A stretch of DNA of 64,000 bases from a phage. How positions within the stretch are numbered: position 1 is the first letter of the stretch; each line of letters opens with the position of its first letter. The stretch is taken from the sequence record PZ168832.1, one strand, 5' to 3'. The notes below the pieces were generated by a model. That model had not been told where the DNA came from and did no database searches. It saw only the letters and a list, made by a program, of their open reading frames with translations. Positions 1-64,000 of this stretch are shown here, piece by piece. The position numbers and the translations under genes were made by a program.

Positions 1-437
1 GGGATGCGGTGATCAAGAAGGCGCTCTGTGTCCCACTCGCCAACCATCGACGCTTCATCGAGTACAACAAGGTGCGGCCTTTCATCCAGCTTTGACTTTC
101 TCGAAAAGATTGGCTCATTGTCGTCATTTACGCCGCGCACGTTATAGATGAACTGGTGAAGGGTCTTAGCGCCACGACAGCCTTTTTGCTTTAATCGGCT
201 TGCAGCCTTTCCGGTCGGCGCAATATAGATAGCGCCGTACTCACCGACACAGCGGCGCACAATCTCGCGAGCAATAGAGGTTTTACCAGTCCCTGCATAG
301 CCAGCGATGAAAAACACGCGCTTCGTCGTTTTACCGTCCTGCAATCGCTTGTACCATGCAACGGCTTTCTCGATGGCGTCGATTTGTTGCGCGTTAAACT
401 GAATCACTGGCTCATCATTAAATTCTGGAATGTTCAT
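1..437 (-). CDS. SF1 DNA helicase, Dda/RecD-like (N-terminal part; C-terminus lies beyond window start)
   Basis: Minus-strand translation from ATG (complement of 435-437) gives MNIPEFNDEP...FFIAGYAGTGKTSIAREI...YIAPTGKAASRL...LVVLDEASMV: Walker A, motif Ia and Walker B in the order typical of Dda/RecD helicases. Not in ORF track because it has no stop inside the window. Confidence 0.75.
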   Translation of the reverse strand, partial: MNIPEFNDEPVIQFNAQQIDAIEKAVAWYKRLQDGKTTKRVFFIAGYAGTGKTSIAREIVRRCVGEYGAIYIAPTGKAASRLKQKGCRGAKTLHQFIYNVRGVNDDNEPIFSRKSKLDERPHLVVLDEASMVGEWDTERLLDHRI

Positions 438-763
438 TATAACTCCACTACGCTTTCAAGGTCCAGATATACTGGAATAAAATGGCAATCTTCTTTTCGT
501 TCAAACATCTCACCATCAACATGGCTGAAGAAAACAGTTGTGTTTGGTATCTTCCATCCTTTCTCGTCGCGCACTAAGTACGCCATGGATTCAACAGGGA
601 TGTACAGCGATACCGGATTCGCGGCAAAAATAAATTTGATTCTGTCTGGTTGACCCAGGAATCGCATGATTGTTAGGCTTGAATTCAATCTTGTATTAAG
701 GAAGGACTCAACGATTCCGACGTGTGTTGCACGCTCGCGTTGCTTCGTCTCTTTTTCGTTCAT
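437..763 (-). CDS. hypothetical protein (108 aa)
   Basis: ORF track; stop overlaps helicase start (TAATG), consistent with operon coupling. Confidence 0.4.
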   Translation of the reverse strand: MNEKETKQRERATHVGIVESFLNTRLNSSLTIMRFLGQPDRIKFIFAANPVSLYIPVESMAYLVRDEKGWKIPNTTVFFSHVDGEMFERKEDCHFIPVYLDLESVVEL

Positions 764-868
764 TTCAGGCGACCTTTGTTAGTGCGGAAATATTTTTTGA
801 TAGTATAATTGCAGATATAGTATAAAGCAAAGTAAATCGAAATTGTGAACTAAATGGTAAATATTGTT

Positions 869-897
869 GACTTTGTATCACTCAATATTATACTGCA
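869..897 (+). promoter_or_regulatory. sigma70-like promoter upstream of primase gene (TTGACT, about 17 bp spacer, TATACT)
   Basis: Read directly in the 764-923 intergenic region; purine-rich RBS (gaaggaaag) precedes ATG at 924. Confidence 0.35.
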
Positions 898-923
898 GGT
901 ATTGATTACCGAAGGAAAGAAAG

Positions 924-2006
924 ATGGCTAGTTTAAGAGAAGAAGCAAAAATAATTGAAGAGTTTTTAACAGAACTCCAAAGAGGCATCCCAGAAGATGA
1001 GCGCGTCATGACGGTGTTTGCTCCTGAAGCAACGGTACAGACCGACGAGCGCGGCAAGAAGATCAACAGCAGCTTCTGGCCTAAGCCTTGGAAGTTGGGC
1101 AAGCCGCTCATGCAGCACCAAAACGGCTATGCGTGCATCAGTTCAATGCGTAAGTCTCCCAACCCAAAGACGGGTGAGATGCGATACTGGCGTACAGAGT
1201 CGGCCTTTGGTCACGGTATGGCGATGATGGTCGACGACATCGGCCACGGTAAAGGGTCCAAAGGCGATTTAGATTTGGAATTCTTTTTCGAGCGACTGAA
1301 GCCGACTGTCATTGTCGAGACGTCACCGAACAACCACCAGCTTTGGTACTTCTTTAAAGAGCCGATTGACCATCTTATTCAGTTCAAAGCATTCCTTGGG
1401 TCTTTCGTAAACATGGTACTCAAGAAGGGCGGCGACAATACGATTAAAGACGTGACGCGCGTGGGCCGTGTTCCTGGGTGCATCAACAACAAGCGTGTGA
1501 CTCACGACGGCCCCTATAAATATGTCGATGAGAACGGCGACCCGTTCCGCTGCCGACTTGTCCATGCAGACTACTCCTTGCGCTACACCATCGAAGACAT
1601 CTGTCAGGCATTTGGCTTTCACGTCGTTATGTCGCAAAAGCGTGAGATTCAAATTGACGTCGATGAATACAAGTACGATGCTGTTTGGTATAAAATAGCC
1701 CAGCAGATTCTAGCGCGCAACAAAATGGGTGAAGGGTCTGATGGCGACGTCATCGAGAACATGTCAGGCAAGTGCCGCATAATCTGTCCTTGGGGTGAAG
1801 AACACACCAACGGCGACCCGTATGGCGCTTATTTTCGCGGCCCCATCCCTGGTGCTGAACATGAATTCGTTTTCGGTTGCGCTCACGACTGTCACCGGAA
1901 AGGGGAAGGCAAGAAAGGTTGGACCGCTTTTGTTGAAGCAGTAGTCATGCCTTATATTGAGAATCAACTTGATATGATAAATCGTCGCGCAGGTGGCATA
2001 AAATAG
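924..2006 (+). CDS. DNA primase-polymerase of the archaeo-eukaryotic primase (AEP) type
   Basis: 360 aa; motifs MMVDDIGHG (DxD), ETSPNNHQLWYFF (S..H) and RVGRVPGCINNK (RxPGxxN) in the order characteristic of AEP/prim-pol domains. Confidence 0.6.
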   Translation: MASLREEAKIIEEFLTELQRGIPEDERVMTVFAPEATVQTDERGKKINSSFWPKPWKLGKPLMQHQNGYACISSMRKSPNPKTGEMRYWRTESAFGHGMAMMVDDIGHGKGSKGDLDLEFFFERLKPTVIVETSPNNHQLWYFFKEPIDHLIQFKAFLGSFVNMVLKKGGDNTIKDVTRVGRVPGCINNKRVTHDGPYKYVDENGDPFRCRLVHADYSLRYTIEDICQAFGFHVVMSQKREIQIDVDEYKYDAVWYKIAQQILARNKMGEGSDGDVIENMSGKCRIICPWGEEHTNGDPYGAYFRGPIPGAEHEFVFGCAHDCHRKGEGKKGWTAFVEAVVMPYIENQLDMINRRAGGIK

Positions 2007-2213
2007 TTTGCTTTTATTTTCATAGCAACTATAATCATTTTATGAACTGAAGCAGAGGTGATTTATGCAAAGCGAAGAATTGAACATCGAGGTTGAATGT
2101 CTGTTAAAGTCGTTAGAACATAAACCAGTAGAGCTTCCGACCCTTCAAGGAGTCATGGCTCACCATCAAGCGGCTGCGGCCAAACACTACTCTGAATTTG
2201 TTAAGGAATAAAA

Positions 2214-2504
2214 ATGAACGAACCAAAAATGATGACCGTTGAAGAAGCGCAAAAGCTTCGTGTTGAAAACGAGCTTAAGCTTGTCAACCAGATTCTCCCC
2301 TTGTTTGCAGGCTACGCAGTGGAGGAAGTTGTTGGGGCAATCCTTAACGTATCCACACATGTCGCTATGAATCTTCAGGCCGAACGATTCAATACGCTGC
2401 TGACTATTAAAAACCTTACGGTCAGTGCAACGTTCACCGTTGAGCCAGTCAATTTTGACGAAGCTGCAGCCGCGATTCAACAACAGCGAGATCAAGAGGT
2501 GTAG
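2214..2504 (+). CDS. hypothetical early protein (96 aa)
   Basis: ORF track; same strand, tightly packed. Confidence 0.4.
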   Translation: MNEPKMMTVEEAQKLRVENELKLVNQILPLFAGYAVEEVVGAILNVSTHVAMNLQAERFNTLLTIKNLTVSATFTVEPVNFDEAAAAIQQQRDQEV

Positions 2505-2506
2505 CA

Positions 2507-2769
2507 TGGGTGCTTTCCGTAACGAGTTCACCTGGAACGTTACCAGAAATCTCTCGACTTGTCCTAACTGTGCAAGCGATGTTATCAAGGTGCGGCAGCA
2601 TCGCAACGCGGAGGAAGGTGCCTGGGAAGATGGCGACCTTGTAGAGTGCCAGTGCTGCTCTCATGAAGGCGTTGTGGAGCTTTACGCTGGCGAAGGTTGC
2701 CCACCAGCAGAGCGCACAGCACGCGTTGAATGGGATGCAACAGACTCCATTGGTGATCCTCAACAGTAA
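2507..2769 (+). CDS. small zinc-ribbon-like protein
   Basis: Start moved to in-frame ATG (MGAFRNE...); CPNC...CQCC cysteine pairs. Confidence 0.4.
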
Positions 2770-2888
2770 ATTTAGGTATAGATACTTATGAAAGCCGTAA
2801 AGAAATACACATTAATCATTTCCCTTGTCATCATCCTGGGGCTATTATATGTATTGGATATGGCATATTATTTGGCAGGGGTGAGTGG

Positions 2889-3179
2889 ATGAATATTGTA
2901 ATTCTTTATGGTGAAAATATCAGCGATGACGACATCGAAGTTGCCGTTGATGTTTACGGTATCGATGAGGTGAAACGTGTTGAAGAAATTAGTGGCGCAA
3001 ATCTCAATGAGATTGTCAAAGAAGCTGGCTGCCCTTCGGAAGAGATTCTGGTGGTTACTAACGATGACCTGTCTTCTATGGATCATTTGCGCCGCATCTT
3101 CACCGATTGCCAATACCTTCATGCTGTTCAATCAGTAAACAAATTGAGAAAGGCATACGCCAACCAATTTCCTTGCTGA
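2889..3179 (+). CDS. hypothetical early protein (96 aa)
   Basis: ORF track. Confidence 0.4.
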   Translation: MNIVILYGENISDDDIEVAVDVYGIDEVKRVEEISGANLNEIVKEAGCPSEEILVVTNDDLSSMDHLRRIFTDCQYLHAVQSVNKLRKAYANQFPC

Positions 3180-3315
3180 TAGTTCACCAGTTATATTGCT
3201 TTAAATTGAGTTTTACTATATTAATATACAACGCCAGATTTCTGGCGTTTATTTACCGCACCCTGAAAGGATATATCCATGCAACAATATAACAAAGCCG
3301 TATCAGGAGGATTAA

Positions 3316-4986
3316 ATGTCAATTGAACATGACAATCTTCCAGAGGATACAGGTGATGAATTTGGTGCAATCTTTGACGAAATTCAAGACGCTGGTGTTT
3401 CAGAAGAAATGCAAGCAGCAGAGCAGCAAGGCACCAGAGCTAAAATAAGCCTTCAGCACAAGGCTGTTGAGAAAGATGCAGAGCGCATGGAATGCTACGG
3501 TGAAGAAGACTTGGTTGAAAGGGCACGTTTGCTCGCCTCACTTCAGGTAATCAAGTTCCCTCACTATAAACCGACGAAAGATGATTTTGTTCTTCAGGCG
3601 GACCGGACGAGTGACATGAACCGTTATGCGGTTTTCGACGCGTTGTTTGATAAGGGAAGCGGCGTTGTTCCATTCCCTCACAAAGATACTTTTCGTGGGC
3701 GCTTAGTCGACCATCGCGGCGAAACATTCACCGACCGGACGTTGGAAGTCACAGAGATAGTTGCCGCTGTCGACGCAGCAGGCCTGTCCAACCCAAACTC
3801 ACGGCAGGTCGCTCAATCCTATAAGGAATGGGCCATGCGTTATCAGCGCGACGACCTGATGGACTTCTTCTACAAGAAGCTGCCTGAATGGGACGGTACT
3901 GCGCGCATTGAGAAATACCTTATCGAGCTATTCCGACCGTTCGATACAGAGTTAAACCGACAAATCGGTGTGTATTTTTGGCTATCGCTCTATAACCGCC
4001 TGACCAACCCTGGCTGTCAAGCGCCAATATCCATTGCGCTCATCGGCGGCCAGAACGCAGGGAAGAGTTATTTTAGTAAGCTGCTTTGCGAAGCTATTAT
4101 GAACGACCGCCACGCAACACCGATTCCGTTGAACTTGGCCGCGCAAAACTTCAACCCGTTCTTGCGAGCTATTACGGGTCGCTCAATTATCGCGAACGTT
4201 GGCGAGATGACAGGCTTTAAAAAGGCCGACATCGAAAACATGAAAGCATTCCTGACTAAGACGGAAGATGACCTGGACTTCAAATTTGAAGACACGCAGG
4301 TTAAACCACGCCAGTGGATTGCGATCATGGACGGCAACGAATACGCAGGCATGCAGCGTGACGACACGGGCAACCGTCGTGTTTACCCTATCTTTGTTGG
4401 CCAACTTGCTGACAAGGACGGGCAACCGAACTGGTCTAAAGACTTCCAAGCTGACCTTTCCACTTTGAAAGAAGATGTTTGGCAGCTTATGGCTGAGTGC
4501 GCTGCGTGGATGGAGAAGCACGGCGAAGCAGGTTACAACGCCTTTGTTGGTGAAACGTCTCGTATGCTTACTGAGTTCAGCAAGAATGAAATGGAACGCG
4601 CTCGCGGCGTTATCCGTGATGAGATGGTCGACAACGACCTTGTTGAAGTCGTCATTACTGCGCCTTATGACCGACATCACAGCGGACGCTGGCACATCAC
4701 CAGTGGTGCAATCGCTATGGGATTCAGAGCTAAGTGCGGCAAGTCGCCTTTCTCACGTACCCTTGCGCCGCACATGTCGAAACTTGGATTTGAGCCTGCA
4801 ACCTATCGCAACCAGCGTGGTTACTTTACGCCGCTGATTAAGAATGAAGCAGGGGAATACATTTCTGACTTGATGACTATCTTGGCGTATCTTATCCGCG
4901 ACGAGTCTGACCCTGAAGATATTGAATTCTTGAAGAAGGTTATTGAACGCAAACGTTCTTTAGGAAGAGATAAGGATGAATTCTGA
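3316..4986 (+). CDS. VirE-like P-loop NTPase (primase-associated helicase-like replication protein)
   Basis: 556 aa; Walker A IALIGGQNAGKSYFSKLL; resembles primase C-terminal/VirE-family NTPases; lies downstream of the AEP primase. Confidence 0.55.
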   Translation: MSIEHDNLPEDTGDEFGAIFDEIQDAGVSEEMQAAEQQGTRAKISLQHKAVEKDAERMECYGEEDLVERARLLASLQVIKFPHYKPTKDDFVLQADRTSDMNRYAVFDALFDKGSGVVPFPHKDTFRGRLVDHRGETFTDRTLEVTEIVAAVDAAGLSNPNSRQVAQSYKEWAMRYQRDDLMDFFYKKLPEWDGTARIEKYLIELFRPFDTELNRQIGVYFWLSLYNRLTNPGCQAPISIALIGGQNAGKSYFSKLLCEAIMNDRHATPIPLNLAAQNFNPFLRAITGRSIIANVGEMTGFKKADIENMKAFLTKTEDDLDFKFEDTQVKPRQWIAIMDGNEYAGMQRDDTGNRRVYPIFVGQLADKDGQPNWSKDFQADLSTLKEDVWQLMAECAAWMEKHGEAGYNAFVGETSRMLTEFSKNEMERARGVIRDEMVDNDLVEVVITAPYDRHHSGRWHITSGAIAMGFRAKCGKSPFSRTLAPHMSKLGFEPATYRNQRGYFTPLIKNEAGEYISDLMTILAYLIRDESDPEDIEFLKKVIERKRSLGRDKDEF

Positions 4987-5633
4987 TGAATAAAGCAATC
5001 AACATCGCTAAATTCTTTCAAAATCTCGGTGAACTGAACAAAGAGAGTGACGTTCACGGAGAAGAAATGAACCGGATGATTTCAACCGTGTTGCGTGGTT
5101 TTGGGTACGATAAGGACTCCATCAACTGTAAGCGCACGAAGCTTGTCGATGAGACATACCTTTACTACGTTGAATTGCGCGTAGGGAAAGAGTTGATGAT
5201 CATCGACCCTAAATTGGAAGGGGCGCACTGTTTTGGCGCTCACCCTCGTGCGAGTGAATTCAAGGGTCGCGGTCGCAACCGACTCCAGAAGCTTGATGAT
5301 GCAGGCGACTTGAACATCTCGATGTTCCTCAAAGAGTTCCTTGCGCTGCCGAAGGTTGCATCCTCAACGGGCCGTGATGACCTGTGCAAGATTGGATTCA
5401 GAACTAAAGATTTGCGCAATGCGCTACGCAAGAAGGGATTTGTACCTTCTTATGATAACGTCGCCGCGCTGATGGCTTCCATGGAGGAAGCTGAAGCAAT
5501 GGATAAAGTGCGCGGCTATTTCCTGAATACAGGCTACACAATGTATGAGTGGCACACCAAAGGATTGACTGTCGCCGACTTCATCTATTCATTAGAGCAG
5601 AAGTATGTACGCAATATGCAGGCCACAGGATAA
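4986..5633 (+). CDS. hypothetical protein (215 aa)
   Basis: ORF track; ATGA overlap with upstream gene. Confidence 0.45.
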   Translation: MNKAINIAKFFQNLGELNKESDVHGEEMNRMISTVLRGFGYDKDSINCKRTKLVDETYLYYVELRVGKELMIIDPKLEGAHCFGAHPRASEFKGRGRNRLQKLDDAGDLNISMFLKEFLALPKVASSTGRDDLCKIGFRTKDLRNALRKKGFVPSYDNVAALMASMEEAEAMDKVRGYFLNTGYTMYEWHTKGLTVADFIYSLEQKYVRNMQATG

Positions 5634-5862
5634 TTATCATCAAAATATTTGCTTTTCTGACGAGGTGATATTATGATTAACTTAGACAGGATTGAGTTAG
5701 CACTTAGTACCTTAATCAAATATTACCAGTTTGCTTTTAAGGCTAGTTTGTTCGGCTTGTTCAATCCTCATCAAGCAGCAAAGGCGCGAAGCAATGCCAA
5801 CCGCCTGCGCTGTACTGGTATAGTTATCCACGACCGGATATTGACAGAGGGTAGATTCAGCC

Positions 5863-6072
5863 ATGAATACACAAGGGAGAATAACAAATCAACGTAGGGC
5901 TTTACAAGTCCTCATCCACTACCTGTCACGCCTTTATCCAACGGCGCACGAGCAGAATCCATCAACGGGTCACCTGTTTAAGCGCCGTAACCTTTCGTTA
6001 AAAACATTTGCTTTAATCCAATATGACCGCTACCTGGACGGGCGCTACTGCGGCCCGAAGGATTCTCTATGA
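5863..6072 (+). CDS. hypothetical small protein
   Basis: ORF track. Confidence 0.3.
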   Translation: MNTQGRITNQRRALQVLIHYLSRLYPTAHEQNPSTGHLFKRRNLSLKTFALIQYDRYLDGRYCGPKDSL

Positions 6073-6347
6073 TTACTACATACAAAGTATTCTTTGTCAA
6101 GTGCACATCATCTATTGATGACCAATTTACTGCTGGCAAGAATTATCCCGTGATTTCTGAGTCAAGGCTAGATATAATCTTGAACGATCATGAAATCTAT
6201 GAGCCGATGCCAGCGACTGCGTTTGATGTTATCGGTCATGTTCGGATTAAGACGAATGTTGAAACGATGCATGACCCGTTGTTCAAGAAGCAAATCAAGA
6301 ATGCCATGCAAGACTTTTGCGCGGCCATGTTTAAATATTATAAGTGA
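6069..6347 (+). CDS. hypothetical small protein
   Basis: ORF track; start overlaps previous stop. Confidence 0.35.
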   Translation: MITTYKVFFVKCTSSIDDQFTAGKNYPVISESRLDIILNDHEIYEPMPATAFDVIGHVRIKTNVETMHDPLFKKQIKNAMQDFCAAMFKYYK

Positions 6348-6354
6348 GTTGAAG

Positions 6355-6576
6355 ATGAGCAAGAAAACCCTTAAGGCTGGCGACCGTATCCGTTGGGTGT
6401 CAGGACAGCATATGCGCGCAGGCACCATCCTTGAGCTGGATGAATACCTTACCGATTCGCGCGGTCGCAATCATTACCGTGTAAGAATCGATACAGTAAA
6501 AGAAGATGACAAGTCACTGGTTGGTGAAGTCGTCATCGTAACTCCACGTCAAATCAAGGCGGCTTGTGAAGCATGA
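6355..6576 (+). CDS. hypothetical small protein (MSKKTLKAGD...)
   Basis: In-frame ATG within track ORF 6190..6576, chosen because the longer form overlaps the upstream gene. Confidence 0.35.
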   Translation: MSKKTLKAGDRIRWVSGQHMRAGTILELDEYLTDSRGRNHYRVRIDTVKEDDKSLVGEVVIVTPRQIKAACEA

Positions 6577-6730
6577 ATAAATATCAATTTAGCGATAATA
6601 AAATCAGTAAGGCAGATGCAATCAAGCAGCTTCGCCGCGTACTTGAAGCCAGCGGCCATACGAAAGAGCGCGCACGCGTCCTGGCCAAAGAGCATTATAA
6701 ACGTTTTGTGTCACAAATCAGAGGTTGACC

Positions 6731-7078
6731 ATGGCTCATGTTAAAGACGAAGTGTTGTATGGCGCAGAAATTAAGAAGCGCGTGCGTGAGATGGCTTCCG
6801 GTGGCACGCTGCTGCCGCCGCGCGTTCGATGCGACCATGTGATTGGCGTATCCGGCACGAAAGAGATGGGTGTGTTGGTAAAAGACATTCGCGTTGGCGA
6901 TGTCATGGTCATAGACCGACAAGCACGCGTCGTTATCCAGGTGCAACCGAACGATGATGAAGGCTGTGTTCTATTGAAGCTGAAGAAGCTTTCATCCAGC
7001 CCAGCGAAGGCCGTCATCAAGAAGGTGTGGCCCGAAGGATTACGCAAACTCATTCGTCGACCCGTGGAGAATGTATAA
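6731..7078 (+). CDS. hypothetical small protein
   Basis: Track ORF 6725..7078 with start at MAHVKDE. Confidence 0.35.
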   Translation: MAHVKDEVLYGAEIKKRVREMASGGTLLPPRVRCDHVIGVSGTKEMGVLVKDIRVGDVMVIDRQARVVIQVQPNDDEGCVLLKLKKLSSSPAKAVIKKVWPEGLRKLIRRPVENV

Positions 7079-7314
7079 TGGAAGATTATATCAACGCTAT
7101 GTATATGGCATTCTATGTCGTGCAACTTCCCAATGGCGCGGTATTCTATGGCGAGTATACCTTTGACGTTCAATATGACGTTTCAGAGCGTACAGTGTTA
7201 ACAAGGGAGTTAATCGCGGACCTTAAGGACGACATCAAACGCGTCGCGCGGCAGCAGTTCAATTTGGATGACACCGTCATCGTTCGAATTACCGGAATAA
7301 CAGAGGTGCAGTGA
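7078..7314 (+). CDS. hypothetical small protein
   Basis: In-frame ATG (MEDYINAMY...) of track ORF 7027..7314. Confidence 0.35.
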   Translation: MEDYINAMYMAFYVVQLPNGAVFYGEYTFDVQYDVSERTVLTRELIADLKDDIKRVARQQFNLDDTVIVRITGITEVQ

Positions 7315-7643
7315 TGACCCGTGATCAGATACTCGCCGCGCATGAGCGTGGATTGATAAAGGAAGTTTGGAAGAAGGCCAATGTCTTTGCTGATTCTTAT
7401 TACTTCTTAAAGAAGTGCATAAAAGAAAATGCAAGAATGGGCAACACAGTATTGACTTTTAATCTTCTATCTTATGGCGAAAAGCTTAATGCAATATATG
7501 CTTGTCGACTAGCCAGCATGAAGTTCGATAGAGGAAACGACGGAGAGTTGACCATCTATCGATTCTCTCACCGGACGGGTGATACAAAGATAACAAGGAC
7601 ACGTGACCAGATAGAGATTGACCTACTCCACTATGTAAAATGA
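7311..7643 (+). CDS. hypothetical protein (110 aa)
   Basis: ORF track. Confidence 0.4.
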   Translation: MMTRDQILAAHERGLIKEVWKKANVFADSYYFLKKCIKENARMGNTVLTFNLLSYGEKLNAIYACRLASMKFDRGNDGELTIYRFSHRTGDTKITRTRDQIEIDLLHYVK

Positions 7644-7647
7644 ATAT

Positions 7648-7696
7648 CAAAAGGTGAGCTAAATGCTTGCCTTTTATTTTATCAATACTTATACTA
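7648..7696 (+). promoter_or_regulatory. terminator-promoter cassette 1: hairpin plus T-run, then TTGCCT (about 17 bp) TATACT
   Basis: caaaaggtgagctaaatgcttgccttttatttt forms a stem with G-U pairs followed by a T-run; the -35 lies in the descending arm. Confidence 0.45.
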
Positions 7697-7727
7697 TTTT
7701 CATCAAGACAAACAAGTGAGGCGAATT

Positions 7728-8045
7728 ATGATTTACTTAGGCATCGACCAGGAACAAGACGAGCGTTTAGGAAGCGTGTTAAACGTAGACTTAAACACAG
7801 CTGTACACATCAAGCCTTGGCCAGAGGACCACGGCGACGTAGTTGTACCCGTTGCGCCTTGGACGCGTTACGTGGCCATTGACAATGACGGCCTTGTACA
7901 TTGTTATTCAGAAAAGCCGACCTACTTCGAAAAGTATCACCAATGGCTCATGACTGGTTGGGCATTGGTACGCTGTTGCGGCGAAGTCGGTCTGGATGGC
8001 TGGAGCTTCGAGGCTAGTGAATCGTGTGTCGAGGTGCGATTATGA
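7728..8045 (+). CDS. hypothetical protein
   Basis: Track ORF 7716..8045, start moved to ATG (MIYLGID...). Confidence 0.4.
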   Translation: MIYLGIDQEQDERLGSVLNVDLNTAVHIKPWPEDHGDVVVPVAPWTRYVAIDNDGLVHCYSEKPTYFEKYHQWLMTGWALVRCCGEVGLDGWSFEASESCVEVRL

Positions 8046-8260
8046 ATGCCGCGCTGGGTAAGCTGTCTTTCAACAAGCGCAACGAGTTGCGTATGGTGTC
8101 GCGCTTTCAACAAACGCATTTATCACTAATCAAGATTGCAAACAAGGCCTACTCTCTAAATTGTCCTGAAGAAGAATGGAAAGAATTGAATGAGCGTCGT
8201 AAACAATTACAAAAGGCTGCGTTTAAGCTGCAGCAATATGCCATGGAGTATGCAAAATGA
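8042..8260 (+). CDS. hypothetical small protein
   Basis: Track ORF 8024..8260, start at MNAALGK. Confidence 0.35.
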   Translation: MNAALGKLSFNKRNELRMVSRFQQTHLSLIKIANKAYSLNCPEEEWKELNERRKQLQKAAFKLQQYAMEYAK

Positions 8261-8640
8261 GAATGAAGCGTTGCCCTTACTGCCACGATGTAATGCACCT
8301 TCCACACGAAGAGTTTGTGCAGCACATGACTAACTGTGATAAGAATCCTAAGAGCGAAAGCCAACTTGAAGAAAGAATGTTCTTGGTGTCATTCAAAGCT
8401 TCTGCTTATGAAGTGCAACGTTCTTACGGCGCACCAAGTACGATTTACTGCCCAACAACATTGAGAAGCGACATCGACTCAATTCAGCTTGCGGCCTGGA
8501 TTAACGTTAAGGAAGGAGTCACGCCGCACTTTATTGCGCGCCTCCAATCTCAGATTCTACAAATGAAGCGCGAATACAACCGTGACATAACTGAAGTGAA
8601 GGTGTTGTCTATCACGCCTATGAATAAGGAGTTGCCGTGA
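8257..8640 (+). CDS. hypothetical protein with Cys/His cluster (CPYCHDVMH)
   Basis: ORF track. Confidence 0.4.
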   Translation: MRMKRCPYCHDVMHLPHEEFVQHMTNCDKNPKSESQLEERMFLVSFKASAYEVQRSYGAPSTIYCPTTLRSDIDSIQLAAWINVKEGVTPHFIARLQSQILQMKREYNRDITEVKVLSITPMNKELP

Positions 8641-8897
8641 ACAAGGGTCCGATGACGAAGTTGGCCGTTGCCGCGCGGAAGCTTCGACAAGCCGTTAATG
8701 GGTCGCGGCCCGTGGCGTTAACACTCGACGATGCAAAGGCACTGGTAGAGCTGCTCGACGAGCACAACCGACGCAAGAATCTGGAGAACACATTACGCTG
8801 GCGCGTTACTCCGAAAGGGCGGGAGAGCGAAAAGAAAGCTTACTTGCGGCGCAAACTAAGGTCGGTCGGCCTTCACGAAGAGGCGAAGAATATTTAA
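8637..8897 (+). CDS. hypothetical small protein
   Basis: ORF track. Confidence 0.4.
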   Translation: MNKGPMTKLAVAARKLRQAVNGSRPVALTLDDAKALVELLDEHNRRKNLENTLRWRVTPKGRESEKKAYLRRKLRSVGLHEEAKNI

Positions 8898-8900
8898 TTC

Positions 8901-8947
8901 AAAAAGGTGAGCTAAATGCTTGCCTTTTTATTTGCCTGTATTATACT
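8901..8947 (+). promoter_or_regulatory. terminator-promoter cassette 2 (near-identical copy of cassette 1)
   Basis: aaaaaggtgagctaaatgcttgcctttttattt followed by TTGCCT (about 16 bp) TATACT. Confidence 0.45.
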
Positions 8948-8975
8948 TAGTTCATCAAGCAAAGGAGAAATGATT

Positions 8976-9278
8976 ATGAGTTACGACGAAAGGTTTGGCA
9001 GAAGCGGATTATTTCATGACGCTGTACACAAAGACAGCAAAGATGTTGTCTGCGCATTCAAGGTTGATTCTTACGGTACACTGAAACCTTTTAAGGTCGG
9101 CGAAACATACAAGCTGTTTCACGGCTGGTTGACGCGTCGCAACAACTTGCCTGACGTGGAGGTGTGGTGGATAGAATACAAGGGTCAGGCTCATCGGTGC
9201 AAGGTTGTAGAGATGCACGGCGTCAAATACTATCAATCGATCATCAGCGGCTTTGTTTTTAAAGAGGGTGAGCTATGA
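8976..9278 (+). CDS. hypothetical protein
   Basis: Track ORF 8916..9278; start moved to ATG with aaggag RBS. Confidence 0.4.
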   Translation: MSYDERFGRSGLFHDAVHKDSKDVVCAFKVDSYGTLKPFKVGETYKLFHGWLTRRNNLPDVEVWWIEYKGQAHRCKVVEMHGVKYYQSIISGFVFKEGEL

Positions 9279-9580
9279 GTACAGAAGCGATGAAGAAAAA
9301 GATTTTGAACGCTTTGCAAGAAGGCGTGAACTGTGGTGCTATCAAAGAGTTTAATGAGGCGCAAGTCAGCGGAGAGAATGCAATAGGATTTAGTAATAAT
9401 AAAGGCGGCATCGCCGCAATCCTTTTGTTAAACAACACCGATGATAAGTTTATACTTTACGTCGGAGGGTATGAGCTTGTTGTTGATGATTTATTCATCA
9501 CTTGTGCCGACGGCCTTAACCCTATGTTGACATTTGAACGTTGCGGAATTCGTGTTGCAACGTTTGGAGGGAATTTATGA
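9275..9580 (+). CDS. hypothetical protein
   Basis: ORF track. Confidence 0.4.
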   Translation: MSTEAMKKKILNALQEGVNCGAIKEFNEAQVSGENAIGFSNNKGGIAAILLLNNTDDKFILYVGGYELVVDDLFITCADGLNPMLTFERCGIRVATFGGNL

Positions 9581-9762
9581 GTACCGAAGTCCATAACGCT
9601 TCAGCACTGGTGAGCTTTTACCGCAACAAAGGCGTGTCACTCGTTAAAACGCCGCAAGGCATGCTGTTCTTTGGCACGCGCTTCCTTAAGGCTTCGGAGC
9701 GTGAAACGCTGTCCAAGTTTGACCAGAAAACATTGCACGCAGTTTGGAGAAGACAACAATGA
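9577..9762 (+). CDS. hypothetical small protein
   Basis: In-frame ATG of track ORF 9541..9762 (ATGA overlap). Confidence 0.3.
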   Translation: MSTEVHNASALVSFYRNKGVSLVKTPQGMLFFGTRFLKASERETLSKFDQKTLHAVWRRQQ

Positions 9763-9995
9763 CATCCAATCTTAAAGCCCGTTTGTTATTCATCAAGCCG
9801 CATGTGCCTTATAAGATTAGTAAGCGCACCTGGCTTAACATTTACAACCGCAGCGGCGACCGTTGTTTGTACAAGGCAAAGCGACGCAAGAAGGTATATT
9901 TAAAGGCTGTGGTGTCGCATCCTGTTGATGCATTCCTCGTCGGCGAAAATGAATTATCAATCGGCTATCAAATTGAATTAGGAGTAAAGAAATGA
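9759..9995 (+). CDS. hypothetical small basic protein
   Basis: In-frame ATG of track ORF 9744..9995. Confidence 0.3.
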   Translation: MTSNLKARLLFIKPHVPYKISKRTWLNIYNRSGDRCLYKAKRRKKVYLKAVVSHPVDAFLVGENELSIGYQIELGVKK

Positions 9996-10318
9996 AAATC
10001 GAACAACTCGAAGCATTATTGGAAATGGCTGTAAAGGCAGGCGCAATAAAAAGCTATCGCCGCGAGAAGTCTGACGATGCTGCGCACTTTTGTCGCAACT
10101 TCTATATTGTCGGCAACCTTAACGACCACTACACCATCGAGTGGTATACTAATATGATGACGCTTAAGTCGCGCACCATGGAGCTTTGGTGCGATGACGT
10201 TTGTCTTTCTCATAGCCACCCGTGCTACGACGTTGCGCTTGGATTCTTTTACAAAAGCAACCAGCCAATCGCCCACATCGGAGAGAAGTACGACCACTTG
10301 AAGGAGAAGGTTGAATAA
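9992..10318 (+). CDS. hypothetical protein
   Basis: ORF track. Confidence 0.4.
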   Translation: MKIEQLEALLEMAVKAGAIKSYRREKSDDAAHFCRNFYIVGNLNDHYTIEWYTNMMTLKSRTMELWCDDVCLSHSHPCYDVALGFFYKSNQPIAHIGEKYDHLKEKVE

Positions 10319-10659
10319 TGGAAGAGCAAGAAGGTCGTGAGCTAACGTTCGACGAGCAAATGAAAGAGCTTCAGCGCACATCGCCGCTGCGCGGTAAGAT
10401 TGTTGACATCGAGGCGAGCGAATCCAATCTCACCCAGTGGCGGCTCAAGTGCACCAGCACAAGCAAGGATATGTTAAGCTTCAAAGTCGGTCATACTTAT
10501 TTGCTTTATGAGGCAAAAGGACTTATTATTGATGGAAGGCAAATTGTCTTCACCGTCGTCAACGGCATGCGTTGGTTCGTGAAGCGTGATGTCGAGGGCC
10601 GTGACATGTTTGTCGCAGGCTTTCTAGAAACAAGATTCCAATTGGAGAAGGTTAAATGA
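10318..10659 (+). CDS. hypothetical protein
   Basis: ORF track. Confidence 0.4.
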   Translation: MEEQEGRELTFDEQMKELQRTSPLRGKIVDIEASESNLTQWRLKCTSTSKDMLSFKVGHTYLLYEAKGLIIDGRQIVFTVVNGMRWFVKRDVEGRDMFVAGFLETRFQLEKVK

Positions 10660-10988
10660 AATTGAAATGGTATGTGGACCCTGAGCCGACAGGCCAATAC
10701 AGGTCATTCCAACGTCGCGGCTGGCCGACTTGTTACAGCGGCAATCCCGATAAAGAAGACTGCGAGCTGCTTGCCGCTATCGTAAGCCTCGACCATCACG
10801 GCTATGAAGGCCACTACGCGAGAGCAACCAACCTTCGGCTCAAGGTGCGCATCCATTTCAAGGTCGCAGGCGAGGACCGCACCGGACTCTCCAAGGAAGA
10901 GTTCAGCAGCATCGCCGACGCAAAGGCGTGGCTCAAGGCTTTCTATAAGAACAACCCTAAATTCTATCCAACTAAGGATGCATCATGA
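10656..10988 (+). CDS. hypothetical protein
   Basis: ORF track. Confidence 0.4.
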   Translation: MKLKWYVDPEPTGQYRSFQRRGWPTCYSGNPDKEDCELLAAIVSLDHHGYEGHYARATNLRLKVRIHFKVAGEDRTGLSKEEFSSIADAKAWLKAFYKNNPKFYPTKDAS

Positions 10989-11476
10989 CTAATAAAACTC
11001 AGCGCATCAAGTTCGAAGGCAAAGAATACAAAATAGACGTTCGTGCAAGATTCATTGCGCGCGATTCCAATGGCGGCATTTGGTTGTATGAGTCAAAACC
11101 TGTATGGGAAGAGCGGCGCGGCCAGTGGTTGTACGAGACTTGTGGTTCGGTTTGGTGCGAGCGCATCGACCAAGTGAAGACGTTGAAAAAGAACCGACCA
11201 GCATCACGAGATTCTCTGCAAGAAGTCGAATCAATCAAAATCCAAGACCCAGCAACGTCGACCGATAAACAATACGCAGTCGGGCAACGTGACATCGAGC
11301 AACTCGACGAGGGTGGCTATTATACGCGCCACATCTATGCCATGACTCATGAAGGACTTTACAGCAAGTCAGACATCGCCGCTGAACTGGCTCACCGTGA
11401 CTTGCAAATTGACCTTCTCAAGATAGAAGTGCAAAACTTACGCAACACCCTGTTAAATACTTGGAGCTTAAAATGA
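10985..11476 (+). CDS. hypothetical protein (163 aa)
   Basis: ORF track. Confidence 0.4.
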   Translation: MTNKTQRIKFEGKEYKIDVRARFIARDSNGGIWLYESKPVWEERRGQWLYETCGSVWCERIDQVKTLKKNRPASRDSLQEVESIKIQDPATSTDKQYAVGQRDIEQLDEGGYYTRHIYAMTHEGLYSKSDIAAELAHRDLQIDLLKIEVQNLRNTLLNTWSLK

Positions 11477-11898
11477 TACAACGTTACGACCTGACATATG
11501 ATGTGGTATCAGAAGATTGCGCCATCACTCCCGTTCCAGAGAGTCATGAAGGACGTTTTGTTGAATATGAGGACTATGCTGCGCTGGAAGCGAAATATAG
11601 TGAAGCGCAACGCGAGTTGGTTGCATTACGCTCACAGGTCCGTGATGCGTCGGCGCTTGTTAAGCAGTTGCACGACGTCGTTGCTACTATAGGCGTGGAT
11701 GATGATGCACCGAAGGAGGAAGCGTGGACCGTGTGGCTTGGTGGAGATAATCCGGTGCCTGGGAAGATGGTTGAGTTTGAATTACTCAACGGTTATAAAT
11801 CAAAAGCTGCCGTTCCTTCGGACAGTTTGACATGGGATAAAGTCACAAGCCCGACTGGTGCAAAGATTATTGCCTATCGGGTCGTTAAGGAGGGGTGA
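11473..11898 (+). CDS. hypothetical protein
   Basis: In-frame ATG of track ORF 11461..11898. Confidence 0.4.
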   Translation: MIQRYDLTYDVVSEDCAITPVPESHEGRFVEYEDYAALEAKYSEAQRELVALRSQVRDASALVKQLHDVVATIGVDDDAPKEEAWTVWLGGDNPVPGKMVEFELLNGYKSKAAVPSDSLTWDKVTSPTGAKIIAYRVVKEG

Positions 11899-12347
11899 TG
11901 GGTAAAAAGCTTATCGCCGCTGGTTGGGCCATCCCGAAGTGGGCTCATCGTGCGCACTACTTTGATGAAGGAGAAGTGCAAAGCCTTTGTGGTCGCGCAA
12001 CTTATTTCGGTGATGAGCGCGTCAGCGGCGATTACATCGACTCGCTTTTAGGCAAAGGTGATTGCAAGAAATGTCAGGATATATTAAGAGATATTCTTAC
12101 GCAAAGAGGATTGCTTGAGCTTGATGAATCGGAGGAAGTAATTGAACTTAAGCTTGAAGCGAATTACCTTATTTATACGTTCAAGAACTATTACGCAACT
12201 AATATGCGCTCAAAAATGAGCGAGGAAGTAATAGAAAAGGTGTTCACCTACAATCCGCTAAGGATGAATAAAACTAAATTGAAGAAGTTTAATATAATGT
12301 TAAGGAAAGAATTTAAAAGGCTTGGAGTGAAGAATTTTATATTTTAA
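11895..12347 (+). CDS. hypothetical protein (150 aa), last gene of early operon
   Basis: ORF track; followed by a terminator. Confidence 0.4.
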   Translation: MMGKKLIAAGWAIPKWAHRAHYFDEGEVQSLCGRATYFGDERVSGDYIDSLLGKGDCKKCQDILRDILTQRGLLELDESEEVIELKLEANYLIYTFKNYYATNMRSKMSEEVIEKVFTYNPLRMNKTKLKKFNIMLRKEFKRLGVKNFIF

Positions 12348-12363
12348 TAGTGATTAATGTTAA

Positions 12364-12388
12364 GAGGGCCGATTGGCCCTTTTTGTTT
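12364..12388 (+). terminator. rho-independent terminator ending the early operon
   Basis: agggccgattggccc stem followed by ttttt. Confidence 0.5.
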
Positions 12389-12880
12389 GCCTGTGGAATG
12401 TGAGGCTTTTGTGGTTATTTACGATTCAAGGCTGTAATTTAAGAGAGCGAAAATATTATAATAATTTATCAAGATTATTGCATATTGTGGCAATCAACGT
12501 TTATACGTATTTATGACAGTTTAATCCACTAAATAATACGGATAGAACAGTGAGGAAAATACAGCGGTGTATTTTAGTGTAAATATTGAATCAAAAATAA
12601 ATAATTATGGTGCTATTATATACGCAGATTGTTTGTAATTTATAGGATATTTTATCGTGGAGTATTGGCTAACGGTGCGTTAGCCGTGGGTCTTGGTGCT
12701 TGTGGTGTTGATGCTCAGAATTTTAATAATGTTTTAGTTTTAGTAATCGTAGTCAATGATGATACGTATAAGAAAATGAGAGTCACCCCTTCACAGGATA
12801 TTGTACCGTGGCCCTGTGGTGCGCCGCGCCTGGGATTGCTGGTATACACTGGTGCTATTTTGCCGCGAAGGCAGTCATTC

Positions 12881-13210
12881 ATACGTATCATGACGTATCA
12901 TTGGGCTATTGATTTATAAGGAAAAATACGCTGATACGGATGATACGGGTGCAAACATAATATATATAGAATTCCAGAAAATTAATTAACTCCATTTTGA
13001 ATTAATTTAAATTAATTTTTTTCTACATCCTCATACTTATACTAAACTTATATTTATACGTATCATCCGTAAGATATAAGTAAAAACAAAGACTTGCGGC
13101 AATACGGATGATACGTCATGATACGCTTCAACCAGCCATCTGCGGCTAAGTCATTGATTTGCATAACAAGCGGCGAAAGGGATGGATTTCTTTTATACGT
13201 ATCAAACAGT
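12881..13210. repeat. iteron region A: CCGTATCAT / ATGATACGG copies in alternating orientation around an AT-rich core
   Basis: acgtatcatgacgtatcat (~12883), gatacggatgatacgg (~12933), AT-rich core with gaattc and attaatttaaattaattttttt, cgtatcatccgta (~13059), atacggatgatacgtcatgatacg (~13102), tatacgtatca (~13196). Confidence 0.6.
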
Positions 13211-13339
13211 ACACCACGCACCACGGTCCGCAATCCACGCAGCATTATGATTTGTGTACATTTATAGCCATAATGAACATCAATCTGCACTTGAATATAA
13301 TGTCCATCCATTGTATAATTCACACTATTAATTTGCACT

Positions 13340-13828
13340 ATGGGATTTTGCACTATGAGTCAAGACTATGTAGCGATGCCTGAAGACTTTGAAGACCCGC
13401 GATTTGCAGAGCACAATCAGGCTTTATTCGATGAGTTCATTGACCTTGTTATTCAGGGCCATGACATGCGCGCAGCTTTTGCACTAGTATTTGGAATGGA
13501 AGTTGCAACGGATAACTACACTGGACAGCGAATCCTTTGCGCGCAACGCAACCCATACTACAAAATGCGCTTCAAAAAGCGTATGGAAGAGATGCCACTC
13601 AAGGATTTGTGGAGCGTAAAAGGTGCAATTCACAATTTGGTTAAGCTTGTGCGTGATCCAGAAGTCGCGGCGTCAGCCAAGCTTAATGCTATTCGCGAAC
13701 TGAATATCATCTACGGCATCACGATGATTGATGAAAACGGCAATAGTAAAATGGGCCGTTCCATGGACGATTTCTACAAGGATTTTGGAGAGGCAGCCAA
13801 AGAAGGCGAGCAATTCTCCCGCCACTAG
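13340..13828 (+). CDS. possible terminase small subunit (alternatively a DNA-binding regulator)
   Basis: 162 aa; FIDLVIQGHDMRAAFALVFG...AQRNPYYKMRF resembles the helix-turn-helix region of small terminase families (from memory); flanked by the 12-mer array. Confidence 0.4.
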   Translation: MGFCTMSQDYVAMPEDFEDPRFAEHNQALFDEFIDLVIQGHDMRAAFALVFGMEVATDNYTGQRILCAQRNPYYKMRFKKRMEEMPLKDLWSVKGAIHNLVKLVRDPEVAASAKLNAIRELNIIYGITMIDENGNSKMGRSMDDFYKDFGEAAKEGEQFSRH

Positions 13829-13845
13829 CCAATTTGCACTATAAA

Positions 13846-13880
13846 ACGGCCCTAGAACACATCTTCTCCACTTCTAGGGC
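13846..13880 (+). terminator. perfect 10-bp inverted repeat (ggccctagaa ... ttctagggcc), probable terminator
   Basis: Directly after the 13340..13828 stop; no strong T-run. Confidence 0.35.
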
Positions 13881-13942
13881 CGTCGGTAATACGACGGGGA
13901 AGGTTGCAACCGTAAACGCGTTAGAAAGTGTATTATTATAAG

Positions 13943-14206
13943 TCATCTTTTAGTCACCTTACGTAACAATTTACGACCTTCAGCCGTCCAATCGAACGAC
14001 TCCACCAGCAGATTCGCACTATAACCTAAGATGATGCGCCCTTTCTCGTTATCGACCCGCCAACAAGTCTCGAATAGCATTCGATTTGCACTATTAACTA
14101 TCGCCGCAACGCGCGTAGGGTAAACGCAATTTGCACTATGGTCATAAAGGGATAAGGTGCGACCACTTCCGATGGACAACGTAGCGATGAGAATGAGCGT
14201 ATTCAT
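13943..14206 (-). CDS. hypothetical protein (87 aa), island gene
   Basis: ORF track; CpG-rich codon usage; contains two 12-mer copies. Confidence 0.35.
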   Translation of the reverse strand: MNTLILIATLSIGSGRTLSLYDHSANCVYPTRVAAIVNSANRMLFETCWRVDNEKGRIILGYSANLLVESFDWTAEGRKLLRKVTKR

Positions 14207-14256
14207 AAGCCACCAATTTGCACTATGAAAAGCGACCCCGAAGGGCCGCCATTCGA

Positions 14257-14883
14257 TTAGATAATCTGGAAGGTGTAGGACTTGTTGCCGAACTCGAAGT
14301 TCAAGCGCCCAGCTTCCTTAAGCTTCATGCGGAAGCGAATATGTTTGCTATCCGGTAAGCCCAGCGCGGCGAACGCTACGCGGACCGATTTGAACTCTCC
14401 TACACCCTCGACCATAACGCCGTTACGGGTAAGACGCTTTTGCGCCACTTCCTTATTATCCCAACTTTTTGCAATGCCTTCGCTATTCGAACGGCGATGG
14501 GAAGGAGTTCCGTTTTGCACTACGCAATTTGCACTATCGTTTAAACCGCTCTTAACGAAGGCTTCATACTCTTCGTCGGTCATCGCGTCGAGTTCTTCCT
14601 GCGTCGGCTCGGCCTTTTTAACGACCGCACGCGCCTTATGCGTTTTTACATCGCTGGACACTTCCTCGCGCGGCTTCGCGTCGGGGATGGGCGATTCGTT
14701 GGACGGCTCATCGAGCGCGTTTAAGGACTCGATTAACGCGATTACGCGAGTCTCGGCGGTCCGGCGGTCCGAAAACTTCTTAATCGGTTTTGAGCCGGAA
14801 TTTGCATTATAGAATGCAACGAGGTCGGCGGTCTTAGTTGCGATAACGTCGCCGCTAGTCGAGAAGCGATTTAAGCTAACCAT
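14257..14883 (-). CDS. hypothetical protein (208 aa) with acidic central segment, island gene
   Basis: ORF track; EPTQEELDAMTDEEYEAF; unusually NCG-codon-rich. Confidence 0.45.
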   Translation of the reverse strand: MVSLNRFSTSGDVIATKTADLVAFYNANSGSKPIKKFSDRRTAETRVIALIESLNALDEPSNESPIPDAKPREEVSSDVKTHKARAVVKKAEPTQEELDAMTDEEYEAFVKSGLNDSANCVVQNGTPSHRRSNSEGIAKSWDNKEVAQKRLTRNGVMVEGVGEFKSVRVAFAALGLPDSKHIRFRMKLKEAGRLNFEFGNKSYTFQII

Positions 14884-14963
14884 AATAAACTCCTATTTGT
14901 TAGGGCGCTAGGCGCGAAAGAATTTTATTAAAGCGCCGCGCACGACGCTCTAAAAATCCTCTC

Positions 14964-15248
14964 TTACGCTTCGACGAGGGAGAAGGTTTCAAATTCTTCT
15001 TCTCCCATAACGAGTAAAATATTCCCGATTTCGACCGCTTCGAAGAAGTATCCGTTAACGTTTACTTCGAATGATTCGCGGTCCGATTCCGGTAACGCCG
15101 CGTAAAGTTTAAAAGCCTCGGCGACCGTTACCCCACCCGCTTCAATAGTTTGATCTACGTTCGCGGCGTAGACTTCGGATAAATTTTGTTTTACGCCGTA
15201 GTTCTCGACGATAGCGTTACGGATAGAAGAAACGTTAAGAATAGCCAT
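14964..15248 (-). CDS. small acidic protein, paralogue family member 1 (94 aa)
   Basis: About 16 D/E versus 4 K/R; SEVYAANVDQTIE and FEVNVNGYFFEAVEIGN align with YLSNVDATIE and YRVTINGFVYTITEIGG of 15880..16170. Confidence 0.5.
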   Translation of the reverse strand: MAILNVSSIRNAIVENYGVKQNLSEVYAANVDQTIEAGGVTVAEAFKLYAALPESDRESFEVNVNGYFFEAVEIGNILLVMGEEEFETFSLVEA

Positions 15249-15316
15249 TTTAAACTCCTAGTTGGGATAGGCGTTAACGACCTATTCGTTAACTCATCCC
15301 GTCCCGATATGAGTAC

Positions 15317-15344
15317 ATTATAATATAGTGTAGAAAAAAGTAAA
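15317..15344 (-). promoter_or_regulatory. promoter-leader cassette, copy 1 (minus strand): TTTACT, spacer, TATAAT, leader gtactcatatcgggacggg
   Basis: Reverse complement of the divergent region matches the two plus-strand cassette copies. Confidence 0.4.
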
Positions 15345-15388
15345 GCACTTTTTCGATAAAAATGCGATAAATTATTTTATCTTTTTTC

Positions 15389-15433
15389 TTTACTTCTTCG
15401 TACACTCGCGTATACTTGTTTATATCGAGACGG
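15389..15433 (+). promoter_or_regulatory. promoter-leader cassette, copy 2: TTTACT (16 bp) TATACT, leader gtttatatcgagacggg
   Basis: ctttacttcttcgtacactcgcgtatacttgtttatatcgagacggg upstream of ATG 15472. Confidence 0.45.
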
Positions 15434-15471
15434 GCGATGGCCTTTCTTCTACTAGCATCGGGAGCTTTATT

Positions 15472-15774
15472 ATGACTACTTTGATCTCTTCCATCCTTAC
15501 TTACGACGAAGACCGCTTAACCGTTCGCTCTCTTATCGCCGCCGTTAACGCGGAACTAGAATCTAGCGCCATTAAGGTCCGCGCGGTCGCCTTCATCGGC
15601 CTTTCCTTCGACGATATGAAGTACGCCGAACGTAGCGCCATCCGCTTCACGAAGACCGACGACGAAGCCGTTACCCTTATCGAGACGGTTACGCCGCGCG
15701 ACGAAGCGTTAATTATCATCGAGTATATCGATATAGAAGGTGATAAAGCTTATAAATATTTTATCGCAAAATAA
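15472..15774 (+). CDS. small acidic protein (100 aa), island gene
   Basis: ORF track; driven by cassette copy 2. Confidence 0.45.
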   Translation: MTTLISSILTYDEDRLTVRSLIAAVNAELESSAIKVRAVAFIGLSFDDMKYAERSAIRFTKTDDEAVTLIETVTPRDEALIIIEYIDIEGDKAYKYFIAK

Positions 15775-15785
15775 CGAAAAATTGC

Positions 15786-15830
15786 TTTACTTATTCGTAC
15801 ACTAAGACTATAATGTTTATATCGAGAGGG
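15786..15830 (+). promoter_or_regulatory. promoter-leader cassette, copy 3: TTTACT (17 bp) TATAAT, leader gtttatatcgagaggg
   Basis: gctttacttattcgtacactaagactataatgtttatatcgagaggg upstream of ATG 15880. Confidence 0.45.
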
Positions 15831-15879
15831 ATGAGGAAGCGAATAGGTCGCTACCCTCCCGACTAACTAGGAGAATATT

Positions 15880-16170
15880 ATGATTACTTTATCCGCTATC
15901 CGCGCCGCTCGCGTCGAAACTTCCGAAAACTCTAATGTATTTGGCGAAACCTTAGAGAGCGTTTATCTCTCTAACGTAGACGCGACTATCGAGTCTATTT
16001 ATGAACCGATCAACTTCCTCGACCTTTACAAGTATCGCGACGAGGACGTAGCATCCTACCGCGTAACGATTAACGGCTTCGTCTATACGATTACCGAAAT
16101 CGGCGGCGAATATCTCGCGATCCCGCAACTCGGCGGAGAAGTGACTTATTTTAAAATCGTAAGCCTTTAA
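15880..16170 (+). CDS. small acidic protein, paralogue family member 2 (96 aa)
   Basis: Alignable to 14964..15248 product; about 15 D/E versus 6 K/R. Confidence 0.5.
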   Translation: MITLSAIRAARVETSENSNVFGETLESVYLSNVDATIESIYEPINFLDLYKYRDEDVASYRVTINGFVYTITEIGGEYLAIPQLGGEVTYFKIVSL

Positions 16171-16181
16171 GGAGAAGAAAA

Positions 16182-16391
16182 ATGACTAATATGAATAACT
16201 CTCTTAACGCGCGCGCCCATCGTACCGCCGTCATCGATATGTTCCGCGAACTTAAGGAATTATGCGATAATATGAACGCGATGTTATCCATCGGCGGCTG
16301 GGGATACGAAGAAGAGGTTAAATACGCGGTTATGCGTCGTAAGCGCGATAACGTCCTGGGACAAATTAAACGCGCCGGATTATTCCTTTAA
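16182..16391 (+). CDS. hypothetical small protein (69 aa)
   Basis: ORF track; aggag RBS. Confidence 0.4.
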   Translation: MTNMNNSLNARAHRTAVIDMFRELKELCDNMNAMLSIGGWGYEEEVKYAVMRRKRDNVLGQIKRAGLFL

Positions 16392-16416
16392 TTATAATTA
16401 CCCACCGTTACTAATA

Positions 16417-16440
16417 GGCCGCGCTTAGTCGCGGCTTTTC
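16417..16440 (+). terminator. rho-independent terminator (ggccgcgcttagtcgcggc plus tttt)
   Basis: Read directly after 16182..16391. Confidence 0.45.
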
Positions 16441-16561
16441 TTCGTCCCTATTTCGATGCGCTTCTCCGCGAAAACTCCTTTATCCTTCCCTTCGTCGTCG
16501 CATAATCTTCTTCGAGATGCTCCTTAGTTCGCATAACAGGTATTACGTTAAATGGAGAACA

Positions 16562-16823
16562 TCGCGTAAGTCCTTGTTTTATATAGACACCTATATCGGA
16601 CCGTTAGGGCGGGTCGCGTAAGTCGTTGTTTTATAAAGGCGCAAAACTTTCCCTTCGTTCCGAACTAAAACGAGGAATATGCCGACCCTTCGTCCGAAAA
16701 TAGTACGCATGCGAAATTACATGCATCTAGAATAATCCCCACCGATATTATCCTACACGCAATCATTCGCTTTCGAATCATTATGCTTCATATTGTTATG
16801 CGTCAAATCATTCGCTTTCGAAT
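16562..16823. repeat. direct repeats in an ORF-poor region: tcgcgtaagtc(c/g)ttgttttata x2 and atcattcgctttcgaat x2
   Basis: Copies at about 16562/16614 and 16762/16807; the second contains palindrome attcg-cttt-cgaat. Confidence 0.4.
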
Positions 16824-17095
16824 TGTAACGCTGGAAACTGTAACGGCTATTGATTATTGCGTTCGTGTGGTTTTTATGGCATGGGTCTTTTGGTGCGTTT
16901 TGGTACTTGATGGAATTTGCGGTACACTAATCAAAATACGACACATTTGGTCCACTAACTTTTCAAAGAAAAAGTCCCAGACAGTACCGTACTATTTTGT
17001 ACCCACAGTAAATTTGCAGTACACTCCTGCGCGGCAGGCAAAATAAAGGGCCGCCACAGCGACCCACGATTCACGGTTAAATCAACAAGCACCCA

Positions 17096-17542
17096 CTATT
17101 CACTCTTATGGGCATCACCAAAGCCATCCGCAATCTGGCTGATCAGCGATTCAATGGACACAGTTTTACCAATTGATCGAGCGGTAATAGCAAGCATATT
17201 ATCAATCAAACCATGATTGGATGCATATGATCCAGGTTTTGAATCATCTTCAGAACAACCAAAAAGCTGGTCGCGCAGACTTTCAAGAGAACGCTCAATA
17301 TTTTCCAACTTCTCTTCTAAATCGGATTGGCGACGTAAAACCCACGTCAAGTCACGGTTGCCAACTTCCAATCCATCAGAATAGCAAGGTGGAGCGTCAA
17401 TTTTGATGCTGGAACCAAAAGCAATGCCGCTGCCTTTAGTATATGTGTGACTCATAGAATCATTTTTATTTGACATATCGTTACCTTCAATATTTGGGTG
17501 ATTAACAATAAGTATAATAAAGCCGCATAGCGCGGCATTCAA
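17096..17542 (-). CDS. hypothetical protein (start possibly at internal MSNKND)
   Basis: ORF track. Confidence 0.4.
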   Translation of the reverse strand: MNAALCGFIILIVNHPNIEGNDMSNKNDSMSHTYTKGSGIAFGSSIKIDAPPCYSDGLEVGNRDLTWVLRRQSDLEEKLENIERSLESLRDQLFGCSEDDSKPGSYASNHGLIDNMLAITARSIGKTVSIESLISQIADGFGDAHKSE

Positions 17543-17551
17543 ATCGATTTA

Positions 17552-17800
17552 TTAATTGTGACGATTGGATTCATCAATCGATACCAATTGTGCAGGGTCG
17601 CCGGATACAGTTGCGCCGATGATGCCCATCTGAGAGAAAAATTCTGAATAAACTTCCTTCCAGTACTTACGCGCTGCTTTCTGGGCTTGTCCTTTGCGCT
17701 TGAAGCTTTTGCCTTGAAAGATGAAACGGTCTTTTGGCGCGGAATACTCCACCACACCTTCCAGCCATTGTAAGAATGCTACTGATTCATTTTGATTCAT
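17552..17800 (-). CDS. hypothetical protein (82 aa)
   Basis: ORF track. Confidence 0.35.
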   Translation of the reverse strand: MNQNESVAFLQWLEGVVEYSAPKDRFIFQGKSFKRKGQAQKAARKYWKEVYSEFFSQMGIIGATVSGDPAQLVSIDESNRHN

Positions 17801-17807
17801 ATAATCC

Positions 17808-18209
17808 TCAATATTTTAATAAGAAAGCGCCCAACCAACTTTCCTCAATCTCGCGGCCAGTAGCCACACGGTCGGTCTTTGCTATGGGTCTGGATTCGCC
17901 GCAGGGTAATCCGTCTTGTAGCTGTGTACTATTGCCAATTCTCACCAAAACCTTTCCATCAGGGTCGATATAAGCGCGACAACCCATGATTTCGAGTCGC
18001 TGTAGACACTGGCGAATCGTTTTCAGCTTCTCACCGGACCGGATAGAGCGTGGTCGCGACCGCGACCGCTGACCGTTCTTATTCACTGTACGCTTGAAAA
18101 CCGGAATATCATTGGTGCGTTGTGGCTTGGGTCGGTAGTAGGCTTCTTCACCAGGAGTTGCGCCTGGTGTCAGTTCGCGCTTAAGCGCCTTTTCGATATC
18201 GATGATCAT
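17808..18209 (-). CDS. hypothetical basic protein (133 aa)
   Basis: ORF track; Arg/Ser-rich segment. Confidence 0.4.
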   Translation of the reverse strand: MIIDIEKALKRELTPGATPGEEAYYRPKPQRTNDIPVFKRTVNKNGQRSRSRPRSIRSGEKLKTIRQCLQRLEIMGCRAYIDPDGKVLVRIGNSTQLQDGLPCGESRPIAKTDRVATGREIEESWLGAFLLKY

Positions 18210-18303
18210 AATTCATGCCGCAGCAGCATGGATGATTGCGTAAACAATTCCAAACAGGGCGACAACACAAACAGTGCCCCAAAATGCAAAGCGTCGTGAC
18301 TCT

Positions 18304-18525
18304 TTATCCATTGTCCACCGCCCCAATATCAGTTAAGAACTCGTGCAACGCGCCTTTCTTATTGAGTCTTTGCATAGTTTTGATATCATCAAGCGATATA
18401 CTCTGATCACTTTGCTGTTTATCTATGCAGACAAGGCCGCCTTTCTTAGCCTTGATTGTCATGCCTTTGGCTTCAATACTTTTTACGAAATCGGACAATA
18501 ATTTAATTTCCATAATACACCTCAC
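18304..18525 (-). CDS. hypothetical small protein
   Basis: ORF track; track start is GTG, ATG four codons in (MEIKLL). Confidence 0.35.
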   Translation of the reverse strand: MRCIMEIKLLSDFVKSIEAKGMTIKAKKGGLVCIDKQQSDQSISLDDIKTMQRLNKKGALHEFLTDIGAVDNG

Positions 18526-18594
18526 TTGTTAACGTATAATGAGTATAACTTAATAGCCCATAAAGTAAAGGCGCTTTTCAGCGCCTTGAGTGAA

Positions 18595-20952
18595 TTATTT
18601 CGCTGCTTTCAGCGCGGCTATCTCTGCCTTGAGTTCATCTATCTGATCCATCAATGCAAGAATAGCCTCGTGGTGCAGTGCTGCTGCTACACCTGGTGTG
18701 TTGACAGATTTTATGTTATCCAACGTCGAACCGTCGCGCAGAGTAACAGGCGATGACTGTGTTTCAGATACTGCTTCAGGAAAGTCTTTCTCTACATCCT
18801 GGGCGATGAAGCCAAAACCGACGGAGCCATTAGTTTCCAGAGTCCATGCCACGCCTCTGATGTTGCGCATCTTGACAAGTGGATCAGTGATCCGCTCAAT
18901 GTTACTTTTAATACGTTCATCAGATATACTCCGCCACTCCTGACACCTTGCTATTCCATCGGAGCCAAAAAGATAAGAGGCCGCGCCGCCTGTCCCGCTG
19001 TAAACGTTCAATTGCGCGCGGTCCAGCGTGGTCGTGCTACTCCTTATGCCTCCGAGAATCCAGCTTCCACTGTACCAGTCACCGCTGATTGAGTTTACAA
19101 AATTTCCTTCTGGAACGTTGGCATAGTTTTGAATCCTTATGGCGTTGTTTTCTGCAGCAGCAACGCCTACTGAATTAACTGGGGATGCAACAAGGTCTTT
19201 AGACCGGATATATGCATCAACAACTATTGTCCCATCAGGGCGCAGAGTTCCAATCTGGGATGTGGAATTCGGCAACACCAATTTGCCATCTTGGTTAAAT
19301 GCCCACTCTTGCACCCCATTAGATATCACAGCACCTTGTTCAGACGTCAATCCATCAATTTTGCCGTATGCCTGCAAGAATGCTTGATACGCGATGTTCG
19401 TGCCAATCTTATATTCAGATTTTACACTACCGCCTCTGACAAGCATTCCGGCTGCAGGTTTTACTGCGTCGCCGTTAATCACACTCCAAGAAGTATTCGC
19501 GGCAACAAATCCACCCGATGCACGAATCACCCAAACGCCAACAAAGTTGCGACCCATGATTTCGTCAGTTGCCGCTCCATAAATCGGGCTTGATCTGGAT
19601 GCATCAATATTTATTGTATTGAGACGCCCCTCTACTGCCCCGCTTCCAACAGGTATGGTGTCGCCAGCGCCTTGGGGGTACAAATCGTTGTTTGTGTAAA
19701 AAGCACCTCGGACGGCTGTGCCAAAGATTTGCGCATAAGTGCCTGCCGATACACCAGCGGCTGAGCCTGTGATGTTTGGTGCAGCAGATTCAAATATTTG
19801 ACCGTTCGCAGTGGAGTTGCCGCCATCACCGCGCCCGTAAAGCGCCCGTACAGAGCCTGTCTGAACACCGTTAAGGTCTGGGACACGGAATGTCGTTGTG
19901 CCGTTACCTGAAGAATATTTTGCACGTTTGAACTTATCCGCAAGCCAGTCGGCATCTGCGATGGGCGAAAGCATTTGCGCATACGCCCAAAGTTCAGGCC
20001 AGTCAGCACGGTTTAGCAATTGCCCGTCTGCAACGACTTCGTATGGCTGAATATATGATCTACTATTGCGAAGATGGAAATCGCCAACACCATAGTTCAT
20101 GACGCCGTTCATACTTGGACCAACGGTGCCTGTGTTTACTAAGTTTTCAACCCAACGCTTAGTCGCGGCATCATAATCATTTACAGGGTCGCCAGCGAGC
20201 GGCGTTGATCCTTGTGGACGGATGTTTAGCCACGCCTGAGCATTATCTGCAGAGCCTGTGCCGCCCATTGAAGTTGGAACGATGCTCTGATCAGCAACAG
20301 GGCCGAATCCAAAAGCAGACTTCATCCCTTGGATGGTAGTTTGCCCTGTGCCGCCGTTGGCGACTGGGATGACAGATTTACTGTTGTATAATTGCGCCCA
20401 TTGACTCCAAACCCCATTTACCGCGTTGTAAGTCCTTTGGTATGTAACATTGTTGTAATATGTTGAGTATCTTTGGACGCAACTTTCTATTGATGGTCCA
20501 GTTTTTAGGACTTCAAGGACTCCTGCTTGTGAAACTGGGTAATTAAGAACAGTCTGAGCATCTGCATTGAAGTCTTGGAAATAATTTCCAAACCAAGAGC
20601 CTGTCAGAAAGTTGAGATTTATCCCAGAAGGAAGTTTGCCATAATTTCTTACAACCCCTGTTAAGGTCGCAGCAGTGTTACGAATAGAAAGCATGTCACC
20701 AGCAGACCATGCACGCGCTGCCGTACCTTCTTGTGCGCGCTGCACGGTCAGGACGTCTCCAACCACGGCTGTCACTGTGACAATTTCGAATTGGCGGCCT
20801 GTTGCAGCGTCGACGATTGTCGCCACTACACGCTCGTTCGCGCCCAAGGTCGGAAATCCCGACCCTGAGCGAATTGTGATTGTGGTGTCTGAAGTCGTCG
20901 TTGGTTGAGCCAGCGCGACCTCAAAGTTGTTTTTGAATATTAGCCTTGGCAT
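18595..20952 (-). CDS. tail spike/fibre with C-terminal intramolecular chaperone (peptidase S74-like) domain
   Basis: 785 aa; fibre-like Gly/Ser/Thr/Asn-rich repeats, YDAATKRWVEN motif; C-terminal SDERIKSNIERI...GFIAQDVEKDFPEAV followed by a coiled-coil tail, the hallmark of self-cleaving chaperone domains. Confidence 0.8.
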   Translation of the reverse strand: MPRLIFKNNFEVALAQPTTTSDTTITIRSGSGFPTLGANERVVATIVDAATGRQFEIVTVTAVVGDVLTVQRAQEGTAARAWSAGDMLSIRNTAATLTGVVRNYGKLPSGINLNFLTGSWFGNYFQDFNADAQTVLNYPVSQAGVLEVLKTGPSIESCVQRYSTYYNNVTYQRTYNAVNGVWSQWAQLYNSKSVIPVANGGTGQTTIQGMKSAFGFGPVADQSIVPTSMGGTGSADNAQAWLNIRPQGSTPLAGDPVNDYDAATKRWVENLVNTGTVGPSMNGVMNYGVGDFHLRNSRSYIQPYEVVADGQLLNRADWPELWAYAQMLSPIADADWLADKFKRAKYSSGNGTTTFRVPDLNGVQTGSVRALYGRGDGGNSTANGQIFESAAPNITGSAAGVSAGTYAQIFGTAVRGAFYTNNDLYPQGAGDTIPVGSGAVEGRLNTINIDASRSSPIYGAATDEIMGRNFVGVWVIRASGGFVAANTSWSVINGDAVKPAAGMLVRGGSVKSEYKIGTNIAYQAFLQAYGKIDGLTSEQGAVISNGVQEWAFNQDGKLVLPNSTSQIGTLRPDGTIVVDAYIRSKDLVASPVNSVGVAAAENNAIRIQNYANVPEGNFVNSISGDWYSGSWILGGIRSSTTTLDRAQLNVYSGTGGAASYLFGSDGIARCQEWRSISDERIKSNIERITDPLVKMRNIRGVAWTLETNGSVGFGFIAQDVEKDFPEAVSETQSSPVTLRDGSTLDNIKSVNTPGVAAALHHEAILALMDQIDELKAEIAALKAAK

Positions 20953-20990
20953 TTTACGGTCCTCGTTTTGTCGACAACCGTATTATAACC

Positions 20991-21332
20991 TTAATTTCTT
21001 TTGAGAGGAATATGACGGTGGCTGCCATTATTTGGTTTAATAATGAGCATAAAAACGATTAGAAAGATGATGGCTGATATACTTAATTCAATCAGCGCGG
21101 CTTGAGATATGGATTGGTCTTCGTGATACTGCTTTTGCATTTCCGCTTTCTTCTGAGCGCAAACTTCAGGTGATATATAATCGCCTTTTGAGTTGCCATA
21201 ATAAATCTCGCCATTCTCAGAAATAAGTCTGCCGCAAATATCAGTTTCAGCCTTTGCGCTTGACATCATAATGACGGTGCCGATGATAGCGGCAATTGTC
21301 CAGATTAGCAGTTGTGATAAAGTGTTGTTCAT
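20991..21332 (-). CDS. small membrane protein (N-terminal and C-terminal hydrophobic segments)
   Basis: Track ORF 20991..21566 trimmed to internal ATG (MNNTLSQLLIWTIAAIIG...); hairpin cccttcccacatcgggaaggg just upstream. Confidence 0.4.
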   Translation of the reverse strand: MNNTLSQLLIWTIAAIIGTVIMMSSAKAETDICGRLISENGEIYYGNSKGDYISPEVCAQKKAEMQKQYHEDQSISQAALIELSISAIIFLIVFMLIIKPNNGSHRHIPLKRN

Positions 21333-21528
21333 GATGACCTCTTTAAATTCCCTTCCCACATCGGGAAGGGTGAATATTATTTTAAACGAAAGAATAGGCG
21401 CGTGCCACACAGAGAGTCCCAACGGCCTTCGCCGTCCCATATCGAACCAACGCCAGCAGTGATTGGGCCAGCAGAATTGGCGGCATTGGCCCAAGCGAGA
21501 CGTTTCAACTTCCAACTGCACCAACGAT

Positions 21529-21792
21529 TCACAGTTCACCTCCAGATTGCAAAACAAGTCCCGCATAGAGGATTGCTAAAGCTAAAGGCGCACCACTTCC
21601 AGCTTCTCTATTCTCTTTGATTTGAAGAGTGTCCTTAAGGAATTGCAGCTGAACGTTGAATTCATTTTCAATTCCAAGCACTCCAGCTAATTCTTTTACA
21701 GAATCTGCATATGCCTTGTCTAGCACTTCTTTTGGTACTGTTAAAGTCAATTCATTTGCCATTTTCTTTCCACTCCACAAATGTGCTGCCAC
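21529..21792 (-). CDS. hypothetical small protein
   Basis: ORF track; probable start at MANELTL. Confidence 0.35.
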   Translation of the reverse strand: MAAHLWSGKKMANELTLTVPKEVLDKAYADSVKELAGVLGIENEFNVQLQFLKDTLQIKENREAGSGAPLALAILYAGLVLQSGGEL

Positions 21793-21973
21793 TTGTTTCT
21801 CTATTTAGCAGGTATCTGCCGCGCATTCCATGAAGGCTGAATTCAACCGTCGATGGATTAGATTTTGAAAGCCACATCGCTTGACCGTCGAATGGTCCGC
21901 CAACGCATGTGTATTTGGCTTTTGGCTCACTCCTTTTGGGCCGTTTTGCCCGCTCTTTGATTGATAGTCTCAT
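21752..21973 (-). CDS. hypothetical small basic protein
   Basis: ORF track. Confidence 0.35.
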   Translation of the reverse strand: MRLSIKERAKRPKRSEPKAKYTCVGGPFDGQAMWLSKSNPSTVEFSLHGMRGRYLLNRETSGSTFVEWKENGK

Positions 21974-22188
21974 CAGTCTTCACCTTGAGATTCAAGACAA
22001 GTAAGAACAAGCCATGTCATCGGAAGAATCAAAACCAGAGAAATAAGGGACCAGATGGACCAGCACAAGATGACAGACTTGAATGTGTGAACGTCGCCAA
22101 ACGCAGCAGTGAAACAAAATCCCATCACGAAAGCAAGCGCGGTGGAGTGGTTATCAATGGCTTTGATGGCACGGTCGATGAGTTTCAT
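21973..22188 (-). CDS. small membrane protein (two predicted TM helices)
   Basis: ALAFVMGFCFTAAFG and WSLISLVLILPMTWLVL hydrophobic stretches. Confidence 0.4.
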   Translation of the reverse strand: MKLIDRAIKAIDNHSTALAFVMGFCFTAAFGDVHTFKSVILCWSIWSLISLVLILPMTWLVLTCLESQGED

Positions 22189-22277
22189 ATTACCTCCGGT
22201 TTTGAGTTAATATGATTATAACGCAGAGCTTCAGAAAGGCAAACTTTTTGTGAATTTATGCCGTCCATGGCAAATGA

Positions 22278-22508
22278 TTAGTGAGAAGACACGACTAATG
22301 TGCCGCTTCCTTTCGCGAAAATCTCAACACCTGGCGGGATTGTGACCGTGCCAACCACTGCGATTCCGATCAACTTGTCATCGGCTTTTTCTTCGAAACA
22401 GATCTCTGCGGCACCGCCGCGAACTTGAATAAGTGCGCCTGATACGTTTTCAGCAACAGAAAGAACGGAAGTGTAAGATGGAGTGAGTTGAATATTTACT
22501 AGGGCCAT
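22278..22508 (-). CDS. hypothetical protein (76 aa)
   Basis: ORF track; hairpin plus T-run (minus sense) immediately upstream of its RBS. Confidence 0.4.
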   Translation of the reverse strand: MALVNIQLTPSYTSVLSVAENVSGALIQVRGGAAEICFEEKADDKLIGIAVVGTVTIPPGVEIFAKGSGTLVVSSH

Positions 22509-22626
22509 GATTTACTCCTGATAAAAAAATGGCCAGAAAGAATCTGGCCGAAAAGATCACCCTTTATCCACTACTAAGCTGGAATCATAATTTTACTTGA
22601 TATAGCTGTCGCAAGCAAACTATAAT

Positions 22627-24087
22627 ATGAATAAAATATTAACACATAATTGGAAAGTCATGTACCAGTTGAATCCTGCTTTAAGAGAAGTCTGGAAGAC
22701 GAAAGCGCGATACAAAGTAATATACGGCGGTCGTGCATCTTCCAAATCGCATGATGCCGCTGGTTTTGCTATTTATTTGGCGGCAAACTTTAAATTAAAA
22801 TTCCTTTGCGTTCGACAATTCCAGAACAAGATTTCTGAATCAGTATATACGCTATTAAAAGACAAAATAGAAATTTCTGATTTCAAAGATGAGTTCAACT
22901 TGTTAAAGAACTCCATTGAACACAAAAGAACAAAATCTGAATTCTTATTTTACGGTATCGCACGCAACGTTGACGAAATCAAATCAACAGAAGGCGTTGA
23001 TGTTCTTTGGCTTGAAGAAGCGCACGCACTTACTGAAGAGCAGTGGGACATCATTGAGCCGACAATTCGTAAGGAAGGGTCCGAAATATGGATCATATTT
23101 AACCCTGATGAAGAGGCTGATTTCGTCTACCAGAACTTTGTTATGCGACCGCCTAAAAATGCCATCGTTAAGAAGATTAACTGGCAGGACAATCCATTCT
23201 TGTCGCAAACAATGCTGGACGTTATCGCTGGCATGTATGAGCGCGACCCGAAAAAGGCAGAACACGTTTATGGCGGAGTACCGAAGACAGGCGGCGACAA
23301 GTCGGTCATCAACCGTGCATTCGTCAAGGCCGCACTAAACCTCCACAAACACCCTACGTTGGGATGGAGCTTGTCAGGGTCTAACCGTATAGGCTTTGAC
23401 GTGGCAGACGACGGCGACGACTTAAACGCCACAGCATTTGTCACGGGCAACGTATTGCGCGGCATAAAGACATGGGAAGGTCTGGAAGATGAATTGCTTA
23501 AGTCCGCAAGCGGAGTTTGGAAAGATGCATTAACATTCGGCGCATCAATTACCTATGACGCCATCGGTGTTGGTGCATTTGCTGGTTCAAAATTTGATGA
23601 GCTTAATGAGTATGCAATCCATGAAAATCCAACATTCCCAAGAATCGAATTTAATGCGTTCAACGCGCAAGGTGCTGTTGATGATCCTGATGACGTCTTC
23701 CTTGAGTTACCACACGTTGAAATACTCAATAAAGACCATTTCGCAAACATAAAAGCGCAAAAATGGACTGAGATTGCCGAACGATTCAGGAAGACATATG
23801 AGTATGCAACAGGGCAGGCCGTATACCCGACTGATGAGCTGATTTCCATCGACACAGACGGCATTCCAGAACTTGGGATTCCTGCTTGGTCTGCGGAAGA
23901 AATTGAGACATTTCTTTTTGAGATGTCAGCGCCGCGCAAAGACACGTCTGTGCTTGGTAAGTTTAAAGTTGAATCGAAAAAGGATATGGCAAAGCGTGGA
24001 GTCAAATCGCCTAACAAAGCGGACGCAGCAATCATGGCGTTGATGAAACCAATTGTTGCAGCATCCGGCTTCTTCTCTAACCTTTAA
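22627..24087 (+). CDS. terminase large subunit
   Basis: 486 aa; Walker A-like YGGRASSKS near N-terminus; ATPase-then-nuclease layout; true start may be the second in-frame ATG (MYQLNPA) because TATAAT abuts the first ATG. Confidence 0.8.
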   Translation: MNKILTHNWKVMYQLNPALREVWKTKARYKVIYGGRASSKSHDAAGFAIYLAANFKLKFLCVRQFQNKISESVYTLLKDKIEISDFKDEFNLLKNSIEHKRTKSEFLFYGIARNVDEIKSTEGVDVLWLEEAHALTEEQWDIIEPTIRKEGSEIWIIFNPDEEADFVYQNFVMRPPKNAIVKKINWQDNPFLSQTMLDVIAGMYERDPKKAEHVYGGVPKTGGDKSVINRAFVKAALNLHKHPTLGWSLSGSNRIGFDVADDGDDLNATAFVTGNVLRGIKTWEGLEDELLKSASGVWKDALTFGASITYDAIGVGAFAGSKFDELNEYAIHENPTFPRIEFNAFNAQGAVDDPDDVFLELPHVEILNKDHFANIKAQKWTEIAERFRKTYEYATGQAVYPTDELISIDTDGIPELGIPAWSAEEIETFLFEMSAPRKDTSVLGKFKVESKKDMAKRGVKSPNKADAAIMALMKPIVAASGFFSNL

Positions 24088-24090
24088 CAA

Positions 24091-24330
24091 TTAAAGCATT
24101 CCGTGCTGAAGGTCGAGTTTTCTTGCGGCAAACGACCTGGCACGGAATCGCTTACCCGCCCTTACTGCCTGTCGAATCTTCTTTTGCAAACACTTACGAT
24201 CAAAATCGTTGCGGTCGACGGCTTCGAGTAAATCACGACGCAAAGCACCCAGTGTCGACTTTTCAGAGACTTCAACGCCCAGCGCCGCTGCAACGTCTTT
24301 CAAAACATCGAGTTCGGTTAAAGTTCTCAT
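24091..24330 (-). CDS. hypothetical small basic protein (79 aa), second gene of a two-gene insert
   Basis: ORF track; ATGA overlap with upstream gene; opposite strand to flanking terL and portal. Confidence 0.4.
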   Translation of the reverse strand: MRTLTELDVLKDVAAALGVEVSEKSTLGALRRDLLEAVDRNDFDRKCLQKKIRQAVRAGKRFRARSFAARKLDLQHGML

Positions 24331-24743
24331 TTGATAATCCCCTTGATGTCTGATTCTGCCATAAAGATTGGAGTTCCGCCGCCAGGAACAATCGAGCGCG
24401 TGACTTTATCAAACATATCGTTTTCTTCAACTTGAATACGATAGAATTTATTTTTGGATGAAGATGGGCACAATCCCATAAATTTGCCGATTCCGCGAAC
24501 GCATTCATCTTCAAAGTATACTGTTTCACCTTGAATGGAGTCGATGTTGTCTACTGGATAGACTTTGCGACCCAACAACCACTCATCCAAAGTAGCTTGC
24601 AAGACGTTTCGCGCATCTAAAATCCACGGGTCAATAATAGCACCTTCATATCGCGCAGCAGTGGCTTTTGCCAGCTCTTCATATTCGCATACGTTTACCA
24701 CTTCGCCTTGATGAAGGACGACAAATACAATTGTTGTGCTCAT
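24327..24743 (-). CDS. hypothetical protein (138 aa), first gene of the two-gene insert
   Basis: ORF track. Confidence 0.4.
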   Translation of the reverse strand: MSTTIVFVVLHQGEVVNVCEYEELAKATAARYEGAIIDPWILDARNVLQATLDEWLLGRKVYPVDNIDSIQGETVYFEDECVRGIGKFMGLCPSSSKNKFYRIQVEENDMFDKVTRSIVPGGGTPIFMAESDIKGIIK

Positions 24744-24872
24744 TTCAATCTCCTTTCGTTTGGTTAACTAAAATATAACTCAAAATGATACAAAAGCAAA
24801 ATATTTTATGAACTATTTATGATTACTATACATATCATTTGCTTACAAACACATGAATATTTATAATATAGA

Positions 24873-27281
24873 TTGATTCCCTTTCACTGTCAGGTGGCGT
24901 TAACAATGAAAATTCTTGGCATAAAACTCTGGGAGAAGACGCAACCAGAAGCCGAACCAGCGGAGATGCCGCCAGGCGACCCATTGGCACCGTTTGAACG
25001 CCTTGAAAGGCGCGGCAGCGGTCAACGCTGGGAAAAGACTGAAAGCAATCGACCGACCTTTAAAACGGTTGATGACTTCCCTTTATATGAGCCTGATATT
25101 AATGGCGATGGTGTTGCAATCATAAAAGGTCGTTCAGTCGATTCCGCAACAGTATCCAAAAAGGTTATGGATAATGCCTTAAAGAACATCAGTTCAGAAG
25201 GGCAAGTCAACCCATACACAGTACCTATTCAACTTCAAAACTGGTATTTGTCACAGTCATTTATCGGCTATCAAGCTTGTGCCATCATCGCACAGCATTG
25301 GCTGGTGAACAAGGCTTGCTCTATGGTAGGCCGTGATGCAGTGCGTAAAGGTTGGGAAGTAAAATCAAGCTCTGAATCAGAATTGTCTGTGCAGGCCAGC
25401 GAACGCTTAAAGCAAATTGATAAAGAATTTAATATCAAAGAGCACTTAGTTGAAGCCGAACGATTCAAAAATATTTTTGGTATCCGCGTCATCATATTTG
25501 ATGTGCGTAGCGATGATCCAGAATACTACAGCAAACCTTTTAACATTGATGGTGTGACAAAGGGGTCTTATAAGGGAATCATTCAGGTTGACCCTTATTG
25601 GATGATGCCATTTTTGACGTCTGAAAACACCGCCGACCCTGCATCACAGCACTTCTATGATCCAGAATACTGGGTGATCAGCGGACAACGTTATCATCGA
25701 AGCCACCTGATCATTTTGCGAAACGATGAGCCAGCTGATATTCTCAAGCCGACTTATATTTACGGCGGCATCCCTCTGACTCAGCAGATTTATGAACGCA
25801 TCTATGCCGCTGAACGTACCGCTAACGAAGCGCCATTGCTGGCGATGTCCAAGCGTACAACCACGCTGCGGACCGACGTTGACAAGGCGATTGCCAATGA
25901 GCGGTCTTTTGCTGAACGTCTGATGATGTGGATTAAGTACCGCGACAACTATGCAGTCAAAGTGCTTGGTCAAAAAGAAGAGATGGACCAGTTCGACATC
26001 AACTTGTCAGACTTCGACAGCATCATCATGAACCAGTACCAGCTGGTGGCCGCAATCGCAAAAGTTCCGTCGACCAAACTTCTTGGGACTTCGCCAAAAG
26101 GCTTTAACGCCACTGGTGAATTTGAGATGGTCAGCTATCACGAAGAGTTGGAAACGTGCCAGCAGCATGACCTGACAAAAATTCTCGACCGCCATTACAA
26201 AATCCTTCTCAAATCAGAAGGGGTGGAAGTCGACGTTAAGGTTGCATGGGAACCAGTTGGCTCACTTACTGCTACTCAACTTGCAGAAATCAACGACAAG
26301 CGAGCTAACACTGGCAAAACTCTCATTGATGCTGGCGTCATTTCTCCTGATGAAGAGCGCGACCGCATCAAAGACGACAAAAACAGCGGCTACAACCGTC
26401 TGCCGGAAGACGCAGCAGAAGAAACCCCAGGGATGTCTCCAGAGAATATGGCATTGCTTGGCAAGTCTGCTGGTGAAGTCCTGCAAGGTAAGGCCGATAT
26501 TGAACAGGCGAAAGTTGATGTCGTTAAGATGGGCGGCCAGTTCTATAGCGAAACAGGTATTATGCCAGAGGGTGCCGCGCGTGGTGAGTTGGCGGAAAAC
26601 CCTGACAAAGCGCCTGTCGAAATCAACATGGACGATACCGATGATGAATCAAGCCATCAGGTTGATGTCCTAACGCAGTTGAAAGAAGGGCTGGAGGGTA
26701 TTGCGGATTACTACCTGAAAGAAGGTCAGGATGTGGATTTTGACCCTCAAAAAGATTCACGGTCGGTGCAACCGTCTACCCTTCCAAGCGTTAAAGGACA
26801 CGTCGTCAACTTACGCCACAACGTGGGTAAAATGGACGCAGCATCATTACCTAAGATGAAGTTGCACGGAATGATTCTTGGCATTGAGAATCCGCGAAAC
26901 AGCATTCGTAGAGGAAACAGCCTTGACGGTGAATGGGCCGTGAAGATGCCGCACCACTACGGATTCATCAAGGGCACCAAGGGCGCAGACGGTGATGAAG
27001 TCGACTGCTTTGTGGGTCCAAATCTGAAGTCGCCGAAAGTCTTTATCGTGAACCAAAACGATAACTACTCTGGCGAGTTTGATGAACACAAGTGTATGCT
27101 TGGATTCGATTCAGCAGAAGAAGCGAAAGAAGCTTATCAAGCATCATTTGGTAACGGTTGGAACGGATTCGACTCAATCCACGAATTAGATGTGAACTCA
27201 TTCAAGGAGTGGTTGAAGGGTGATTGCTCTCAAGCATACGGAGCACTCAATAATCCTACTAATTCACCGAAGCAAGGTTGA
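24873..27281 (+). CDS. portal protein with long C-terminal extension
   Basis: About 800 aa between terL and the Mu-F-like head protein; likely start is ATG at 24906 (MKILGIK), since the track start is a non-ATG codon. Confidence 0.7.
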   Translation: MIPFHCQVALTMKILGIKLWEKTQPEAEPAEMPPGDPLAPFERLERRGSGQRWEKTESNRPTFKTVDDFPLYEPDINGDGVAIIKGRSVDSATVSKKVMDNALKNISSEGQVNPYTVPIQLQNWYLSQSFIGYQACAIIAQHWLVNKACSMVGRDAVRKGWEVKSSSESELSVQASERLKQIDKEFNIKEHLVEAERFKNIFGIRVIIFDVRSDDPEYYSKPFNIDGVTKGSYKGIIQVDPYWMMPFLTSENTADPASQHFYDPEYWVISGQRYHRSHLIILRNDEPADILKPTYIYGGIPLTQQIYERIYAAERTANEAPLLAMSKRTTTLRTDVDKAIANERSFAERLMMWIKYRDNYAVKVLGQKEEMDQFDINLSDFDSIIMNQYQLVAAIAKVPSTKLLGTSPKGFNATGEFEMVSYHEELETCQQHDLTKILDRHYKILLKSEGVEVDVKVAWEPVGSLTATQLAEINDKRANTGKTLIDAGVISPDEERDRIKDDKNSGYNRLPEDAAEETPGMSPENMALLGKSAGEVLQGKADIEQAKVDVVKMGGQFYSETGIMPEGAARGELAENPDKAPVEINMDDTDDESSHQVDVLTQLKEGLEGIADYYLKEGQDVDFDPQKDSRSVQPSTLPSVKGHVVNLRHNVGKMDAASLPKMKLHGMILGIENPRNSIRRGNSLDGEWAVKMPHHYGFIKGTKGADGDEVDCFVGPNLKSPKVFIVNQNDNYSGEFDEHKCMLGFDSAEEAKEAYQASFGNGWNGFDSIHELDVNSFKEWLKGDCSQAYGALNNPTNSPKQG

Positions 27282-27282
27282 T

Positions 27283-28134
27283 ATGGCTTTTAAAGCTTCG
27301 AAAAAACGTGAACGCCGCTCACCCGATAGAATCGGACGCGGCAGTCCGATAATCCCATCAAACGCTATTGCGATGGCCTACCGTCGTGAGATGAAAGGTC
27401 TTTGCTATGCGATGATTGATGACTATCAGGCAGGCATTTCAGAATGGCTTGACAAGAAGCAGGTGCAGAAGTTTTTTGCGCAAGACTCTGCTGATTCGAC
27501 ATTCCAGACCCTTATGAAACGGCTGCAACTGAAATGGGCAAAGGCGTTTGCACGTGTTGGGTCGAAGATTGCCGCTGATTTTATCAAATCGGTCGAAAAG
27601 GGTGCCACTTCTGCTACATTCGCAAGCCTTAAGTCCGCAGGCATAGAAGCGCCAAAGGCCACATATAACAAATTCGTTGAGAACACTCTTAGAACAAGCG
27701 AGAAGTTTAACACGACTCTAGTGACTAAGGTCGGCGAGGATATTCACAACAGGGTGTACGAAGCGGTGATGCTTTCGCTGACTTCGCCAGACCCAGCACA
27801 GCAAGGCGCATCCGGCATTCAGGCGGCATTAAGAAATGTCAAACACTTCTCTGCAAAACGCGTAGACCTTATCGCCAAAGACCAAACGAGCAAACTTTAT
27901 TGCGTATTAAGTGATGAAAGGATGCGACAGAATGGCGTGGAGGAATTTGAGTGGGCGCATTCAGGAGCAGGCAAAGAGCCGCGAATATCACATGAGCACG
28001 TCGACGGCATGAGATTCAAGCTTGATGACAAACGCTTATGGGAAGTAGGTGGAGAACTTAAGTTCAAAAAGGGTGACATCGGTCCTCCTGGATGGGCAAT
28101 ACACTGCAAGTGCAGAAAAATACCAATTATCTGA
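27283..28134 (+). CDS. head morphogenesis protein (Mu gpF / SPP1 gp7-like)
   Basis: Track ORF 27220..28134 trimmed to MAFKASKK; C-terminal ...PPGWAIHCKCRKIPII resembles the conserved H-x-C-x-C end of this family. Confidence 0.65.
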   Translation: MAFKASKKRERRSPDRIGRGSPIIPSNAIAMAYRREMKGLCYAMIDDYQAGISEWLDKKQVQKFFAQDSADSTFQTLMKRLQLKWAKAFARVGSKIAADFIKSVEKGATSATFASLKSAGIEAPKATYNKFVENTLRTSEKFNTTLVTKVGEDIHNRVYEAVMLSLTSPDPAQQGASGIQAALRNVKHFSAKRVDLIAKDQTSKLYCVLSDERMRQNGVEEFEWAHSGAGKEPRISHEHVDGMRFKLDDKRLWEVGGELKFKKGDIGPPGWAIHCKCRKIPII

Positions 28135-28386
28135 ATTAAGATAGTTGTAAATAAGCGCAATTTAAACTGTGCAATTATTAATTTGATATGAACTAAAGAG
28201 GAAGTTATGCAAAAGATTATTCAGTCACGTTATGTTAAAGTGCGAAATATTAATTGCAACTCTTTGCTTTCTTGGAAATGGGCTGTTTATGACTCAATGC
28301 TGATTGGCGTTTTAGTTGCTGGAGTGCTTTTTAATATTCACTGAATCGCCTGGCAATGGATTGCCGCAGGATTTCACGCGTATAAT

Positions 28387-28655
28387 GACGTATCATCCGT
28401 ATCAAGTAAGTAGTTGTTTTCAAAAGAATCTTACGGATGATACGGATGATACGCGTTGCCGCGATACTTTATAGGAATTCAAATAAATTAATTTAAAATT
28501 ATATATCTAATTTAATTTTATTTTTTTATAAACTCTTATATATGAAAAGTATCCGTATCATCCGTATCATCCGTAGCACACCAGTGATAGCGCGGCTTAT
28601 ACACCGATACGGATAAAAATACGCCTCATTTTATCCGTATCATCCGTATCACACT
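28387..28655. repeat. iteron region B: diverged copy of region A
   Basis: gacgtatcatccgtatca (~28388), ttacggatgatacggatgatacg (~28431), gaattc plus attaatttaaaatt...attttattttttt core, ccgtatcatccgtatcatccgta (~28550), ccgatacggat (~28605), tccgtatcatccgtatca (~28633). Confidence 0.6.
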
Positions 28656-28760
28656 AATTAAGGCGCGGCTATATCGGTTGTTATACATATTCAAACCATA
28701 ATTATTGTTTGCCTAAGTTTTTTTCATTAGATATAATACACAATACTTATTTGAGGGTGG

Positions 28761-30179
28761 ATGCGAATGCAAACGGCACGCGAAATTGACAAAAATGGAT
28801 TCTTGACGATTGTGGGTTGTCCCATTTCGTCATTTGGCATTTTTGATTATTCTGCAGGTCAGGTTGGACTTGATGGTGATCCGAATCGCATCGTAAAAGT
28901 TTATCGCCCAGAGTCAGCGGTGAAAGACCCCGAAGCGATAGATTCATTCAAAAATATCCCTTTCATCGACAATCACGAAATGCTTTCTGGATTCGAAGGT
29001 GATGAGGATAACACAGCACCCGAAGAGTATGGAGTTGATGGCGTTCTGACTGGCAATGTTTATTATGACAAGCCATGGATGCGCGGCGACCTTAAAGTGT
29101 TTAGCCGTCGTCTGAAGAAGGCCATTGATTCTGGAAAGGTTGACTTGTCTTTGGGCTATGACTGTGAATTCATCATACAGTCTGGAGAGTTTGACGGGCA
29201 GCCGTATGAAGTGGTGCAGACAACTCTTCGCGGCAACCACATTGCTCTCGTGGACGTTGGTCGAGTACCAGGTGCACGGGTGCTGGATGGTCGTTGCTTT
29301 GACCATCTTTGTTTGACGACTGTAACACCATCCAACGAGGATTTAGACATGCCAAAACCGTTAAAAGGTAAAGCGCGTGATAATGCTGTTGAACAGCTGA
29401 AATCACTGATCCCTGCGCTCGAACAATTTCTGAATGAAGAGAGTACTGAAGCTGCTCATCAGGACGAAGTTGAAGTGAAAGCAGAAGAGAAGGACTCAAC
29501 CGAAAATCGTGAAGAAGTAATGGTTGATCCAGAAGTCAAGGCAGAAGCAGAAGAAACCCCAGAAGGTGAAGAGAAGTTTGAAGTTGAAACTGAATCTAAC
29601 GCTGGCGGCGAACTTCCGCAATTGATCAGCCAAATCGAAGCACTTATTGCAAAACTGAAAGGTGGCGCGGTAGGTGATGAAGAAGAAGTTGAAGCCGAAG
29701 TCAAAGACGAAGAAGTTGAAGTCAAGGCTGAAGATGTATCACCTTGCGACAAAGCTGAAGATGTGGTTAGCGGCCTGCAAAACAGCAACGTAAAGGGGGC
29801 TTCGGTCGAAAAAGATGACAAACCGACAAAAGCGGCGAAAGCGTCGCCAGGTCCAGCAAAAGGGGAACACTCAATGGCATCTGATTCAGCAGTTGCTGCT
29901 TTCTACGCTGATTCTGCTCGTAAGAATAGCCTCTACCAGCGCCTGTCTAAAGTTGTTGGTGCCTTTGATCATGCAACTATGGACTCCAAGTCCGTAGCGA
30001 AATATGGCGCTAAAAAGTTAGGCTTGAAGTGCGTTGATGGTGCTGAGTTTGACGTGGTGGATAATTATCTGCGTGGCGTTGAACACGGTCAAAAACAGCG
30101 TGTAGTCGCAAAACAAAAGGCCGCTGCGGATTCTGCAGCAACTGACGAAGCATTTGAAGCTTGGTTGAAAGGGGAATAA
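28761..30179 (+). CDS. probable prohead protease/scaffolding fusion protein
   Basis: 472 aa; globular N-terminal domain followed by Glu/Ala/Lys-rich low-complexity repeats (EEVEVKAEE...); sits between portal/head protein and capsid gene. Confidence 0.5.
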   Translation: MRMQTAREIDKNGFLTIVGCPISSFGIFDYSAGQVGLDGDPNRIVKVYRPESAVKDPEAIDSFKNIPFIDNHEMLSGFEGDEDNTAPEEYGVDGVLTGNVYYDKPWMRGDLKVFSRRLKKAIDSGKVDLSLGYDCEFIIQSGEFDGQPYEVVQTTLRGNHIALVDVGRVPGARVLDGRCFDHLCLTTVTPSNEDLDMPKPLKGKARDNAVEQLKSLIPALEQFLNEESTEAAHQDEVEVKAEEKDSTENREEVMVDPEVKAEAEETPEGEEKFEVETESNAGGELPQLISQIEALIAKLKGGAVGDEEEVEAEVKDEEVEVKAEDVSPCDKAEDVVSGLQNSNVKGASVEKDDKPTKAAKASPGPAKGEHSMASDSAVAAFYADSARKNSLYQRLSKVVGAFDHATMDSKSVAKYGAKKLGLKCVDGAEFDVVDNYLRGVEHGQKQRVVAKQKAAADSAATDEAFEAWLKGE

Positions 30180-30181
30180 AT

Positions 30182-30799
30182 ATGACTTTCCAAACTAGTG
30201 TAGGCCGTCAATATACAACTGGCTTTCCTGGCGACATCGTTCGCGACGGCCCACAGCGTGGGAAGCCAGGTCGAATTGCCAACGCCAACGAAGGCGCAAA
30301 CGTAAACGCCATCAGCCGTGTGTTCGGTTTTAAGGCTGACGTATCCTTAATGGGTACTGGTCAAACCAAAACTTTGGGCGCGCAGGACTTTGAAGTTGAG
30401 CTGGGCGGCACCAACTACTACGGCATCCTCGGCAATAGCAAGCGTTACGCGCTGTATGGCAACTCTACTGGTCCTTTGGGCGCCAGCATGGTTCTGCCTC
30501 AATATAGCGAAGGCGAGTTCTACGACATGTGCACGGGCCTCGTAGTTGAAGTATTCAACCCAAGCACCAGCCCGCAGACGCTTAACTATGGCGATTTGCT
30601 CGCTTATGTACCTAAAGGCATCTCCAGCACGGATAACCCGAACAACTTGCCTATTGGTGCAATTATCGCCTATACTGGCTCACTGCCAACTGGCATGGTT
30701 GCCATTCCAGGCGGTATCGTGATTGACCCGACTGCTATTGCCCTTTCCGGCCCAAGCGTCCAGTCTTCCACTTATACCATTGTACAATTGACTCGTTAA
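30182..30799 (+). CDS. hypothetical head protein (possibly decoration)
   Basis: Track ORF 30161..30799 with start at MTFQTSV; position between scaffold and capsid. Confidence 0.4.
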   Translation: MTFQTSVGRQYTTGFPGDIVRDGPQRGKPGRIANANEGANVNAISRVFGFKADVSLMGTGQTKTLGAQDFEVELGGTNYYGILGNSKRYALYGNSTGPLGASMVLPQYSEGEFYDMCTGLVVEVFNPSTSPQTLNYGDLLAYVPKGISSTDNPNNLPIGAIIAYTGSLPTGMVAIPGGIVIDPTAIALSGPSVQSSTYTIVQLTR

Positions 30800-30813
30800 T
30801 AGGCAGGTGAATA

Positions 30814-31953
30814 ATGACTCGCATTAGCCAAACACACTCTCGCCTCCCAGCGAGCAAGGTGCGCCCTTTTGATATGCAATCCGTCACCGACGCGGCTGTT
30901 TCCCAGCTTGCTCGTATCGGTATTGTGTTTGATTCCGCGATTGTGCGTGATCAGATTGAGCACTTAAACCGTGCAGGCGCTTTCCGCGTAGGTGATGCCG
31001 CGTTTACTGCGCCGCAGACTACTCCGTCAATCCCGACCCCGTTGCAGTTCCTGCAGCAGTGGTTGCCTGGCTTCGTCAAAATCATGACAGCTGCTCGTAA
31101 AATCGACGAGCTGGTTGGTATTGATACCGTTGGTCAGTGGGAAGATGCAGAAATCGTTCAGGGCATCGTTGAACCAGCTGGCACCGCAGTTGAATATGGT
31201 GATTTCACCTCTATTCCTCTGGCAAGCTGGAACGTAAACTTTGAACGTCGCTCTATCGTTCGCGGTGAAATGGGCATGGCAGTTGGTATGCTGGAAGAAG
31301 GCCGCGCGTCTGCGATGCGTCTGAACTCCGCAGAAACCAAACGCCAGCAGGCTGCTGTATCTCTGGAAATCATGCGTAACGCAATCGGCTTCTATGGTTG
31401 GTACAACGGGAACAACCGCACGTTCGGCTTCCTGAATGATCCAAACCTGCCAGCGGCGATGACTTCCACCACCACTTCCGGCTGGGCCACTGCGACTTTC
31501 CAACAGGTGACTGCAGACATCCGTTTGATGGTTCGTCAAATTCGTGTGAACTCTCAGGACCAGATTGATCCAGAGAAGGTTGACATGACTCTTGCGCTGC
31601 CGACTAACTCTATCGATTGGCTGTCCAACACCACTGACTTCGGTATTTCTGTACGTGACTGGATCACCCAGACTTATCCGAAGATGAAGATCAAGTCTGC
31701 ACCGGAACTCAACGGCGCACTTGGCAGCGACCCGACTTTCTTGAACGTGGCATACCTGTACGCTGATCACATCGATTCCTCAATCGATGGTTCAAGCGAT
31801 GATGGTTCCGTATTCAGTCAGCTGGTTCAAACCAAGTTCATGACTCTGGGCGTTGAAAAGCGTGCTAAGAGCTACGTTGAAGACTACGCAAACGCAACAG
31901 CAGGCGTTCTGCTCAAGCGTCCGTTCGCAGTCGTCCGTATGACTGGTATTTAA
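30814..31953 (+). CDS. major capsid protein
   Basis: 379 aa; position after scaffold; size and composition typical of major capsid proteins. Confidence 0.6.
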
Positions 31954-32068
31954 TTGCTGTGATTACACAGTAAAACACATGGGGCGTGGTCGAAAGGCTT
32001 CGCCCCATATCAATAGACCTCAAGGGCTGTAGGGGCTTATCTGAGGCTTATATAAATAGGACTACAAA

Positions 32069-32533
32069 ATGCCAAAATACATCGTTTCAACTATGTCTAT
32101 GTCAGTCAACTACACTTTCTATACGGAAGTGAAAGAAAACCCGAATGCAAAAGCTGGTTCAGGCGCTCTTCCAAATATTCGCAAACAGATTCTGATCAAG
32201 GGCGGTGCTGGTCTTACTTCGGCAACTTCCGGCTTTGGTGAAATGGCAAAAGGCGCTGATGGTGCACCTTTGTGGACTCCTGAAGGAATCGTCACCGTTG
32301 TAAGCGATGCTGATTTTGAACATTTAAAAGATCATCACGTATTCAAGCAGCACCTTGAAAAAGGTCTGGTTAAAGTGGTTAACCACGACATCGTTGGCAA
32401 TCATAAAGCTGTCGCTAAAGAAGTGCGCGGCATGTCAGATGACCCGTTCGCACCTATGACGCGTGAGACGGCTGACAAGCGCATCAAGGTTAAATTGAGC
32501 GGCGAACAAGAAGATGATTTGTTCCGCGTTTAA
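32069..32533 (+). CDS. hypothetical structural protein
   Basis: ORF track. Confidence 0.45.
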   Translation: MPKYIVSTMSMSVNYTFYTEVKENPNAKAGSGALPNIRKQILIKGGAGLTSATSGFGEMAKGADGAPLWTPEGIVTVVSDADFEHLKDHHVFKQHLEKGLVKVVNHDIVGNHKAVAKEVRGMSDDPFAPMTRETADKRIKVKLSGEQEDDLFRV

Positions 32534-32538
32534 ATAAG

Positions 32539-33003
32539 GTGAATGCCATGTCATTAGATTACGAAAAGTTCAGAATAAAATTTCCACAGTTTGCTGATCA
32601 GGTAAAATTCCCTGACACAACGCTTCAAGTATTCTATGACATGGCATGTGAATTTATTGAATCACAAGACAGTCCTTGTCGTGTTTTAAATGGCAGTAAA
32701 TTGGAGCTGGCATTGGAATATATGACGGCTCATCTTTTATGCATAGCCACAGACCAACAGGTGTCTGTGTCTTCTGGTGACGGAGTCGAACAAGGCGGCT
32801 TCGTGACTGGTGCAACAATCGGTGACATCACCGTGAATAAGGTAGCGCCGCCTGCAAGTGATGGTTGGGAATACTGGCTTTCAAGCACTCCTTATGGCAT
32901 GGCGCTTTGGGCGCTTCTGCAAGCACTGGCTGTCGGCGGCTTGTCGTTTGGCGGTCTTCCAGAGCGCGAAGGATTTCGTAAAATTGGTGGGGTATTCTGG
33001 TGA
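32539..33003 (+). CDS. hypothetical head-tail joining protein
   Basis: ORF track; track start is GTG, ATG at about 32548. Confidence 0.4.
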   Translation: MNAMSLDYEKFRIKFPQFADQVKFPDTTLQVFYDMACEFIESQDSPCRVLNGSKLELALEYMTAHLLCIATDQQVSVSSGDGVEQGGFVTGATIGDITVNKVAPPASDGWEYWLSSTPYGMALWALLQALAVGGLSFGGLPEREGFRKIGGVFW

Positions 33004-33386
33004 GGATTCCTGGCGTAAACTTATATCGAGTTGCGACAAAGGTCATCGGTCGCCAACCGATTCAATATTACATGTACAAGGGGCGCACTCTTGATAAAAT
33101 GCGCAACTACGTTACCACTTATGAAGAACCAATCACGCTACTTGCTTCGGTGCAGGCTGTTCTTCGAAATCAATACGTCGAGCTTGGATTGGAGCTTCAA
33201 AAGAACTATGTCAAAATATGGGTAGACAAAGACATTGTTGACCTTGACCGCGACGCTTCCGGCGACTATTTTGTGTTTGGTGGGAAAACGTATAAAATGG
33301 AAGATGAAACGACATGGTTTGACCAAGATGGTTGGACTACTTGCCTTGCCGTGGAAATAAAACAAAGCTTTCCAGTGTCTACTTGA
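33000..33386 (+). CDS. hypothetical structural protein
   Basis: ORF track (GTG start). Confidence 0.4.
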   Translation: MRIPGVNLYRVATKVIGRQPIQYYMYKGRTLDKMRNYVTTYEEPITLLASVQAVLRNQYVELGLELQKNYVKIWVDKDIVDLDRDASGDYFVFGGKTYKMEDETTWFDQDGWTTCLAVEIKQSFPVST

Positions 33387-33387
33387 G

Positions 33388-33969
33388 GTGTATATGACAG
33401 ATGTCGACCTGATTGACATGCTGGCAACGCGAATTGAAGAAGGTCTGGCGGCGTATAGTCGTGCAGACCTTTCTGCTGTTCCGGTCCAGAAAAAGTATCA
33501 ACCGACTCAACAGGGTATTCCGACTGGTGACCAAATTTGGTTTAACCTTTTATTCTCAGTTCCGTTTGGATGGTCCATGAGGAAAAGTGAATTTGTCAAT
33601 GATGAGTCTCAATTTGTAAACGGAAAATTCAAAGATATTGAAGATCAAATATACGCTACACGTTTTCAAATCAGCGGCTTATTTCCAGAAGTTCCTGGCA
33701 ATCCAGAAAAGCCTACTGCTAATGACGTATTGACTTATTTGGCAAGATTCATAACTCATAAAGCGAATTTGAGGGATTGGTTCAAAAAGCATCAGGCATC
33801 AGTATATCGAATCGACATGAATAATAATGAAAAGTTTTATGATGACATGTCGCAATTTGAATCATTCCCTTCTTTTGATTTGGTAATACTTCACAGAAAC
33901 GCAATTTCAATTGATACTCCTGCTGTTGCAAGAGCTGTTAATAATGATTTGGGTGATATTCCGGTGTAA
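33388..33969 (+). CDS. hypothetical structural protein
   Basis: ORF track. Confidence 0.45.
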   Translation: MYMTDVDLIDMLATRIEEGLAAYSRADLSAVPVQKKYQPTQQGIPTGDQIWFNLLFSVPFGWSMRKSEFVNDESQFVNGKFKDIEDQIYATRFQISGLFPEVPGNPEKPTANDVLTYLARFITHKANLRDWFKKHQASVYRIDMNNNEKFYDDMSQFESFPSFDLVILHRNAISIDTPAVARAVNNDLGDIPV

Positions 33970-33970
33970 T

Positions 33971-34456
33971 ATGACAAAATCAAAAATGATAGAAAAACAG
34001 ATTAAGGCGCTTCAGTCTATGAAGGGTCTTACTGTTGAGGCAGGATGGTTTGATTCTACCAGATACCCTTCAGAAACTGGTGGAGAAGGAATACTGGTGT
34101 CAGAAGTCGCGCGGCTTAACGAGTTTGGTCACATAGCCGTTTTGAACTTTGGACAAGGACCAGTCAGGGTAGAAGTGCCACCCAGACCATTCATGAGATA
34201 TGCCTATGAATTATTCGTTAGTGAGCGCAGTGAAATAGAGAATAAAATTGCTAAAAAGATTTTTTCCGGTAAAATAGACGCTAGACAGGCATTGGGTCAA
34301 ATTGGGCTTGCGATGGAAGCAAAGATTGTCGAATCAATTAAAAACGGACCGTGGCAACCAAATGCCAGATATACTGTACGTGTGAAGGGATTCGACAAGC
34401 CTTTGATTCACACTAGCCTCATGTGGCAATCTGTCAGCAGCCAAGTCATTAAATAA
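33971..34456 (+). CDS. hypothetical neck/tail completion protein
   Basis: Track ORF 33911..34456 with start at MTKSKMIEK. Confidence 0.4.
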   Translation: MTKSKMIEKQIKALQSMKGLTVEAGWFDSTRYPSETGGEGILVSEVARLNEFGHIAVLNFGQGPVRVEVPPRPFMRYAYELFVSERSEIENKIAKKIFSGKIDARQALGQIGLAMEAKIVESIKNGPWQPNARYTVRVKGFDKPLIHTSLMWQSVSSQVIK

Positions 34457-34468
34457 GAGGACACCGAC

Positions 34469-36007
34469 GTGATCAGTCAATCTCGTTATATTAAAATTGT
34501 ATCAGGGGTCGGAGCAGGCGCGGCTGTTGCAGTTCGCAAACTGTCGCTTCGCATCATGACTTCCAATACAGTTCTGCCGCCAGGCATTGTAGCAGAATTT
34601 TCAACTGCTGATGCCGTTGGATCATATTTCGGTTTTTCTTCCGAAGAATACAAGCGTGCAGCACTGTATTTTGGATTCATCAGCAAGCAAATCAACTCGC
34701 CTGATTCAATCAGTTTTTCTCGCGTTGTATCCACGGCGATTCCTGCAATGGTTATCGGCGATACTGAGCCTAAAACACTTGCTACTTTTCAGGCATTCAC
34801 TGGCGCTATCTTAAGCATCACTTATGACGGCACAGACTACCTGACCGACGCAATCAACCTTTCAGCGGCAACAAGCCTTGCCAACGTAGCGGAACTTTTG
34901 GAAACGGCAATCAACACCAAGTTTGCAGCAGAAGGTGGGACATCGGTGCCTGCACTTGCTGATGCAGAAGTGTATTGGAACGCCAACACCCAGCAGTTCA
35001 CTTTGGAAGCCGCGCCGTCGACCGCTGGCGCTGGCAACCTTTCGATTAACGTTACAGGTCAACCGACAGACCCATCTCAGGCGCTTGGTTGGACGACTAC
35101 TGGCACCGTTACGGTCGATGGTCAGGGCGTAGCAAGTCCGGTAGAAGCCATCGCGGCATCTGTAGAGATTTCCAACAACTTTGGCTCATTCCTTTTCGCT
35201 GGAGCAGACCGAACGCTGGAAGAAATCACCGCTGTTGCAGCTTGGACTCACTCGCAGAACAATATGTACATGTATCTGTTCTCGACTGCATTCGCCAACA
35301 TCGGCTCATACTATACCGCGCTGAAAGGTTACTCAGGCGTTGGCATGATGATCCGTGCAACCAACCTCGCGAATGATTACATCGACCAGGCACCTGCTGA
35401 AATTCTTGCGGCAACAAACTATAATACTGTAAACGCAACTCAAAACTACATGTATTATCAGTTTGACACGCGAAATGTTACTGTATCGACTGATTCACGC
35501 GCAGATACTGCTGATCAAAACCGTGCAAACTATATCGGCGCTACTCAGCAAGCTGGTCAAACGCTCGCATTCTTCCAGCGTGGCGTTCTGATGGGCGGGT
35601 CTACCGCAGCAGTTGACATGAACACTTATGCCAACGAGATGTGGCTTAAATCTGCTATCACTTCTCAATTGTTCAGCATGTTCTTGAATCTTGGTCGCGT
35701 GCCTGCAAACGAAGAAGGCAAAGCGACTGTACAAGCCATGATTCAAGTTGCTGTTGACAATGCGAAGGTTAACGGCACCATCTCTGTCGGTAAGGCGCTG
35801 ACGGAAATCCAGAAACAGTACATCACGCAAACTTCCGGTGACAACACTGCTTGGCGGCAGGTTGAGACTATCGGCTATTGGTTGACTGTCGATTTTGACA
35901 CTGAAACCACTTCCGATAACCGAACCGAATACTATGCAACATACACGCTAATCTACTCTAAAGATGATGCTGTGCGTCGCGTTGAAGGTCGTGACGTTCT
36001 TATTTAA
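34469..36007 (+). CDS. tail sheath protein
   Basis: 512 aa, immediately upstream of tube-like genes and upstream of tape measure; GTG start with aagagga RBS. Confidence 0.55.
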   Translation: MISQSRYIKIVSGVGAGAAVAVRKLSLRIMTSNTVLPPGIVAEFSTADAVGSYFGFSSEEYKRAALYFGFISKQINSPDSISFSRVVSTAIPAMVIGDTEPKTLATFQAFTGAILSITYDGTDYLTDAINLSAATSLANVAELLETAINTKFAAEGGTSVPALADAEVYWNANTQQFTLEAAPSTAGAGNLSINVTGQPTDPSQALGWTTTGTVTVDGQGVASPVEAIAASVEISNNFGSFLFAGADRTLEEITAVAAWTHSQNNMYMYLFSTAFANIGSYYTALKGYSGVGMMIRATNLANDYIDQAPAEILAATNYNTVNATQNYMYYQFDTRNVTVSTDSRADTADQNRANYIGATQQAGQTLAFFQRGVLMGGSTAAVDMNTYANEMWLKSAITSQLFSMFLNLGRVPANEEGKATVQAMIQVAVDNAKVNGTISVGKALTEIQKQYITQTSGDNTAWRQVETIGYWLTVDFDTETTSDNRTEYYATYTLIYSKDDAVRRVEGRDVLI

Positions 36008-36054
36008 ATAATTGCCGCCGTAACTGGCGGCCATCTCTCTGAGAGGAATCTGTA

Positions 36055-36522
36055 ATGATTAACGTTTCCGGTTTTGGCGCTTCGATTCGTTTGGTAGCAT
36101 CAAACACTTTTCCGAATGGTGTGACTCTTTCTGATTTTGCAGATGATGCTGATCCGATTGACGCGCCGGACCTGCAAATCTCTGAGGCCGCAATGGGCCT
36201 TAACGGTGACCTAGTAGTATGGAACCGTGCAAACCCACTTGAAGTAGGTGTGAACATCATCCCTACTTCTGAAAGTGATGTCAACTTGGACGTTCTTGCA
36301 GCTGCAAACCGCGTAGGCAAGCGTAAGAACTCCGCAAAAGACGTGATCACACTTGTGCTGACTTATCCTTCTGGAATGGTTATCACGCTAAACAAAGGCA
36401 CCTTGACAACTGGTTCAGTAATTCCTGGCATCCAGTCTCAAGGTCGTGTGAAAACACGTCAATATCGCTTCAAGTTTGAGAACGTAGTCAAAACTGGCGT
36501 GAGCAACCAAGAGATTTTATAA
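36055..36522 (+). CDS. tail tube protein
   Basis: 155 aa; MINVSGFGASIRLVA...; paralogue of 37473..37970. Confidence 0.55.
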   Translation: MINVSGFGASIRLVASNTFPNGVTLSDFADDADPIDAPDLQISEAAMGLNGDLVVWNRANPLEVGVNIIPTSESDVNLDVLAAANRVGKRKNSAKDVITLVLTYPSGMVITLNKGTLTTGSVIPGIQSQGRVKTRQYRFKFENVVKTGVSNQEIL

Positions 36523-36851
36523 TGTATCAAATACCACTTGACAGCGTACCTAACCAGAATATCAGCTTTAACGTTGACGGTGCATATTGGCAGTTGCACA
36601 TTTTTGCCGCTATCGAGCATATGTGTGCCGACGTATATCGCAATGGTGAACTTTTGATTCAAGGGGTGCGCTGTTTTGGTGGTATCCCAATGGTGCCTTA
36701 TAAGTATCTCATGATTGGGTACGGTAATTTCATTTTCGACAGCGTACCTGATTATGAAAGTTTTAACTCTGGCGGCTGTAATCTATATTACATGTCAGAA
36801 TCTGAGTTGGCTGAATTCCAGGCCACTGCTGAAGCGGAGTTTGCAATTTGA
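36522..36851 (+). CDS. hypothetical tail protein
   Basis: ORF track. Confidence 0.4.
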   Translation: MYQIPLDSVPNQNISFNVDGAYWQLHIFAAIEHMCADVYRNGELLIQGVRCFGGIPMVPYKYLMIGYGNFIFDSVPDYESFNSGGCNLYYMSESELAEFQATAEAEFAI

Positions 36852-37204
36852 CAACTCTAACCATTGAAGTGAACGAAAATAATGACCTTTTTCTACCTGA
36901 TGGAAGAAACTTAAATATTCTTTCAGGAGAAAAAGCAATGGTGCAAGTAATCAAGGCCGCGCATCAGATGCGACTTGGTGAAGACTTGTACGATATAGAA
37001 AACGGGGTCGATTATTTGGGGACCGTTTTCAAGTCGCCCGTTGACGAAGACGGTGCGCGAAAGTCGATTGCAGATGCTATTCTGAAGAAAGCAGACGTTG
37101 CCGGAATCGACTCATTGACTGTCACCATCCAAAACGGTATCCTTGGATTCACTGCAGAAGTGGTGACTATTTATGGCGAACGTATAAAGGTGAGTAATCA
37201 ATAA
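36848..37204 (+). CDS. hypothetical tail protein
   Basis: ORF track (non-ATG start). Confidence 0.35.
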   Translation: MTTLTIEVNENNDLFLPDGRNLNILSGEKAMVQVIKAAHQMRLGEDLYDIENGVDYLGTVFKSPVDEDGARKSIADAILKKADVAGIDSLTVTIQNGILGFTAEVVTIYGERIKVSNQ

Positions 37205-37470
37205 TGGCACAAGTAATTCATTTTGCAAATGGCGTCATGAAATTTGGCGAAAAATTTGAAGACGCATCAGAGCTGTTTAATAAGAAGGTTGAGCCTGTTA
37301 CAGAAATCAAAGAGCAGGTCGAAGAAAAGTCCGTTGAACAAAAACTCGATTTTGATTCCATGAGCGTTTCAGAATTGAAGTCTTATGCCAAAGAAAATGG
37401 CATCGACATCAAGGGTCTTTCTTATAAGGATGAAATTCTTGCTGCAGTTAAATCTGCATCTGCGGAGTAA
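37204..37470 (+). CDS. small acidic protein (88 aa)
   Basis: ORF track; lies between the two tube paralogues. Confidence 0.4.
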   Translation: MAQVIHFANGVMKFGEKFEDASELFNKKVEPVTEIKEQVEEKSVEQKLDFDSMSVSELKSYAKENGIDIKGLSYKDEILAAVKSASAE

Positions 37471-37472
37471 AC

Positions 37473-37970
37473 ATGGTCAATATTAGTGGATTTGGCACAA
37501 GCATTAGAATTGTCGCTCTTCAATCTTTTCCTGTTGGGCTGAATATCAGTTCTTTGTCTGATGACCAGGATTCGCTAATTATTGAGGAAGTTGAATCAGT
37601 AGGTTATCAACTTACTTACGACGGCGGCATTTGCATATACGACAAAGCCGCCGTCGTTCGCGTATCCATTGCGGTCATTCCAAACACTGAAGATGACATA
37701 AATCTTAAGCTTTTATTATCTGCCCGTAAAGGTGGATTCAAGTGGTTGCCAATTCAGGATGTGACATCAATGCTTATTACATATCCTGACGGTGGAAGGG
37801 TGGCATTCTCTAACGGAACAATAATCAGCGGTCCGCTTGGTGACTCCATAGAGCAATCAGGCCGTCGCAAGACAAACCGATACACATTTGTGTTTGCCAG
37901 CTACGGTGGCGCACAGAGCACGTCTCAAATTGCCAAGGGCGTGGTGCAAAGCATATTGGGGTCCATTTAA
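37473..37970 (+). CDS. tail tube protein paralogue
   Basis: MVNISGFGTSIRIVA... aligns with MINVSGFGASIRLVA... and further along the length. Confidence 0.55.
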   Translation: MVNISGFGTSIRIVALQSFPVGLNISSLSDDQDSLIIEEVESVGYQLTYDGGICIYDKAAVVRVSIAVIPNTEDDINLKLLLSARKGGFKWLPIQDVTSMLITYPDGGRVAFSNGTIISGPLGDSIEQSGRRKTNRYTFVFASYGGAQSTSQIAKGVVQSILGSI

Positions 37971-38503
37971 TGGCTATCGATTTACTGTCATATAGTCTAT
38001 CAAACAGAAGCTTCACGATAAAGAGCTTCAACCTTGGAGAAGTATCCACGCTTGGATGGGCCATAGTCAACGTCAAAATAAGACTCCAAGCGAAGATATT
38101 CAAAAACCAAAGGGAAGACGGCAGCTATATTGTCGATGGCAGAGTAAAGATGCCGCGAATACTCACTGTCACCGTGATAGCTCAGACGAAAAGCGCATCA
38201 GACGCAATAGCTAAGATGTTGCAAAACAGGTCGACTATATACACAATTAATTCCCGTGGTCTAATATTCGAACGTATGGTGCTGCAAAATAACAACTTCA
38301 GCCAGGACGCTGACAATATAACGTCTCAGCCCATACAATTGGTCTTCCATGAGATATTAACACAGCAGGATGTGTCTATTCAAACAGCGCAGGCAGGCGA
38401 CTCAACAGTAATAGAGCGCGGCATTGCATACATAAAAGAAACTTCTGCCAGCGTCACTGGCGTCGCTACAAAGGTGATGAATGGTATCAAGGGGATGTTC
38501 TGA
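37970..38503 (+). CDS. hypothetical tail protein
   Basis: ORF track. Confidence 0.4.
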   Translation: MAIDLLSYSLSNRSFTIKSFNLGEVSTLGWAIVNVKIRLQAKIFKNQREDGSYIVDGRVKMPRILTVTVIAQTKSASDAIAKMLQNRSTIYTINSRGLIFERMVLQNNNFSQDADNITSQPIQLVFHEILTQQDVSIQTAQAGDSTVIERGIAYIKETSASVTGVATKVMNGIKGMF

Positions 38504-39063
38504 TGGACTTCGTTTCGATTCTGCTTTCTGGTCAATCTTTGACCATAACGAATGAGTCAACAGGTCTTCCTGTCTGGACAAGGCTTTCACCTGTTTCTGC
38601 AGAAATAACATCCCCAGCAGAAACAACTCAATTCCCTCTTGCTGGTACAGCCATGCAGGTTGTCGAAGTATCAAGCACGTCATCAGTAAGCAATTTACAG
38701 GCGGCAAAGGTTGTAATGCCAGCCCATATGGCGTTAAACGTAATTTGCAATGACCAGTCTACAATTGAAAATATCATAAATTCATTTGATGATGACGAAG
38801 TCACATTTTCAATAACTTCTCGAAGCATCATTGCCAGTAAAATGTCGATGTCCGACGTTGAAATAACCCAGTCAGAAGAAAACTTGAATGGAGTCTCAAT
38901 AGTAATAACTTTCGAGCAAACGTCATTTAGCATTCAAGGAAGCTTCGACCCTAAACAATCTGCAGACGAATCATCAAATGGTGTTGCTATTAAAGAACCA
39001 GTCAGTTTGACTACAACTGTGAGTTCGTTATATAATAAAATAAAATCAACAGTAGGAATATAA
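38503..39063 (+). CDS. hypothetical tail protein
   Basis: ORF track. Confidence 0.4.
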   Translation: MDFVSILLSGQSLTITNESTGLPVWTRLSPVSAEITSPAETTQFPLAGTAMQVVEVSSTSSVSNLQAAKVVMPAHMALNVICNDQSTIENIINSFDDDEVTFSITSRSIIASKMSMSDVEITQSEENLNGVSIVITFEQTSFSIQGSFDPKQSADESSNGVAIKEPVSLTTTVSSLYNKIKSTVGI

Positions 39064-39064
39064 A

Positions 39065-39481
39065 ATGAAGATCACCAACAAACAAACTGGTCGTACAGTA
39101 GAAATTAAAATCAGCAAAATGACTGCGATGGAAGGCTGGAATATTCAGCGTCGCTTTGTCGAATTTGCAATGTCGAAGGACCCTGCGTTTCGTTCAGAGT
39201 ATACGATGGAAGTGTTGAGCTTCGCAAAAGTCGAGCTTGATGTTGGCCAAGAAATCCCATTAAGTACTGGTGCACTAATTGACAACCATCTTGGTGACTG
39301 GGAAAACCTTAAAGAAGTCTTCGAAGCAGTCCTCATGGAGAACGGTATAAACCCAGATACTCACGCCGAGCGTGAAGGCTACTGGGAACAAGCTGGCGGC
39401 GAAATGGCTGCAGCATTCATCGGCGAATCGATGCGATTAATCGCGCCATTCCTCAGCGGCGAGACTCCAAACAAGGGGTAA
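39065..39481 (+). CDS. possible tail assembly chaperone
   Basis: 138 aa directly upstream of the tape measure gene. Confidence 0.35.
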   Translation: MKITNKQTGRTVEIKISKMTAMEGWNIQRRFVEFAMSKDPAFRSEYTMEVLSFAKVELDVGQEIPLSTGALIDNHLGDWENLKEVFEAVLMENGINPDTHAEREGYWEQAGGEMAAAFIGESMRLIAPFLSGETPNKG

Positions 39482-39484
39482 ACT

Positions 39485-41665
39485 GTGTCTGACTCATTAG
39501 AAAAATTTGTGCTTCAATATACGGTGGACTTGAAAGAGTCCATCAATCGTCTTGAGCAATTGCAAGATAAGGTTGATCAGACAAACAAAAAGGCAAAATC
39601 CGCTGGCAAAGATTTCTCTGGAGCATTCAAAGATGTTTTTGGCGAGCTAAAGCCGCTTACTGGTGAGCTAGGGTCAATTGACGGAATACTTGCGCGGCTG
39701 ACATATCGTTTTGCCGCGCTCGTCCCTGTTGTCGCAGGATTGGCAGTCGTCGTCAAATCCATCGTTGATGTTCGAAAAGAATACGAAGCGCAAAGAAAGC
39801 TTGGTTTTGAAGCCGGACTCTCTCCAATGGGTGTCGAACAACTACAACGACAGTTGAATGAAAGTTCAGGTGGCATCCTTGGCGCACAGGGGTCGCGAGA
39901 CTTAATCAGCAAAGCTTCTAATCTGGCATTCAATGCATACACCAACCCCGATGTGATGAACAAGGACAACTTGTTGTTGAACAAGATGGGGACAAGTCCT
40001 TTCAACAGTAACGGCGGCATCAAAGACACGAATCAGCTGCTTGATGAAATTGGAACAAAGCTGAGAAGTGTGAATGAGCAAACCGCTCGTGCTATTGGTG
40101 CTCTGGCAGGTTTTACCGCCGATGAAGTCCGCGCCCTTCGCGAGCGCAACCAGTCTGTGAAAGAAAGCACACGCATAAGCGATGAGGAAACGGCAAAGCT
40201 GCAGCGCCAACAAGCTGCTCTTGAGACTATACGAAATAGTATGGGGCAAATTCAAGAAGATTGGCGGCGTATTGAGCTGGTTATCGGTGAAAACGTTATG
40301 CCTGCATTCTCGACGCTTGTCAGCAAAACCGCCGATACAGTCGAAGGATTCCAGATGATGTTCCAAAGAATGTCTGACGGATGGAGCGAATTTGTCGACA
40401 ATTTCATCGCTGACTTGAAACACCCGTTTGATAAACAGGCGGCTGTTAACGAGCGTCACGAGCGTGCCGTTGATAGATGGATCACGCAGATGGCCGAAGG
40501 CGATGTGAAACGCCAGAGGAACCAGGAGCAAAACGCAGCTGAACAACGTTCTGCGCAAGCACTTTTCACTCGCGATATAAACCTGTTTTCAAGCGCCGTT
40601 TCAACATTTGCTGGCGTCATTGATGAGCGACAAGCATGGGCTGCATGGGCTGGTGAAATAGGACGAAGCGCAGGTCAATCTGCCATGCCTGGAACACCAG
40701 CACTAAGTACTGGCGCGACCGTAGGCAACAACTTGGGATCAGGCAATCCGACCGCTTACGACTCAATATATGAGGAAGCATCCAAGCGTTATGGAATCCC
40801 TGTTGCGATGATGAAGGCCGTAACAGAAGTCGAATCTGGATTCAACCCCAATGCCGTAAGCGGAGCAGGTGCGACCGGACTGATGCAAATCATGCCTTCC
40901 AACTTCAAGGGCCTTGGTATCACAGACGGCAACGACCCTAGACAAAACATTATGGGCGGCGCTCAACTGTTGAAAGAGTATTTAAACGCTGCCAACGGCG
41001 ATTGGAATCTTGCGCTGACGATGTATCACGGCGGCTACGACCGCAGCGGCTGGGGCAAGAATACACGCGCTTATCCTGGAAAGGTCATGGCCGCTCTCGA
41101 CCGACAATCCAATGGTGAGTATGCCACGGCAGCGCCGCAAGGTGCACCAGTTACTCCAGTACTTAGCGGTAGCGGAGCGGAAGCACCAAAGGGCAGCTAT
41201 GCACCAGTACAAGGCCAATCGCGCCAAACGGTGCAATACAGGCAATTGCAAGAAGCCATTGCAGGATACCTGAACGTACCAGTTGAGCAGTTGATGCAGG
41301 GACAAGTAAACAAAGGTGATATTGACTTTGCTCAAACTTACCTTAAGCTTGGAACGCAAAGGGATTATATTAAAAATATGCAGCTGGCTTCAACTCCAGG
41401 TGTAAGACCGAACATTCAAGCCGAAGCGATGAAAAACGCTCGTCTTGCTGCATTCCAACTTGAAGCATTCCAGAAATATGGCGGCGACCTTTCCGCGAAT
41501 AGTCGACCTGGTGGGCGTGATATTACTATGGGTCAGAAAAACGTTGTCATCAACGTAAACGGCGCTCAAGACCCACGCAGCACGGCGTTCGAAACGAAAC
41601 GGGTGCTTGAACAAGATGATATCAACGACATAAACAACCTTACTGCTACACCTTTGAAGTGGTGA
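39485..41665 (+). CDS. tail tape measure protein with lytic transglycosylase (SLT) domain
   Basis: 726 aa, coiled-coil N-terminal part; VTEVESGFNPNAVSGAGATGLMQIMPSNF plus YHGGYD match SLT motifs; GTG start. Confidence 0.8.
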   Translation: MSDSLEKFVLQYTVDLKESINRLEQLQDKVDQTNKKAKSAGKDFSGAFKDVFGELKPLTGELGSIDGILARLTYRFAALVPVVAGLAVVVKSIVDVRKEYEAQRKLGFEAGLSPMGVEQLQRQLNESSGGILGAQGSRDLISKASNLAFNAYTNPDVMNKDNLLLNKMGTSPFNSNGGIKDTNQLLDEIGTKLRSVNEQTARAIGALAGFTADEVRALRERNQSVKESTRISDEETAKLQRQQAALETIRNSMGQIQEDWRRIELVIGENVMPAFSTLVSKTADTVEGFQMMFQRMSDGWSEFVDNFIADLKHPFDKQAAVNERHERAVDRWITQMAEGDVKRQRNQEQNAAEQRSAQALFTRDINLFSSAVSTFAGVIDERQAWAAWAGEIGRSAGQSAMPGTPALSTGATVGNNLGSGNPTAYDSIYEEASKRYGIPVAMMKAVTEVESGFNPNAVSGAGATGLMQIMPSNFKGLGITDGNDPRQNIMGGAQLLKEYLNAANGDWNLALTMYHGGYDRSGWGKNTRAYPGKVMAALDRQSNGEYATAAPQGAPVTPVLSGSGAEAPKGSYAPVQGQSRQTVQYRQLQEAIAGYLNVPVEQLMQGQVNKGDIDFAQTYLKLGTQRDYIKNMQLASTPGVRPNIQAEAMKNARLAAFQLEAFQKYGGDLSANSRPGGRDITMGQKNVVINVNGAQDPRSTAFETKRVLEQDDINDINNLTATPLKW

Positions 41666-41669
41666 TAAT

Positions 41670-42542
41670 TTGAAAAAGAGAATCCTTAAAGTCACCTTAT
41701 CTATGCCGGATGGCACAAGCCAAGTGCTTGATGAAGGATTGATGCTTAGATGCCGAATCAAAAAGGCAGCACTTTCCGTGCAAAATAAGGCCACAATCGA
41801 AGTCGCAGGATTGACAGGGTACTTGAGAGAGCACCTGCTTTCCAACTTCACCGCATTCAACAAACGTCTGCGTGATCAAGGCCAATTGGCGGCGAATTAC
41901 GTCAACGTAACAATTGAAGCTGGATATAGAGAAGGCAACGTTGTTAGCAGCAACTTAGTCTACAAGGGGCAAGTCACAACGGTCGAGATAACAGCGCCGC
42001 CGCCGAACATCGTCATACGCATCACTTGCTACACCAACCAGATAAACAGGACTAAGTTCATCACTCAAGCTGCACCGTCAAACCCAACATTCAAAGAGTT
42101 TGTGGAGTGGTCGGCAAAGCAAATGGATATTGATACTGTTATCTGCGATACTTCGATTAACAATCAGCGTCTTGTTAACCCAGGCCGCACAACATATGTT
42201 GCAGCCGCCTTGCTGCTTGAGATTCAGAACTATCAAAGGAACTCTATTGCGGCATATATCGATGATGATACGCTCATCGTCAAGGATAAAGACAAAATTC
42301 TGAATCCAGAACAGATAACGGTGATTGAGGAATTTGTCGGAATACCGATGTGGAACGAGTGGGGCGCTGACTTCACTTGCATGTATAACGCGGATTTGAA
42401 GCTTGCCCAAGGTGTGAAATTCAAATCAGTCTTAAACCCAAGCTTGAACGACACCACATTCGTCATCATGCAACTTGAATATGATTTAGCAAGTCGTGAT
42501 GACATATTTACGGTGACGGGCGGCGTTGCACCATCGGCCTAA
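41670..42542 (+). CDS. hypothetical tail/baseplate protein (290 aa)
   Basis: ORF track; non-ATG start. Confidence 0.45.
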   Translation: MKKRILKVTLSMPDGTSQVLDEGLMLRCRIKKAALSVQNKATIEVAGLTGYLREHLLSNFTAFNKRLRDQGQLAANYVNVTIEAGYREGNVVSSNLVYKGQVTTVEITAPPPNIVIRITCYTNQINRTKFITQAAPSNPTFKEFVEWSAKQMDIDTVICDTSINNQRLVNPGRTTYVAAALLLEIQNYQRNSIAAYIDDDTLIVKDKDKILNPEQITVIEEFVGIPMWNEWGADFTCMYNADLKLAQGVKFKSVLNPSLNDTTFVIMQLEYDLASRDDIFTVTGGVAPSA

Positions 42543-42544
42543 AT

Positions 42545-43066
42545 ATGAGAAAGAATAAAGTAATTGAGTTGTTTGGAGTTACTTATGAAATACATCAATT
42601 CAGCGCAATAGATGCGTTTGAAATGGTTGATGCGATAAGCATATTAACTCCACTTGAATTATTAAGTGAATGTCATGTTATTAAATATGACGGAACTAAA
42701 GTCAGGTTAAACTCTGAGAAGGCCATAAGTGAAGAAGTGAAAAGTGTGCCAAATCACTTGCCGCCAAACCTTGTATTGAAAGTTCTAATGGAAGCGGTAA
42801 AGAAGCACAATTTTGGATTCCTCAGTGATTGGAAAGGCACTAAGATTCCAAATAGATTCTTGGCTGACGTTCCGACCGTGGAGCCTAATTATCTTGAGCC
42901 GATGGTTGCAAGCCTAATAAACAATGGTCTTGCTTCGTTAAAAGAACTGGAAGAATATTATTCATTGCGTGATGCATTCGCCATGTTTGATGGACTAATA
43001 GCAAAATCACTTAATGAAGCCTACTCAAACGAAGCTGCCATTAAAGAATCAAAGTCAAATCGCTAA
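42545..43066 (+). CDS. hypothetical tail protein
   Basis: ORF track. Confidence 0.4.
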   Translation: MRKNKVIELFGVTYEIHQFSAIDAFEMVDAISILTPLELLSECHVIKYDGTKVRLNSEKAISEEVKSVPNHLPPNLVLKVLMEAVKKHNFGFLSDWKGTKIPNRFLADVPTVEPNYLEPMVASLINNGLASLKELEEYYSLRDAFAMFDGLIAKSLNEAYSNEAAIKESKSNR

Positions 43067-43123
43067 AATATTGCTTATAGACTCCTTATAGATTATAATT
43101 TGTTGATCAGATATAAGGAGTCT

Positions 43124-43852
43124 ATGATGGCAGAAAAGTTAACCCAACTTACAAGCCCCAACCAAACTGACAAATCAAGTATGTTTGCCGCGCTGCAGGG
43201 AATGCTGGACCGTGGCAAGTATACCACTGACGGCATGATTCCTGCACAAGTAATATCTTATGACCGCAAACAGAATTTAGCAGTCATAAAGCCTGTTATT
43301 CATTTCGTAAGTCTTGATGATAGACCAGTGGAGCGTCAACCACTGGTGTCAATTCCTGTATTGGCAATCGGCGGCGGCGGCTTCGTAATCAACTTTCCTC
43401 TGAAAGAGGGTGATTTGGGCTGGATATTCGCTGGCGACCGCGAGTTGTCGACATTCCTTGAAGAATTGAAGCCGACCGCGCCTACCAATGGCCGCGCGAA
43501 AACTTTCGCTGATGGACTGTTCATACCGGATGTATTTCGAAAATACACCATAAGCGGAGAGGATGCAGGCTCAATGGTAATCCAGTCACTCAGCGGAGCT
43601 GTCCGCATCGCATTAAGTGATGACTCGATAAACATAACTGCATCGGCTGGAGTAAATGTGAAAACACCAATAACCACTATCGACCAACAATTGATAGTTA
43701 ATGGAAAGGCAACGTTCAATGGTGGTATAGAAGGGAAAGAAGGAACGACGGCAACGCTTCCGACTGGCACAACAATCGGCGGCACAAATGTATCCACTCA
43801 CGGTCACATAGGTAACGGACCTGGAAACAGAACTGGGGATATGATAGAATGA
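43124..43852 (+). CDS. putative baseplate protein
   Basis: Track ORF 43100..43852 trimmed to ATG with aaggag RBS. Confidence 0.4.
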   Translation: MMAEKLTQLTSPNQTDKSSMFAALQGMLDRGKYTTDGMIPAQVISYDRKQNLAVIKPVIHFVSLDDRPVERQPLVSIPVLAIGGGGFVINFPLKEGDLGWIFAGDRELSTFLEELKPTAPTNGRAKTFADGLFIPDVFRKYTISGEDAGSMVIQSLSGAVRIALSDDSINITASAGVNVKTPITTIDQQLIVNGKATFNGGIEGKEGTTATLPTGTTIGGTNVSTHGHIGNGPGNRTGDMIE

Positions 43853-45120
43853 GTGCACAATATTCTTACATAGTAAGCACTGGTGTAATAACCATCGACA
43901 CAGCCGATTTGCTGGCTGACGTTCAAAGTGAATGGATTGAGTCATTAGGGGTCGGGCTTGACGTTGATGCCTCGACACCGCAAGGCACCCTAATCGCGAC
44001 AGAGACTTTGGCAAGAACTTCAGTCATGAAGAATAACGCCGAGCTGGGAAGTCTCATCAACCCTAATTATTCATATGGCGTATACCTTGATGCCATCGCG
44101 GCGTTGCTTGGTATTGAGCGAACGAAAAACATCAGCACGATGTTGAAAGGCATTACCGCAGAAGGAACGCCGCTGTTGGAAATTCCTGCTGGAAGTTTGC
44201 TGACGGATTCAAATGGCACATACTGGTATGTTTTGGAAGACGTTCAAATCACTTCGACTGGCAAGACAAGCAATATGACTCTTGCATCAAAAGAGTATGG
44301 CTCATTTACTGTTGCACCTGATGAAGAGTTTACCGTGGTGCAAGGATATGACGTCATCGGATGGTCAAGAACGTATTCAACATCAGCAACGACGACCGTA
44401 CCAGGTACGCAATACATGGGCGACGGAGCGTTAAAGGCCGCTCGCGTTAAGCGCCTTTACCAGCAGGGAATTGCATCGCTTGGTGCTATTCGCGCTCGCG
44501 CCATGTCGGTCGACGGCGTGGAATCGGTGATGGTAGTGGAGAATGACACGGGATTGCCTGGAACGGTGCGCGGCATCACCTTTTCAACGCCTAACGGTGT
44601 CTGGGTGTGCGCAAGCGGAACGTTCGATAAGCAAGTTTTTGCTGAGACTATTTTCAAGGCAAAGATGGGCGGCCAACCGTGGGACTTTGGTGCTACCAAC
44701 CAGGGTGATCCAGTCAACTCGCCTGATGGAATAGAAGTTGTCGACGAAGAATCGCAACTGTCTTATTTCGTAAAGTTCAACACTGCTGTCATATATGACT
44801 TGTATGTCGACATTACTGTTGTAAGAGGCACCGCAACCGCCGATGCCGAATCTATTATTGCCGCTGTGTTGAATTACGGTAATGGAAATTTTAACGGCGA
44901 GCAAGGATATGCAGTGGGTCAATCTCAATCTTCTTTTGAGATTGCTTCATCAGTGTCTTGCGAGTATCCAGGTCTGTACATTAAAGATTGCAAAATTGCA
45001 GCAGTTAAAAGCGGACAGGCAGCGCCAAATTATCCATCCGATTACGGCAGCGAGTGGATTGCCAATCCTTGGGATAAGGCTAATACTATGCGCGGCTTCA
45101 TCAACGTTAAATTTGTGTGA
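43849..45120 (+). CDS. baseplate J-like protein
   Basis: 423 aa; N-terminal region resembles baseplate J family; position after the putative baseplate gene. Confidence 0.45.
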   Translation: MSAQYSYIVSTGVITIDTADLLADVQSEWIESLGVGLDVDASTPQGTLIATETLARTSVMKNNAELGSLINPNYSYGVYLDAIAALLGIERTKNISTMLKGITAEGTPLLEIPAGSLLTDSNGTYWYVLEDVQITSTGKTSNMTLASKEYGSFTVAPDEEFTVVQGYDVIGWSRTYSTSATTTVPGTQYMGDGALKAARVKRLYQQGIASLGAIRARAMSVDGVESVMVVENDTGLPGTVRGITFSTPNGVWVCASGTFDKQVFAETIFKAKMGGQPWDFGATNQGDPVNSPDGIEVVDEESQLSYFVKFNTAVIYDLYVDITVVRGTATADAESIIAAVLNYGNGNFNGEQGYAVGQSQSSFEIASSVSCEYPGLYIKDCKIAAVKSGQAAPNYPSDYGSEWIANPWDKANTMRGFINVKFV

Positions 45121-45126
45121 GGAACT

Positions 45127-47865
45127 ATGCAAAAGTTTGACACAAACCTGTTGCAAAACCTTAAGTGGATGCAGAACAATGCGCCAAACATCACATCTTT
45201 GGTGCAAAAGAAAAGTGACTGGTATGAAAGATACCAAGATCAGTTTTGGACTGACTGGTACAATAACATTTTTAACATTGACACTTGTGATGCAATGGGC
45301 ATTTATATTTGGTGCGACATCCTTTGCATACCAAGAGACTTTGTGGACTTAAGCAACTATGAGCACAACTGGGCGTTTGGACCCACACGCGACAATTTCG
45401 AAGGGCCGGACAATATCGGCGGCAACTTCTTTGGTGCTGGCGGAAAGGTTGTGAAAAACATCGAAGAAGCCCGCATCCTTCTGAAGCTTCGTTATCTGAC
45501 GCTTACAAGTGATGGCCGCATAGAAAGCATCAACCGTATGCTTAAGTGGATTTTCAACCGTGGAGAAGATTGGGATTACTCTTCATCGCGCTACGCATAT
45601 GTGACAGATAATACTCAAGGCGCGGTGTCTTCTTCTGAAGCAACAAACGGCTCATTCCTTCTGTACGACTGGCAGGGGTCAACTGAGATTCAGCACGATT
45701 ATAAACAAGTTCTTTTGAGCCACGGCAACAACGCAGGACTTACCATAAGTGGGGTGGCAGGGACCGTTTCGCGAATGGCACACCCAGACTGGTATTCATG
45801 GGGTAATGGTTCCGGCGCTGGTATTGTCGGTGGCGACACCAGACAGTACGGCGGCCCTGATTACTATGGACAGTTGTGTGGCGATTACCCAGGTGAGGCA
45901 ATAGAGAATTTTGCCAACGCAGTAAGGGTCGTCAAGACGGCTTCAAGCGGTGAGCCTGTGTATTCTTTGGCTAATAATCCAAGCGCACAGTCAATTGCCC
46001 TTCCTTCGCAGGCTGGCGTTAACGTTTGCTATAGCTTCTACATAAAGGTGCTTTCTGAAAACGTCGCTTCTGTTTCTGTTACAGAGAATAGTGATGCATC
46101 GAGCAATGGAAAGCTGTTTGACCCCGTCACCGGCCAGTTCAACTTGGACCCGTCATTGAGCTATTTCATCAAAGGCAAATTCGATGGAGTAAGAAGGGAA
46201 TCAAACCGTGGTGGCATAAAAGCAATTGGCGGCGATTGGTATCGAATCTGGATTGTAGAGCAGACGGCAACCGCTGCTTCTGGAGTAAGTACCAGCTTTT
46301 CAATAGAGTTGAAGGCGACTGCCGCTGGATCAACTCAAACTCGTGAATTGCCTGAAGGGTCTGATGCACTTCTTTTTGGATACTCGATTTGCGTCTGCGA
46401 CCCTGTTCAGAATCCAAATGGGCCTGAGCCTTATTTTTATGGAACGCAAAACCCTCCTTCTGACGGAACAGCAATACTGTCTGTAACGGCGGGAACGCTC
46501 AACAACATCTCCTGTGCAAACGGACCGCTGACGACAAGAAACGGTGTGGTTGGCGAGTCATTCATGCAACCTGGCTCATCACTTGCATACTCTGGCTCAA
46601 TCGGCGGCTACCCGTACCCAGGGAACGCCACATTGATTGCAGAGACTGACGGCATCAGACGCTCATGGAACGTTAGCAGGCTTGATGGAGTACCGCCGCC
46701 GCCGACCGCTGACTATTACATGGAATACGTCATCGGACCTTATTTCGCCAACAACCTGTCAGACAACTTTAAGACGCTAGTTGGCGACAGGAATGAAGGA
46801 TTCTTGCCAGCAAATGCCGGAATACGTTGGCAGCTTTACCAAGAAGTCGCAGACTTATCTGATATTGATTTGACCGTCAGCAACATAACAGACACGCGAG
46901 TAGGATTCGAAACGGAAGGTGTCGCATGGATTAACACTGACGGCATCATCAGAGTTGGCGGCATAAACGAGTGGCCGTTGAACAACTTCAAAGGTGTTAT
47001 ACGACAGCTTGAATCTTTGAAAGGTGTGAACCAAGTTATCGACGGCGCACTTGTCAACGACTATTCAATCTCAAAAGCATCAAGAGATGACTTTGGTCGT
47101 GAAATCCCACGTGCCGCGATCACAAACTACTGGCGATACACACAGCCCAATGACGGCACATCTTTTGGAAATATCGTCAAGGACGGAGATAACACGGTAA
47201 CGGCGACGCCAATCAGCGGTGTGCCCAACCAGTTCCCATCATTCAAGCTTTCCGCTACAATAGGGACTGTGCCAGCGTCCGGCTATGCACGTGCTGTACT
47301 TGCTACTAAATACACTGGCAACCTGACTGGTCCTTTGTCATTTATCGCAATAGTTAAAAACAACACGGTAAACGGTCAAAAACTTTTCGTAACCGTACCG
47401 GATGGTATGGGCGGCTATATCCCTAAATTCTACAGCATAGGCGCAGGTGATTTGCAACGTATCGAAATTGACCTTGCCGCTGAGATTGTTGCAGGAACGA
47501 CTTGGGATGGTTCGACAGGTGGAATCAGCATTGGTTTGATATCAGGGAAAGACTTGCCGACCGAAGTTGGTACGACTCTTGAACTTGATATTTTAAGCTT
47601 GATGCTTGTTTCTGGTAATACGATGAATGCTCTTGCGATTTCAACAAGCGAAGATTTTGCAAAGAAAACTGCAACTTCTATATACATCAAAAACCCAGGG
47701 TCACTGGCGACTGGAGTTCAATTGATAGCTTCGAATGGGGATGTTGTAGCGACAGTAAACTTTCCAAGAAGTGCTGCTGGCGGTTATGTTTCAAGCATGA
47801 ATATAACTGACTTGACTGGTGATTGGGCATCGACCCTTTTATCAAAAATTAAATACATCGTGTAG
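45127..47865 (+). CDS. tail fibre / baseplate-attached receptor-binding protein
   Basis: 912 aa; Gly/Ser/Thr/Asn-rich repetitive sequence; position. Confidence 0.5.
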   Translation: MQKFDTNLLQNLKWMQNNAPNITSLVQKKSDWYERYQDQFWTDWYNNIFNIDTCDAMGIYIWCDILCIPRDFVDLSNYEHNWAFGPTRDNFEGPDNIGGNFFGAGGKVVKNIEEARILLKLRYLTLTSDGRIESINRMLKWIFNRGEDWDYSSSRYAYVTDNTQGAVSSSEATNGSFLLYDWQGSTEIQHDYKQVLLSHGNNAGLTISGVAGTVSRMAHPDWYSWGNGSGAGIVGGDTRQYGGPDYYGQLCGDYPGEAIENFANAVRVVKTASSGEPVYSLANNPSAQSIALPSQAGVNVCYSFYIKVLSENVASVSVTENSDASSNGKLFDPVTGQFNLDPSLSYFIKGKFDGVRRESNRGGIKAIGGDWYRIWIVEQTATAASGVSTSFSIELKATAAGSTQTRELPEGSDALLFGYSICVCDPVQNPNGPEPYFYGTQNPPSDGTAILSVTAGTLNNISCANGPLTTRNGVVGESFMQPGSSLAYSGSIGGYPYPGNATLIAETDGIRRSWNVSRLDGVPPPPTADYYMEYVIGPYFANNLSDNFKTLVGDRNEGFLPANAGIRWQLYQEVADLSDIDLTVSNITDTRVGFETEGVAWINTDGIIRVGGINEWPLNNFKGVIRQLESLKGVNQVIDGALVNDYSISKASRDDFGREIPRAAITNYWRYTQPNDGTSFGNIVKDGDNTVTATPISGVPNQFPSFKLSATIGTVPASGYARAVLATKYTGNLTGPLSFIAIVKNNTVNGQKLFVTVPDGMGGYIPKFYSIGAGDLQRIEIDLAAEIVAGTTWDGSTGGISIGLISGKDLPTEVGTTLELDILSLMLVSGNTMNALAISTSEDFAKKTATSIYIKNPGSLATGVQLIASNGDVVATVNFPRSAAGGYVSSMNITDLTGDWASTLLSKIKYIV

Positions 47866-47875
47866 AGGAACGGCA

Positions 47876-49663
47876 ATGCCAACACTTATTAACAGACCTT
47901 TCGCGCAAAGCGGTGATGTATCCGTGGTGCCGGATGCAAGCCCAAGTGGTTATGTGAACTTCCAGCGCGGATACACCCCTGACTATGCGCTTGCTCTGGC
48001 GGCTGGAAACGTCTCCGCGAAAGCTGTTGAGCGCGAATCGATGAACTGGTTGTTGAATCTGATTACAGACAACCTTATGTTTATTCAAGATCATGGCGCT
48101 CAACAATATTTCTCTTCTGACTTGAAGCCGGATGGATACCCGAAAAACGCCATCGTAGTAAGCAACTCTGGAACTCCTTCAGCGCCTGAATGGCGCATTT
48201 TCCAGAGCGTAGTTGACGGAAACACAAGCGCCGTCCCGGCCAACGGAGAAACGGAATCTTGGCAGGAATTAACACTGCCCAGCGAAGCGCGAAAATACAT
48301 TCCTATGCCTGCTGGCGGCGATGCGCAAAACCCGTATTTTGTTCGCGGATTGATTTCAAGTGTTGTTGACTTTGACAATATCACGACTTCCACAACTATC
48401 GTGATTCAATCCGATGCCGTTGCCGCTCTGTGCTCTAACATACCGAATGCTGTTGGCGCAACGAAGGTTGCAGGTCGGCTGCAGGTATGCGCTTGGCAGG
48501 TCGATGAACAAACCTTTGCCTTGCAGCAATATACATCAATGAATGGCTATTTGTTTACTCGCTCTTATACTTCTGGTGCTTGGAGTGCTTGGATTCAAAA
48601 TGCCACTGTTCAAGACGTTCAAATTGGAACGCCGAATCTTGCATCAGGTAAAGGAGCGCAAGACATAATCCTTACCGTCCCAGCAGGTTATTCATGGCCT
48701 CCGTCAGCAGGTAGTCGCCTGACAATCGTCAATGATGTGACGACTACCGGACCTGTCACTGTGACCATTGGTGTAAACAAAGTTGCCGTTCTTGGATTCG
48801 ACGGCAGCGAGTTGCCAGCTGGCGCTATCGTAGGCCTGTTGCCATTCACCATCATCTATGACGGCACTGTTTGGCGTCTTCTTCAGGCATTCGGCGCGGC
48901 GCAAATCGGCGTTGATGCTACGGAGCCGCAGCAGTTTGTTACCAAAAGGCAACTTGACGCGCTTGCCGCGAAGTTGATTACCATGGGTGACGTATTCGAA
49001 GTCGGTGAGACTCGATTCCTTACCAACGGGACCAACCCGAATACTAAACTGGGCGCTTACGGCCAGGTATGGACACGACTGCCTGATAACATGGTGATTC
49101 GCACGTCCGGCGCTGCGCGAAACGGTCTTGATACAGGCGGAGCAGACTCTGTTACTCTCACCGCCGCCATGCTTCCTCTCCATAATCACAGCGTGAACAT
49201 TACCACGCGACAAAGTGGTCCATGGTCCAATACCACTGGAGACGCAGGCAACCATAACCACACAGGCGATACCAGTCAAAACGGCGCTCACGTGCACGGA
49301 ATGGACACGGCAGGCAACCACCATCATGACAGTAGCTGGGGTGAAGCGAATACGAACGATGCACGATACGGCGTTTATGATGGAACACACAACAACTTCG
49401 GAAGTCGAAAGGGCGGCGACTGGGACAACTACAAATACAACACTTCAACCAACGGCAACCACGTCCATAATATTCAGTCGTCTGGATCACACACCCATGG
49501 GTTGAATATAAATTACGCTGGCAATCACAGCCATAGCTATACCCTTCCCGCTCACACTCACGATGTGGTCGGTAACACTGGCAACGCAGGGCAGTCCGTT
49601 CCAACGGCTGTTTCAACCCTGCCGCGATATGTCGTCTTGAACGGCTGGTACAGAAGCGCATAA
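47876..49663 (+). CDS. tail fibre protein with His-rich H-x-H repeats
   Basis: Track ORF 47819..49663 trimmed to ATG with agaggaa RBS; C-terminal HNHSVN...GNHNHTGD...HVHGMDTAGNHHHD...GNHVHNIQSSGSHTHG...GNHSHSYTLPAHTHD. Confidence 0.65.
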   Translation: MPTLINRPFAQSGDVSVVPDASPSGYVNFQRGYTPDYALALAAGNVSAKAVERESMNWLLNLITDNLMFIQDHGAQQYFSSDLKPDGYPKNAIVVSNSGTPSAPEWRIFQSVVDGNTSAVPANGETESWQELTLPSEARKYIPMPAGGDAQNPYFVRGLISSVVDFDNITTSTTIVIQSDAVAALCSNIPNAVGATKVAGRLQVCAWQVDEQTFALQQYTSMNGYLFTRSYTSGAWSAWIQNATVQDVQIGTPNLASGKGAQDIILTVPAGYSWPPSAGSRLTIVNDVTTTGPVTVTIGVNKVAVLGFDGSELPAGAIVGLLPFTIIYDGTVWRLLQAFGAAQIGVDATEPQQFVTKRQLDALAAKLITMGDVFEVGETRFLTNGTNPNTKLGAYGQVWTRLPDNMVIRTSGAARNGLDTGGADSVTLTAAMLPLHNHSVNITTRQSGPWSNTTGDAGNHNHTGDTSQNGAHVHGMDTAGNHHHDSSWGEANTNDARYGVYDGTHNNFGSRKGGDWDNYKYNTSTNGNHVHNIQSSGSHTHGLNINYAGNHSHSYTLPAHTHDVVGNTGNAGQSVPTAVSTLPRYVVLNGWYRSA

Positions 49664-49671
49664 GGTGATTT

Positions 49672-50316
49672 ATGATTAATGCAAACGTAATATCTAAAGG
49701 GACCGGATGCAGCATGGATGTCGCAGAGAAATGGGTGGACCCTTTCAAGCAGGCTTGTGAGCACTACGGAATCAAAAGCAAGAATGCCATCGCGGCATTC
49801 CTTGCAAACGTAGGAGTAGAGACAGGCAGCTTGAGAACATTTGTGGAAAATCTCAACTACTCTGCACAGGGTCTTGCCAACACGTGGCCTAGCCGTTACA
49901 GCGTCAGCGGTCGTTTCGGTGGCGCACCAAACTCCTTGGCGTTGTCGATTGCCCGTAAACCAATGGAAATCGCCAATAATACATATGCAAACCGAATGGG
50001 AAATGGTTCGGTAGCATCTGGCGACGGTTGGAAGTACCGTGGCCGTGGTGCCATTCAGCTGACTGGAAAGGACAACTATGCAGAGTATTCAAAGCAATCA
50101 GGGTATGACGCCTTGAATAACCCTGACATTTTGACTGAGCCGAAATACATCGCTGACAGCGCGGCGTGGTTCTTCAAGAACAGCGGTTGCATTCCACTTG
50201 CCGATGCGGGTGCATTTGATTCGACCGTGAAGCGGATTAACGGGGCCGCGCCGAATACGGCTAACCATGGGGATTTGCGACGGAAGCGTTACAAGGATGC
50301 ACTAGCAGTTATGTAA
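49672..50316 (+). CDS. endolysin, glycoside hydrolase family 19-like
   Basis: 214 aa; FLANVGVETGSL and YRGRGAIQLTGKDNY resemble GH19 chitinase/lysin motifs. Confidence 0.75.
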   Translation: MINANVISKGTGCSMDVAEKWVDPFKQACEHYGIKSKNAIAAFLANVGVETGSLRTFVENLNYSAQGLANTWPSRYSVSGRFGGAPNSLALSIARKPMEIANNTYANRMGNGSVASGDGWKYRGRGAIQLTGKDNYAEYSKQSGYDALNNPDILTEPKYIADSAAWFFKNSGCIPLADAGAFDSTVKRINGAAPNTANHGDLRRKRYKDALAVM

Positions 50317-50320
50317 GAAA

Positions 50321-50341
50321 AAGGCCCATATGGGCCTTTGT
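50321..50341. terminator. bidirectional terminator (aaaaaggcccatatgggccttt)
   Basis: Palindromic stem flanked by A-run and T-run between convergent genes. Confidence 0.5.
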
Positions 50342-50572
50342 TTATTTCACGGCTTCAACCTGGACTGGCGGCGCGGAACTTGTATCAATGTCTGGCAAGT
50401 CGAAGTAATACCCCGCCATGCCAATCACGCCAACAATCGCGGCCCGTGCCACCTTGTTGCTAATTGACTCCCCAATAAGCTTTACCAACAGGGACAAGAT
50501 TTGAGACGTCAAAGCCTTTTTCAGCCTTTTGTTTTCTTCCAAATCTTTCTGCATAACTACCACCCATGTCAA
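50342..50572 (-). CDS. small protein with one TM segment (76 aa)
   Basis: AAIVGVIGMAGYYF hydrophobic stretch. Confidence 0.35.
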   Translation of the reverse strand: MTWVVVMQKDLEENKRLKKALTSQILSLLVKLIGESISNKVARAAIVGVIGMAGYYFDLPDIDTSSAPPVQVEAVK

Positions 50573-51111
50573 CGCACATCCTGTGTCTTAACATTACCTG
50601 AAGCATCTCTTAAGGGCAGTGGATAGTAGGCCATTTGGTAGTCTGATACGCCTTCAACATGATAAAACACGATTACGTCTTTGCTGTTGATGAGCATGTT
50701 AACGACATCTGATTTATCTTCTGGAGTGAGTATGAGTGCGCCGCCTGTCCTGCTGTCTACTGCAACAGGGTATGTCTTGTCGACAAGGCCGCTGTCCAAT
50801 GTATTATACCTGACAACGATTTCAGCGGCATCAACTTTTGCAATTGACATTCCGAACACAAACGACACGACTTGGCGACCGCGATCATTCATTACGCACA
50901 TCTTTTCCTTATCAAACCTTTCCTTTATCACATCATATTTGTTCCAGCAAAATTCGAACGATTGGCCGTTGTTAAAATATCTCGTTAACACTTTGGCATT
51001 ACTATTTGGCGGCGTAAACATACTTTCAGCCGCTGCACTTTTGGTGAAGAACAAGACTGTCAGCATAGCCATGATGGTGATCAAAACAATCTTTAAAGTT
51101 TTCGATTTCAT
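50569..51111 (-). CDS. secreted/periplasmic protein with N-terminal signal peptide (180 aa)
   Basis: MKSKTLKIVLITIMAMLTVLFFTKSAAAE signal-like N-terminus. Confidence 0.45.
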   Translation of the reverse strand: MKSKTLKIVLITIMAMLTVLFFTKSAAAESMFTPPNSNAKVLTRYFNNGQSFEFCWNKYDVIKERFDKEKMCVMNDRGRQVVSFVFGMSIAKVDAAEIVVRYNTLDSGLVDKTYPVAVDSRTGGALILTPEDKSDVVNMLINSKDVIVFYHVEGVSDYQMAYYPLPLRDASGNVKTQDVR

Positions 51112-51202
51112 TATAATTCACCTTTTGATTACGAATATTAATAGTATAGGCCGAAGGTTTTGAAAGTAAATAAGGCGAAAGGTAAATAAAAGAAAAGCCG
51201 GA

Positions 51203-51228
51203 GATTTCCGGCTTTATGTATACACTGT
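51203..51228 (-). terminator. terminator-like hairpin (agccggagatttccggct) with U-rich flank on minus sense
   Basis: Read directly between ligase and the downstream minus gene. Confidence 0.4.
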
Positions 51229-51287
51229 ATATTAAATTCTATAAAACGACGCGATAGATTATCCGCACCAATTATTTATCTAGTGTC

Positions 51288-52250
51288 TTAAAAATACTCC
51301 ATATCGGTAATATCACGGAAGCATTTATACAAAGCAGAGCGCGGCACATCAACGATGCCAAAGTTAAAGAATTTATACGTTAGATATTTATCGCGATAGT
51401 TCTCGCGATTCTCCCAAAGCATTTTTCTCTCTGCCATAGGCATTGAACCAGCGGATACGCGGAAAGGAATCATTTCACCTTTTTCATCCACATATTTTGG
51501 ATTGACGACTACGAATGAGCCAAGGTGTCCTTTCGCAACTAAACCTTCAGCCTCTTTTGAACGCTTGGTGCGACCCAATTCGTCAATGAATGCTTCGTTG
51601 TTGTTCTCCATCATCTCAACGAAGTCTATGATCAATCCTTCTTCATCCGTCCACGGCTTGTCCTTCCACACATCACGTGACTTCGGCGTCGCGCGGCCAT
51701 GCTTGTATTTGCCCGTCCAAGACTTGCCATACAAGCCTTCATATCCAAGCTGGTCTGCTTCGATTTGCATCGCCGCGTACTGTTCCATATTTTCGATGTT
51801 TCGATATTCGAGAGCGCGAAGGAATGGGCGTCGACCATGGTTGATGAGATGTTGATTAACTTCAGCAACTCTGGCTCGATAGTTTGCATAACGCTTTTCA
51901 AAAGGCAGATCAGGGTCGCTGAAGTCATCAAACACCCACCATGTAAAGTTAGTTATTGCGTCAGTATTCATGCATGCAGTATAGGCCTGTTGCATTACGT
52001 TCTTATCATTTGGATTGCCGTCGATTAGCTCTCCATCAAGTCCGTGAATTAGTTCACCCAAAAAGAGGAACTCTTTTTTGATTTGAACGTTGCGCAACGG
52101 CATGCCGGAAGTGCCCATTGGCAAGTTGTCATACGCCATTGCACGTATGCCATCGACCTTGAATGACAGTCCGCAAGGCAGCGGCACGTCTTCGCCGCGC
52201 TCGATAATCTGCTTACGTTGGCAACCCTTCATTGGTTTTAATGCTGTCAT
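51288..52250 (-). CDS. ATP-dependent DNA ligase
   Basis: 320 aa; motif I FKVDGIRA (KxDG), motif III-like LDGELIDG. Confidence 0.7.
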   Translation of the reverse strand: MTALKPMKGCQRKQIIERGEDVPLPCGLSFKVDGIRAMAYDNLPMGTSGMPLRNVQIKKEFLFLGELIHGLDGELIDGNPNDKNVMQQAYTACMNTDAITNFTWWVFDDFSDPDLPFEKRYANYRARVAEVNQHLINHGRRPFLRALEYRNIENMEQYAAMQIEADQLGYEGLYGKSWTGKYKHGRATPKSRDVWKDKPWTDEEGLIIDFVEMMENNNEAFIDELGRTKRSKEAEGLVAKGHLGSFVVVNPKYVDEKGEMIPFRVSAGSMPMAERKMLWENRENYRDKYLTYKFFNFGIVDVPRSALYKCFRDITDMEYF

Positions 52251-52252
52251 AA

Positions 52253-52876
52253 TTATTGTCCTGTAACTTCTCTGATCACACGGTCTTCAAGTTCCAGCTT
52301 CTTTACCATTTTGCAGGAGTGCTCATAAGCTGGATCAGTCGATTTGATAAACGTGCCGTTGTACATGACACCTTTGCGGTCCTTGATGTCTTCGTAGGCC
52401 GCTTGCGCACAGTCGGATAATCGAAGGCCATAATCATGAGCTACGCCGGAAAGGTAATCGACTGCGGCCATGATAGTGACGTCAATATCCATGGCCTGAT
52501 TCTTGGCAATAGCATCACCAAGTCGTCCAAGGGTCTTTGCCAGGCGAAGGATAAATGAATGAGGGTGAGCGCCCTTATCAGCGCAACCGCCGCCATTAAT
52601 GTTTTCGATTTCAGTACCGTTTTGCGCTGCCAGGATGGCCAACACAACAAGGCAATCGCCGATGTCGTCCTTAATTGCCGCCTGCAAGTCACAGATGGCC
52701 TGCTCTGTATATCCAATTTCAGGGTCAAAGAACACAAGGTCATGGAGTTGATCAACGTGGTCGGTTAACTCCCCAAACTCGCTGATAAGCTTCGGATATT
52801 GGTCTTTAAGGTCGCAACCTTGGATGATGTTACGGTCAGAAGCCCACTGGCGAATGTTTGCATAAATCTGGTTCAT
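52253..52876 (-). CDS. possible MazG-like nucleotide pyrophosphohydrolase
   Basis: 207 aa; KLISEFGELTDHV resembles the EExGE-type helix; weak call. Confidence 0.3.
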   Translation of the reverse strand: MNQIYANIRQWASDRNIIQGCDLKDQYPKLISEFGELTDHVDQLHDLVFFDPEIGYTEQAICDLQAAIKDDIGDCLVVLAILAAQNGTEIENINGGGCADKGAHPHSFILRLAKTLGRLGDAIAKNQAMDIDVTIMAAVDYLSGVAHDYGLRLSDCAQAAYEDIKDRKGVMYNGTFIKSTDPAYEHSCKMVKKLELEDRVIREVTGQ

Positions 52877-53391
52877 TTATTTTCCTTTGATGCATTTAAT
52901 TGATCGATTTTTATTTTAGCCTGATTATAAGTATCAATCAAGCTATTAACTTTCTCTTTTAATCGGTTTGTTTCTGCGGCGAACTGAACAAGAAATCTGA
53001 CATCCTCTTCTGATAGTCCACAGTTTCCTTCTGGGATAGAGAGGCGTCCAGTGGTCGCAGAGTCGGGCACACTCCTGAGTAACTCACGGGAGCAGCTGAG
53101 TTGCTCGCGCAGCTTGATATTCCCAGACTTGTAACGAGCAATAGTGTCATCAGCAACCAGTTGCGCTTCCTGGCGACCCTTCTCATATGCCGATGCCGAT
53201 TCAACCTGTAAAGTTGCAATTTGCTCTTCGAGTGCATTTATCTTGTCCTTACGCTCATTAAGCGATGTCAGATATTGATTATCCTTGGCCAGTGATGCGT
53301 TGGTTTGCTGCAGGTCTTCAACGTATGATCCAGCGGCAAACGCACCAACAAGGGCCAGAATCTTCAGGAGCGGTACAATTCTTTCTATCAT
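52873..53391 (-). CDS. i-spanin-like protein (Rz-like)
   Basis: N-terminal TM (LLKILALVGAFAAG) followed by coiled-coil; contains an embedded +1-frame lipoprotein ORF. Confidence 0.45.
   Translation of the reverse strand: MIERIVPLLKILALVGAFAAGSYVEDLQQTNASLAKDNQYLTSLNERKDKINALEEQIATLQVESASAYEKGRQEAQLVADDTIARYKSGNIKLREQLSCSRELLRSVPDSATTGRLSIPEGNCGLSEEDVRFLVQFAAETNRLKEKVNSLIDTYNQAKIKIDQLNASKENK
52959..53186 (-). CDS. o-spanin-like embedded lipoprotein (Rz1-like)
   Basis: Track ORF 52959..53237 from internal Met: MRRVARKRNWLLMTLLLVTSLGISSC, signal peptide plus lipobox ISSC; entirely inside the i-spanin-like gene in another frame. Confidence 0.4.
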   Translation of the reverse strand: MRRVARKRNWLLMTLLLVTSLGISSCASNSAAPVSYSGVCPTLRPLDASLSQKETVDYQKRMSDFLFSSPQKQTD

Positions 53392-53448
53392 GATGCACCA
53401 GATAAATAAAAGGCCGCCAAACGGCAGCCTTGTTGATTTGATTGTCGA

Positions 53449-54309
53449 TTAAAACTCTTCTGCGTCGGTCGGAGTTTCATTGACAGGACCAGCGGCACCG
53501 CTTGCTTCTTCCTGCTTGCTGCGGTCGATGTTAACGTTACCGCCAACTACGTCGTTGTGGAATGCCTTGGCGACTTCGTACAGGCCTTTGTCCTGCACCA
53601 GACCTTCCAGCTCAAACTTCAGAACAGACCAGGTGTTGCCGTCTTTGGACTGGGATGCAGTACCCATGCGAACGATGTTCATAAAGGTCGGCGGCGTTTT
53701 CAGACCCTGCGGAGTCTGAACTTTCTTCTGCTGCAGCGCGGTCATCAGCATGCGAGACGGCTTGATCATGGAAGAAGTCAGAGACAGCATTGCGCTACCA
53801 AATTCACCAGTTTCTTCGTTCAACAGAATCACAAAGTGGTTGCGTGTATCTGCGTAGTAAGGCGATTTCTTCTCGTGCACCTTGCCGTTTTCGTCTGGCA
53901 CAAACACCTTACCGTTGATCTCAACAGCGCGGCCTGCCGCGACTTCTGCATCAACGTGCTCTTTGGTGAATTCACCTTTAAAGCCTTTATCGTCGGACTC
54001 GCGACCGCCCCAAAGAATGAAGGTGCGTTTGAATGCGCAAGGGATGATCTGCACGCCTTTCTTGCCGTCATACAACTCACCAGTAACGGTGTTGTAAAGC
54101 ATGCCAGCTTTTGCGCCAGGAACGTGTTTTGGATCATCTTCGTCGACCATAGGAGACATCTTCTGCAGTACGACGATAAAAGGAATGGCATACGCATCGG
54201 CATCGGCACCTTCAAAACCAGCGCCAAAATCGGTCATGTCGACAAAATCAGCCATAGCGGACATCTGGGTGTTTTTCACTGCAACTTCGGTGGTTTCTTT
54301 CTTAGACAT
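53449..54309 (-). CDS. possible single-stranded DNA-binding protein
   Basis: 286 aa; acidic C-terminal tail ending in Phe (...ETPTDAEEF), as in T7 gp2.5-type SSBs; replication-operon context. Weak. Confidence 0.3.
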   Translation of the reverse strand: MSKKETTEVAVKNTQMSAMADFVDMTDFGAGFEGADADAYAIPFIVVLQKMSPMVDEDDPKHVPGAKAGMLYNTVTGELYDGKKGVQIIPCAFKRTFILWGGRESDDKGFKGEFTKEHVDAEVAAGRAVEINGKVFVPDENGKVHEKKSPYYADTRNHFVILLNEETGEFGSAMLSLTSSMIKPSRMLMTALQQKKVQTPQGLKTPPTFMNIVRMGTASQSKDGNTWSVLKFELEGLVQDKGLYEVAKAFHNDVVGGNVNIDRSKQEEASGAAGPVNETPTDAEEF

Positions 54310-54368
54310 TTGATATTTTCCTATAGTATCAAGTTTCGTGGCAACCTGATTTCAAGATAAAGGTTAAA

Positions 54369-54926
54369 TTACTTTTTGCTTTTAGGCAAGGTTATTTTAG
54401 CTTCTTTGTATTCAAAAACGCTAATATCTTCACTAACTGGATTGCCCGCTTCCAGCTGTTCTTTTACAAACGACTTCAGTGTAGCAGAATGAACGCCTTG
54501 TTTCAACGTGGCTTCAACACCATCTTCACGCAGCGCGGCAACAATCTCTTGCGCCTGTTCGATTTCTTCGCGACCGAACTCAGCCGTGACGCTGGACTTG
54601 ATCAAGCCGCCGTAACCGTTGTTGACAAGCCAATCGAAAACTTTTAATTCGTTTTCTTTCTTGATTGAAGCGTTCACCTTGGACTCGACCTTGATTTTGG
54701 TCTTGTCCTCAAGCTTGATTTCGGACACGCCAAGCTCATCCATAACGCCAGGAAGCAGAACAGTTTTGATTTCACTGATGCGCTGCTTTTGCATATCAGC
54801 TTCATCTTCAAGCTTTGTCAAAACTTCTTGTCGTTCTGCCAGTTCAGACACTAAGCGCGCAAGGCGCTCTTGAATGCTCTCAGGAGCAACCTGCGGCAAA
54901 TCATCTTCCCAATTAATATTGCTCAT
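54369..54926 (-). CDS. hypothetical protein with coiled-coil N-terminus (185 aa)
   Basis: ORF track. Confidence 0.4.
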   Translation of the reverse strand: MSNINWEDDLPQVAPESIQERLARLVSELAERQEVLTKLEDEADMQKQRISEIKTVLLPGVMDELGVSEIKLEDKTKIKVESKVNASIKKENELKVFDWLVNNGYGGLIKSSVTAEFGREEIEQAQEIVAALREDGVEATLKQGVHSATLKSFVKEQLEAGNPVSEDISVFEYKEAKITLPKSKK

Positions 54927-55186
54927 ATTTTACCTTCTTGCATTAGCCCTTCAACACGGGTCATTTGATAACGTTCAGGCTTCCAAGCCGCCAAAGCCTT
55001 CTCAGCGCCTTTTAAGGTTTTATATGCCTTGATGCCAGGCATAATAACGGTATTCACCCCAGCACCGTTGCCATAATCAAACTCTTTAACAACGCGGAAC
55101 ATACCGTCAATTTCTTTGACCAAAAGACGTTTGAAAGCGATTGCGCCAGTAGCTTCATTTTTGTAACGTTCAAGGATGCGTACCAT
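54923..55186 (-). CDS. hypothetical protein (87 aa)
   Basis: ORF track. Confidence 0.4.
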   Translation of the reverse strand: MVRILERYKNEATGAIAFKRLLVKEIDGMFRVVKEFDYGNGAGVNTVIMPGIKAYKTLKGAEKALAAWKPERYQMTRVEGLMQEGKI

Positions 55187-55260
55187 TTTGTGTTCCTCTG
55201 TTTCGTTTCGATGAAGTAATTATGACTCATCTTCCATGACAAGTCAAATTATTTTTGATA

Positions 55261-56784
55261 TTAATTCATCTTTTTGCCGTCGAGGATGTGATCAGCAAGC
55301 ATAGATTTCATGCTCAGTGAACGCTGAATTTCTTCGTCGATGGTATCAACGCCAATAAAATCAACATACAACACGCTTGATTTGGTGCCGATGCGGTGAT
55401 TTCGGTCTTCGGATTGCTTGCGCAACTCGTTGTCATAGTTGCAAGAATAATAGATTGCCAAGTCGGCGGCTGTAAGCGTGATTCCGATGCCTGCCGCTGC
55501 AGCGTGACAAACAAGCACTTGCGTCCCACCGTTCTCGACTGTGTTCTTCTGGAAGTCATCAATCAAGAACTCACGCTGCTCTTTTGACGTCTCACCGTTA
55601 TATAAACCAGTGACCACTCCTTCAGACTCAAGCCAATCCTTAATCTGGTTCATCTCTTCCTTAAAGATGGCCCAAACAATGAATTTGCGCTCTGGGTCGT
55701 CTTCCAGCACCCCTTCCACATAGTCCTTAAAGGCCGTGAATCGTGGGTTGTCTTCCATGTAGACCATCTCATCATACACCTTAACAAAGCCTGATGTAAC
55801 CTGCTTCATCTTAGTGCGAGATGCGATCATCTCAAACTTAACGTTTTCTTCTTCGCCCTTGTATTCCATCAAATAGTTGTACTCATTCTTGAGTTCATCG
55901 TAGACATCGCGTTGTTTAGGCGACAGCTCGAAGTCGATAAACTTATACACCTTCTCTGGAAGGTCAGGCAAGTATTCCGCTTTTGTCGCACGAAAATAGT
56001 GCGGTTCCATCAGCCGGATAAGCTTGTCAAGGTTTTTGTACATCGGTCGGCCAAACTGGTCTTTGCGCGGCACTTGCGGAATCCCATGGCCATTGCCGCC
56101 GATTTTCTTGAGAATGGCCTGCATCTCTGGGTCGTGCGCTTCAAGCAGCACCGTGAATTCAGAATTGAATGCACGGAACGATTTTGTGCCAAGCAAGCCA
56201 GCTTCAAGGAAGTGATACTGCATGTAAATATCAGCAGGCGAGCGCGGCAGCGGCGTACCGGAAAGGATTCGACGGGCCTTTGCCAGCCGTCCCAATTCCA
56301 CAACCTTGATGGAGCGTTTGGCTGTGTTATTTTTGATACGCGTCGATTCATCAATGATCATCAAACAGCGGTACTTCTTCAGGACGGACTCAATGTGTTG
56401 ATAACCGACTGGCGTATTCACCGTATCAATGTTGAATGAGAAGATGCGCGCAGGCACTTCACCTTCAGGGTAGTGATCAGCAAACATCTTCTCCCAAAGC
56501 GCCTTGCCCTTTTTAGTCTTCATCTTGTCATTGCCGCGCCAGTAATGCCCAATCCACTTGATGGAAAGGTGTTCTGGTGCTTCACGACGAATCCAGTTTG
56601 AGTGCACACCGTTAGGAGCGATGACAACCATGGCATCAAATGCGCCAGCGGCGAAGTGTTTTTCAAACTCTGCCAAAGCAGTCCAGGTTTTGCCAAGACC
56701 CTGCTCCATGAAATAAGCAAAGTATTTTCTGCGGCCTGCTTTATCAAGCGCCAATAATTGGTGGCGCATTCCTTGTGTTTTCAT
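55261..56784 (-). CDS. SNF2-family ATP-dependent helicase
   Basis: 507 aa; Walker A MEQGLGKTWTAL, DExx box MIIDESTRIKN, C-terminal helicase domain. Confidence 0.8.
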   Translation of the reverse strand: MKTQGMRHQLLALDKAGRRKYFAYFMEQGLGKTWTALAEFEKHFAAGAFDAMVVIAPNGVHSNWIRREAPEHLSIKWIGHYWRGNDKMKTKKGKALWEKMFADHYPEGEVPARIFSFNIDTVNTPVGYQHIESVLKKYRCLMIIDESTRIKNNTAKRSIKVVELGRLAKARRILSGTPLPRSPADIYMQYHFLEAGLLGTKSFRAFNSEFTVLLEAHDPEMQAILKKIGGNGHGIPQVPRKDQFGRPMYKNLDKLIRLMEPHYFRATKAEYLPDLPEKVYKFIDFELSPKQRDVYDELKNEYNYLMEYKGEEENVKFEMIASRTKMKQVTSGFVKVYDEMVYMEDNPRFTAFKDYVEGVLEDDPERKFIVWAIFKEEMNQIKDWLESEGVVTGLYNGETSKEQREFLIDDFQKNTVENGGTQVLVCHAAAAGIGITLTAADLAIYYSCNYDNELRKQSEDRNHRIGTKSSVLYVDFIGVDTIDEEIQRSLSMKSMLADHILDGKKMN

Positions 56785-57203
56785 GACAATTCCTCTAAAT
56801 ACTTGATGATGTGATGAATAGTTCCCTTCACGATTATCTCACGTTGAACGTCTGCAGTATTATAACGCTTTAATTCAATAGAAGGGTGGACTAAATAAAA
56901 CATCTTCTCAGAATCAACCTTAAGCAAAACGAATGATGGGTATCGCCAATCATTCCACGAAGAAAGGAAGCTGCACTGTCCTTTCTCAAATGCATTTCTG
57001 AAAGGTGCAGTGGTTGCCCTTGCAGGCCACGATTCAAAGAACTTCATTTCAAGCCAAAAGCCGCGCCCTTTCCGGTTGGTGCCGATTACGTCCGGCACGC
57101 CATCACCAGTCATTGACTCGATTCGTTGAAGCTTCAATACCGATTCTGAATGCTTCTTCAAAGGCACGAATATGTATTTCTGCTCACGGTTATTTGTTGC
57201 CAT
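56781..57203 (-). CDS. VRR-NUC-type PD-(D/E)xK nuclease
   Basis: 140 aa; GVPDVIG ... WLEMKF pattern; directly downstream of and overlapping the SNF2 helicase gene. Confidence 0.5.
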   Translation of the reverse strand: MATNNREQKYIFVPLKKHSESVLKLQRIESMTGDGVPDVIGTNRKGRGFWLEMKFFESWPARATTAPFRNAFEKGQCSFLSSWNDWRYPSFVLLKVDSEKMFYLVHPSIELKRYNTADVQREIIVKGTIHHIIKYLEELS

Positions 57204-60087
57204 CTGGATACACCTGTTTGATCACGTCAACGATGAACATGTCAATGCCTTCAAGCTTACGACCTTTCATCAGGAAGAATGCGCCGTTCCCGACGTTTTC
57301 AGCAATGTACTTCCCGTACTTCTGGAACTTCTCTGGACGAATCCTGAAGCGCATTGGCGAGTCGGTCGAGTCGTCTTTGCACATAAGGTCGATGAACTGA
57401 GTCTCAAGCTTGTTCCCGTACTGGTCAAACTCTGCGTAGCGGCCATCAGCTTGAAGACCCTTTTTAAGCTTTCCGTACTTTGTATAAATGCCGCGCTCAA
57501 GACGTTTGCGGATGCGTGTTGCTTCGTTCTCGTCTGCAAGCACTTTCTTTGTCAACTTGCCGATTACTATTGCGCGCTCGTCATCACCGACTTCCTTCAT
57601 CTGGCGTATTGAAGCGCCGGACGTCACGCCAATAAGATAAGGGTCATTATACGCCCAGCCAAACTTTGTGTGCATCTCTGTAAGGTCGCCGTATTTGACT
57701 TCAGCATTGGCCAATGCATCCTTTTGCTTTTGCGTTAAGGTTCCGGCTTCACGTGCTTCGATATACTTCATCGCCTTCACCATTCCGTACCCTTTCGCGT
57801 TCATGATGCCGCCGATTAGCTTTCCGTTCGCGATGGTCCAGTTCATTGAAGAGTGATCAGGGTCGATTGGCACATAATCCACGCCTTCCTTCGCAAGTTC
57901 ACGTAATATCGCAATCGTCTGGTCTTCATCCTTGGCAGCGCGTAAGCAGGCAGCGGCAAATTCCAACGGGTAGTGTCGCTTAAGCCACAAGGTCCAGTAG
58001 GTCACGACCGCGTATGACACGGAGTGTGATTTGTTAAAGCCCCATGACCCGAACGTAGCCATCGCTTGCCAAAGCTTTCTTGCATCCGCTTCCGGTACGC
58101 CGTTATTGATTGCGCCTGCAACAAAGTCCTCGCCAAGCTTGTTAAAGTATTCTTCACCCTTACGGCCTGACATCGCCTTACGGACAGCGGACGTTTTCGC
58201 CCAGTCAAATGAACCAATCTCTTTAACCACGGCCATGATTTGCTCTTGGTAAAGAAACACGCCGTAAGTCTCTTTTAAGTACGGCTCAAGCTGCGGCACG
58301 TCGTATTCAATCGGCGCACGCCCTGCCGCGCGTTCAATGTATTTCTGGGCCATACCGGATGACAACGGGCCAGGTCGACCCAAAGCCGTCAGGTTGTCGA
58401 TTTTGTTAAAGTTATCGACGTGCACAAAGTTTGTTACTGAGCGTACAGCGTCGCCTTCAAACTGGAAGATGCCTGACATCTTGTTTTCGTTAAGAATGTC
58501 AAGGACGCTTTGATCATCAAGCTTGATGCCGTAGAGCGTTTCAGCATCAATAACGCCTGTATCAGAAATAATGCCGAGAGTACGAAGGCCCAGCGCATCA
58601 AGCTTCAAAAGGTTAAGGTATTCGCTGTCAGGCTTATCGATTTGTGCAATCCCTTCTGCAGTTACAGTACAGTAATCAGAGATTGGGTCATTACACACAA
58701 TGATTCCCGCTGCGTGAACACCTGTGTGGGACGGGTGAATCTCAAGGTCACCCATGCAACGCGCGGCGTCAGGATATTTCGCCACGAACTCTTGGCCCGT
58801 GGTCGTTGTTGCAAAGGTATCCTCCAGGCCGTGACCATAACGGGCGTCACCGGATGAGTATTCAAGCAGTGCGTTTTTAATGTTGGCCGTTTCGTGGTAT
58901 CCAATGTTGAACTTCTTACCAACCTGCGCCATTACTGAGTTGGCCTTAAGCGTGTTGATGTTGCCAAGCTTTGCAACGTTCATTTCGCCGTATTTCTCTT
59001 TAAGGTAATCAAACACCATGTAGCGTTTGGTATCTTCAAAGTCGATGTCGATGTCAGGAAGGTCGGCGCGGCTTACGTCGATGAATCGGGCAAACAGCAG
59101 CTTATACGGGATTGGGTCCACTTCCGTGATGCCGAGGCAATAGCAAACAAGTGAACCAGCCGATGAGCCGCGAGCAGGACCGACGAGCATTTTTGTTTTT
59201 GCGAATCGTACAAGGTCCGCTACTACCAGAAAGTATGAGTCGAAATCTTTCAGCTGAATCTGGTGAATTTCTTCGTTGAAGCGGTCCTCATATTCCTGAG
59301 TCCATTCTTTGATGTGACCTGCTTTGAGACGGTACTCCATCCCCTCACGCGCAAGCTTTACCATATCACCAGCAAGGTGAATAATCGGTGCCTTGCGTAA
59401 TTTCAGGTCAAGTCCGACTATGCCGTTTGCTATGTCAACAGCATTGGCCGTTGCCTGATTCAGCTCATCTTCCGTCAAGATGCCTTTAAGCTGTTTGCGC
59501 AAGTCTTCCGCGTCAACGATGCAGTGCGGCTTGACCGTGTCGCGCACTTCCCAAGCATAAGCAAAGTCAACGTGCTCAGGTGAAGGCATGTGGTTGTATC
59601 CGGTTAAAACCAGCGGCCTTCCACCGCTACGATGAGCCAATGCCTGGCGCTTTGCCAAAAGGAACGATGATGGGTTGACGTCTATATAGTCGTAGTCCTC
59701 TGGCCGCAGCAACTCCACGGCACCGCCACAGAATTTAACGACGCCATCGAGCGCACCGAACTCTGCACGGGTAAGCCCACCGCGCTGCGTTGAAAGTGTT
59801 GTCGCGTTGTAAAAAGATTTTAAGTCAAGGGCCAATATCCAAGCCTTCGGTTTGAATCCCTTTTTAGGGTCCGCATCAGGGTCGATGATTGGAATCTCCA
59901 TCCCAAACATAGGCTTAATATCATTTTTCTGGCATTCCTTTTCCCAGCGAACGTGACCCCATGTGTTGTTATCAACTAATGCCGCGACTTCGCAGCCCAA
60001 CTCTTTGAGCCGTGCTATAATTTCAGGATGCCGTCCATAAACTTCTTTGAACGTGTAACCGCTGCAAACTCTCAATTGTGGAAACAT
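57190..60087 (-). CDS. DNA polymerase III alpha subunit-like (DnaE-type) replicative polymerase
   Basis: 965 aa; N-terminal PHP-like region; GPARGSSAGSLVCYCLGITEVDPI...DIDIDFE matches the DnaE palm motif. Confidence 0.85.
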   Translation of the reverse strand: MFPQLRVCSGYTFKEVYGRHPEIIARLKELGCEVAALVDNNTWGHVRWEKECQKNDIKPMFGMEIPIIDPDADPKKGFKPKAWILALDLKSFYNATTLSTQRGGLTRAEFGALDGVVKFCGGAVELLRPEDYDYIDVNPSSFLLAKRQALAHRSGGRPLVLTGYNHMPSPEHVDFAYAWEVRDTVKPHCIVDAEDLRKQLKGILTEDELNQATANAVDIANGIVGLDLKLRKAPIIHLAGDMVKLAREGMEYRLKAGHIKEWTQEYEDRFNEEIHQIQLKDFDSYFLVVADLVRFAKTKMLVGPARGSSAGSLVCYCLGITEVDPIPYKLLFARFIDVSRADLPDIDIDFEDTKRYMVFDYLKEKYGEMNVAKLGNINTLKANSVMAQVGKKFNIGYHETANIKNALLEYSSGDARYGHGLEDTFATTTTGQEFVAKYPDAARCMGDLEIHPSHTGVHAAGIIVCNDPISDYCTVTAEGIAQIDKPDSEYLNLLKLDALGLRTLGIISDTGVIDAETLYGIKLDDQSVLDILNENKMSGIFQFEGDAVRSVTNFVHVDNFNKIDNLTALGRPGPLSSGMAQKYIERAAGRAPIEYDVPQLEPYLKETYGVFLYQEQIMAVVKEIGSFDWAKTSAVRKAMSGRKGEEYFNKLGEDFVAGAINNGVPEADARKLWQAMATFGSWGFNKSHSVSYAVVTYWTLWLKRHYPLEFAAACLRAAKDEDQTIAILRELAKEGVDYVPIDPDHSSMNWTIANGKLIGGIMNAKGYGMVKAMKYIEAREAGTLTQKQKDALANAEVKYGDLTEMHTKFGWAYNDPYLIGVTSGASIRQMKEVGDDERAIVIGKLTKKVLADENEATRIRKRLERGIYTKYGKLKKGLQADGRYAEFDQYGNKLETQFIDLMCKDDSTDSPMRFRIRPEKFQKYGKYIAENVGNGAFFLMKGRKLEGIDMFIVDVIKQVYPDGNK

Positions 60088-60629
60088 TATTTACTCCAGA
60101 TGTCATATATGCCAATTTGTTGGCAGACTTTGTGCAGTAATATTACGTCGTCTAATGCACGGTGTTTCTGTTCATATTTTCCGAAATATAATTCATACAG
60201 CTCTTGAAGCTTAACTCTTCGGCCAAAAATAGGCAAGGTTTGCTCAACTGTACAAATGTTTATTTCTGGAAAATTAACATCATCAAGCGTAAGTCCTTCG
60301 CGCTGTAGTGCATAATCAAGAATGTTTTTATCGAACGCATGGTTGTGCGCGATAGTGGCATCCGTCTTCTTGAAGATTTCTTTTAGCTGCGGGACAAAAT
60401 TGATGAATGGTGGATTGCACTCAAGGTCTTCATTTGTTAATCCGGTAATCTTTGTGATAATTTCTTCAATCACGATTTCAGGATTAATTATGAATTCAAA
60501 CGTTTCAAGAATCTCTTTGCCGTCTGTCAACAGACCTGCAAATTCAATAGGGCGCGGCTGCATCCCAAGCGGCGCTTTCGGGTGCACGGTCAATCCGGTT
60601 GTTTCGAAGTCATAAGGGAGAAATAACAC
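60087..60629 (-). CDS. DnaQ-like 3'-5' proofreading exonuclease
   Basis: 180 aa; Exo I YDFETTGL, Exo II HNHAFDKNIL, Exo III HRALDDV. Confidence 0.85.
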   Translation of the reverse strand: MLFLPYDFETTGLTVHPKAPLGMQPRPIEFAGLLTDGKEILETFEFIINPEIVIEEIITKITGLTNEDLECNPPFINFVPQLKEIFKKTDATIAHNHAFDKNILDYALQREGLTLDDVNFPEINICTVEQTLPIFGRRVKLQELYELYFGKYEQKHRALDDVILLHKVCQQIGIYDIWSK

Positions 60630-60683
60630 ATTAGCCTCCTACAAAAAGGCCGCCCATTAGGACGGCCACAGATTCACGATTTG

Positions 60684-61235
60684 TTATACAGTGTACGGAG
60701 TACCGTCTTGATTCAACCGCACGATGAATTTAAGGTCGACACCGATGATTTCACGAGTATCAAAGATTACATAGTTGTAACGACGCTGACCAGCAATGTT
60801 TGGGTTGGTGTGAGAGTCGGTCACAACTTCCTGCGCAACCTGAATGCCTTCTTCTTTAAAGAACTTGCGCCATTCAGCAAGTTCAGCGGCAGTCACGTGC
60901 ATACCAAGATGGCTAACCTGATTGTCGTGCGCATCGATGTATTCGATGTTTTCGTGAATCCAGTTGCAACCTTTTGTATAGTCAAGAATTTCAAGCTCAA
61001 GAGGCTTACCAGCGCCGCCATCGGTGCCGTTGCCAGCCTGATAGTTGAAGCGCAAGTCAGCTTCGTTGGTGCAATCGCCGCGCTGACCCTTAAAGACATC
61101 AGCTTCAAATACGCGACCAGTAGCAACAACGTGATCATGGAACCATTCTGTCAGGCCGATTTTAGCCAGGAAATTCTGTGCGCGCTGAGCACCTGGAATT
61201 GACAGGGCGATTTGTTCAATTTTAAAATGTGGCAT
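60684..61235 (-). CDS. hypothetical protein (183 aa)
   Basis: ORF track; no confident family assignment; hairpin plus T-run on minus sense lies between it and dnaQ-like gene. Confidence 0.4.
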   Translation of the reverse strand: MPHFKIEQIALSIPGAQRAQNFLAKIGLTEWFHDHVVATGRVFEADVFKGQRGDCTNEADLRFNYQAGNGTDGGAGKPLELEILDYTKGCNWIHENIEYIDAHDNQVSHLGMHVTAAELAEWRKFFKEEGIQVAQEVVTDSHTNPNIAGQRRYNYVIFDTREIIGVDLKFIVRLNQDGTPYTV

Positions 61236-61331
61236 TTTGTTTCCTTAATTAAATATTATTGATTAATTACTTTGTTGTCTTCGTCCTGTTTCTTTTCAGG
61301 AGCGGGTGTGACAACCTCAAATTTTCGTGAT

Positions 61332-62015
61332 TTATTTACCGAATGGAATATCAGTACCAGACATAAAGCGCCATGCGCCCGTAATTAAGATATGGCGAAT
61401 GAAGTCAGCAATTACTTGCGGCTCAGTCTCCAATCCATTCATCAGTGCCTTTTTCTGGTATTCAGCAGCGTATTCAGGAGTCCAGCCGCGAGTCGCGCAA
61501 ACAGCATCTTCAATCTGTTTGGACATGCCAGTACCACGTAGCTTGTTAGGACTAATAGAGAATACCGTGATCCCGTATTTAGGCGTAAGCTCGTGAGCCA
61601 TCTGCTTGCTAATCATGAGCGCAGCAGCCTTGGAAGCATTATAACACAAGCTGGACGTCATAGGAATATGCGCAGCGTTGGAAACGATGTTGATCACAAA
61701 ACCTTTGTTGTCAATAAGACTTTTCAGCGCGGCCTGAGTCGTGTTGACGAAAGAGAAGGCGTTGGTGTGCATAACGCGATTGAACTCTTCGTAGTTAACA
61801 TCTTCGAACCAGTTGTTGGAGTTGACGCCAGCGCAGTTGATCAAGCCTTCTACGTCGTATTGAGAGAGAAGCTCTTTCATCTGTTTCGCGTTACGGATGT
61901 CATAGCCGTTCTCCAAATCAATACCGACAACTTCATGACCGTAAGCGCCAAGGGTGTCAAAAATGGATTTACCAAGACCGGAATTGCAGCCAGTTACAAC
62001 AATTACTTTTTTCAT
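61332..62015 (-). CDS. short-chain dehydrogenase/reductase (SDR) family oxidoreductase
   Basis: 227 aa; VTGCNSGLG Rossmann motif and YNASKAA catalytic Y-x-x-x-K. Confidence 0.75.
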   Translation of the reverse strand: MKKVIVVTGCNSGLGKSIFDTLGAYGHEVVGIDLENGYDIRNAKQMKELLSQYDVEGLINCAGVNSNNWFEDVNYEEFNRVMHTNAFSFVNTTQAALKSLIDNKGFVINIVSNAAHIPMTSSLCYNASKAAALMISKQMAHELTPKYGITVFSISPNKLRGTGMSKQIEDAVCATRGWTPEYAAEYQKKALMNGLETEPQVIADFIRHILITGAWRFMSGTDIPFGK

Positions 62016-62038
62016 TTATTTATCCTTTTTGGACTTCG

Positions 62039-62072
62039 TTTCGATGAGATAAATATAACTCATCGAAACGCA
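62039..62072. promoter_or_regulatory. perfect 12-bp inverted repeat (cgtttcgatgag ... ctcatcgaaacg) with 10-bp AT-rich spacer
   Basis: Read directly in the intergenic gap between the HAD and SDR genes. Confidence 0.3.
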
Positions 62073-62080
62073 CAAGTAAA

Positions 62081-62953
62081 CTATTTATTGAAATTAATAT
62101 TATGGGTGTTAACAAGACGTTCACACATGGCGCTGTAAACACCATCATCGTGTATAGAGTCTTCGTGCTTCAGGCCGCTGATTGCGAAGCGTGTAAGCTT
62201 GACAATCTTAAGCTCGAACAGATGCCACATGTGGTAGTCTTCCGGCGTTTTCAACGTCACGCCATTAGGGAAAAGCACTTGCATAACCTGACCTACCATC
62301 ACAGCGTTATCGCCATAGACAGCGTTGCGCTCACGGAAGGTTGCTGCCATTGCATCAAGAATATCAGCGGCAGTTGCCGGAGATTGTCCAACTTCCACAG
62401 CCTTAGTCTCTTCTTGCCCTGTTGCGCTTGGATCAATTGCTAATTGTTGCACCACTTCACCTGCCTTGCAAAGATTAAATGTAAAAGCGATTTTATTTTG
62501 AGCAACGGAATTATAATACAATGCTTCATCTTGCATCCGCGCGAGTACGTCTTGTCGGTCGTCGAATACATTGATGATTCGATAATCGCCGTGCCGCAAA
62601 GCGTGCGATAGCCATGCAGATTTCATAATAGTTGATGGACGTTTGTCGCCATAGTCTCTCATCTTGATTGTAAATTCATCAAAAGGAAAAACATTGTCCA
62701 GACGTTCAAAAGTCACTTGTCTGTATTTTTCTGGCCTTGCAGTCCAATATTCAACCGCCTCACCGCGAAGAGATGCCGACTCTACTGCTGATGCAATGTG
62801 AGGATAGAACTGATCATAACCAATACCGCTGTGATAATCATCATAGTCTGACAACGGACCTGCCACCTTAATGCGGTCTAAGCGCCAACGATCATCAAAC
62901 AGCGTTCCGTCAAGGTCGAATACGTTTAAGATTTCGCTGTTTTTAATGCTCAT
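62081..62953 (-). CDS. HAD-superfamily phosphatase (possible nucleotidase) with extra C-terminal domain
   Basis: 290 aa; motif I VFDLDGTL. Confidence 0.55.
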   Translation of the reverse strand: MSIKNSEILNVFDLDGTLFDDRWRLDRIKVAGPLSDYDDYHSGIGYDQFYPHIASAVESASLRGEAVEYWTARPEKYRQVTFERLDNVFPFDEFTIKMRDYGDKRPSTIMKSAWLSHALRHGDYRIINVFDDRQDVLARMQDEALYYNSVAQNKIAFTFNLCKAGEVVQQLAIDPSATGQEETKAVEVGQSPATAADILDAMAATFRERNAVYGDNAVMVGQVMQVLFPNGVTLKTPEDYHMWHLFELKIVKLTRFAISGLKHEDSIHDDGVYSAMCERLVNTHNINFNK

Positions 62954-63753
62954 CCTTTTGATACTCCATCTTTAGCAACTGGATTGTTGGTGATTGGCAT
63001 CGCATTCCAAAACTGGATGCGCAACTCTTCTTGCTGTGCCGTAGTATCCATCCAATCACGATACCAAGGGCAATGGGCTTTTCCATGACGAGGAAACGCG
63101 CATTTACCCATACCGATGCATTGCGGCTGTAATAATGGATTTGCCCACGGGTGCACCTTGAGGACTTCCGCAACCATTGCGCGGAATACTTCTTGATACT
63201 CGCCTTGAGTGCGCGTGCACAAGCGGTTTGACGCCATCTGCTGCAGCGTGCGCAAGTTGAACTTTGCCATGATATGCGTTTGCATATTAGAAGGCAACAC
63301 GGCACGTGCATCTTGAATCTCTGCGCCAGCCGCGCGAAGCTCTTGGTAGAGGGCGTCAATCGTGGCCATCGCATCATCCCATTTCTCTGCCAGTTCAGCG
63401 GCCTTCTCGTCATGACGAGTCCATCCCTTTGGATCATCCTCTGGGTAAGTGAATTTAGCAGGACGAATCGCATCAAATGCAGACGACTCCTGAGCGCGGC
63501 TGGTGCGTTCTTGATATGCACCTGTGCGTGTGCGTACCATCTGATGAGTCATATTCTTTGATACAGCGGTGATGTCAAAGATATAGTCCACAAAGTCAAA
63601 AGGCGACTTGATGGTGTCAAGCATATAGCGCCAATGCTCTTGCTTCTCTGATTCCGTCATCTCAGAGACAGGCTTACCAGTCATGCGCGTGTTCTTTGTT
63701 TCCAGCAAAAGGTCAAGTGCATCTTGGGTGTATCGAATTAATTCAACTTTCAT
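62950..63753 (-). CDS. ThyX-like flavin-dependent thymidylate synthase homologue (divergent)
   Basis: 267 aa; HQMVRTRTGAYQERTSRA resembles the ThyX signature region but with RTR where I recall RHR. Confidence 0.45.
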   Translation of the reverse strand: MKVELIRYTQDALDLLLETKNTRMTGKPVSEMTESEKQEHWRYMLDTIKSPFDFVDYIFDITAVSKNMTHQMVRTRTGAYQERTSRAQESSAFDAIRPAKFTYPEDDPKGWTRHDEKAAELAEKWDDAMATIDALYQELRAAGAEIQDARAVLPSNMQTHIMAKFNLRTLQQMASNRLCTRTQGEYQEVFRAMVAEVLKVHPWANPLLQPQCIGMGKCAFPRHGKAHCPWYRDWMDTTAQQEELRIQFWNAMPITNNPVAKDGVSKG

Positions 63754-63766
63754 TTTAATTATCCTA

Positions 63767-64000
63767 TTAACGGTAATTTACTAGTTGCTGATCACTAGAG
63801 AAGGTGCAATGATAAACGAATTGTGCGTTATAAAGCAACTGAAAACTTTTCTTTGGTTCATTATTAGAACTCATTGATGTAAAGATTTCTGCACCAGAAC
63901 GGTTTTCACCAATCAGGTTAATAAAGCCGCCAGTTGAACGAGGCTGAACGAAAGTGAAACGTTGCATCCACGGAGTGCGGTTGGCACCTTTCCCTGTGAA
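63767..64000 (-). CDS. hypothetical protein, partial (continues beyond window end)
   Basis: Open reading frame on minus strand runs off the window end (...FTGKGANRTPWMQRFTF...). Confidence 0.3.
   Translation of the reverse strand, partial: FTGKGANRTPWMQRFTFVQPRSTGGFINLIGENRSGAEIFTSMSSNNEPKKSFQLLYNAQFVYHCTFSSDQQLVNYR

Follow-up and report, generated by a model that had tools for sequence, protein, structure and literature searches.

What kind of receptor-binding protein is encoded by a minus-strand gene that stands apart from the tail locus of its phage, and which surface structure would it recognise? The gene lies in the 64,000-nucleotide stretch of phage DNA analysed here (record PZ168832.1, hereafter the window), which belongs to a Wifcevirus-like E. 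coli myovirus with 91% nucleotide identity to ECML-117. An earlier note on this DNA had described the 785-aa product as a self-cleaving tail spike, transcribed opposite to the structural operon and separate from it. The layout agrees on both counts: 12 minus-strand ORFs form a run (17096..22508) flanked by a plus-strand terminase gene (22627..24087) and about 700 bp of non-coding DNA, and the tail genes, including fibre genes at 45.1-49.7 kb, are carried on the plus strand.

A lateral tail fibre rather than a spike

The 785-aa ORF starts with ATG, preceded at a distance of 8 nt by the ribosome-binding site GAGGA, and encodes an 83.3-kDa precursor that is covered end to end by phrog_6921 'tail fiber protein' (E=2.5e-257). 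In 14 annotated relatives the syntenic gene is labelled tail fibre, among them ECML-117 (87% overall identity of the fibre), vB_Eco4M-7 (83%), WFC and Bas98-101. These matches identify the gene as an ortholog of the published 'T-shaped' lateral tail fibre of Wifcevirus (Humolli 2025, PMC11990801), that is, of ManiWeber/Bas99 Gp114, vB_Eco4M-7 gp27, ECML-117 gp24 and WFC gp013. It shares with them the minus-strand site between the terminal-repeat boundary and the terminase gene, a length of about 777-787 aa and a domain order ending in an S74 chaperone; the sole difference here is the allele. The gene is already annotated in GenBank relatives, its architecture is published and in close relatives it has been tested in part; in a phage built to detect O157, a close ortholog has even served to carry the reporter tag. 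Very probably the protein is the lateral tail fibre of a Wifcevirus-type myovirus, the variable part that sets its host range.

Endosialidases are the proteins in which the S74 domain was originally recognised, and the SP13 GenBank record names the ortholog endo-N-acetylneuraminidase. Both would fit an enzymatic tailspike, a depolymerase or endosialidase cutting capsule or O-antigen, as would Foldseek matches to two Acinetobacter tailspikes (E=0.025 and E=0.57), although these are not significant and come from a low-confidence model. The SP13 label, however, is accounted for by the Pfam name 'Chaperone of endosialidase'. Pfam, PHROGs and the PDB sequence search gave no sialidase, pectate-lyase, beta-helix, depolymerase or lectin match, none of the Foldseek matches was significant, and neither profile nor fold searches recovered a central depolymerase or lectin fold, for which the earlier note had proposed a domain search. 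Every one of the 20+ annotated PHROG matches is a 'tail fiber' or 'tail protein', the solved relatives (DT57C LtfA, R2 pyocin fibre) are fibres, and published models depict a fibre. A tailspike is thus highly improbable; with no enzymatic or beta-helix domain found, the word 'spike' is best dropped, and from its homologies the 785-aa protein is a fibre.

Three chains would form the trimer, with knob and shaft leading out to two receptor-binding modules (Table 1). The N-terminal 100 residues, which would fix the fibre to the baseplate, are 91-96% identical across 15 Wifcevirus loci, with entropy near 0, and match aa 4-97 of PDB 8jov_1 'putative tail fiber protein' (E=1.3e-8). Within the knob, aa 104-225 match the R2 pyocin fibre 6ct8 by sequence (E=8.4e-6), and 6ct8 and 6cl6 were the weak top Foldseek matches to the AF2 model. 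This monomer model of the whole fibre is poor (mean pLDDT 50.9), aa 101-190 of the knob being among its few confident stretches (block-mean pLDDT 67-86). At NCBI, relatives go by the name 'pyocin knob domain-containing S74 family peptidase'; R-type pyocin fibres, however, end in a lectin-like foot and require a separate chaperone, whereas here the knob sits proximally and the tip has a chaperone of its own.

Further out, aa 233-518 match residues 539-825 of DT57C LtfA (8hqz_d), with E=3.7e-115 for the whole sequence and E=5.7e-144 in the profile search. A Gp12-like RBD1 is backed by published HHpred and InterPro results; in our searches Pfam Collar reached 17.8 bits on RBD1, under its 24-bit cut-off, and T4 gp12 chains were absent from the profile-search matches. 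To RBD2 of the published T-shaped fibre a T5-pb1-like fold is ascribed; sequence profiles did not reach T5 pb1 from the fibre, and aa 561-675 of RBD2 have pLDDT <50 in the AF2 monomer.

The same distal parts occur on other attachment modules. Gp13 of the Gordonclarkvirinae podovirus EP335 (PMC8217332) has a homologous RBD1 core (57%), RBD2 and chaperone but lacks the Wifcevirus anchor and knob, and is thought to hang on the proximal fibre gp12 and not on a myovirus baseplate. The T5-like fibres DT57C LtfA and FFH_1 ORF131 come from siphoviruses, and their N-terminal attachment parts differ; over aa 233-785 ORF131 shows 72-85% identity, but it is just 580 aa long and is preceded by a separate gene for a proximal fibre.

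Table 1. Features of the minus-strand block and of the second fibre, with positions in the window
Feature	Position	Strand	Basis
Lateral ('T-shaped') tail fibre gene	18595..20952	-	ORF call, Pfam, PHROG, annotated orthologs
N-terminal anchor, aa 1-100, presumed baseplate attachment	20653..20952	-	conservation, PDB match
Pyocin-type knob, aa 101-232, moderately variable at aa 125-200	20257..20652	-	PDB sequence match, Foldseek, AF2
Proximal receptor-binding domain RBD1, aa 233-505, LtfA-like / 'Gp12-like'	19438..20256	-	PDB and profile match
Hypervariable insert inside RBD1, aa 376-450	19603..19827	-	entropy, identities
Distal receptor-binding domain RBD2, aa 506-677, candidate O157-antigen binder	18922..19437	-	region-wise identities
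Codons S677-D-E-R-I-K682, catalytic Ser-Lys dyad; predicted scissile bond S677/D678	18907..18924	-	conservation, EP335 gp13
Peptidase_S74 intramolecular chaperone, aa 678-785	18598..18921	-	PF13884, profile matches, AF2 helix
Terminator-like hairpin, 8 nt past fibre stop codon	18568..18587	-	WFC has annotated terminator at same place
113-aa membrane protein	20991..21332	-	hydropathy
51-aa basic protein	21377..21532	-	92-100% conserved; dN/dS 0.06
77-aa acidic protein	21529..21762	-	88-100% conserved; dN/dS 0.12
73-aa basic protein	21752..21973	-	phrog_12090, E=2.3e-28; 95-100% conserved
71-aa membrane protein	21973..22188	-	at least one strong hydrophobic segment, aa 39-57, KD 2.3
Sigma-70-like promoter match TTGCCT-16-TATAAT, upstream of 71-aa gene	22215..22242	-	consensus match only
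76-aa accessory protein	22278..22508	-	in 4/15 genomes
69-aa protein, variable slot downstream of fibre gene	18304..18513	-	phrog_5649
Four small genes (32, 133, 82, 126 aa) closing the block	17096..18311	-	ORF calls
Terminator-like hairpin after end of block	17048..17065		
Second tail fibre in tail locus, His-x-His repeats	47876..49663	+	phrog_5717 and phrog_4277; HxH motifs in translation

A chaperone predicted to cut itself off

The earlier note had also proposed that the protein ends in an intramolecular chaperone domain of the SDERIKSNI type, and the profile search confirms this well above chance level. PF13884 (Peptidase_S74) scores 44.5 bits over aa 677-728 (E=1.9e-11; curated cut-off 22), SDERIKSNI occupies aa 677-685, and S677, D678 and K682 are invariant both in a 61-sequence alignment and in a diverse set of 16 sequences. 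The C-terminal profile matches the solved chaperone domains of DT57C LtfA (8hqz), S16 gp37 (6f45) and MYRF (7dc3) as well as 8jov and 3gud. Comprising the last 108 aa, the domain contains a helix that AF2 places at aa 752-784 (block-mean pLDDT 78-91), with a coiled-coil helix end predicted. It has the Ser-Lys dyad, C-terminal place and terminal helix of the S74 family (endosialidase K1F 3gw6, S16 gp37 6f45, phi29/GA-1 appendage 3gud, MYRF 7dc3), but in place of a sialidase beta-helix it carries a non-enzymatic fibre tip as its passenger.

EP335 gp13 shares the local sequence CQEWRSxSDERIKSNIERI, and RBD2 and the chaperone align with it without gaps (68% and 77% identity). For that protein, ESI-MS put the cleavage after the equivalent Ser621, with a loss of 11.8 kDa (Witte et al. 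2021, PMC8217332). By homology, self-cleavage after Ser677 is predicted for the 785-aa fibre as well: the chaperone would nucleate trimer folding of the distal tip and then, by means of the Ser677-Lys682 dyad, cut itself off after Ser677, giving an 11.7-kDa freed fragment and a 71.6-kDa mature fibre (predicted masses).

Might the fibre be incorporated with its chaperone kept on the virion, either uncleaved or cleaved but still bound? In MS data from CsCl-purified vB_Eco4M-7, 500 of the roughly 2,011 PSMs mapped fall on chaperone-domain peptides, which makes the domain twice as rich in PSMs as the mature part (463 vs 225 PSMs per 100 aa), although such counts are not quantitative between peptides and the preparation, which also held protease, helicase and endolysin, was not one of pure virions. 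With a C-terminal HiBiT tag on gp27, the signal was the brightest among 13 tagged phages, but the cultures had been lysed for the reading, so that a tagged fragment set free would glow too. Moreover, the 77% identical domain of EP335 gp13 was fully cleaved in recombinant protein, and none of four conserved chaperone-domain peptide strings sought in the ECML-117 MS data was found (0/4). Retention is thus unlikely, and we consider it decidedly unlikely that the domain, cleaved or not, stays on the particle as a cap over the distal receptor-binding tip, as the over-representation in vB_Eco4M-7 hints. Such a cap, if true, would imply a regulated unmasking of RBD2.

A mosaic allele and its probable receptor

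The entropy peaks define two variable regions, aa 376-450 and 500-675, and two conserved linkers, aa 200-375 and 451-500. Within RBD1 the insert at aa 376-450 shows an entropy of about 2.3 bits and an identity to the query of about 0.26 (104 homologs). The parts of our allele resemble different phages. Its knob is 94% identical to that of Ro157lw and 55-72% to the rest. RBD1 is 99-100% identical to ECML-117, and the insert is 100% identical to WFC, 99% to ECML-117 and 33-59%, or only partially covered, elsewhere. RBD2 in turn is 98-99% identical to vB_Eco4M-7 gp27, followed by ECML-117 (76%), FFH_1 (72%), EP335 gp13 (68%) and Ro157lw, FEC19 and EC150 (59-62%). Judged by these region-wise identities, the allele is a three-way mosaic of O157-phage fibres, with a Ro157lw-like knob, an ECML-117/WFC-like RBD1 and a vB_Eco4M-7-like RBD2 plus chaperone. 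None of the GenBank phage records has this combination of knob, RBD1 and RBD2/chaperone; the exact fibre protein was found in one Logan assembly (SRR30826622).

Synonymous divergence of aa 233-375 is 2-3 times that of the flanking genes and, together with the entropy profile and the region-wise identities, supports recombination as the source of the mosaic. Homologous recombination, at the conserved linkers (aa 200-375 and 451-500) and in the last ~10 residues, would create new specificities. For fibre engineering, the three donors mark candidate recombination joints at aa ~200-232, at aa ~451-505 and at the extreme C-terminus.

This allele most probably targets the O157 antigen of E. coli and would recognise it chiefly through its distal domain (aa 506-677). 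The RBD2 type is common to the O157 phages ECML-117, vB_Eco4M-7, Ro157lw, FEC19, FFH_1 and EP335, and the RBD1 inserts differ among them; the assignment of O157 binding to RBD2 over RBD1 is based on about 7 phages for which the host is labelled. Two phages outside the set with a host O-type, EC150 and phiAPCEc03, carry this RBD2 type too. Among the fibres compared region-wise, those of phages isolated on O16 or other hosts gave no match to RBD2, and infection by Bas98-101 depends on the O16 antigen (PMC11990801). vB_Eco4M-7 fails on rfbE mutants and complementation restores infection, and GFP-gp13 of EP335 binds strongly to O157 cells and weakly to O26 (PMC8217332). The comparison of O157 phages leads to the hypothesis that aa 506-677, and not the Gp12-like domain, read the O157 antigen, which the fibre would bind without degrading it. 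For an uncultured or unpublished Wifcevirus genome, the allele thereby predicts an O157-specific host range.

Virion evidence and a second fibre

A receptor-binding role on the virion, as expected in the earlier note, agrees with MS of CsCl-purified phage, in which vB_Eco4M-7 gp27 was detected with 34 peptides, 80% coverage and the top MS score, and ECML-117 gp24 with 18 peptides. The note's further suggestion of more than one receptor-binding protein also holds. The tail locus carries a second fibre whose identity is 95-99% across 28 Wifcevirus records and 90% in a further record, and two fibres per Wifcevirus phage are stated in PMC11990801. Given this conservation across the genus, two receptor-binding proteins is the right reading of the genome, in which the invariant second fibre would act on a conserved target.

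Small neighbouring genes

The earlier note had linked the small membrane proteins near the fibre gene to superinfection exclusion or lysis. The proteins are real: the 113-aa product combines a signal-peptide-like N-terminus (..SSAKA/ETD), two Cys midway along the chain, a TM segment near the C-terminus and a basic tail (the vB_Eco4M-7 record lists a Phobius signal peptide and TM for it), and a hydrophobic segment is likewise seen in the 71-aa product. Nothing links them functionally to the fibre, since their conservation (96-100%) does not depend on fibre type; a role in exclusion or lysis is conceivable but gained no support.

That these two proteins and the 32-aa product form a functional unit with the fibre, as an exclusion system or as the missing holin, is rather unlikely. 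The genes point the same way as the fibre gene and are tightly packed with it; a promoter-like site lies upstream, and the fibre gene is followed by a terminator. Their TM segments are clear and purifying selection is strong (dN/dS 0.04 for both the 113-aa and the 71-aa protein, the former with 96-100% aa identity in 15 genomes). No holin is recognised beside the endolysin (49672..50316) or the Rz-like spanin (52873..53391), both of which lie far from the small membrane genes. However, a search for Llp-type (T5) co-variation found the membrane proteins 96-100% identical while RBD2 spans 24% to 99%; since they are equally conserved in phages whose fibres read different O-antigens, they cannot be receptor-specific partners. 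Neither protein matched a holin or exclusion family in Pfam, PHROG or NCBIfam, the 71-aa protein has an acidic tail where holins usually have a basic one, homologs of the 113-aa protein were sought but none was found outside the genus, and the proteins are absent from the vB_Eco4M-7 and ECML-117 MS lists. By their conservation pattern, the small co-oriented upstream genes are conserved, genus-restricted Wifcevirus genes and not specificity partners of the fibre.

The promoter match upstream of the 71-aa gene is possibly the start of a transcript running into the fibre gene; promoter-like sites across the region showed no enrichment over shuffles. Downstream of the fibre gene, the 69-aa protein is present in 6/15 genomes with no relation to fibre type, and its ortholog, ECML-117 gp23, was weakly detected by MS. 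Orthologs of the 76-aa accessory protein at the other end of the block were likewise detected by MS in CsCl-purified vB_Eco4M-7 and ECML-117.

Identity of the minus-strand fibre gene

The 785-residue protein is the already-described lateral tail fibre of Wifcevirus phages, present here as a new recombinant allele. From end to end it matches phrog_6921 'tail fiber protein' (PHROG; E=2.5e-257), with no match in NCBIfam, and all annotated relatives label the syntenic gene a tail fibre protein, with explicit mention of its Peptidase_S74 domain in the records for WFC and vB_Eco4M-7. DNA identity of the region is 91% to Escherichia phage ECML-117 and, over the aligned parts, 88-93% to about 30 other Wifcevirus genomes, and an identical fibre protein is encoded on a 66-kb contig of Logan assembly SRR30826622. 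That contig differs from the window near 17808-18209 by a 6-nt indel, inferred from gene coordinates, its product having 131 aa versus 133 aa; the window may thus not correspond to it exactly.

The gene belongs to a block of 12 ORFs within 17096..22508 (-), all in the same orientation and bordered by the terminase gene (22627..24087, +) on one side and a non-coding stretch of about 700 bp on the other. Head and tail genes lie on the plus strand between 22.6 and 50.3 kb; among them are genes for the sheath, the baseplate, the endolysin, a fibre of 614 aa and a structural protein of 912 aa. This confirms the earlier note, which had described the 785-aa protein as transcribed opposite to the structural operon. 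The Mansfield record has a 3.7-kb direct terminal repeat whose right end maps to about 16.87 kb of the window; in packaged DNA, the minus block thus lies close to the left repeat, on its inner side. The non-coding stretch (16392-17095) separates plus-strand small genes from the minus block, and near the repeat end two pairs of short direct repeats occur, TCGCGTAAGTCnTTGTTTTATAnAG at 16562 and 16614 and AATCATTCGCTTTCGAAT at 16761 and 16806. A repeat scan found none relevant to the fibre, and Rfam gave no match across the whole window.

Coordinates of the fibre, lysis and transcription features in the window
Feature	Coordinates	Strand	Remarks
Fibre gene	18595..20952	-	785 aa; ATG start; GAGGA ribosome-binding site 8 nt upstream
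Hairpin	18587..18568	-	directly after fibre stop; annotated as terminator in WFC too
Sigma-70-like site	22242..22215	-	from promoter scan
Second fibre	47876..49663	+	595 aa; many His-x-His motifs
Endolysin	49672..50316	+	end of tail operon
76-aa ORF (phrog_5165, function unknown)	50342-50572	-	hydrophobic stretch; just past endolysin, opposite strand
Rz-like i-spanin	52873..53391	-	2.5 kb from endolysin, other strand

According to Humolli et al. 2025 (PMC11990801), Wifcevirus phages carry two fibres: a conserved one in the tail locus with a T4 gp37-like needle tip, and a variable 'T-shaped' one in which a conserved N-terminal anchor is followed by a Gp12-like receptor-binding domain (RBD1), an RBD2 of T5-like type and, at the C-terminus, an intramolecular chaperone; both RBDs are swapped horizontally with fibres of Tequintavirus and of Gordonclarkvirinae. 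The second fibre in the window shares 95-99% identity with its counterparts in 28 Wifcevirus records and 90% in one more, and distant relatives of it occur in hundreds of Pseudomonas phages. The expectation that this phage has more than one receptor-binding protein was therefore correct: there are two, an invariant one and a variable one, in line with the published description.

Variation and mosaic origin of the allele

We computed column entropy on an alignment of 104 full-length fibre homologs. Residues 1-100 are almost invariant and residues 200-375 and 451-500 conserved, residues 125-200 in the knob are moderately variable, residues 376-450 are hypervariable and residues 500-675 highly variable, and the chaperone domain is intermediate, its final ten residues being conserved again. 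Identity to individual phages changes along the protein. RBD1 shares 99-100% identity with ECML-117, and the hypervariable insert within it 100% with WFC; identity of RBD2 to vB_Eco4M-7 gp27 is 98-99% and to ECML-117 76%, and the chaperone domain stands at 96% and 88%, respectively. The knob reaches 94% with Ro157lw alone, all others standing at 55-72%. These comparisons show the allele to be a three-donor mosaic. Synonymous divergence (pS) of aa 233-375 is 0.60, 2-3 times that of neighbouring genes (0.15-0.33), which fits import from diverged sources through recombination at conserved linkers.

With an entropy of 1.0-1.6 bits, the knob (20353-20577 (-), aa 126-200) adds to the fibre a third region, of moderate variability and with its own recombination history; the published description, in the sections consulted, speaks of two variable receptor-binding domains only (PMC11990801).

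Fold, chaperone domain and processing

In a sequence search against solved structures, aa 4-97 resembled the N-terminus of the 8jov fibre (E=1.3e-8), aa 104-225 the knob region of the R2 pyocin fibre (6ct8; E=8.4e-6) and aa 233-518 residues 539-825 of DT57C LtfA (E=3.7e-115). Among PDB sequences the RBD1 profile reached only DT57C LtfA and not T4 gp12, the C-terminal profile did not reach T5 pb1, and a literature search on PDB 8JOV found no paper. An AlphaFold2 monomer built on a 61-sequence alignment was confident solely in the knob, aa 500-560 and the chaperone domain; its mean pLDDT of 50.9, a poor value expected of an interdigitated trimer, makes it unfit for testing the T shape or a lectin fold. 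Foldseek of this model against the PDB gave no match at E<=0.001, the top weak matches being the R2 pyocin fibre and 3gw6. Pfam, PHROGs and the solved-structure sequence search yielded no family of depolymerases, sialidases, lyases or lectins; the protein is a fibre, and the wording 'tail spike' of the earlier note should be dropped. The label 'endo-N-acetylneuraminidase' in the SP13 record merely repeats the Pfam domain name.

The intramolecular chaperone domain recognised earlier from its SDERIKSNI-type motif (aa 677-685) is upheld by profile searches. The Pfam family Peptidase_S74 (PF13884, 'Chaperone of endosialidase') covers aa 677-728, its score of 44.5 bits exceeding the 22-bit cut-off (E=1.9e-11), and a profile built from the C-terminal 146 residues matches the solved chaperone domains of DT57C LtfA, S16 gp37 (6f45) and human MYRF (7dc3), as well as those of the 8jov fibre and of a GA-1/phi29-type appendage (3gud). 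S677, D678 and K682 are invariant among 61 homologs. The homologous podovirus fibre gp13 of EP335 aligns without gaps over RBD2 (68% identity) and the chaperone domain (77%), and the two proteins have the cleavage-site sequence CQEWRSxS|DERIKSNIERI in common. GFP-gp13 was cut between Ser621 and Asp622, losing 11.8 kDa (ESI-LC-MS; Witte et al. 2021, PMC8217332). By homology, the scissile bond of our fibre would be S677|D678, and cleavage there would split it into a mature chain of 71.6 kDa and a fragment of 11.7 kDa.

Presence in virions

Close orthologs of the fibre were detected in purified phage, so for them the absence from virions that the earlier note had named as refuting its reading does not hold. 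In mass spectrometry (MS) of CsCl-gradient phage (Necel et al. 2020, PMC7048862), vB_Eco4M-7 gp27 gave 34 peptides, 80% coverage and the top score of all proteins, and ECML-117 gp24 gave 18 peptides. Of about 2,011 peptide-spectrum matches mapped in the peptide table for Eco4M-7, 500 come from six peptides of the chaperone domain (463 per 100 aa, versus 225 for the mature part). Thus, the chaperone domain was present in that preparation, in which endolysin, helicase and protease also occurred. In the table for ECML-117, four conserved peptide strings of the chaperone domain were looked for and none occurred, so that these data prove neither its release from particles nor its retention.

Receptor

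vB_Eco4M-7 fails to lyse rfbE mutants without O157 antigen and complementation rescues lysis, and its gp27 tolerates a C-terminal HiBiT tag (PMC11074155); EP335 GFP-gp13 binds strongly to O157 strains and weakly to O26 (PMC8217332). According to PMC11990801, four BASEL isolates require the O16 O-antigen. The RBD2 type of our fibre is common to the O157 phages ECML-117, Eco4M-7, Ro157lw, FEC19, FFH_1 and EP335 at 59-99% identity, while their RBD1 inserts are unlike one another; this RBD2 type was not detectable in fibres of WFC, WFH, SP13, kaset, Mansfield or the BASEL isolates that depend on O16. We therefore propose, as a hypothesis from a small labelled set, that the fibre most likely targets the O157 antigen, with RBD2 as the main determinant.

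Flanking small genes

Directly upstream of the fibre gene lie five closely packed or overlapping genes encoding 71, 73, 77, 51 and 113 aa, whose products are 88-100% identical across 15 genomes. Their dN/dS of 0.04-0.12 marks them as real genes. The 113-aa protein has a signal-peptide-like N-terminus, two cysteines in a short middle part, a C-terminal transmembrane segment and a basic tail; in the 71-aa protein there is a strongly hydrophobic core, and its end is acidic, and a 32-aa ORF downstream of the fibre carries a single transmembrane segment. None of the three matched holin, spanin or exclusion families in Pfam, PHROGs or NCBIfam. Word-indexed and exhaustive searches, the latter of 1.8 billion representatives, found no homolog of the 113-aa protein beyond the genus; a repeat-protein match (E=6e-5) was spurious, the others being near-identical Wifcevirus copies. 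That the small proteins do not change with fibre type argues against a role as receptor-specific partners. The proposed membrane-protein 'cassette' finds no backing; a holin or exclusion role is possible, with no support found. The recognisable lysis genes are scattered, and no holin was recognised beside the endolysin or the Rz-like i-spanin.

The sigma-70-like site and the hairpin after the fibre stop point to a single transcript that begins with the 71-aa gene and takes in the fibre gene. Since the promoter scan showed no enrichment (15 found versus 12 expected from shuffles), the operon structure is only suggested, by gene packing and two terminator-like hairpins. Where the 113-aa gene stops, about 30 nt ahead of the fibre start codon, there is a perfect TATAAT (20983-20988, -); it has no recognisable -35 element and might be a separate fibre promoter.

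The slot just downstream of the fibre, at 18213-18587 (-) and the same position in the compared loci (L029-L040), holds alternative small ORFs: a 69-aa ORF alone, a 93-aa and 69-aa pair, or an ORF of about 95 aa. These do not track the distal domain of the fibre, as Eco4M-7 has the same RBD2 and a different downstream ORF; its version, gp26, had 62% MS coverage (PMC7048862). At 22278-22508 (-) lies a 76-aa accessory gene present in 4 of the 15 Wifcevirus genomes compared. Its orthologs vB_Eco4M-7_32 (55% coverage, score 1002) and ECML-117 gp30 were detected by MS in CsCl-purified phage (PMC7048862), and the product may be a small virion-associated protein.

Follow-up and report, generated by a model that had tools for sequence, protein, structure and literature searches.

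The closest described counterpart of the locus studied here is found in the Pbunavirus phages, in which a leftward block of 12-14 genes (gp04-gp17 in phage 14-1; gp03-gp14 in phage LBL3) occupies the space between terL, on which it converges, and portal, from which it is separated by a divergent promoter region. The block has been named the 'early genome region' and, in 14-1, encodes gp12, which binds the α subunit of RNA polymerase and inhibits transcription (PMC8085984); the YfiN-binding peptide YIP is encoded in the same block (PMC10914365), as is a DUF2786-like protein. In a screen of 38 early ORFans of Pbunavirus, only gp12 and the YIPs were inhibitory, the inclusion of ORF16, the product of the opening gene of the block, not being confirmed (PMC8085984). 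In the literature, we found no paper mentioning 14-1 gp17, LBL3 gp14 or their equivalents, and ORF16 has no published function.

The stretch of DNA analysed in this work, 64 kb at its full length and referred to as the window, belongs to a Wifcevirus, a myovirus of E. coli. The 2.8 kb between positions 22600 and 25400 is 98% identical to phage ECML-117 and shows 91.6-98% identity to 29 Wifcevirus records in all. The locus follows the genetic configuration of the Pbunavirus block: terL, a convergent leftward operon, a divergent promoter region and portal are arranged in the same way, and the gene that opens the operon, A138, is a homolog of the gene for ORF16. The differences are also clear, as Wifcevirus keeps only two genes where Pbunavirus has 12-14, gp12, YIP and the DUF2786-like protein among them; the second Wifcevirus gene, B79, is absent from Pbunavirus; and the terminator predicted at the terL junction of Pbunavirus has no counterpart that we could find at that junction in Wifcevirus. 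In fact, A138 and B79 are already-annotated genes of a known phage genus (PI34_gp33, vBEco4M7_35 and Bas99_0003 for A138; PI34_gp32 and vBEco4M7_34 for B79), labelled "hypothetical protein" in every annotated record, and they represent an uncharacterised conserved family within a known kind of early or accessory operon.

The original prediction, made from the letters of the window, described two small minus-strand genes of 138 and 79 codons coupled by an ATGA and facing the flanking packaging genes. This description was borne out: the coordinates and the overlap are as claimed, both genes have a Shine-Dalgarno site (AAGGAG, 6 nt before the ATG of A138, and AAGGGGA, 7 nt before that of B79), and the location of terL and portal on the plus strand was confirmed by their Pfam matches (Table 1). 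It also stands that this small opposite-strand operon has a candidate σ70-like promoter of its own in an AT-rich region. The stop codons of B79 and terL lie 3 bp apart, no terminator-like hairpin was found after B79 or at the terL junction, and an Rfam scan of the whole window gave no matches.

Table 1. Coordinates of the leftward gene pair, its neighbours and the elements of the intervening control region, as positions in the window.
Feature	Position	Strand	Description
TerS homolog	13340-13828	plus	PDB 7UXE "Small terminase", E=6e-34
terL	22660-24087	plus	Pfam Terminase_3, E=3e-37; convergent with B79
B79	24091-24330	minus	79 aa; basic, pI 10.3
A138 stop / B79 start overlap	24327-24330	minus	ATGA (TGA of A138 overlapping ATG of B79)
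A138	24327-24743	minus	138 aa; first gene of the leftward operon; acidic, pI 4.7
Divergent control region	24744-24905		162 bp, AT-rich, between A138 and portal
Candidate leftward σ70-type promoter	24772-24799	minus	-35 TTGCTT (24799-24794), 16-nt spacer, -10 TATATT (24777-24772); consensus match and phylogenetic footprint
Direct repeat	24805-24822		TTTATGA-N4-TTTATGA, between the two -35 elements
Candidate rightward promoter of the portal/head operon	24839-24867	plus	TTGCTT-N17-TATAAT
portal	24906-27281	plus	Phage_portal_3, E=5e-88, and C-terminal InPase domain; divergent from A138

Distribution and gene order of the pair

Both genes are present in each of the 29 Wifcevirus records that hold the locus. 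Beyond the genus, the A family (A138 and its homologs) was found in Pantoea phage Kyle, in the metagenomic contigs L005 (SRR26188688, 72.5 kb) and L006 (ERZ15609814), and in about 298 Pbunavirus records, to be compared with 297 records that have a Pbunavirus-type TerL. The remote homologs of A138 include KYLE_28 of Kyle, LBL3 gp14 and 14-1 gp17 (ORF16), the last two aligning over the full length at about 26% identity (phmmer E=2e-8 and BLASTP E=2e-9, both in a small database). A tblastn search of the whole phage collection with A138 reached the Pbunavirus homolog at E=2e-3, and in searches with A-family profiles the Pbunavirus members scored E=1e-32 to 8e-38. A word-indexed protein search returned few homologs, and an exhaustive HMMER search with a 9-sequence A profile, run against 1.8 billion proteins, recovered no more than 18 cluster representatives; the A family is therefore narrow and phage-specific. 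For B79, homologs were identified in L005 (a 79-aa protein, 66% identity) and in Kyle (KYLE_26, 35% identity), and none in Pbunavirus.

The position of the A family is the same wherever the order of genes was compared: in LBL3, 14-1, Kyle, L005 and L006 the first gene divergent from portal is an A-family member. What follows it varies, the gap between TerL and portal holding two genes in Wifcevirus, four in L005, five in Kyle, four in Xanthomonas phage Carpasina and 12-14 in Pbunavirus. Kyle, L005 and L006 resemble Wifcevirus in having homologs of A138 and B79 in the same order and downstream of the same type of promoter; they differ in having a trypsin-like protease gene with a lipoprotein signal between A and B, and DUF2786/DUF7168 and other genes after B. 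In L005, a sister lineage and the closer of the two metagenomic relatives (A homolog 53%, B homolog 66% and terL 79% identical, the last at the DNA level), the order is A, a Trypsin_2 lipoprotein, B and DUF2786/DUF7168, followed by the convergent terL. The A, protease, B order is repeated in L006, and Kyle carries KYLE_28 (A), KYLE_27 (trypsin-like protease with a lipoprotein signal peptide), KYLE_26 (B), KYLE_25 and KYLE_24 (DUF2786-like). Carpasina shares the layout of terL, leftward genes and portal, one of its four genes being DUF2786-like, and no homolog of A or B was found in it.

The junctions between these genes speak to the history of the operon. In L005 the A homolog meets the protease gene in an AAATGA identical to that at the A138-B79 junction of the window. 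The start of the L005 B gene also lies in an AAATG, which thus occurs at both edges of the protease gene. The gene order of L005 together with this junction indicates that Wifcevirus lost genes here rather than gained them. The simplest history would be a clean deletion of the protease gene between the two start contexts in the Wifcevirus lineage, with loss of the DUF2786 gene as well, so that A and B came to be joined in an operon of two genes; a search for homologs of either gene relocated within the 64-kb window found none. These comparisons give good support to the view that A138 and B79 are what is left, after reduction, of an old leftward operon common to relatives among the Pseudomonas and Pantoea phages.

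The original prediction had taken the pair for an insertion at a typical moron position, with a toxin-antitoxin system among the candidate functions. The part about position is sound in a limited sense: the gap between TerL and portal does behave as a plastic accessory region over long evolutionary distances, to judge from the gene counts of the genera, but within Wifcevirus the pair is fixed and is not an insertion. Were the pair a moron of recent origin, housing a toxin-antitoxin system or a similar autonomous module of two components, this would account for two compact genes on the opposite strand, coupled by ATGA and provided with a promoter region of their own, and for the pairing of an acidic with a basic protein. 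However, the genes are present in 29 of 29 Wifcevirus records and not just in some close relatives, and the A family is an ancient one whose synteny extends over three or more genera. The base composition is like that of the genome (42.7% GC in A138 and 49.6% in B79; 46.2% in the window, 44.3% in TerL and 47.3% in portal); a promoter-like site is present and conserved, but no terminator follows the pair; and the phage that carries it is strictly virulent. The two-component idea is further contradicted by the Pbunavirus records that have A without B, by the protease gene that separates A from B in L005, Kyle and L006, and by scans of both proteins with Pfam, NCBIfam and PADLOC, in which no significant match to any family, toxin-antitoxin and defence families included, was obtained. 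The distribution largely refutes this reading, which we consider extremely improbable.

Selection and predicted products

Seven Wifcevirus genomes were compared for signs of selection on the two genes. Pairwise dN/dS was 0.06-0.13 for A138, in which synonymous divergence reached up to 1.3, and 0-0.07 for B79; third codon positions were variable in 54% and 29% of cases, respectively, and second positions in 7% and 1%. As dN/dS is low and the variation is concentrated at codon position 3, A138 and B79 are more than chance ORFs, and the substitution pattern indicates that both are real coding genes under purifying selection. A138 diverges faster than its neighbours, with a dS of 1.29 vs 0.33-0.58; in GCA_018093385, amino-acid identity is 85% for A138 vs 96% for B79, and TerL differs at only 8 non-synonymous sites.

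This faster divergence would suit a pair of conserved proteins directed against host immunity, for instance against restriction or abortive infection, a proposal that concerns function only and implies no recent acquisition. Small non-structural proteins encoded in a block that bears host-interaction genes in Pbunavirus would be reasonable candidates for such a role, and the BASEL paper describes a considerable resistance of Wifcevirus phages to restriction in K-12 (PMC11990801). However, no similarity to a known anti-defence family was found, the dN/dS values are low and not raised as in an arms race, and the near-universal presence of the family across Pseudomonas, Pantoea and Escherichia hosts favours a core phage function over a host-specific counter-defence, so we regard an anti-defence role as unlikely.

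The proteins themselves gave few leads in family searches, the PHROG matches of both being weak and solely to families of 'unknown function'. The structural model of A138 consists of an N-terminal β-β-α-β module (residues 4-42) and a C-terminal β-barrel of the SH3/Tudor/Sm-like type (residues 59-137). The likeness of this barrel to known small SH3-like barrels (Sm/LSm, Tudor, KOW, PsaE and Rof/YaeO) is one of generic fold, at 5-17% identity and with no specific family standing out, and the N-terminal module could be assigned no relative. A weak match of the C-terminus to CarD_TRCF_RID (PF02559) was obtained at E=0.062 and was rejected as chance since only 1 of 21 family members matched, no match at or above the gathering score being reproducible across the family. 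B79 was modelled, from a shallow alignment of three sequences, as four helices whose N-terminal half is acidic and SAP/HeH-like and whose C-terminal half is rich in Arg and Lys (pI 11.9); in this model the protein resembles a helical domain of the SAP/HeH type that ends in a very basic tail. The Pfam SAP, Rho_N and HeH profiles gave no match at E<=10 against five members of the B79 family. A Foldseek search of BFVD recovered the family itself and nothing else. In sequence searches of the PDB, which includes the cryo-EM virion structures of Pbunavirus E217, B79 had no match and the A-family profile only chance matches (E>0.3). B79 was also considered as a small terminase and rejected, given this lack of a PDB match and the TerS homolog located elsewhere in the window (Table 1).

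The pair is conserved throughout its relatives, in all the Wifcevirus records and, for A, in Kyle, L005, L006 and Pbunavirus as well, and neither gene matches a structural accessory family. In preparations of vB_Eco4M-7 and ECML-117, published mass spectrometry identified 33 and 28 proteins, among them the 7.7-kDa neighbour (_32/gp30) and portal (_36/gp34), and the lists of virion proteins do not contain _34/_35 or gp32/gp33, which by locus tag are B79 and A138 (PMC7048862). A138 and B79 are therefore not detected virion components, and mass spectrometry may miss proteins that are small or of low abundance.

Proteins that stay out of the virion may still help to build it, and the pair could encode helpers of morphogenesis or packaging, such as an assembly chaperone for the portal or procapsid or a DNA-binding packaging cofactor, A being kept beside portal and terL for its function. 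A does adjoin portal in every lineage that has it, the pair sits between the two packaging genes, and the modelled B79 resembles a DNA binder. But both genes lie on the strand opposite to the head operon, and in Pbunavirus the A gene is co-operonic with experimentally characterised host-takeover genes. The small terminase is already accounted for by the TerS homolog, and Carpasina has the same TerL/portal layout with no A or B homolog found, so neither A nor B is required for this type of portal and terminase. As the adjacency of A and portal is equally well explained by the divergent promoter region that they share, the helper role is one that we hold to be unlikely.

The divergent control region

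The region between A138 and portal had been described in the original prediction as an AT-rich promoter region extending from 24744 to 24872. Its AT-richness is evident, with a GC content of 21.7% in that interval vs 46.2% in the window, but the right edge had to be moved: the curated records start portal at the ATG at 24906 and not at the TTG at 24873, so the intergenic region reaches 24905, with 26.5% GC over its whole length. Among the seven Wifcevirus genomes, only 5 of the 162 columns (3%) vary, whereas the third codon positions of the four flanking genes vary at 29-54%; judged by this alignment, no other part of the locus is as constrained as the 162-bp control region.

Two candidate promoters can be recognised within it. 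The hexamers and spacing of the leftward one are kept in L005, in Kyle (with a 17-nt spacer) and in L006 (as TTGACT/TATACT), and the sequence of the spacer varies among them; because hexamers and spacing are maintained while the spacer sequence changes, the pattern is that expected of a real promoter. The motif of the putative rightward promoter, TTGCTT-N17-TATAAT, occurs seven times in the window within one mismatch, vs 0.6 occurrences expected.

Between the two -35 elements lies a direct repeat whose counterpart in L005 reads TTTTTGA-N4-TTTTTGA, both copies being altered alike. This repeat and its surroundings are the basis for supposing that B79, with or without A138, regulates the divergent control region of the phage itself, autoregulating the leftward promoter and timing the start of the portal/head operon. 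Such a regulator would explain why variability in the region is about 10-fold below that of synonymous sites and why a repeat with the spacing of a helical turn changes in concert between the -35 boxes, and the basic B79 with its modelled SAP/HeH-like fold might provide the DNA-binding activity. However, the repeat is found only once in the window, where 0.8 occurrences are expected by chance at <=2 mismatches, and by itself it is statistically not compelling; its geometry is not kept in Kyle or L006. DNA binding by SAP/HeH domains is usually of low sequence specificity, and a comparable divergent region exists in Pbunavirus, yet no B homolog does. We thus view regulation of the control region by B79 as quite improbable.

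Proposed role of the operon

The reading that we prefer, with a probability of roughly 60%, is that A138 and B79 form a reduced ancestral leftward operon, which throughout the Pbunavirus-Kylevirus-Wifcevirus group is located between portal and the convergent terL and which has a compact and highly constrained divergent promoter region of σ70 type in common with the portal/head operon, and that their bicistronic mRNA encodes non-structural products expected to have an early host-takeover or regulatory role. As to timing, binding partners and biochemical activity, we infer the following course. The host RNA polymerase would start at the leftward promoter (TTGCTT-16-TATATT) and produce an A138-B79 mRNA, the translation of the two genes being coupled through the AUGA. 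As no terminator was found between B79 and terL, the leftward transcripts probably run antisense into terL, on the far side of which a hairpin lies at 22549-22531. The product of A138 would be non-structural and, according to its model, would most likely bind a protein or nucleic-acid partner through the SH3-like barrel; that of B79, also non-structural, would most likely bind DNA or RNA, and its targets could be host DNA, phage DNA or its own control region. Early expression and a role in host takeover or regulation are expected by analogy with the Pbunavirus block.

That both products are non-structural and probably early is suggested by the early region of Pbunavirus, the σ70-type promoter and the non-virion status taken together, and each of these has its bounds. 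The type of promoter is no proof of early expression, because σ70-like promoters also precede structural genes here, portal included. Nor can an early module be recognised by strand alone: a tail fibre and a 76-aa protein detected in virions are also encoded on the minus strand, to the left of terL. The extrapolation from Pbunavirus covers A138 only, since those phages have no B homolog.

A more ambitious form of the proposal would make the A138/ORF16 family a first-early effector throughout the clade (Pbunavirus, Kylevirus and Wifcevirus), in Pseudomonas, Pantoea and Escherichia hosts alike, its barrel binding a conserved piece of host machinery, for example RNA polymerase, Rho or a factor that chaperones or degrades RNA. 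Its partner in the enterobacterial branch would be B79, a SAP-like DNA binder whose target is either the host nucleoid or the divergent control region of the phage. We consider this form doubtful. If it were true, it would define a new family of proteins for host takeover in phages that see wide therapeutic use, and it might bear on the very fast infection cycle of Wifcevirus.

For annotation, the pair should be corrected to a conserved reduced remnant of a Pbunavirus-type leftward operon and not be treated as a mobile moron or a toxin-antitoxin cassette. The comparison of L005 with Wifcevirus offers a clean case in which a gene was lost precisely between start sites that are coupled in translation, and the switch between early and late expression in Wifcevirus could well be dissected in the 162-bp control region. 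Functional studies could reasonably be aimed at the A138/ORF16 family, a core and uncharacterised non-virion protein of a phage group with an important place in Pseudomonas phage therapy.

Promoters and the divergent control region

The control region at 24744-24905, lying between the minus-strand A138-B79 operon (genes for products of 138 and 79 aa) and the portal gene, was variable at 5 of its 162 columns across seven Wifcevirus genomes, compared with 29-54% of flanking third codon positions. It contains a direct repeat, both copies of which are replaced by TTTTTGA in the sister lineage L005; the repeat may be an operator or a pair of UP elements. A search of the window for TTGCTT-N17-TATAAT, allowing at most one mismatch, revealed seven sites against 0.6 expected from shuffling, several of them preceded by AAAATAT, as is the candidate leftward promoter of the operon. 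Judging from these motifs, TTGCTT-N17-TATAAT is probably the main class of host-RNAP promoter in the phage.

Features in the window and in relatives
Feature	Position	Strand	Remark
TTGCTT-N17-TATAAT	802, 5649, 10501, 22618(-), 24839, 28709, 43071		at most one mismatch
TerS, 162-aa ORF	13340-13828	+	PDB 7UXE 'Small terminase', 10 chains, E=6e-34
76-aa gene	22278-22508	-	just upstream of terL
Terminator-like hairpin	22531-22549	-	just past terL 5' end
Promoter-like site	22590-22618	-	
TTTATGA-N4-TTTATGA	24805-24822		inside control region
Portal C-terminal InPase domain	residues ~660-782 of 24906-27281 product	+	inorganic pyrophosphatase-like, PF18823, E=3e-46
Trypsin-like serine protease	L005 6411-7019; Kyle (L003) 7775-8320; L006 1857-2417		lipoprotein signal peptide, LAGC lipobox

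The operon in relatives

In the metagenomic relatives L005 and L006 and in Pantoea phage Kyle, the homologs of A138 and B79 sandwich a translationally coupled gene for a trypsin-like lipoprotein protease, which Wifcevirus lacks; a predicted periplasmic or outer-membrane protease is unusual for such an operon. A complete Wifcevirus-like genome of 68.6 kb was found within an E. coli-labelled assembly (GCA_018093385.1, contig ABADYA010000024.1), and the A138 allele there stands out by its divergence (85% amino-acid identity, dS 1.29), whereas B79 (96%, dS 0.33) and terL (dS 0.58) of this genome do not, which suggests from these comparisons that its A gene is mosaic or fast-evolving. Another A138 copy (P0008, a Logan contig, 156 aa) is frameshifted, and the alternative-frame ORF 24272-24529(-) matches it at the C-terminus; this copy, from one metagenomic contig, probably either reflects an assembly error or is a pseudogene.

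Packaging genes and minus-strand features around terL

The InPase domain of the portal protein is likewise present in the portals of L005 and GCA_018093385, and very large virion proteins of polyvalent or DarB-like PHROG families carry it as well. The match to PDB 7UXE places TerS ~9 kb from terL and thus non-adjacent to it. The terminator-like hairpin, the sole one within 22400-25100 and also annotated as a putative terminator in the WFC record, has the promoter-like site on one side and, on the other, the position (22508) where the next minus-strand gene starts. It could terminate transcripts of the A138-B79 operon that run antisense through terL, or it could serve as an attenuator. The 76-aa gene, whose L005 homolog keeps its position at 44% identity, corresponds to vBEco4M7_32 / PI34_gp30, detected with a high score by mass spectrometry in phage preparations (PMC7048862); therefore, the minus-strand genes adjoining terL are not all non-structural.

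What the first reader, a model, noticed from the sequence alone, without database searches (positions are those of the whole stretch)
28150..28760. Region B: a second, diverged copy of the region A iteron element, between head morphogenesis and scaffold genes
The same architecture reappears 15.5 kb away in the same orientation: inverted GATACGGATGATACG units, gaattc, an attaatttaaa-rich AT core with a T-run, then direct CCGTATCATCCGTATCATCCGTA and further half-sites. The two copies are clearly homologous but not identical, so this is a genuine duplicated element, not an assembly artefact. Two such elements could be dual origins, paired binding sites for one DNA-binding protein, or a small inverted-repeat mobile element that has spread in the genome.
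Basis: seen in the sequence. Interest (0 to 1): 0.6.

Follow-up and report, generated by a model that had tools for sequence, protein, structure and literature searches.

The report
Second origin-like iteron element in phage
Region B is a real, strongly conserved non-coding DNA element: mirror-image arrays of short protein-binding repeats around the most easily melted stretch of this E. coli phage genome. It is the internal twin of the element where the phage's DNA left end is made, and is most likely a second replication origin for the phage's SaPI-Rep-like helicase.

Summary
The window is a Wifcevirus (PB1-like E. coli myophage). The 9-bp-period unit (GATACGGAT / ATCCGTATC) occurs only at A (~12.76-13.20 kb) and B (28.39-28.65 kb). 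The AT cores are themselves homologous.

New findings:
1. A/B pairs sit at syntenic sites in four genera. Each genus has its own unit, shared by its A and B.
2. A lineage-wide second motif, GCCGC left and GCGGC right of the core, is strictly polar (39 of 40 sites).
3. The A and B cores are the two least stable duplex segments of each genome.
4. The phage helicase matches SaPI1 Rep1 full-length. Rep1 is a self-loading initiator-helicase that reads iterons placed in opposite directions around an AT-rich centre.
5. Ancestrally, A lies directly after that helicase gene and before terS.
6. The physical left end of the virion DNA (start of the ~3.5-3.9 kb terminal repeat) falls inside A's core.
7. 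B is absent from Xanthomonas phage XcP1.

B is not a mobile element, gene or known RNA. Best reading: a second SaPI-type replication origin (confidence ~0.5). Main rival: a terminase-recognition paralogue (~0.25). Sequence alone cannot settle this.

The parts
28207..28344 (+). 45-aa ORF (membrane-like) immediately upstream of B; flanking context only
   Evidence: ORF list. Annotated as Bas101_0007. Homologous small ORFs precede the B site in PA1, PB1 and XcP1.
28363..28367 (.). GCCGC, distal left copy of the lineage-wide polar motif (TTGCCGC)
   Evidence: GCCGC occurs only left of the cores and GCGGC only right, across 7 elements in 4 genera.
28388..28404 (+). Distal left iteron doublet, ACGTATCATCCGTATCA (9-bp period)
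28432..28453 (-). Proximal left iteron array, TACGGATGATACGGATGATACG (2.5 units). It forms a 22-nt perfect inverted repeat with 28554-28575. Bas101 lacks exactly one 9-bp unit here.
   Evidence: inverted repeat I1.
28458..28462 (.). GCCGC, proximal left copy (cgTTGCCGCga), abutting the iteron array
28470..28480 (.). TATAGGAATTC box at the left edge of the core. Counterparts: A TATAGAATTC; PA1 TATAGGAG and TATAGGTA; Serratia phage TATAAGGAA.
   Evidence: In A-type elements the genome end lies 26-29 nt to the right of this box.
28481..28550 (.). AT-rich core (2.5% GC over 40 nt; T7 run at 28521-28527); putative DNA-unwinding element
   Evidence: Least stable 80-bp duplex of the whole window (-75.9 kcal/mol against a mean of -110.6, sd 7.1). 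Invariant in 6 Wifceviruses except one T indel.
28551..28575 (+). Proximal right iteron array, ATCCGTATCATCCGTATCATCCGTA (about 3 units)
28592..28596 (.). GCGGC, right-hand copy of the polar motif
28606..28614 (-). Single inverted unit GATACGGAT, the dyad partner of 28388-28404 about centre ~28504
   Evidence: I9, I17-I19.
28633..28651 (+). Distal right iteron doublet, ATCCGTATCATCCGTATCA. A second direct array 82 bp after the first is a B-type feature; PA1 B has the same at 84 bp.
28665..28669 (.). GCGGC, distal right copy
28709..28737 (+). Sigma-70-like promoter, TTGCCT-17-TATAAT, for the protease-scaffold-capsid genes. It sits about 58 bp after the last iteron and probably does not belong to the repeat module.
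   Evidence: Equivalent promoters were read by eye in PA1 (TTGCTT-17-TATAAT) and PB1 (TTTACC-17-TATAAT) from the sequences.
12760..13204 (.). Element A, the paralogue of B.
- Iterons: 12760(-), 12884 and 12894(+), 12932 and 12941(-), then the core, then 13059(+), 13109 and 13119(-), 13198(+).
- Dyad centre ~13004.
- GCCGC to the left, GCGGC to the right.
- The physical left genome end lies at 12993|12994, inside the core.
12994..16889 (+). Direct terminal repeat of the virion DNA, mapped onto the window. The left end is identical in 4 records; the right end GGGTCTTT|TGGTGCG is shared by 3 of 4.
13355..13828 (+). terS (small terminase), immediately right of A
   Evidence: The profile hits PDB 7UXE 'Small terminase' at E 1.2e-64. 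Annotated as such in the Mansfield record.
3316..4986 (+). VapE-like SF3 helicase, the candidate iteron-reading initiator. Its C-terminal ~110 aa are highly variable between genera and have winged-helix-like topology.
   Evidence: Pfam VapE-like. PDB 7PDS at E 4e-11. Full-length Foldseek match to SaPI1 Rep1 at E 3e-16. Variability.
924..2006 (+). RepB-type primase, partner of the helicase
   Evidence: Pfam RepB_primase at 5.5e-36.

Best explanation
**What B is.** B is a cis-acting protein-binding DNA module about 290 bp long (28363-28669). It is not a gene, an RNA or a transposon. Arrays of a genus-specific 9-bp iteron point in opposite directions on either side of a ~70-bp, almost pure-AT core. 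That core is the easiest place in the genome to melt. A strictly polar, lineage-wide GCCGC...GCGGC motif also flanks the core.

**My commitment.** B is a replication origin of the SaPI Rep / P4 alpha kind.

**Proposed steps.**
1. The phage's VapE-like SF3 helicase (3316-4986) binds the iterons through its variable C-terminal winged-helix domain.
2. One hexamer self-loads on each side of the core.
3. The core is melted.
4. The RepB-type primase (924-2006) primes.

**Relation to A.** B is the second of two such modules. The ancestral one, A, sits right after the helicase gene and before terS, and its melted core is also where the left genome end is formed.

**Shown versus inferred.**
- Shown: the anatomy, the homology of A and B, synteny and within-genome sharing of the unit across genera, the stability minima, the fold of the helicase, and the position of the genome end.
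- Inferred: which protein binds, that melting and initiation occur at B, and any interplay between A and B.
For: **Architecture matches SaPI origins.**
- SaPI origins have 6-12 short iterons, an AT-rich centre, and at least two iterons on each side pointing in opposite directions. The Rep C-terminal winged helix reads them and two hexamers self-load (PMC9371898).
- B has about 10 units arranged ++ -- | +++ - ++.

**The initiator is encoded in the window.**
- The window helicase has a VapE-like domain.
- Its only PDB sequence hit is SaPI1 Rep1, 7PDS (E 4e-11).
- The AF2 model (pLDDT 87) matches 7PDS over ~480 columns at E 3e-16, against 1e-7 or worse for the next families.
- Its C-terminal ~110 aa have H-H-beta-beta topology. 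Only 7-17% of their columns are invariant between genera, consistent with the change of unit.

**The cores look like unwinding elements.**
- The A and B cores are the #1 and #2 least stable 80-bp duplexes genome-wide in the window, Bas101, PA1, PB1 and KKP3709.
- The single A core of XcP1 is #1 in its genome.

**Ancestral position next to the helicase gene.**
- The A-type module lies immediately downstream of the helicase ORF in PB1, XcP1, BcepF1, a TropicalSun-like Erwinia phage and a JGI contig.

**Comparative conservation.**
- There are two syntenic modules per genome in Wifcevirus, Kylevirus, Myosmarvirus and Pbunavirus.
- The unit differs between genera (GATACGG, TAACCGT, CGAAAAG-type, GGTAATTT) but is shared by A and B within each genome.
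- B is as conserved as coding DNA among 6 Wifceviruses, apart from a clean one-unit (9-bp) polymorphism.

**No competing candidate origin.**
- An unbiased k-mer cluster scan finds no other iteron cluster.

**Packaging-type features are absent from B.**
- The polar, end-related features (TGCACTA array, terS, the DNA end) are found only on the A side.
Against: - No experiment of any kind bears on B.
- The only direct physical datum for the element family is a DNA end inside A's core, next to terS. That points to packaging rather than replication.
- B is not next to the helicase gene.
- XcP1 lacks B, so a second module is dispensable in at least one lineage.
- The SaPI model does not explain the lineage-wide GCGGCAA motif.
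- The winged-helix assignment of the helicase C-terminus rests on model topology and a global Foldseek alignment, not on a domain-level match. The single-sequence model of the domain was unusable.
- The cumulative GC-skew minima that others used to guess Pbunavirus origins lie elsewhere (PMC12390725). In this window, however, skew simply follows transcription direction.
- The units have a 9-bp period, longer than the 5-6-nt iterons of SaPIs.
Confidence: 0.5

Rival explanations
1. **Terminase-recognition (pac-like) paralogue.** In this reading the iterons are binding sites for the small terminase, TerS. TerS is a decamer, and each element has about 10 units. At A, TerS positions TerL to cut in the core. 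B is a second TerS site that is uncut or rarely cut. It might pair with A (synapsis or looping, as proposed for the two T4 gp16 sites), or couple head-gene expression to packaging.
For: - The left end of virion DNA is at 12993|12994, central in A's core. Four records deposited under different phage names agree: WFC, Ro157lw and SP13 as deposited with their repeats, and Mansfield by PhageTerm.
- The linear record of Serratia phage KKP3709 also starts inside its A-type core, 26 nt after the TATAAGGAA box, against 29 nt in Wifcevirus.
- terS lies immediately right of A in Wifcevirus, Kylevirus, Myosmarvirus, Pbunavirus, BcepF1 and others.
- TerS residues ~31-60 vary between genera, as the unit does.
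- Repeats flanking a cut site have precedents: P1 pac, SPP1 pacL/pacC/pacR, lambda cosB (own knowledge; SPP1 also in PMC9611059).
Against: - B is not a reported genome end. With sequence-specified ends, cutting at B would give defective genomes.
- A conserved second pac-like site has almost no precedent.
- A cut site has no need to be the least stable DNA of the genome, yet B is even less stable than A.
- The homologous E217 TerS showed no appreciable DNA binding in vitro (review PMC9611059).
- In XcP1 the A-type element stays with the helicase gene, 3 kb away from terS.
- Pbunaviruses are reported as headful and permuted, yet they keep both elements.
- The A side carries its own polar repeat array (TGCACTA x9-10), which could be the real packaging signal and which B lacks.
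Confidence: 0.25
2. **Transcriptional operator or insulator.** In this reading the arrays bind a phage regulator that controls the sigma-70-type promoters just downstream: terS after A, and protease-scaffold-capsid after B. The AT core acts as a bent or UP-like region, or as a terminator.
For: - Each element is followed by a good sigma-70-like promoter. For B this is TTGCCT-17-TATAAT at 28709-28737, about 58 bp after the last iteron, with similar spacing in PA1 and PB1.
- Authors of the JG024 paper noted AT-rich boxes and conserved intergenic motifs, and suggested a phage sigma-factor signal (PMC3008698).
Against: - Only two such elements exist per genome, although there are many operons.
- The core is ~210 bp upstream of the -35 box, too far for an UP element.
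- Dyad-symmetric arrays around the genome's stability minimum, and a DNA end in the A core, are not explained.
- XcP1 keeps the promoter but has no B.
Confidence: 0.1
3. **Miniature inverted-repeat mobile element** that inserted at two places in the genome.
For: - There is a 22-nt perfect inverted repeat with a 100-nt spacer.
- There are two copies in one genome.
Against: - There are exactly two copies, at the same syntenic sites, in four genera whose proteins are only ~35-50% identical.
- There are no further copies in complete genomes.
- No target-site duplication is evident.
- There is no match in 5,426 E. coli genomes.
- The interior and flanks have diverged together with the host genome.
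Confidence: 0.02
4. **Structured non-coding RNA or single-strand DNA hairpin signal** encoded by the inverted repeats.
For: - The single strand folds at -48 kcal/mol with z = -6.8.
Against: - That fold is only the inverted iteron arrays pairing across an unstructured AT loop.
- Many units are direct repeats that cannot pair.
- No Rfam family reaches threshold at B or A.
- No promoter or terminator pair brackets the region.
Confidence: 0.03

Closest known systems
SaPI / PICI replication origins with Rep (VapE-like SF3 self-loading helicase-initiator)
   Same: - Short iterons lie on both sides of an AT-rich centre, at least two per side in opposite directions, about 6-12 in total.
- The initiator is a VapE-like SF3 helicase with a variable C-terminal DNA-reading domain and a separate primase.
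- The origin sits ancestrally right after the helicase ORF.
- Specificity diverges between relatives (PMC9371898).
   Different: - The host here is a virulent 68-kb myophage, not a satellite island.
- There are two modules per genome. B is 25 kb from the helicase gene, inside the head-gene cluster.
- The units have a 9-bp period rather than 5-6 nt.
- There is an extra lineage-wide polar GCCGC/GCGGC motif.
- One module coincides with the genome end.
- Binding has not been tested.
Satellite phage P4 ori + crr (two cis regions bound by the alpha primase-helicase)
   Same: - Two separated cis elements in one genome carry the same iterons and would be read by one SF3 primase-helicase-type initiator (own knowledge of P4).
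   Different: - P4 crr is an enhancer without its own unwinding site.
- B has a complete core that is even less stable than A's.
- The spacing is 15.5 kb, against 4.5 kb in P4.
- Whether A requires B is unknown.
Packaging sites with repeats flanking the cut: P1 pac, SPP1 pacL-pacC-pacR, lambda cosB-cosN
   Same: - At A, repeat arrays flank the position where the mature DNA end is made.
- terS is adjacent.
   Different: - Those sites are single per genome and not extreme in AT content.
- B is not a known end.
- Binding of this TerS family to DNA has not been detected (PMC9611059).
T4 'pac synapsis' (two homologous gp16-binding sequences in genes 16 and 19)
   Same: - Two homologous sites in one genome could be bridged by a ring-shaped TerS (model summarised in PMC9611059).
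   Different: - The T4 sites are short coding-sequence homologies ~3 kb apart with no iteron/AT-core architecture.
- The model is itself unproven and is said to be possibly T4-specific.

Membership tests
SaPI/PICI-type Rep-iteron replication origin | The genome encodes a Rep-type (VapE-like SF3) self-loading helicase-initiator | tested here: met
   - Pfam VapE-like_dom at 1.6e-28.
- phmmer against PDB gives only 7PDS, SaPI1 Rep1, at 4e-11.
- The full-length AF2 model matches 7PDS at E 3e-16 over ~480 columns.
SaPI/PICI-type Rep-iteron replication origin | The initiator has a C-terminal winged-helix domain that reads the iterons | tested here: inconclusive
   - The model shows H463-474, H480-489, E493-497 and E500-504, a winged-helix-like topology. 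The global alignment to Rep1 covers the C-terminus.
- The region is hypervariable between genera.
- No domain-level fold match was obtained. The single-sequence domain model failed (pLDDT 43).
SaPI/PICI-type Rep-iteron replication origin | 6-12 short iterons, at least 2 on each side of an AT-rich centre, pointing in opposite directions | tested here: met
   - B has 8 exact and 2 near units arranged ++ -- | +++ - ++ around a core of 2.5% GC.
- The same layout occurs in PA1, PB1 and KKP3709.
SaPI/PICI-type Rep-iteron replication origin | The AT-rich centre is an unwinding element | tested here: met
   - This was tested in silico only.
- The B core is the least stable 80-mer of the window (4.9 sd below the mean).
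- The A and B cores rank #1 and #2 in five genomes.
- Actual melting was not testable.
SaPI/PICI-type Rep-iteron replication origin | The origin lies immediately downstream of the rep ORF | tested here: not met
   - For B this is not met. B is ~23.5 kb downstream of the helicase gene, between head genes.
- It is met for the paralogue A in PB1, XcP1, BcepF1, the TropicalSun-like phage and a JGI contig.
- It is not met for A in Wifcevirus itself, where ~30 small genes intervene.
SaPI/PICI-type Rep-iteron replication origin | Rep binds and melts the origin, and the element supports replication | not testable with these tools
   Needs EMSA or KMnO4 footprinting, an ori-plasmid assay, or marker-frequency sequencing.
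Phage packaging site (pac/cos type, TerS-bound) | The mature DNA end is generated within or next to the site | tested here: not met
   - For B, none of the 29 GenBank records opens at B. The four records that give terminal-repeat ends place them at window 12994 and 16889/16971.
- It is met for A.
- Read-level data for B were not available.
Phage packaging site (pac/cos type, TerS-bound) | The site lies in or next to terS | tested here: not met
   - B is 14.7 kb from terS.
- A is immediately upstream of terS.
Phage packaging site (pac/cos type, TerS-bound) | Specific TerS binding | not testable with these tools
   The literature reports no appreciable DNA binding by the homologous E217 TerS. 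The DNA that was tested is unknown to me (PMC9611059).
Miniature inverted-repeat transposable element | Terminal inverted repeats with target-site duplication, multiple dispersed near-identical copies, and presence/absence polymorphism | tested here: not met
   - Two diverged copies sit at fixed syntenic sites in 4 genera.
- There are no other copies.
- There is no match in E. coli genomes.
- No target-site duplication is seen.
Known RNA families (Rfam 15) | A covariance-model match at or near the gathering score | tested here: not met
   The best match scores 31.8 bits against a gathering score of 80 (plant miRNA hairpin models). A has nothing at E <= 0.1.

The most novel reading that the evidence does not exclude
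**The reading.** The iteron/AT-core module is a dual-use element that couples replication initiation to genome-end formation.
- The same melted core that loads the Rep-like helicase at A is the substrate that the terminase cuts to make the left end of a ~3.5-3.9 kb exact terminal repeat.
- The lineage-wide outward-pointing TYGCGGCAA motif would be read by a second, conserved protein, such as TerS or the primase.
- B would be a sister origin kept uncut because it lacks the A-side polar signals (the TGCACTA array).

**A variant.** A and B are bridged by ring-shaped TerS or by helicase double hexamers. The 15.5-kb interval carrying terS, terL and portal would then be looped or over-replicated.

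**What it would provide.** This would be the first origin-plus-packaging element defined for the therapy-relevant PB1-like phages, and a mechanism for making long exact terminal repeats.
Probability: 0.2. Interest if true: 0.8.

Novelty: new variant of a known kind. Interest (0 to 1): 0.6.

Why it matters
- **A gap in well-used phages.** PB1-like phages (Pbunavirus) are among the most used therapeutic Pseudomonas phages, and Wifcevirus is noted for very fast replication (PMC11990801). Neither a replication origin nor a packaging signal has been defined for them. Origins have only been guessed from GC skew. The solved TerS showed no DNA binding and no pac site is known. Earlier authors saw only 'AT-rich boxes... 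function unclear'.
- **Concrete candidates.** The paired elements give short, mutable DNA targets for all of these functions. They are two iteron/unwinding modules, a pan-lineage GCGGCAA motif, the exact left-end position inside one module, and a polar TGCACTA array beside it.
- **Directly testable questions.**
  - What does this TerS recognise?
  - How do SaPI-Rep-type self-loading helicases work in a virulent phage?
  - How are long exact terminal repeats made?
- **Practical use.** The elements matter for rebooting or engineering these genomes, and for building ori-based plasmids.

Tried and rejected
1. **Same heptamer elsewhere.**
   - A scan of IMG/VR and GTDB genomes for CGTATCATCCGTATCA found two unrelated viral contigs, L028 and L014. 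Both have opposed TGATACG/CGTATCA arrays beside primase-SF3-helicase genes.
   - This looked like evidence for a shared reader protein. However, their proteins and C-termini show no similarity to the window helicase. With millions of contigs, a shared 7-mer is expected by chance. I kept this as an analogy only.
   - Alistipes MAG loci with hairpin-type arrays were not pursued.
2. **GC skew.** It tracks transcription direction and shows no inflection at B, so it is uninformative.
3. **Rfam at B and A.** Nothing was found.
4. **E. coli genomes.** No copy was found.
5. **Pfam and PHROGs on flanking small proteins.** There were no functional hits. TerS was recognised only through a profile against PDB.
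6. **Single-sequence AF2 model of the helicase C-terminus.** It was unusable.
7. **Papers and supplements.**
   - The primary E217 terminase paper is not held.
   - The supplementary TSS tables for phage 14-1 are not held.
   - The DRL-P1 'terminal repeat' is an assembly overlap within structural genes.
   - The BASEL paper has no termini data for Wifcevirus.
8. **Right end of the terminal repeat.** No iteron or GCGGC module is present there. Weak TTTGCRGTACACT repeats near it are not above chance.
9. **Which protein reads the iterons.** I tried to decide between TerS and the helicase from intermediate relatives (L195-L197). The unit drifts gradually (GATACGT, ATACGSA, ACGGATA, ACGGTTA) and both proteins diverge in step, so this was not discriminating.
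Full report
**1. Identity of the window.**
The window is 96-97% identical to 29 GenBank Wifcevirus genomes: E. coli/Shigella myophages WFC, WFH, ECML-117, FEC19, Mansfield and Bas98-101. These are distant relatives of the Pseudomonas PB1-like phages (PMC11990801). The gene map follows the annotated relative Bas101:
- Rightward primase (924-2006), VapE-like helicase (3316-4986) and about 30 small genes, ending at 12347.
- A 1-kb gap that contains element A.
- terS (13355-13828).
- A leftward block, then terL (22627-24087), portal and the head-morphogenesis gene (27220-28134).
- A 45-aa ORF (28207-28344), then element B, then the protease (28767-30179), capsid and tail genes.
- A leftward replication block.

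**2.
- The 14-mer CCGTATCATCCGTA (up to 2 mismatches) occurs 9 times against 0.26 expected. All hits are in A or B.
- The 7-mer CGTATCA occurs 24 times against 6.3 expected. Seventeen are in the two loci and the remaining 7 are at background level.
- The complete genome of Bas101 has the same two clusters and no third.
- B's only significant match in the window is A (E 1e-10). The AT cores stripped of iterons still align far better than shuffles or other AT-rich windows (21 against 2.3 +/- 4.7, and at most 9).
- A and B are colinear and in the same orientation, 15.5 kb apart.

**3. Anatomy of B.**
From left to right:
- GCCGC (28363)
- ++ iterons (28388-28404)
- -- iterons (28432-28453)
- GCCGC (28458)
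- TATAGGAATTC box (28470-28480)
- AT core (28481-28550; 2.5% GC over 40 nt)
- +++ iterons (28551-28575)
- GCGGC (28592)
- one - unit (28606-28614)
- ++ iterons (28633-28651)
- GCGGC (28665)
- a sigma-70-like promoter (28709-28737)

The inner arrays form a 22-nt perfect inverted repeat. The whole element is dyad-symmetric about ~28504, except for the extra right-hand doublet. A is dyad-symmetric about ~13004.

**4. Comparative genomics.**
Using the helicase as a handle I examined other genera.
- **Kylevirus.** Pantoea phage PA1 has no CGTATCA cluster. It has the same architecture, built from TAACCGT/ACGGTTA units, at both syntenic sites: after the small ORF and before the protease, and upstream of the terS homologue.
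- **Pbunavirus.** PB1 has both elements with GGTAATTT units.
- **Myosmarvirus.** Serratia phage KKP3709 has both, with long shared blocks.
- **Intermediate relatives.** Three of them show the unit drifting gradually.
- **Within each genome** A and B use the same unit, while the unit differs between genera. One genome-specific reader is therefore implied.
- **A-type and B-type arms.** In both Wifcevirus and PA1 the right arm is an inverted pair in A and two direct doublets 82-84 bp apart in B. The two copies have therefore been distinct since before those genera split.
- **Constraint within Wifcevirus.** Among six Wifceviruses, B (core and spacers included) varies no more than the protease coding sequence. 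The one structural change is loss of exactly one 9-bp unit in Bas101.
- **Absence in a distant relative.** Xanthomonas phage XcP1 has an A-type element but no B. Its gap holds only the small ORF, a terminator and a promoter.

**5. A second, lineage-wide motif.**
- Over 7 elements in 4 genera, GCCGC occurs 19 times left and 0 times right of the core.
- GCGGC occurs once left and 20 times right.
- Background is 0.4-0.85 per 300 bp.
- The consensus is T-Y-GCGGC-A-A, pointing outward. It sometimes abuts an iteron directly.
- BcepF1, a TropicalSun-like Erwinia phage and a JGI contig show the same polarity.
- No model I considered explains this motif.

**6. Element A is where the genome ends.**
- Wifceviruses have a ~3.5-3.9-kb direct terminal repeat (PMC6563267; PMC6753283).
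- The WFC, Ro157lw and SP13 records carry exact repeats. Together with PhageTerm-opened Mansfield, all four start at the same base, window 12994, in A's core (...AATTAATTAACTCC|ATTTT).
- Three of the four share the right end, at 16889|16890. The total lengths differ, so both ends are sequence-specified.
- KKP3709's linear record also begins inside its A-type core, at a similar distance from the TATA(A)GGAA box.
- The gene right of A is terS. A profile of it hits the solved E217 small terminase, 7UXE, at E 1e-64, in agreement with Mansfield's annotation.
- B is not an end in any record.

**7. Evidence pointing to an origin.**
- The A and B cores are the two least stable 80-bp duplexes of the whole genome in all five genomes that have the pair. 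The single core of XcP1 is #1 in its genome.
- The window helicase's only PDB sequence relative is SaPI1 Rep1, 7PDS.
- A confident model of the helicase (pLDDT 87) matches Rep1 full-length at E 3e-16. The next families are at 1e-7 or worse.
- SaPI Reps are self-loading initiator-helicases. Their C-terminal winged helix reads 6-12 short iterons that lie just downstream of rep, at least two on each side of an AT-rich centre in opposite directions, with one hexamer loading per side (PMC9371898). This description fits the A/B module.
- The A-type module lies directly after the helicase ORF in PB1, XcP1, BcepF1, the Erwinia phage and a JGI contig. The ancestral order is therefore helicase - A - terS. 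Later gene insertions fell on one side or the other.
- The helicase C-terminus is winged-helix-like in the model and is the most variable part of the protein.

**8. A-side-only features.**
- All ten exact TTGCACTA sites of the window lie on the + strand at 13333-14536. That is inside the left end, running through terS and antisense through the leftward genes.
- The array is conserved in Bas101, three intermediate relatives and PA1, and is nearly absent elsewhere in those genomes.
- In PA1 and L196 the complement of Chi is co-enriched there.
- B has none of this. What A and B share is the symmetric module. What makes A an end may be these extra polar signals.

**9. Weighing the explanations.**
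- For packaging: the end in A's core and the adjacency of terS.
- For an origin:
  - a conserved second copy that is not an end;
  - extreme meltability, greater in B than in A;
  - a Rep1-like initiator encoded in the genome;
  - the SaPI-like layout;
  - the ancestral position after the helicase gene;
  - persistence of both elements in Pbunaviruses, which are reported as headful;
  - the reported lack of DNA binding by E217 TerS.
- My estimates: B as a Rep-type origin ~0.5; a TerS/pac-like paralogue ~0.25; a promoter operator ~0.1.
- MITE and RNA readings are essentially excluded.
- A hybrid, in which an origin core doubles as the cut site, is the most interesting reading left open.

**10. 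Novelty.**
- Iteron-plus-unwinding-element origins read by SF3 initiators are known from SaPI/PICI and P4.
- What appears undescribed is:
  - their presence as a conserved pair in virulent PB1-like myophages;
  - the pan-lineage GCGGCAA motif;
  - the coincidence of one copy with the boundary of the terminal repeat.
- Earlier papers noted only unexplained AT-rich intergenic motifs, or guessed origins from GC skew.
- I rate it a new variant of a known kind, of moderate to high interest. It turns three open questions for these phages (the origin, the TerS target, and how the terminal repeat forms) into simple experiments.

Noticed in passing
window 13333-14536 (+ strand): All 10 exact TTGCACTA sites of the 64-kb window lie here, on one strand. 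They sit 0.34-1.54 kb inside the left genome end, running through terS and antisense through the leftward genes. The array is conserved in Bas101, L195, L196 and Pantoea PA1 (8-9 copies each, almost none elsewhere), and absent from PB1, KKP3709 and XcP1. It is a candidate polar packaging or end signal.
   Followed up: partly
L188 (PA1) 42964-44536; L196 323-1824: CCACCAGC, the complement of E. coli Chi, is clustered on the + strand within ~1.8 kb right of the A-type core: 7 of 7 sites in PA1 and 6 of 7 in L196. In that orientation RecBCD entering at the left end would meet Chi. The Wifcevirus window has only one such site (14002).
   Followed up: partly
window 28135-28206: The window lacks a ~0.9-kb gene (annotated 'tail fiber' or 'head fiber' protein, e.g. 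Bas101_0006). All 29 GenBank relatives carry it between the head-morphogenesis gene and the 45-aa ORF, just upstream of B.
   Followed up: no
window 16889-16971: The right end of the terminal repeat is GGGTCTTT|TGGTGCG (16889|16890) in Ro157lw, SP13 and Mansfield. The WFC record places it 82 bp further right (TTTTCAAAGAAA|AAG, 16971). The region has no iteron or GCGGC module, so the two genome ends are specified by different sequences.
   Followed up: partly
L198/L199 (Xanthomonas phage XcP1) 54480-54900 and 7276-7647: XcP1 has a single A-type element (ATCCGTAT/ATACGGA units, GCCGC | AT core | GCGGC). It lies right after the helicase gene and is separated from terS by ~3 kb of small genes. XcP1 has no B element.
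   Followed up: yes
L028 2725-3005; L014 2190-2620 (IMG/VR contigs): Two unrelated viral contigs carry opposed arrays of the same heptamer (TGATACG/CGTATCA) beside primase-SF3-helicase genes (D5_N/DUF5906/Pox_D5; PriCT_2/AAA_25). These are probable origins of satellite-like elements. There is no protein similarity to the window, so this is convergence.
   Followed up: partly
L094 4514-4590, 7093-7160, 7654-7700; L075 5948-6020 (Alistipes MAGs): Intergenic hairpin-type arrays built from the same CGTATCA unit (CGTATCAnnCGTATCA..TGATACGnnTGATACG) recur at several places in Alistipes genomes. This is possibly a REP-like or terminator repeat family.
   Followed up: no
L190 (Serratia phage KKP3709) 975-1090: There are three copies of aaaaaatAAGCATGCTTtgta (a 10-bp palindrome) just downstream of terS. 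The record also has many fragmented ORFs, suggesting frameshift errors.
   Followed up: no
window 28767 vs 28761: The longest protease ORF starts at ATG 28761. The ribosome-binding site GAGGGTGG directly abuts that codon, so the likely start, as annotated in relatives, is the second ATG at 28767.
   Followed up: no
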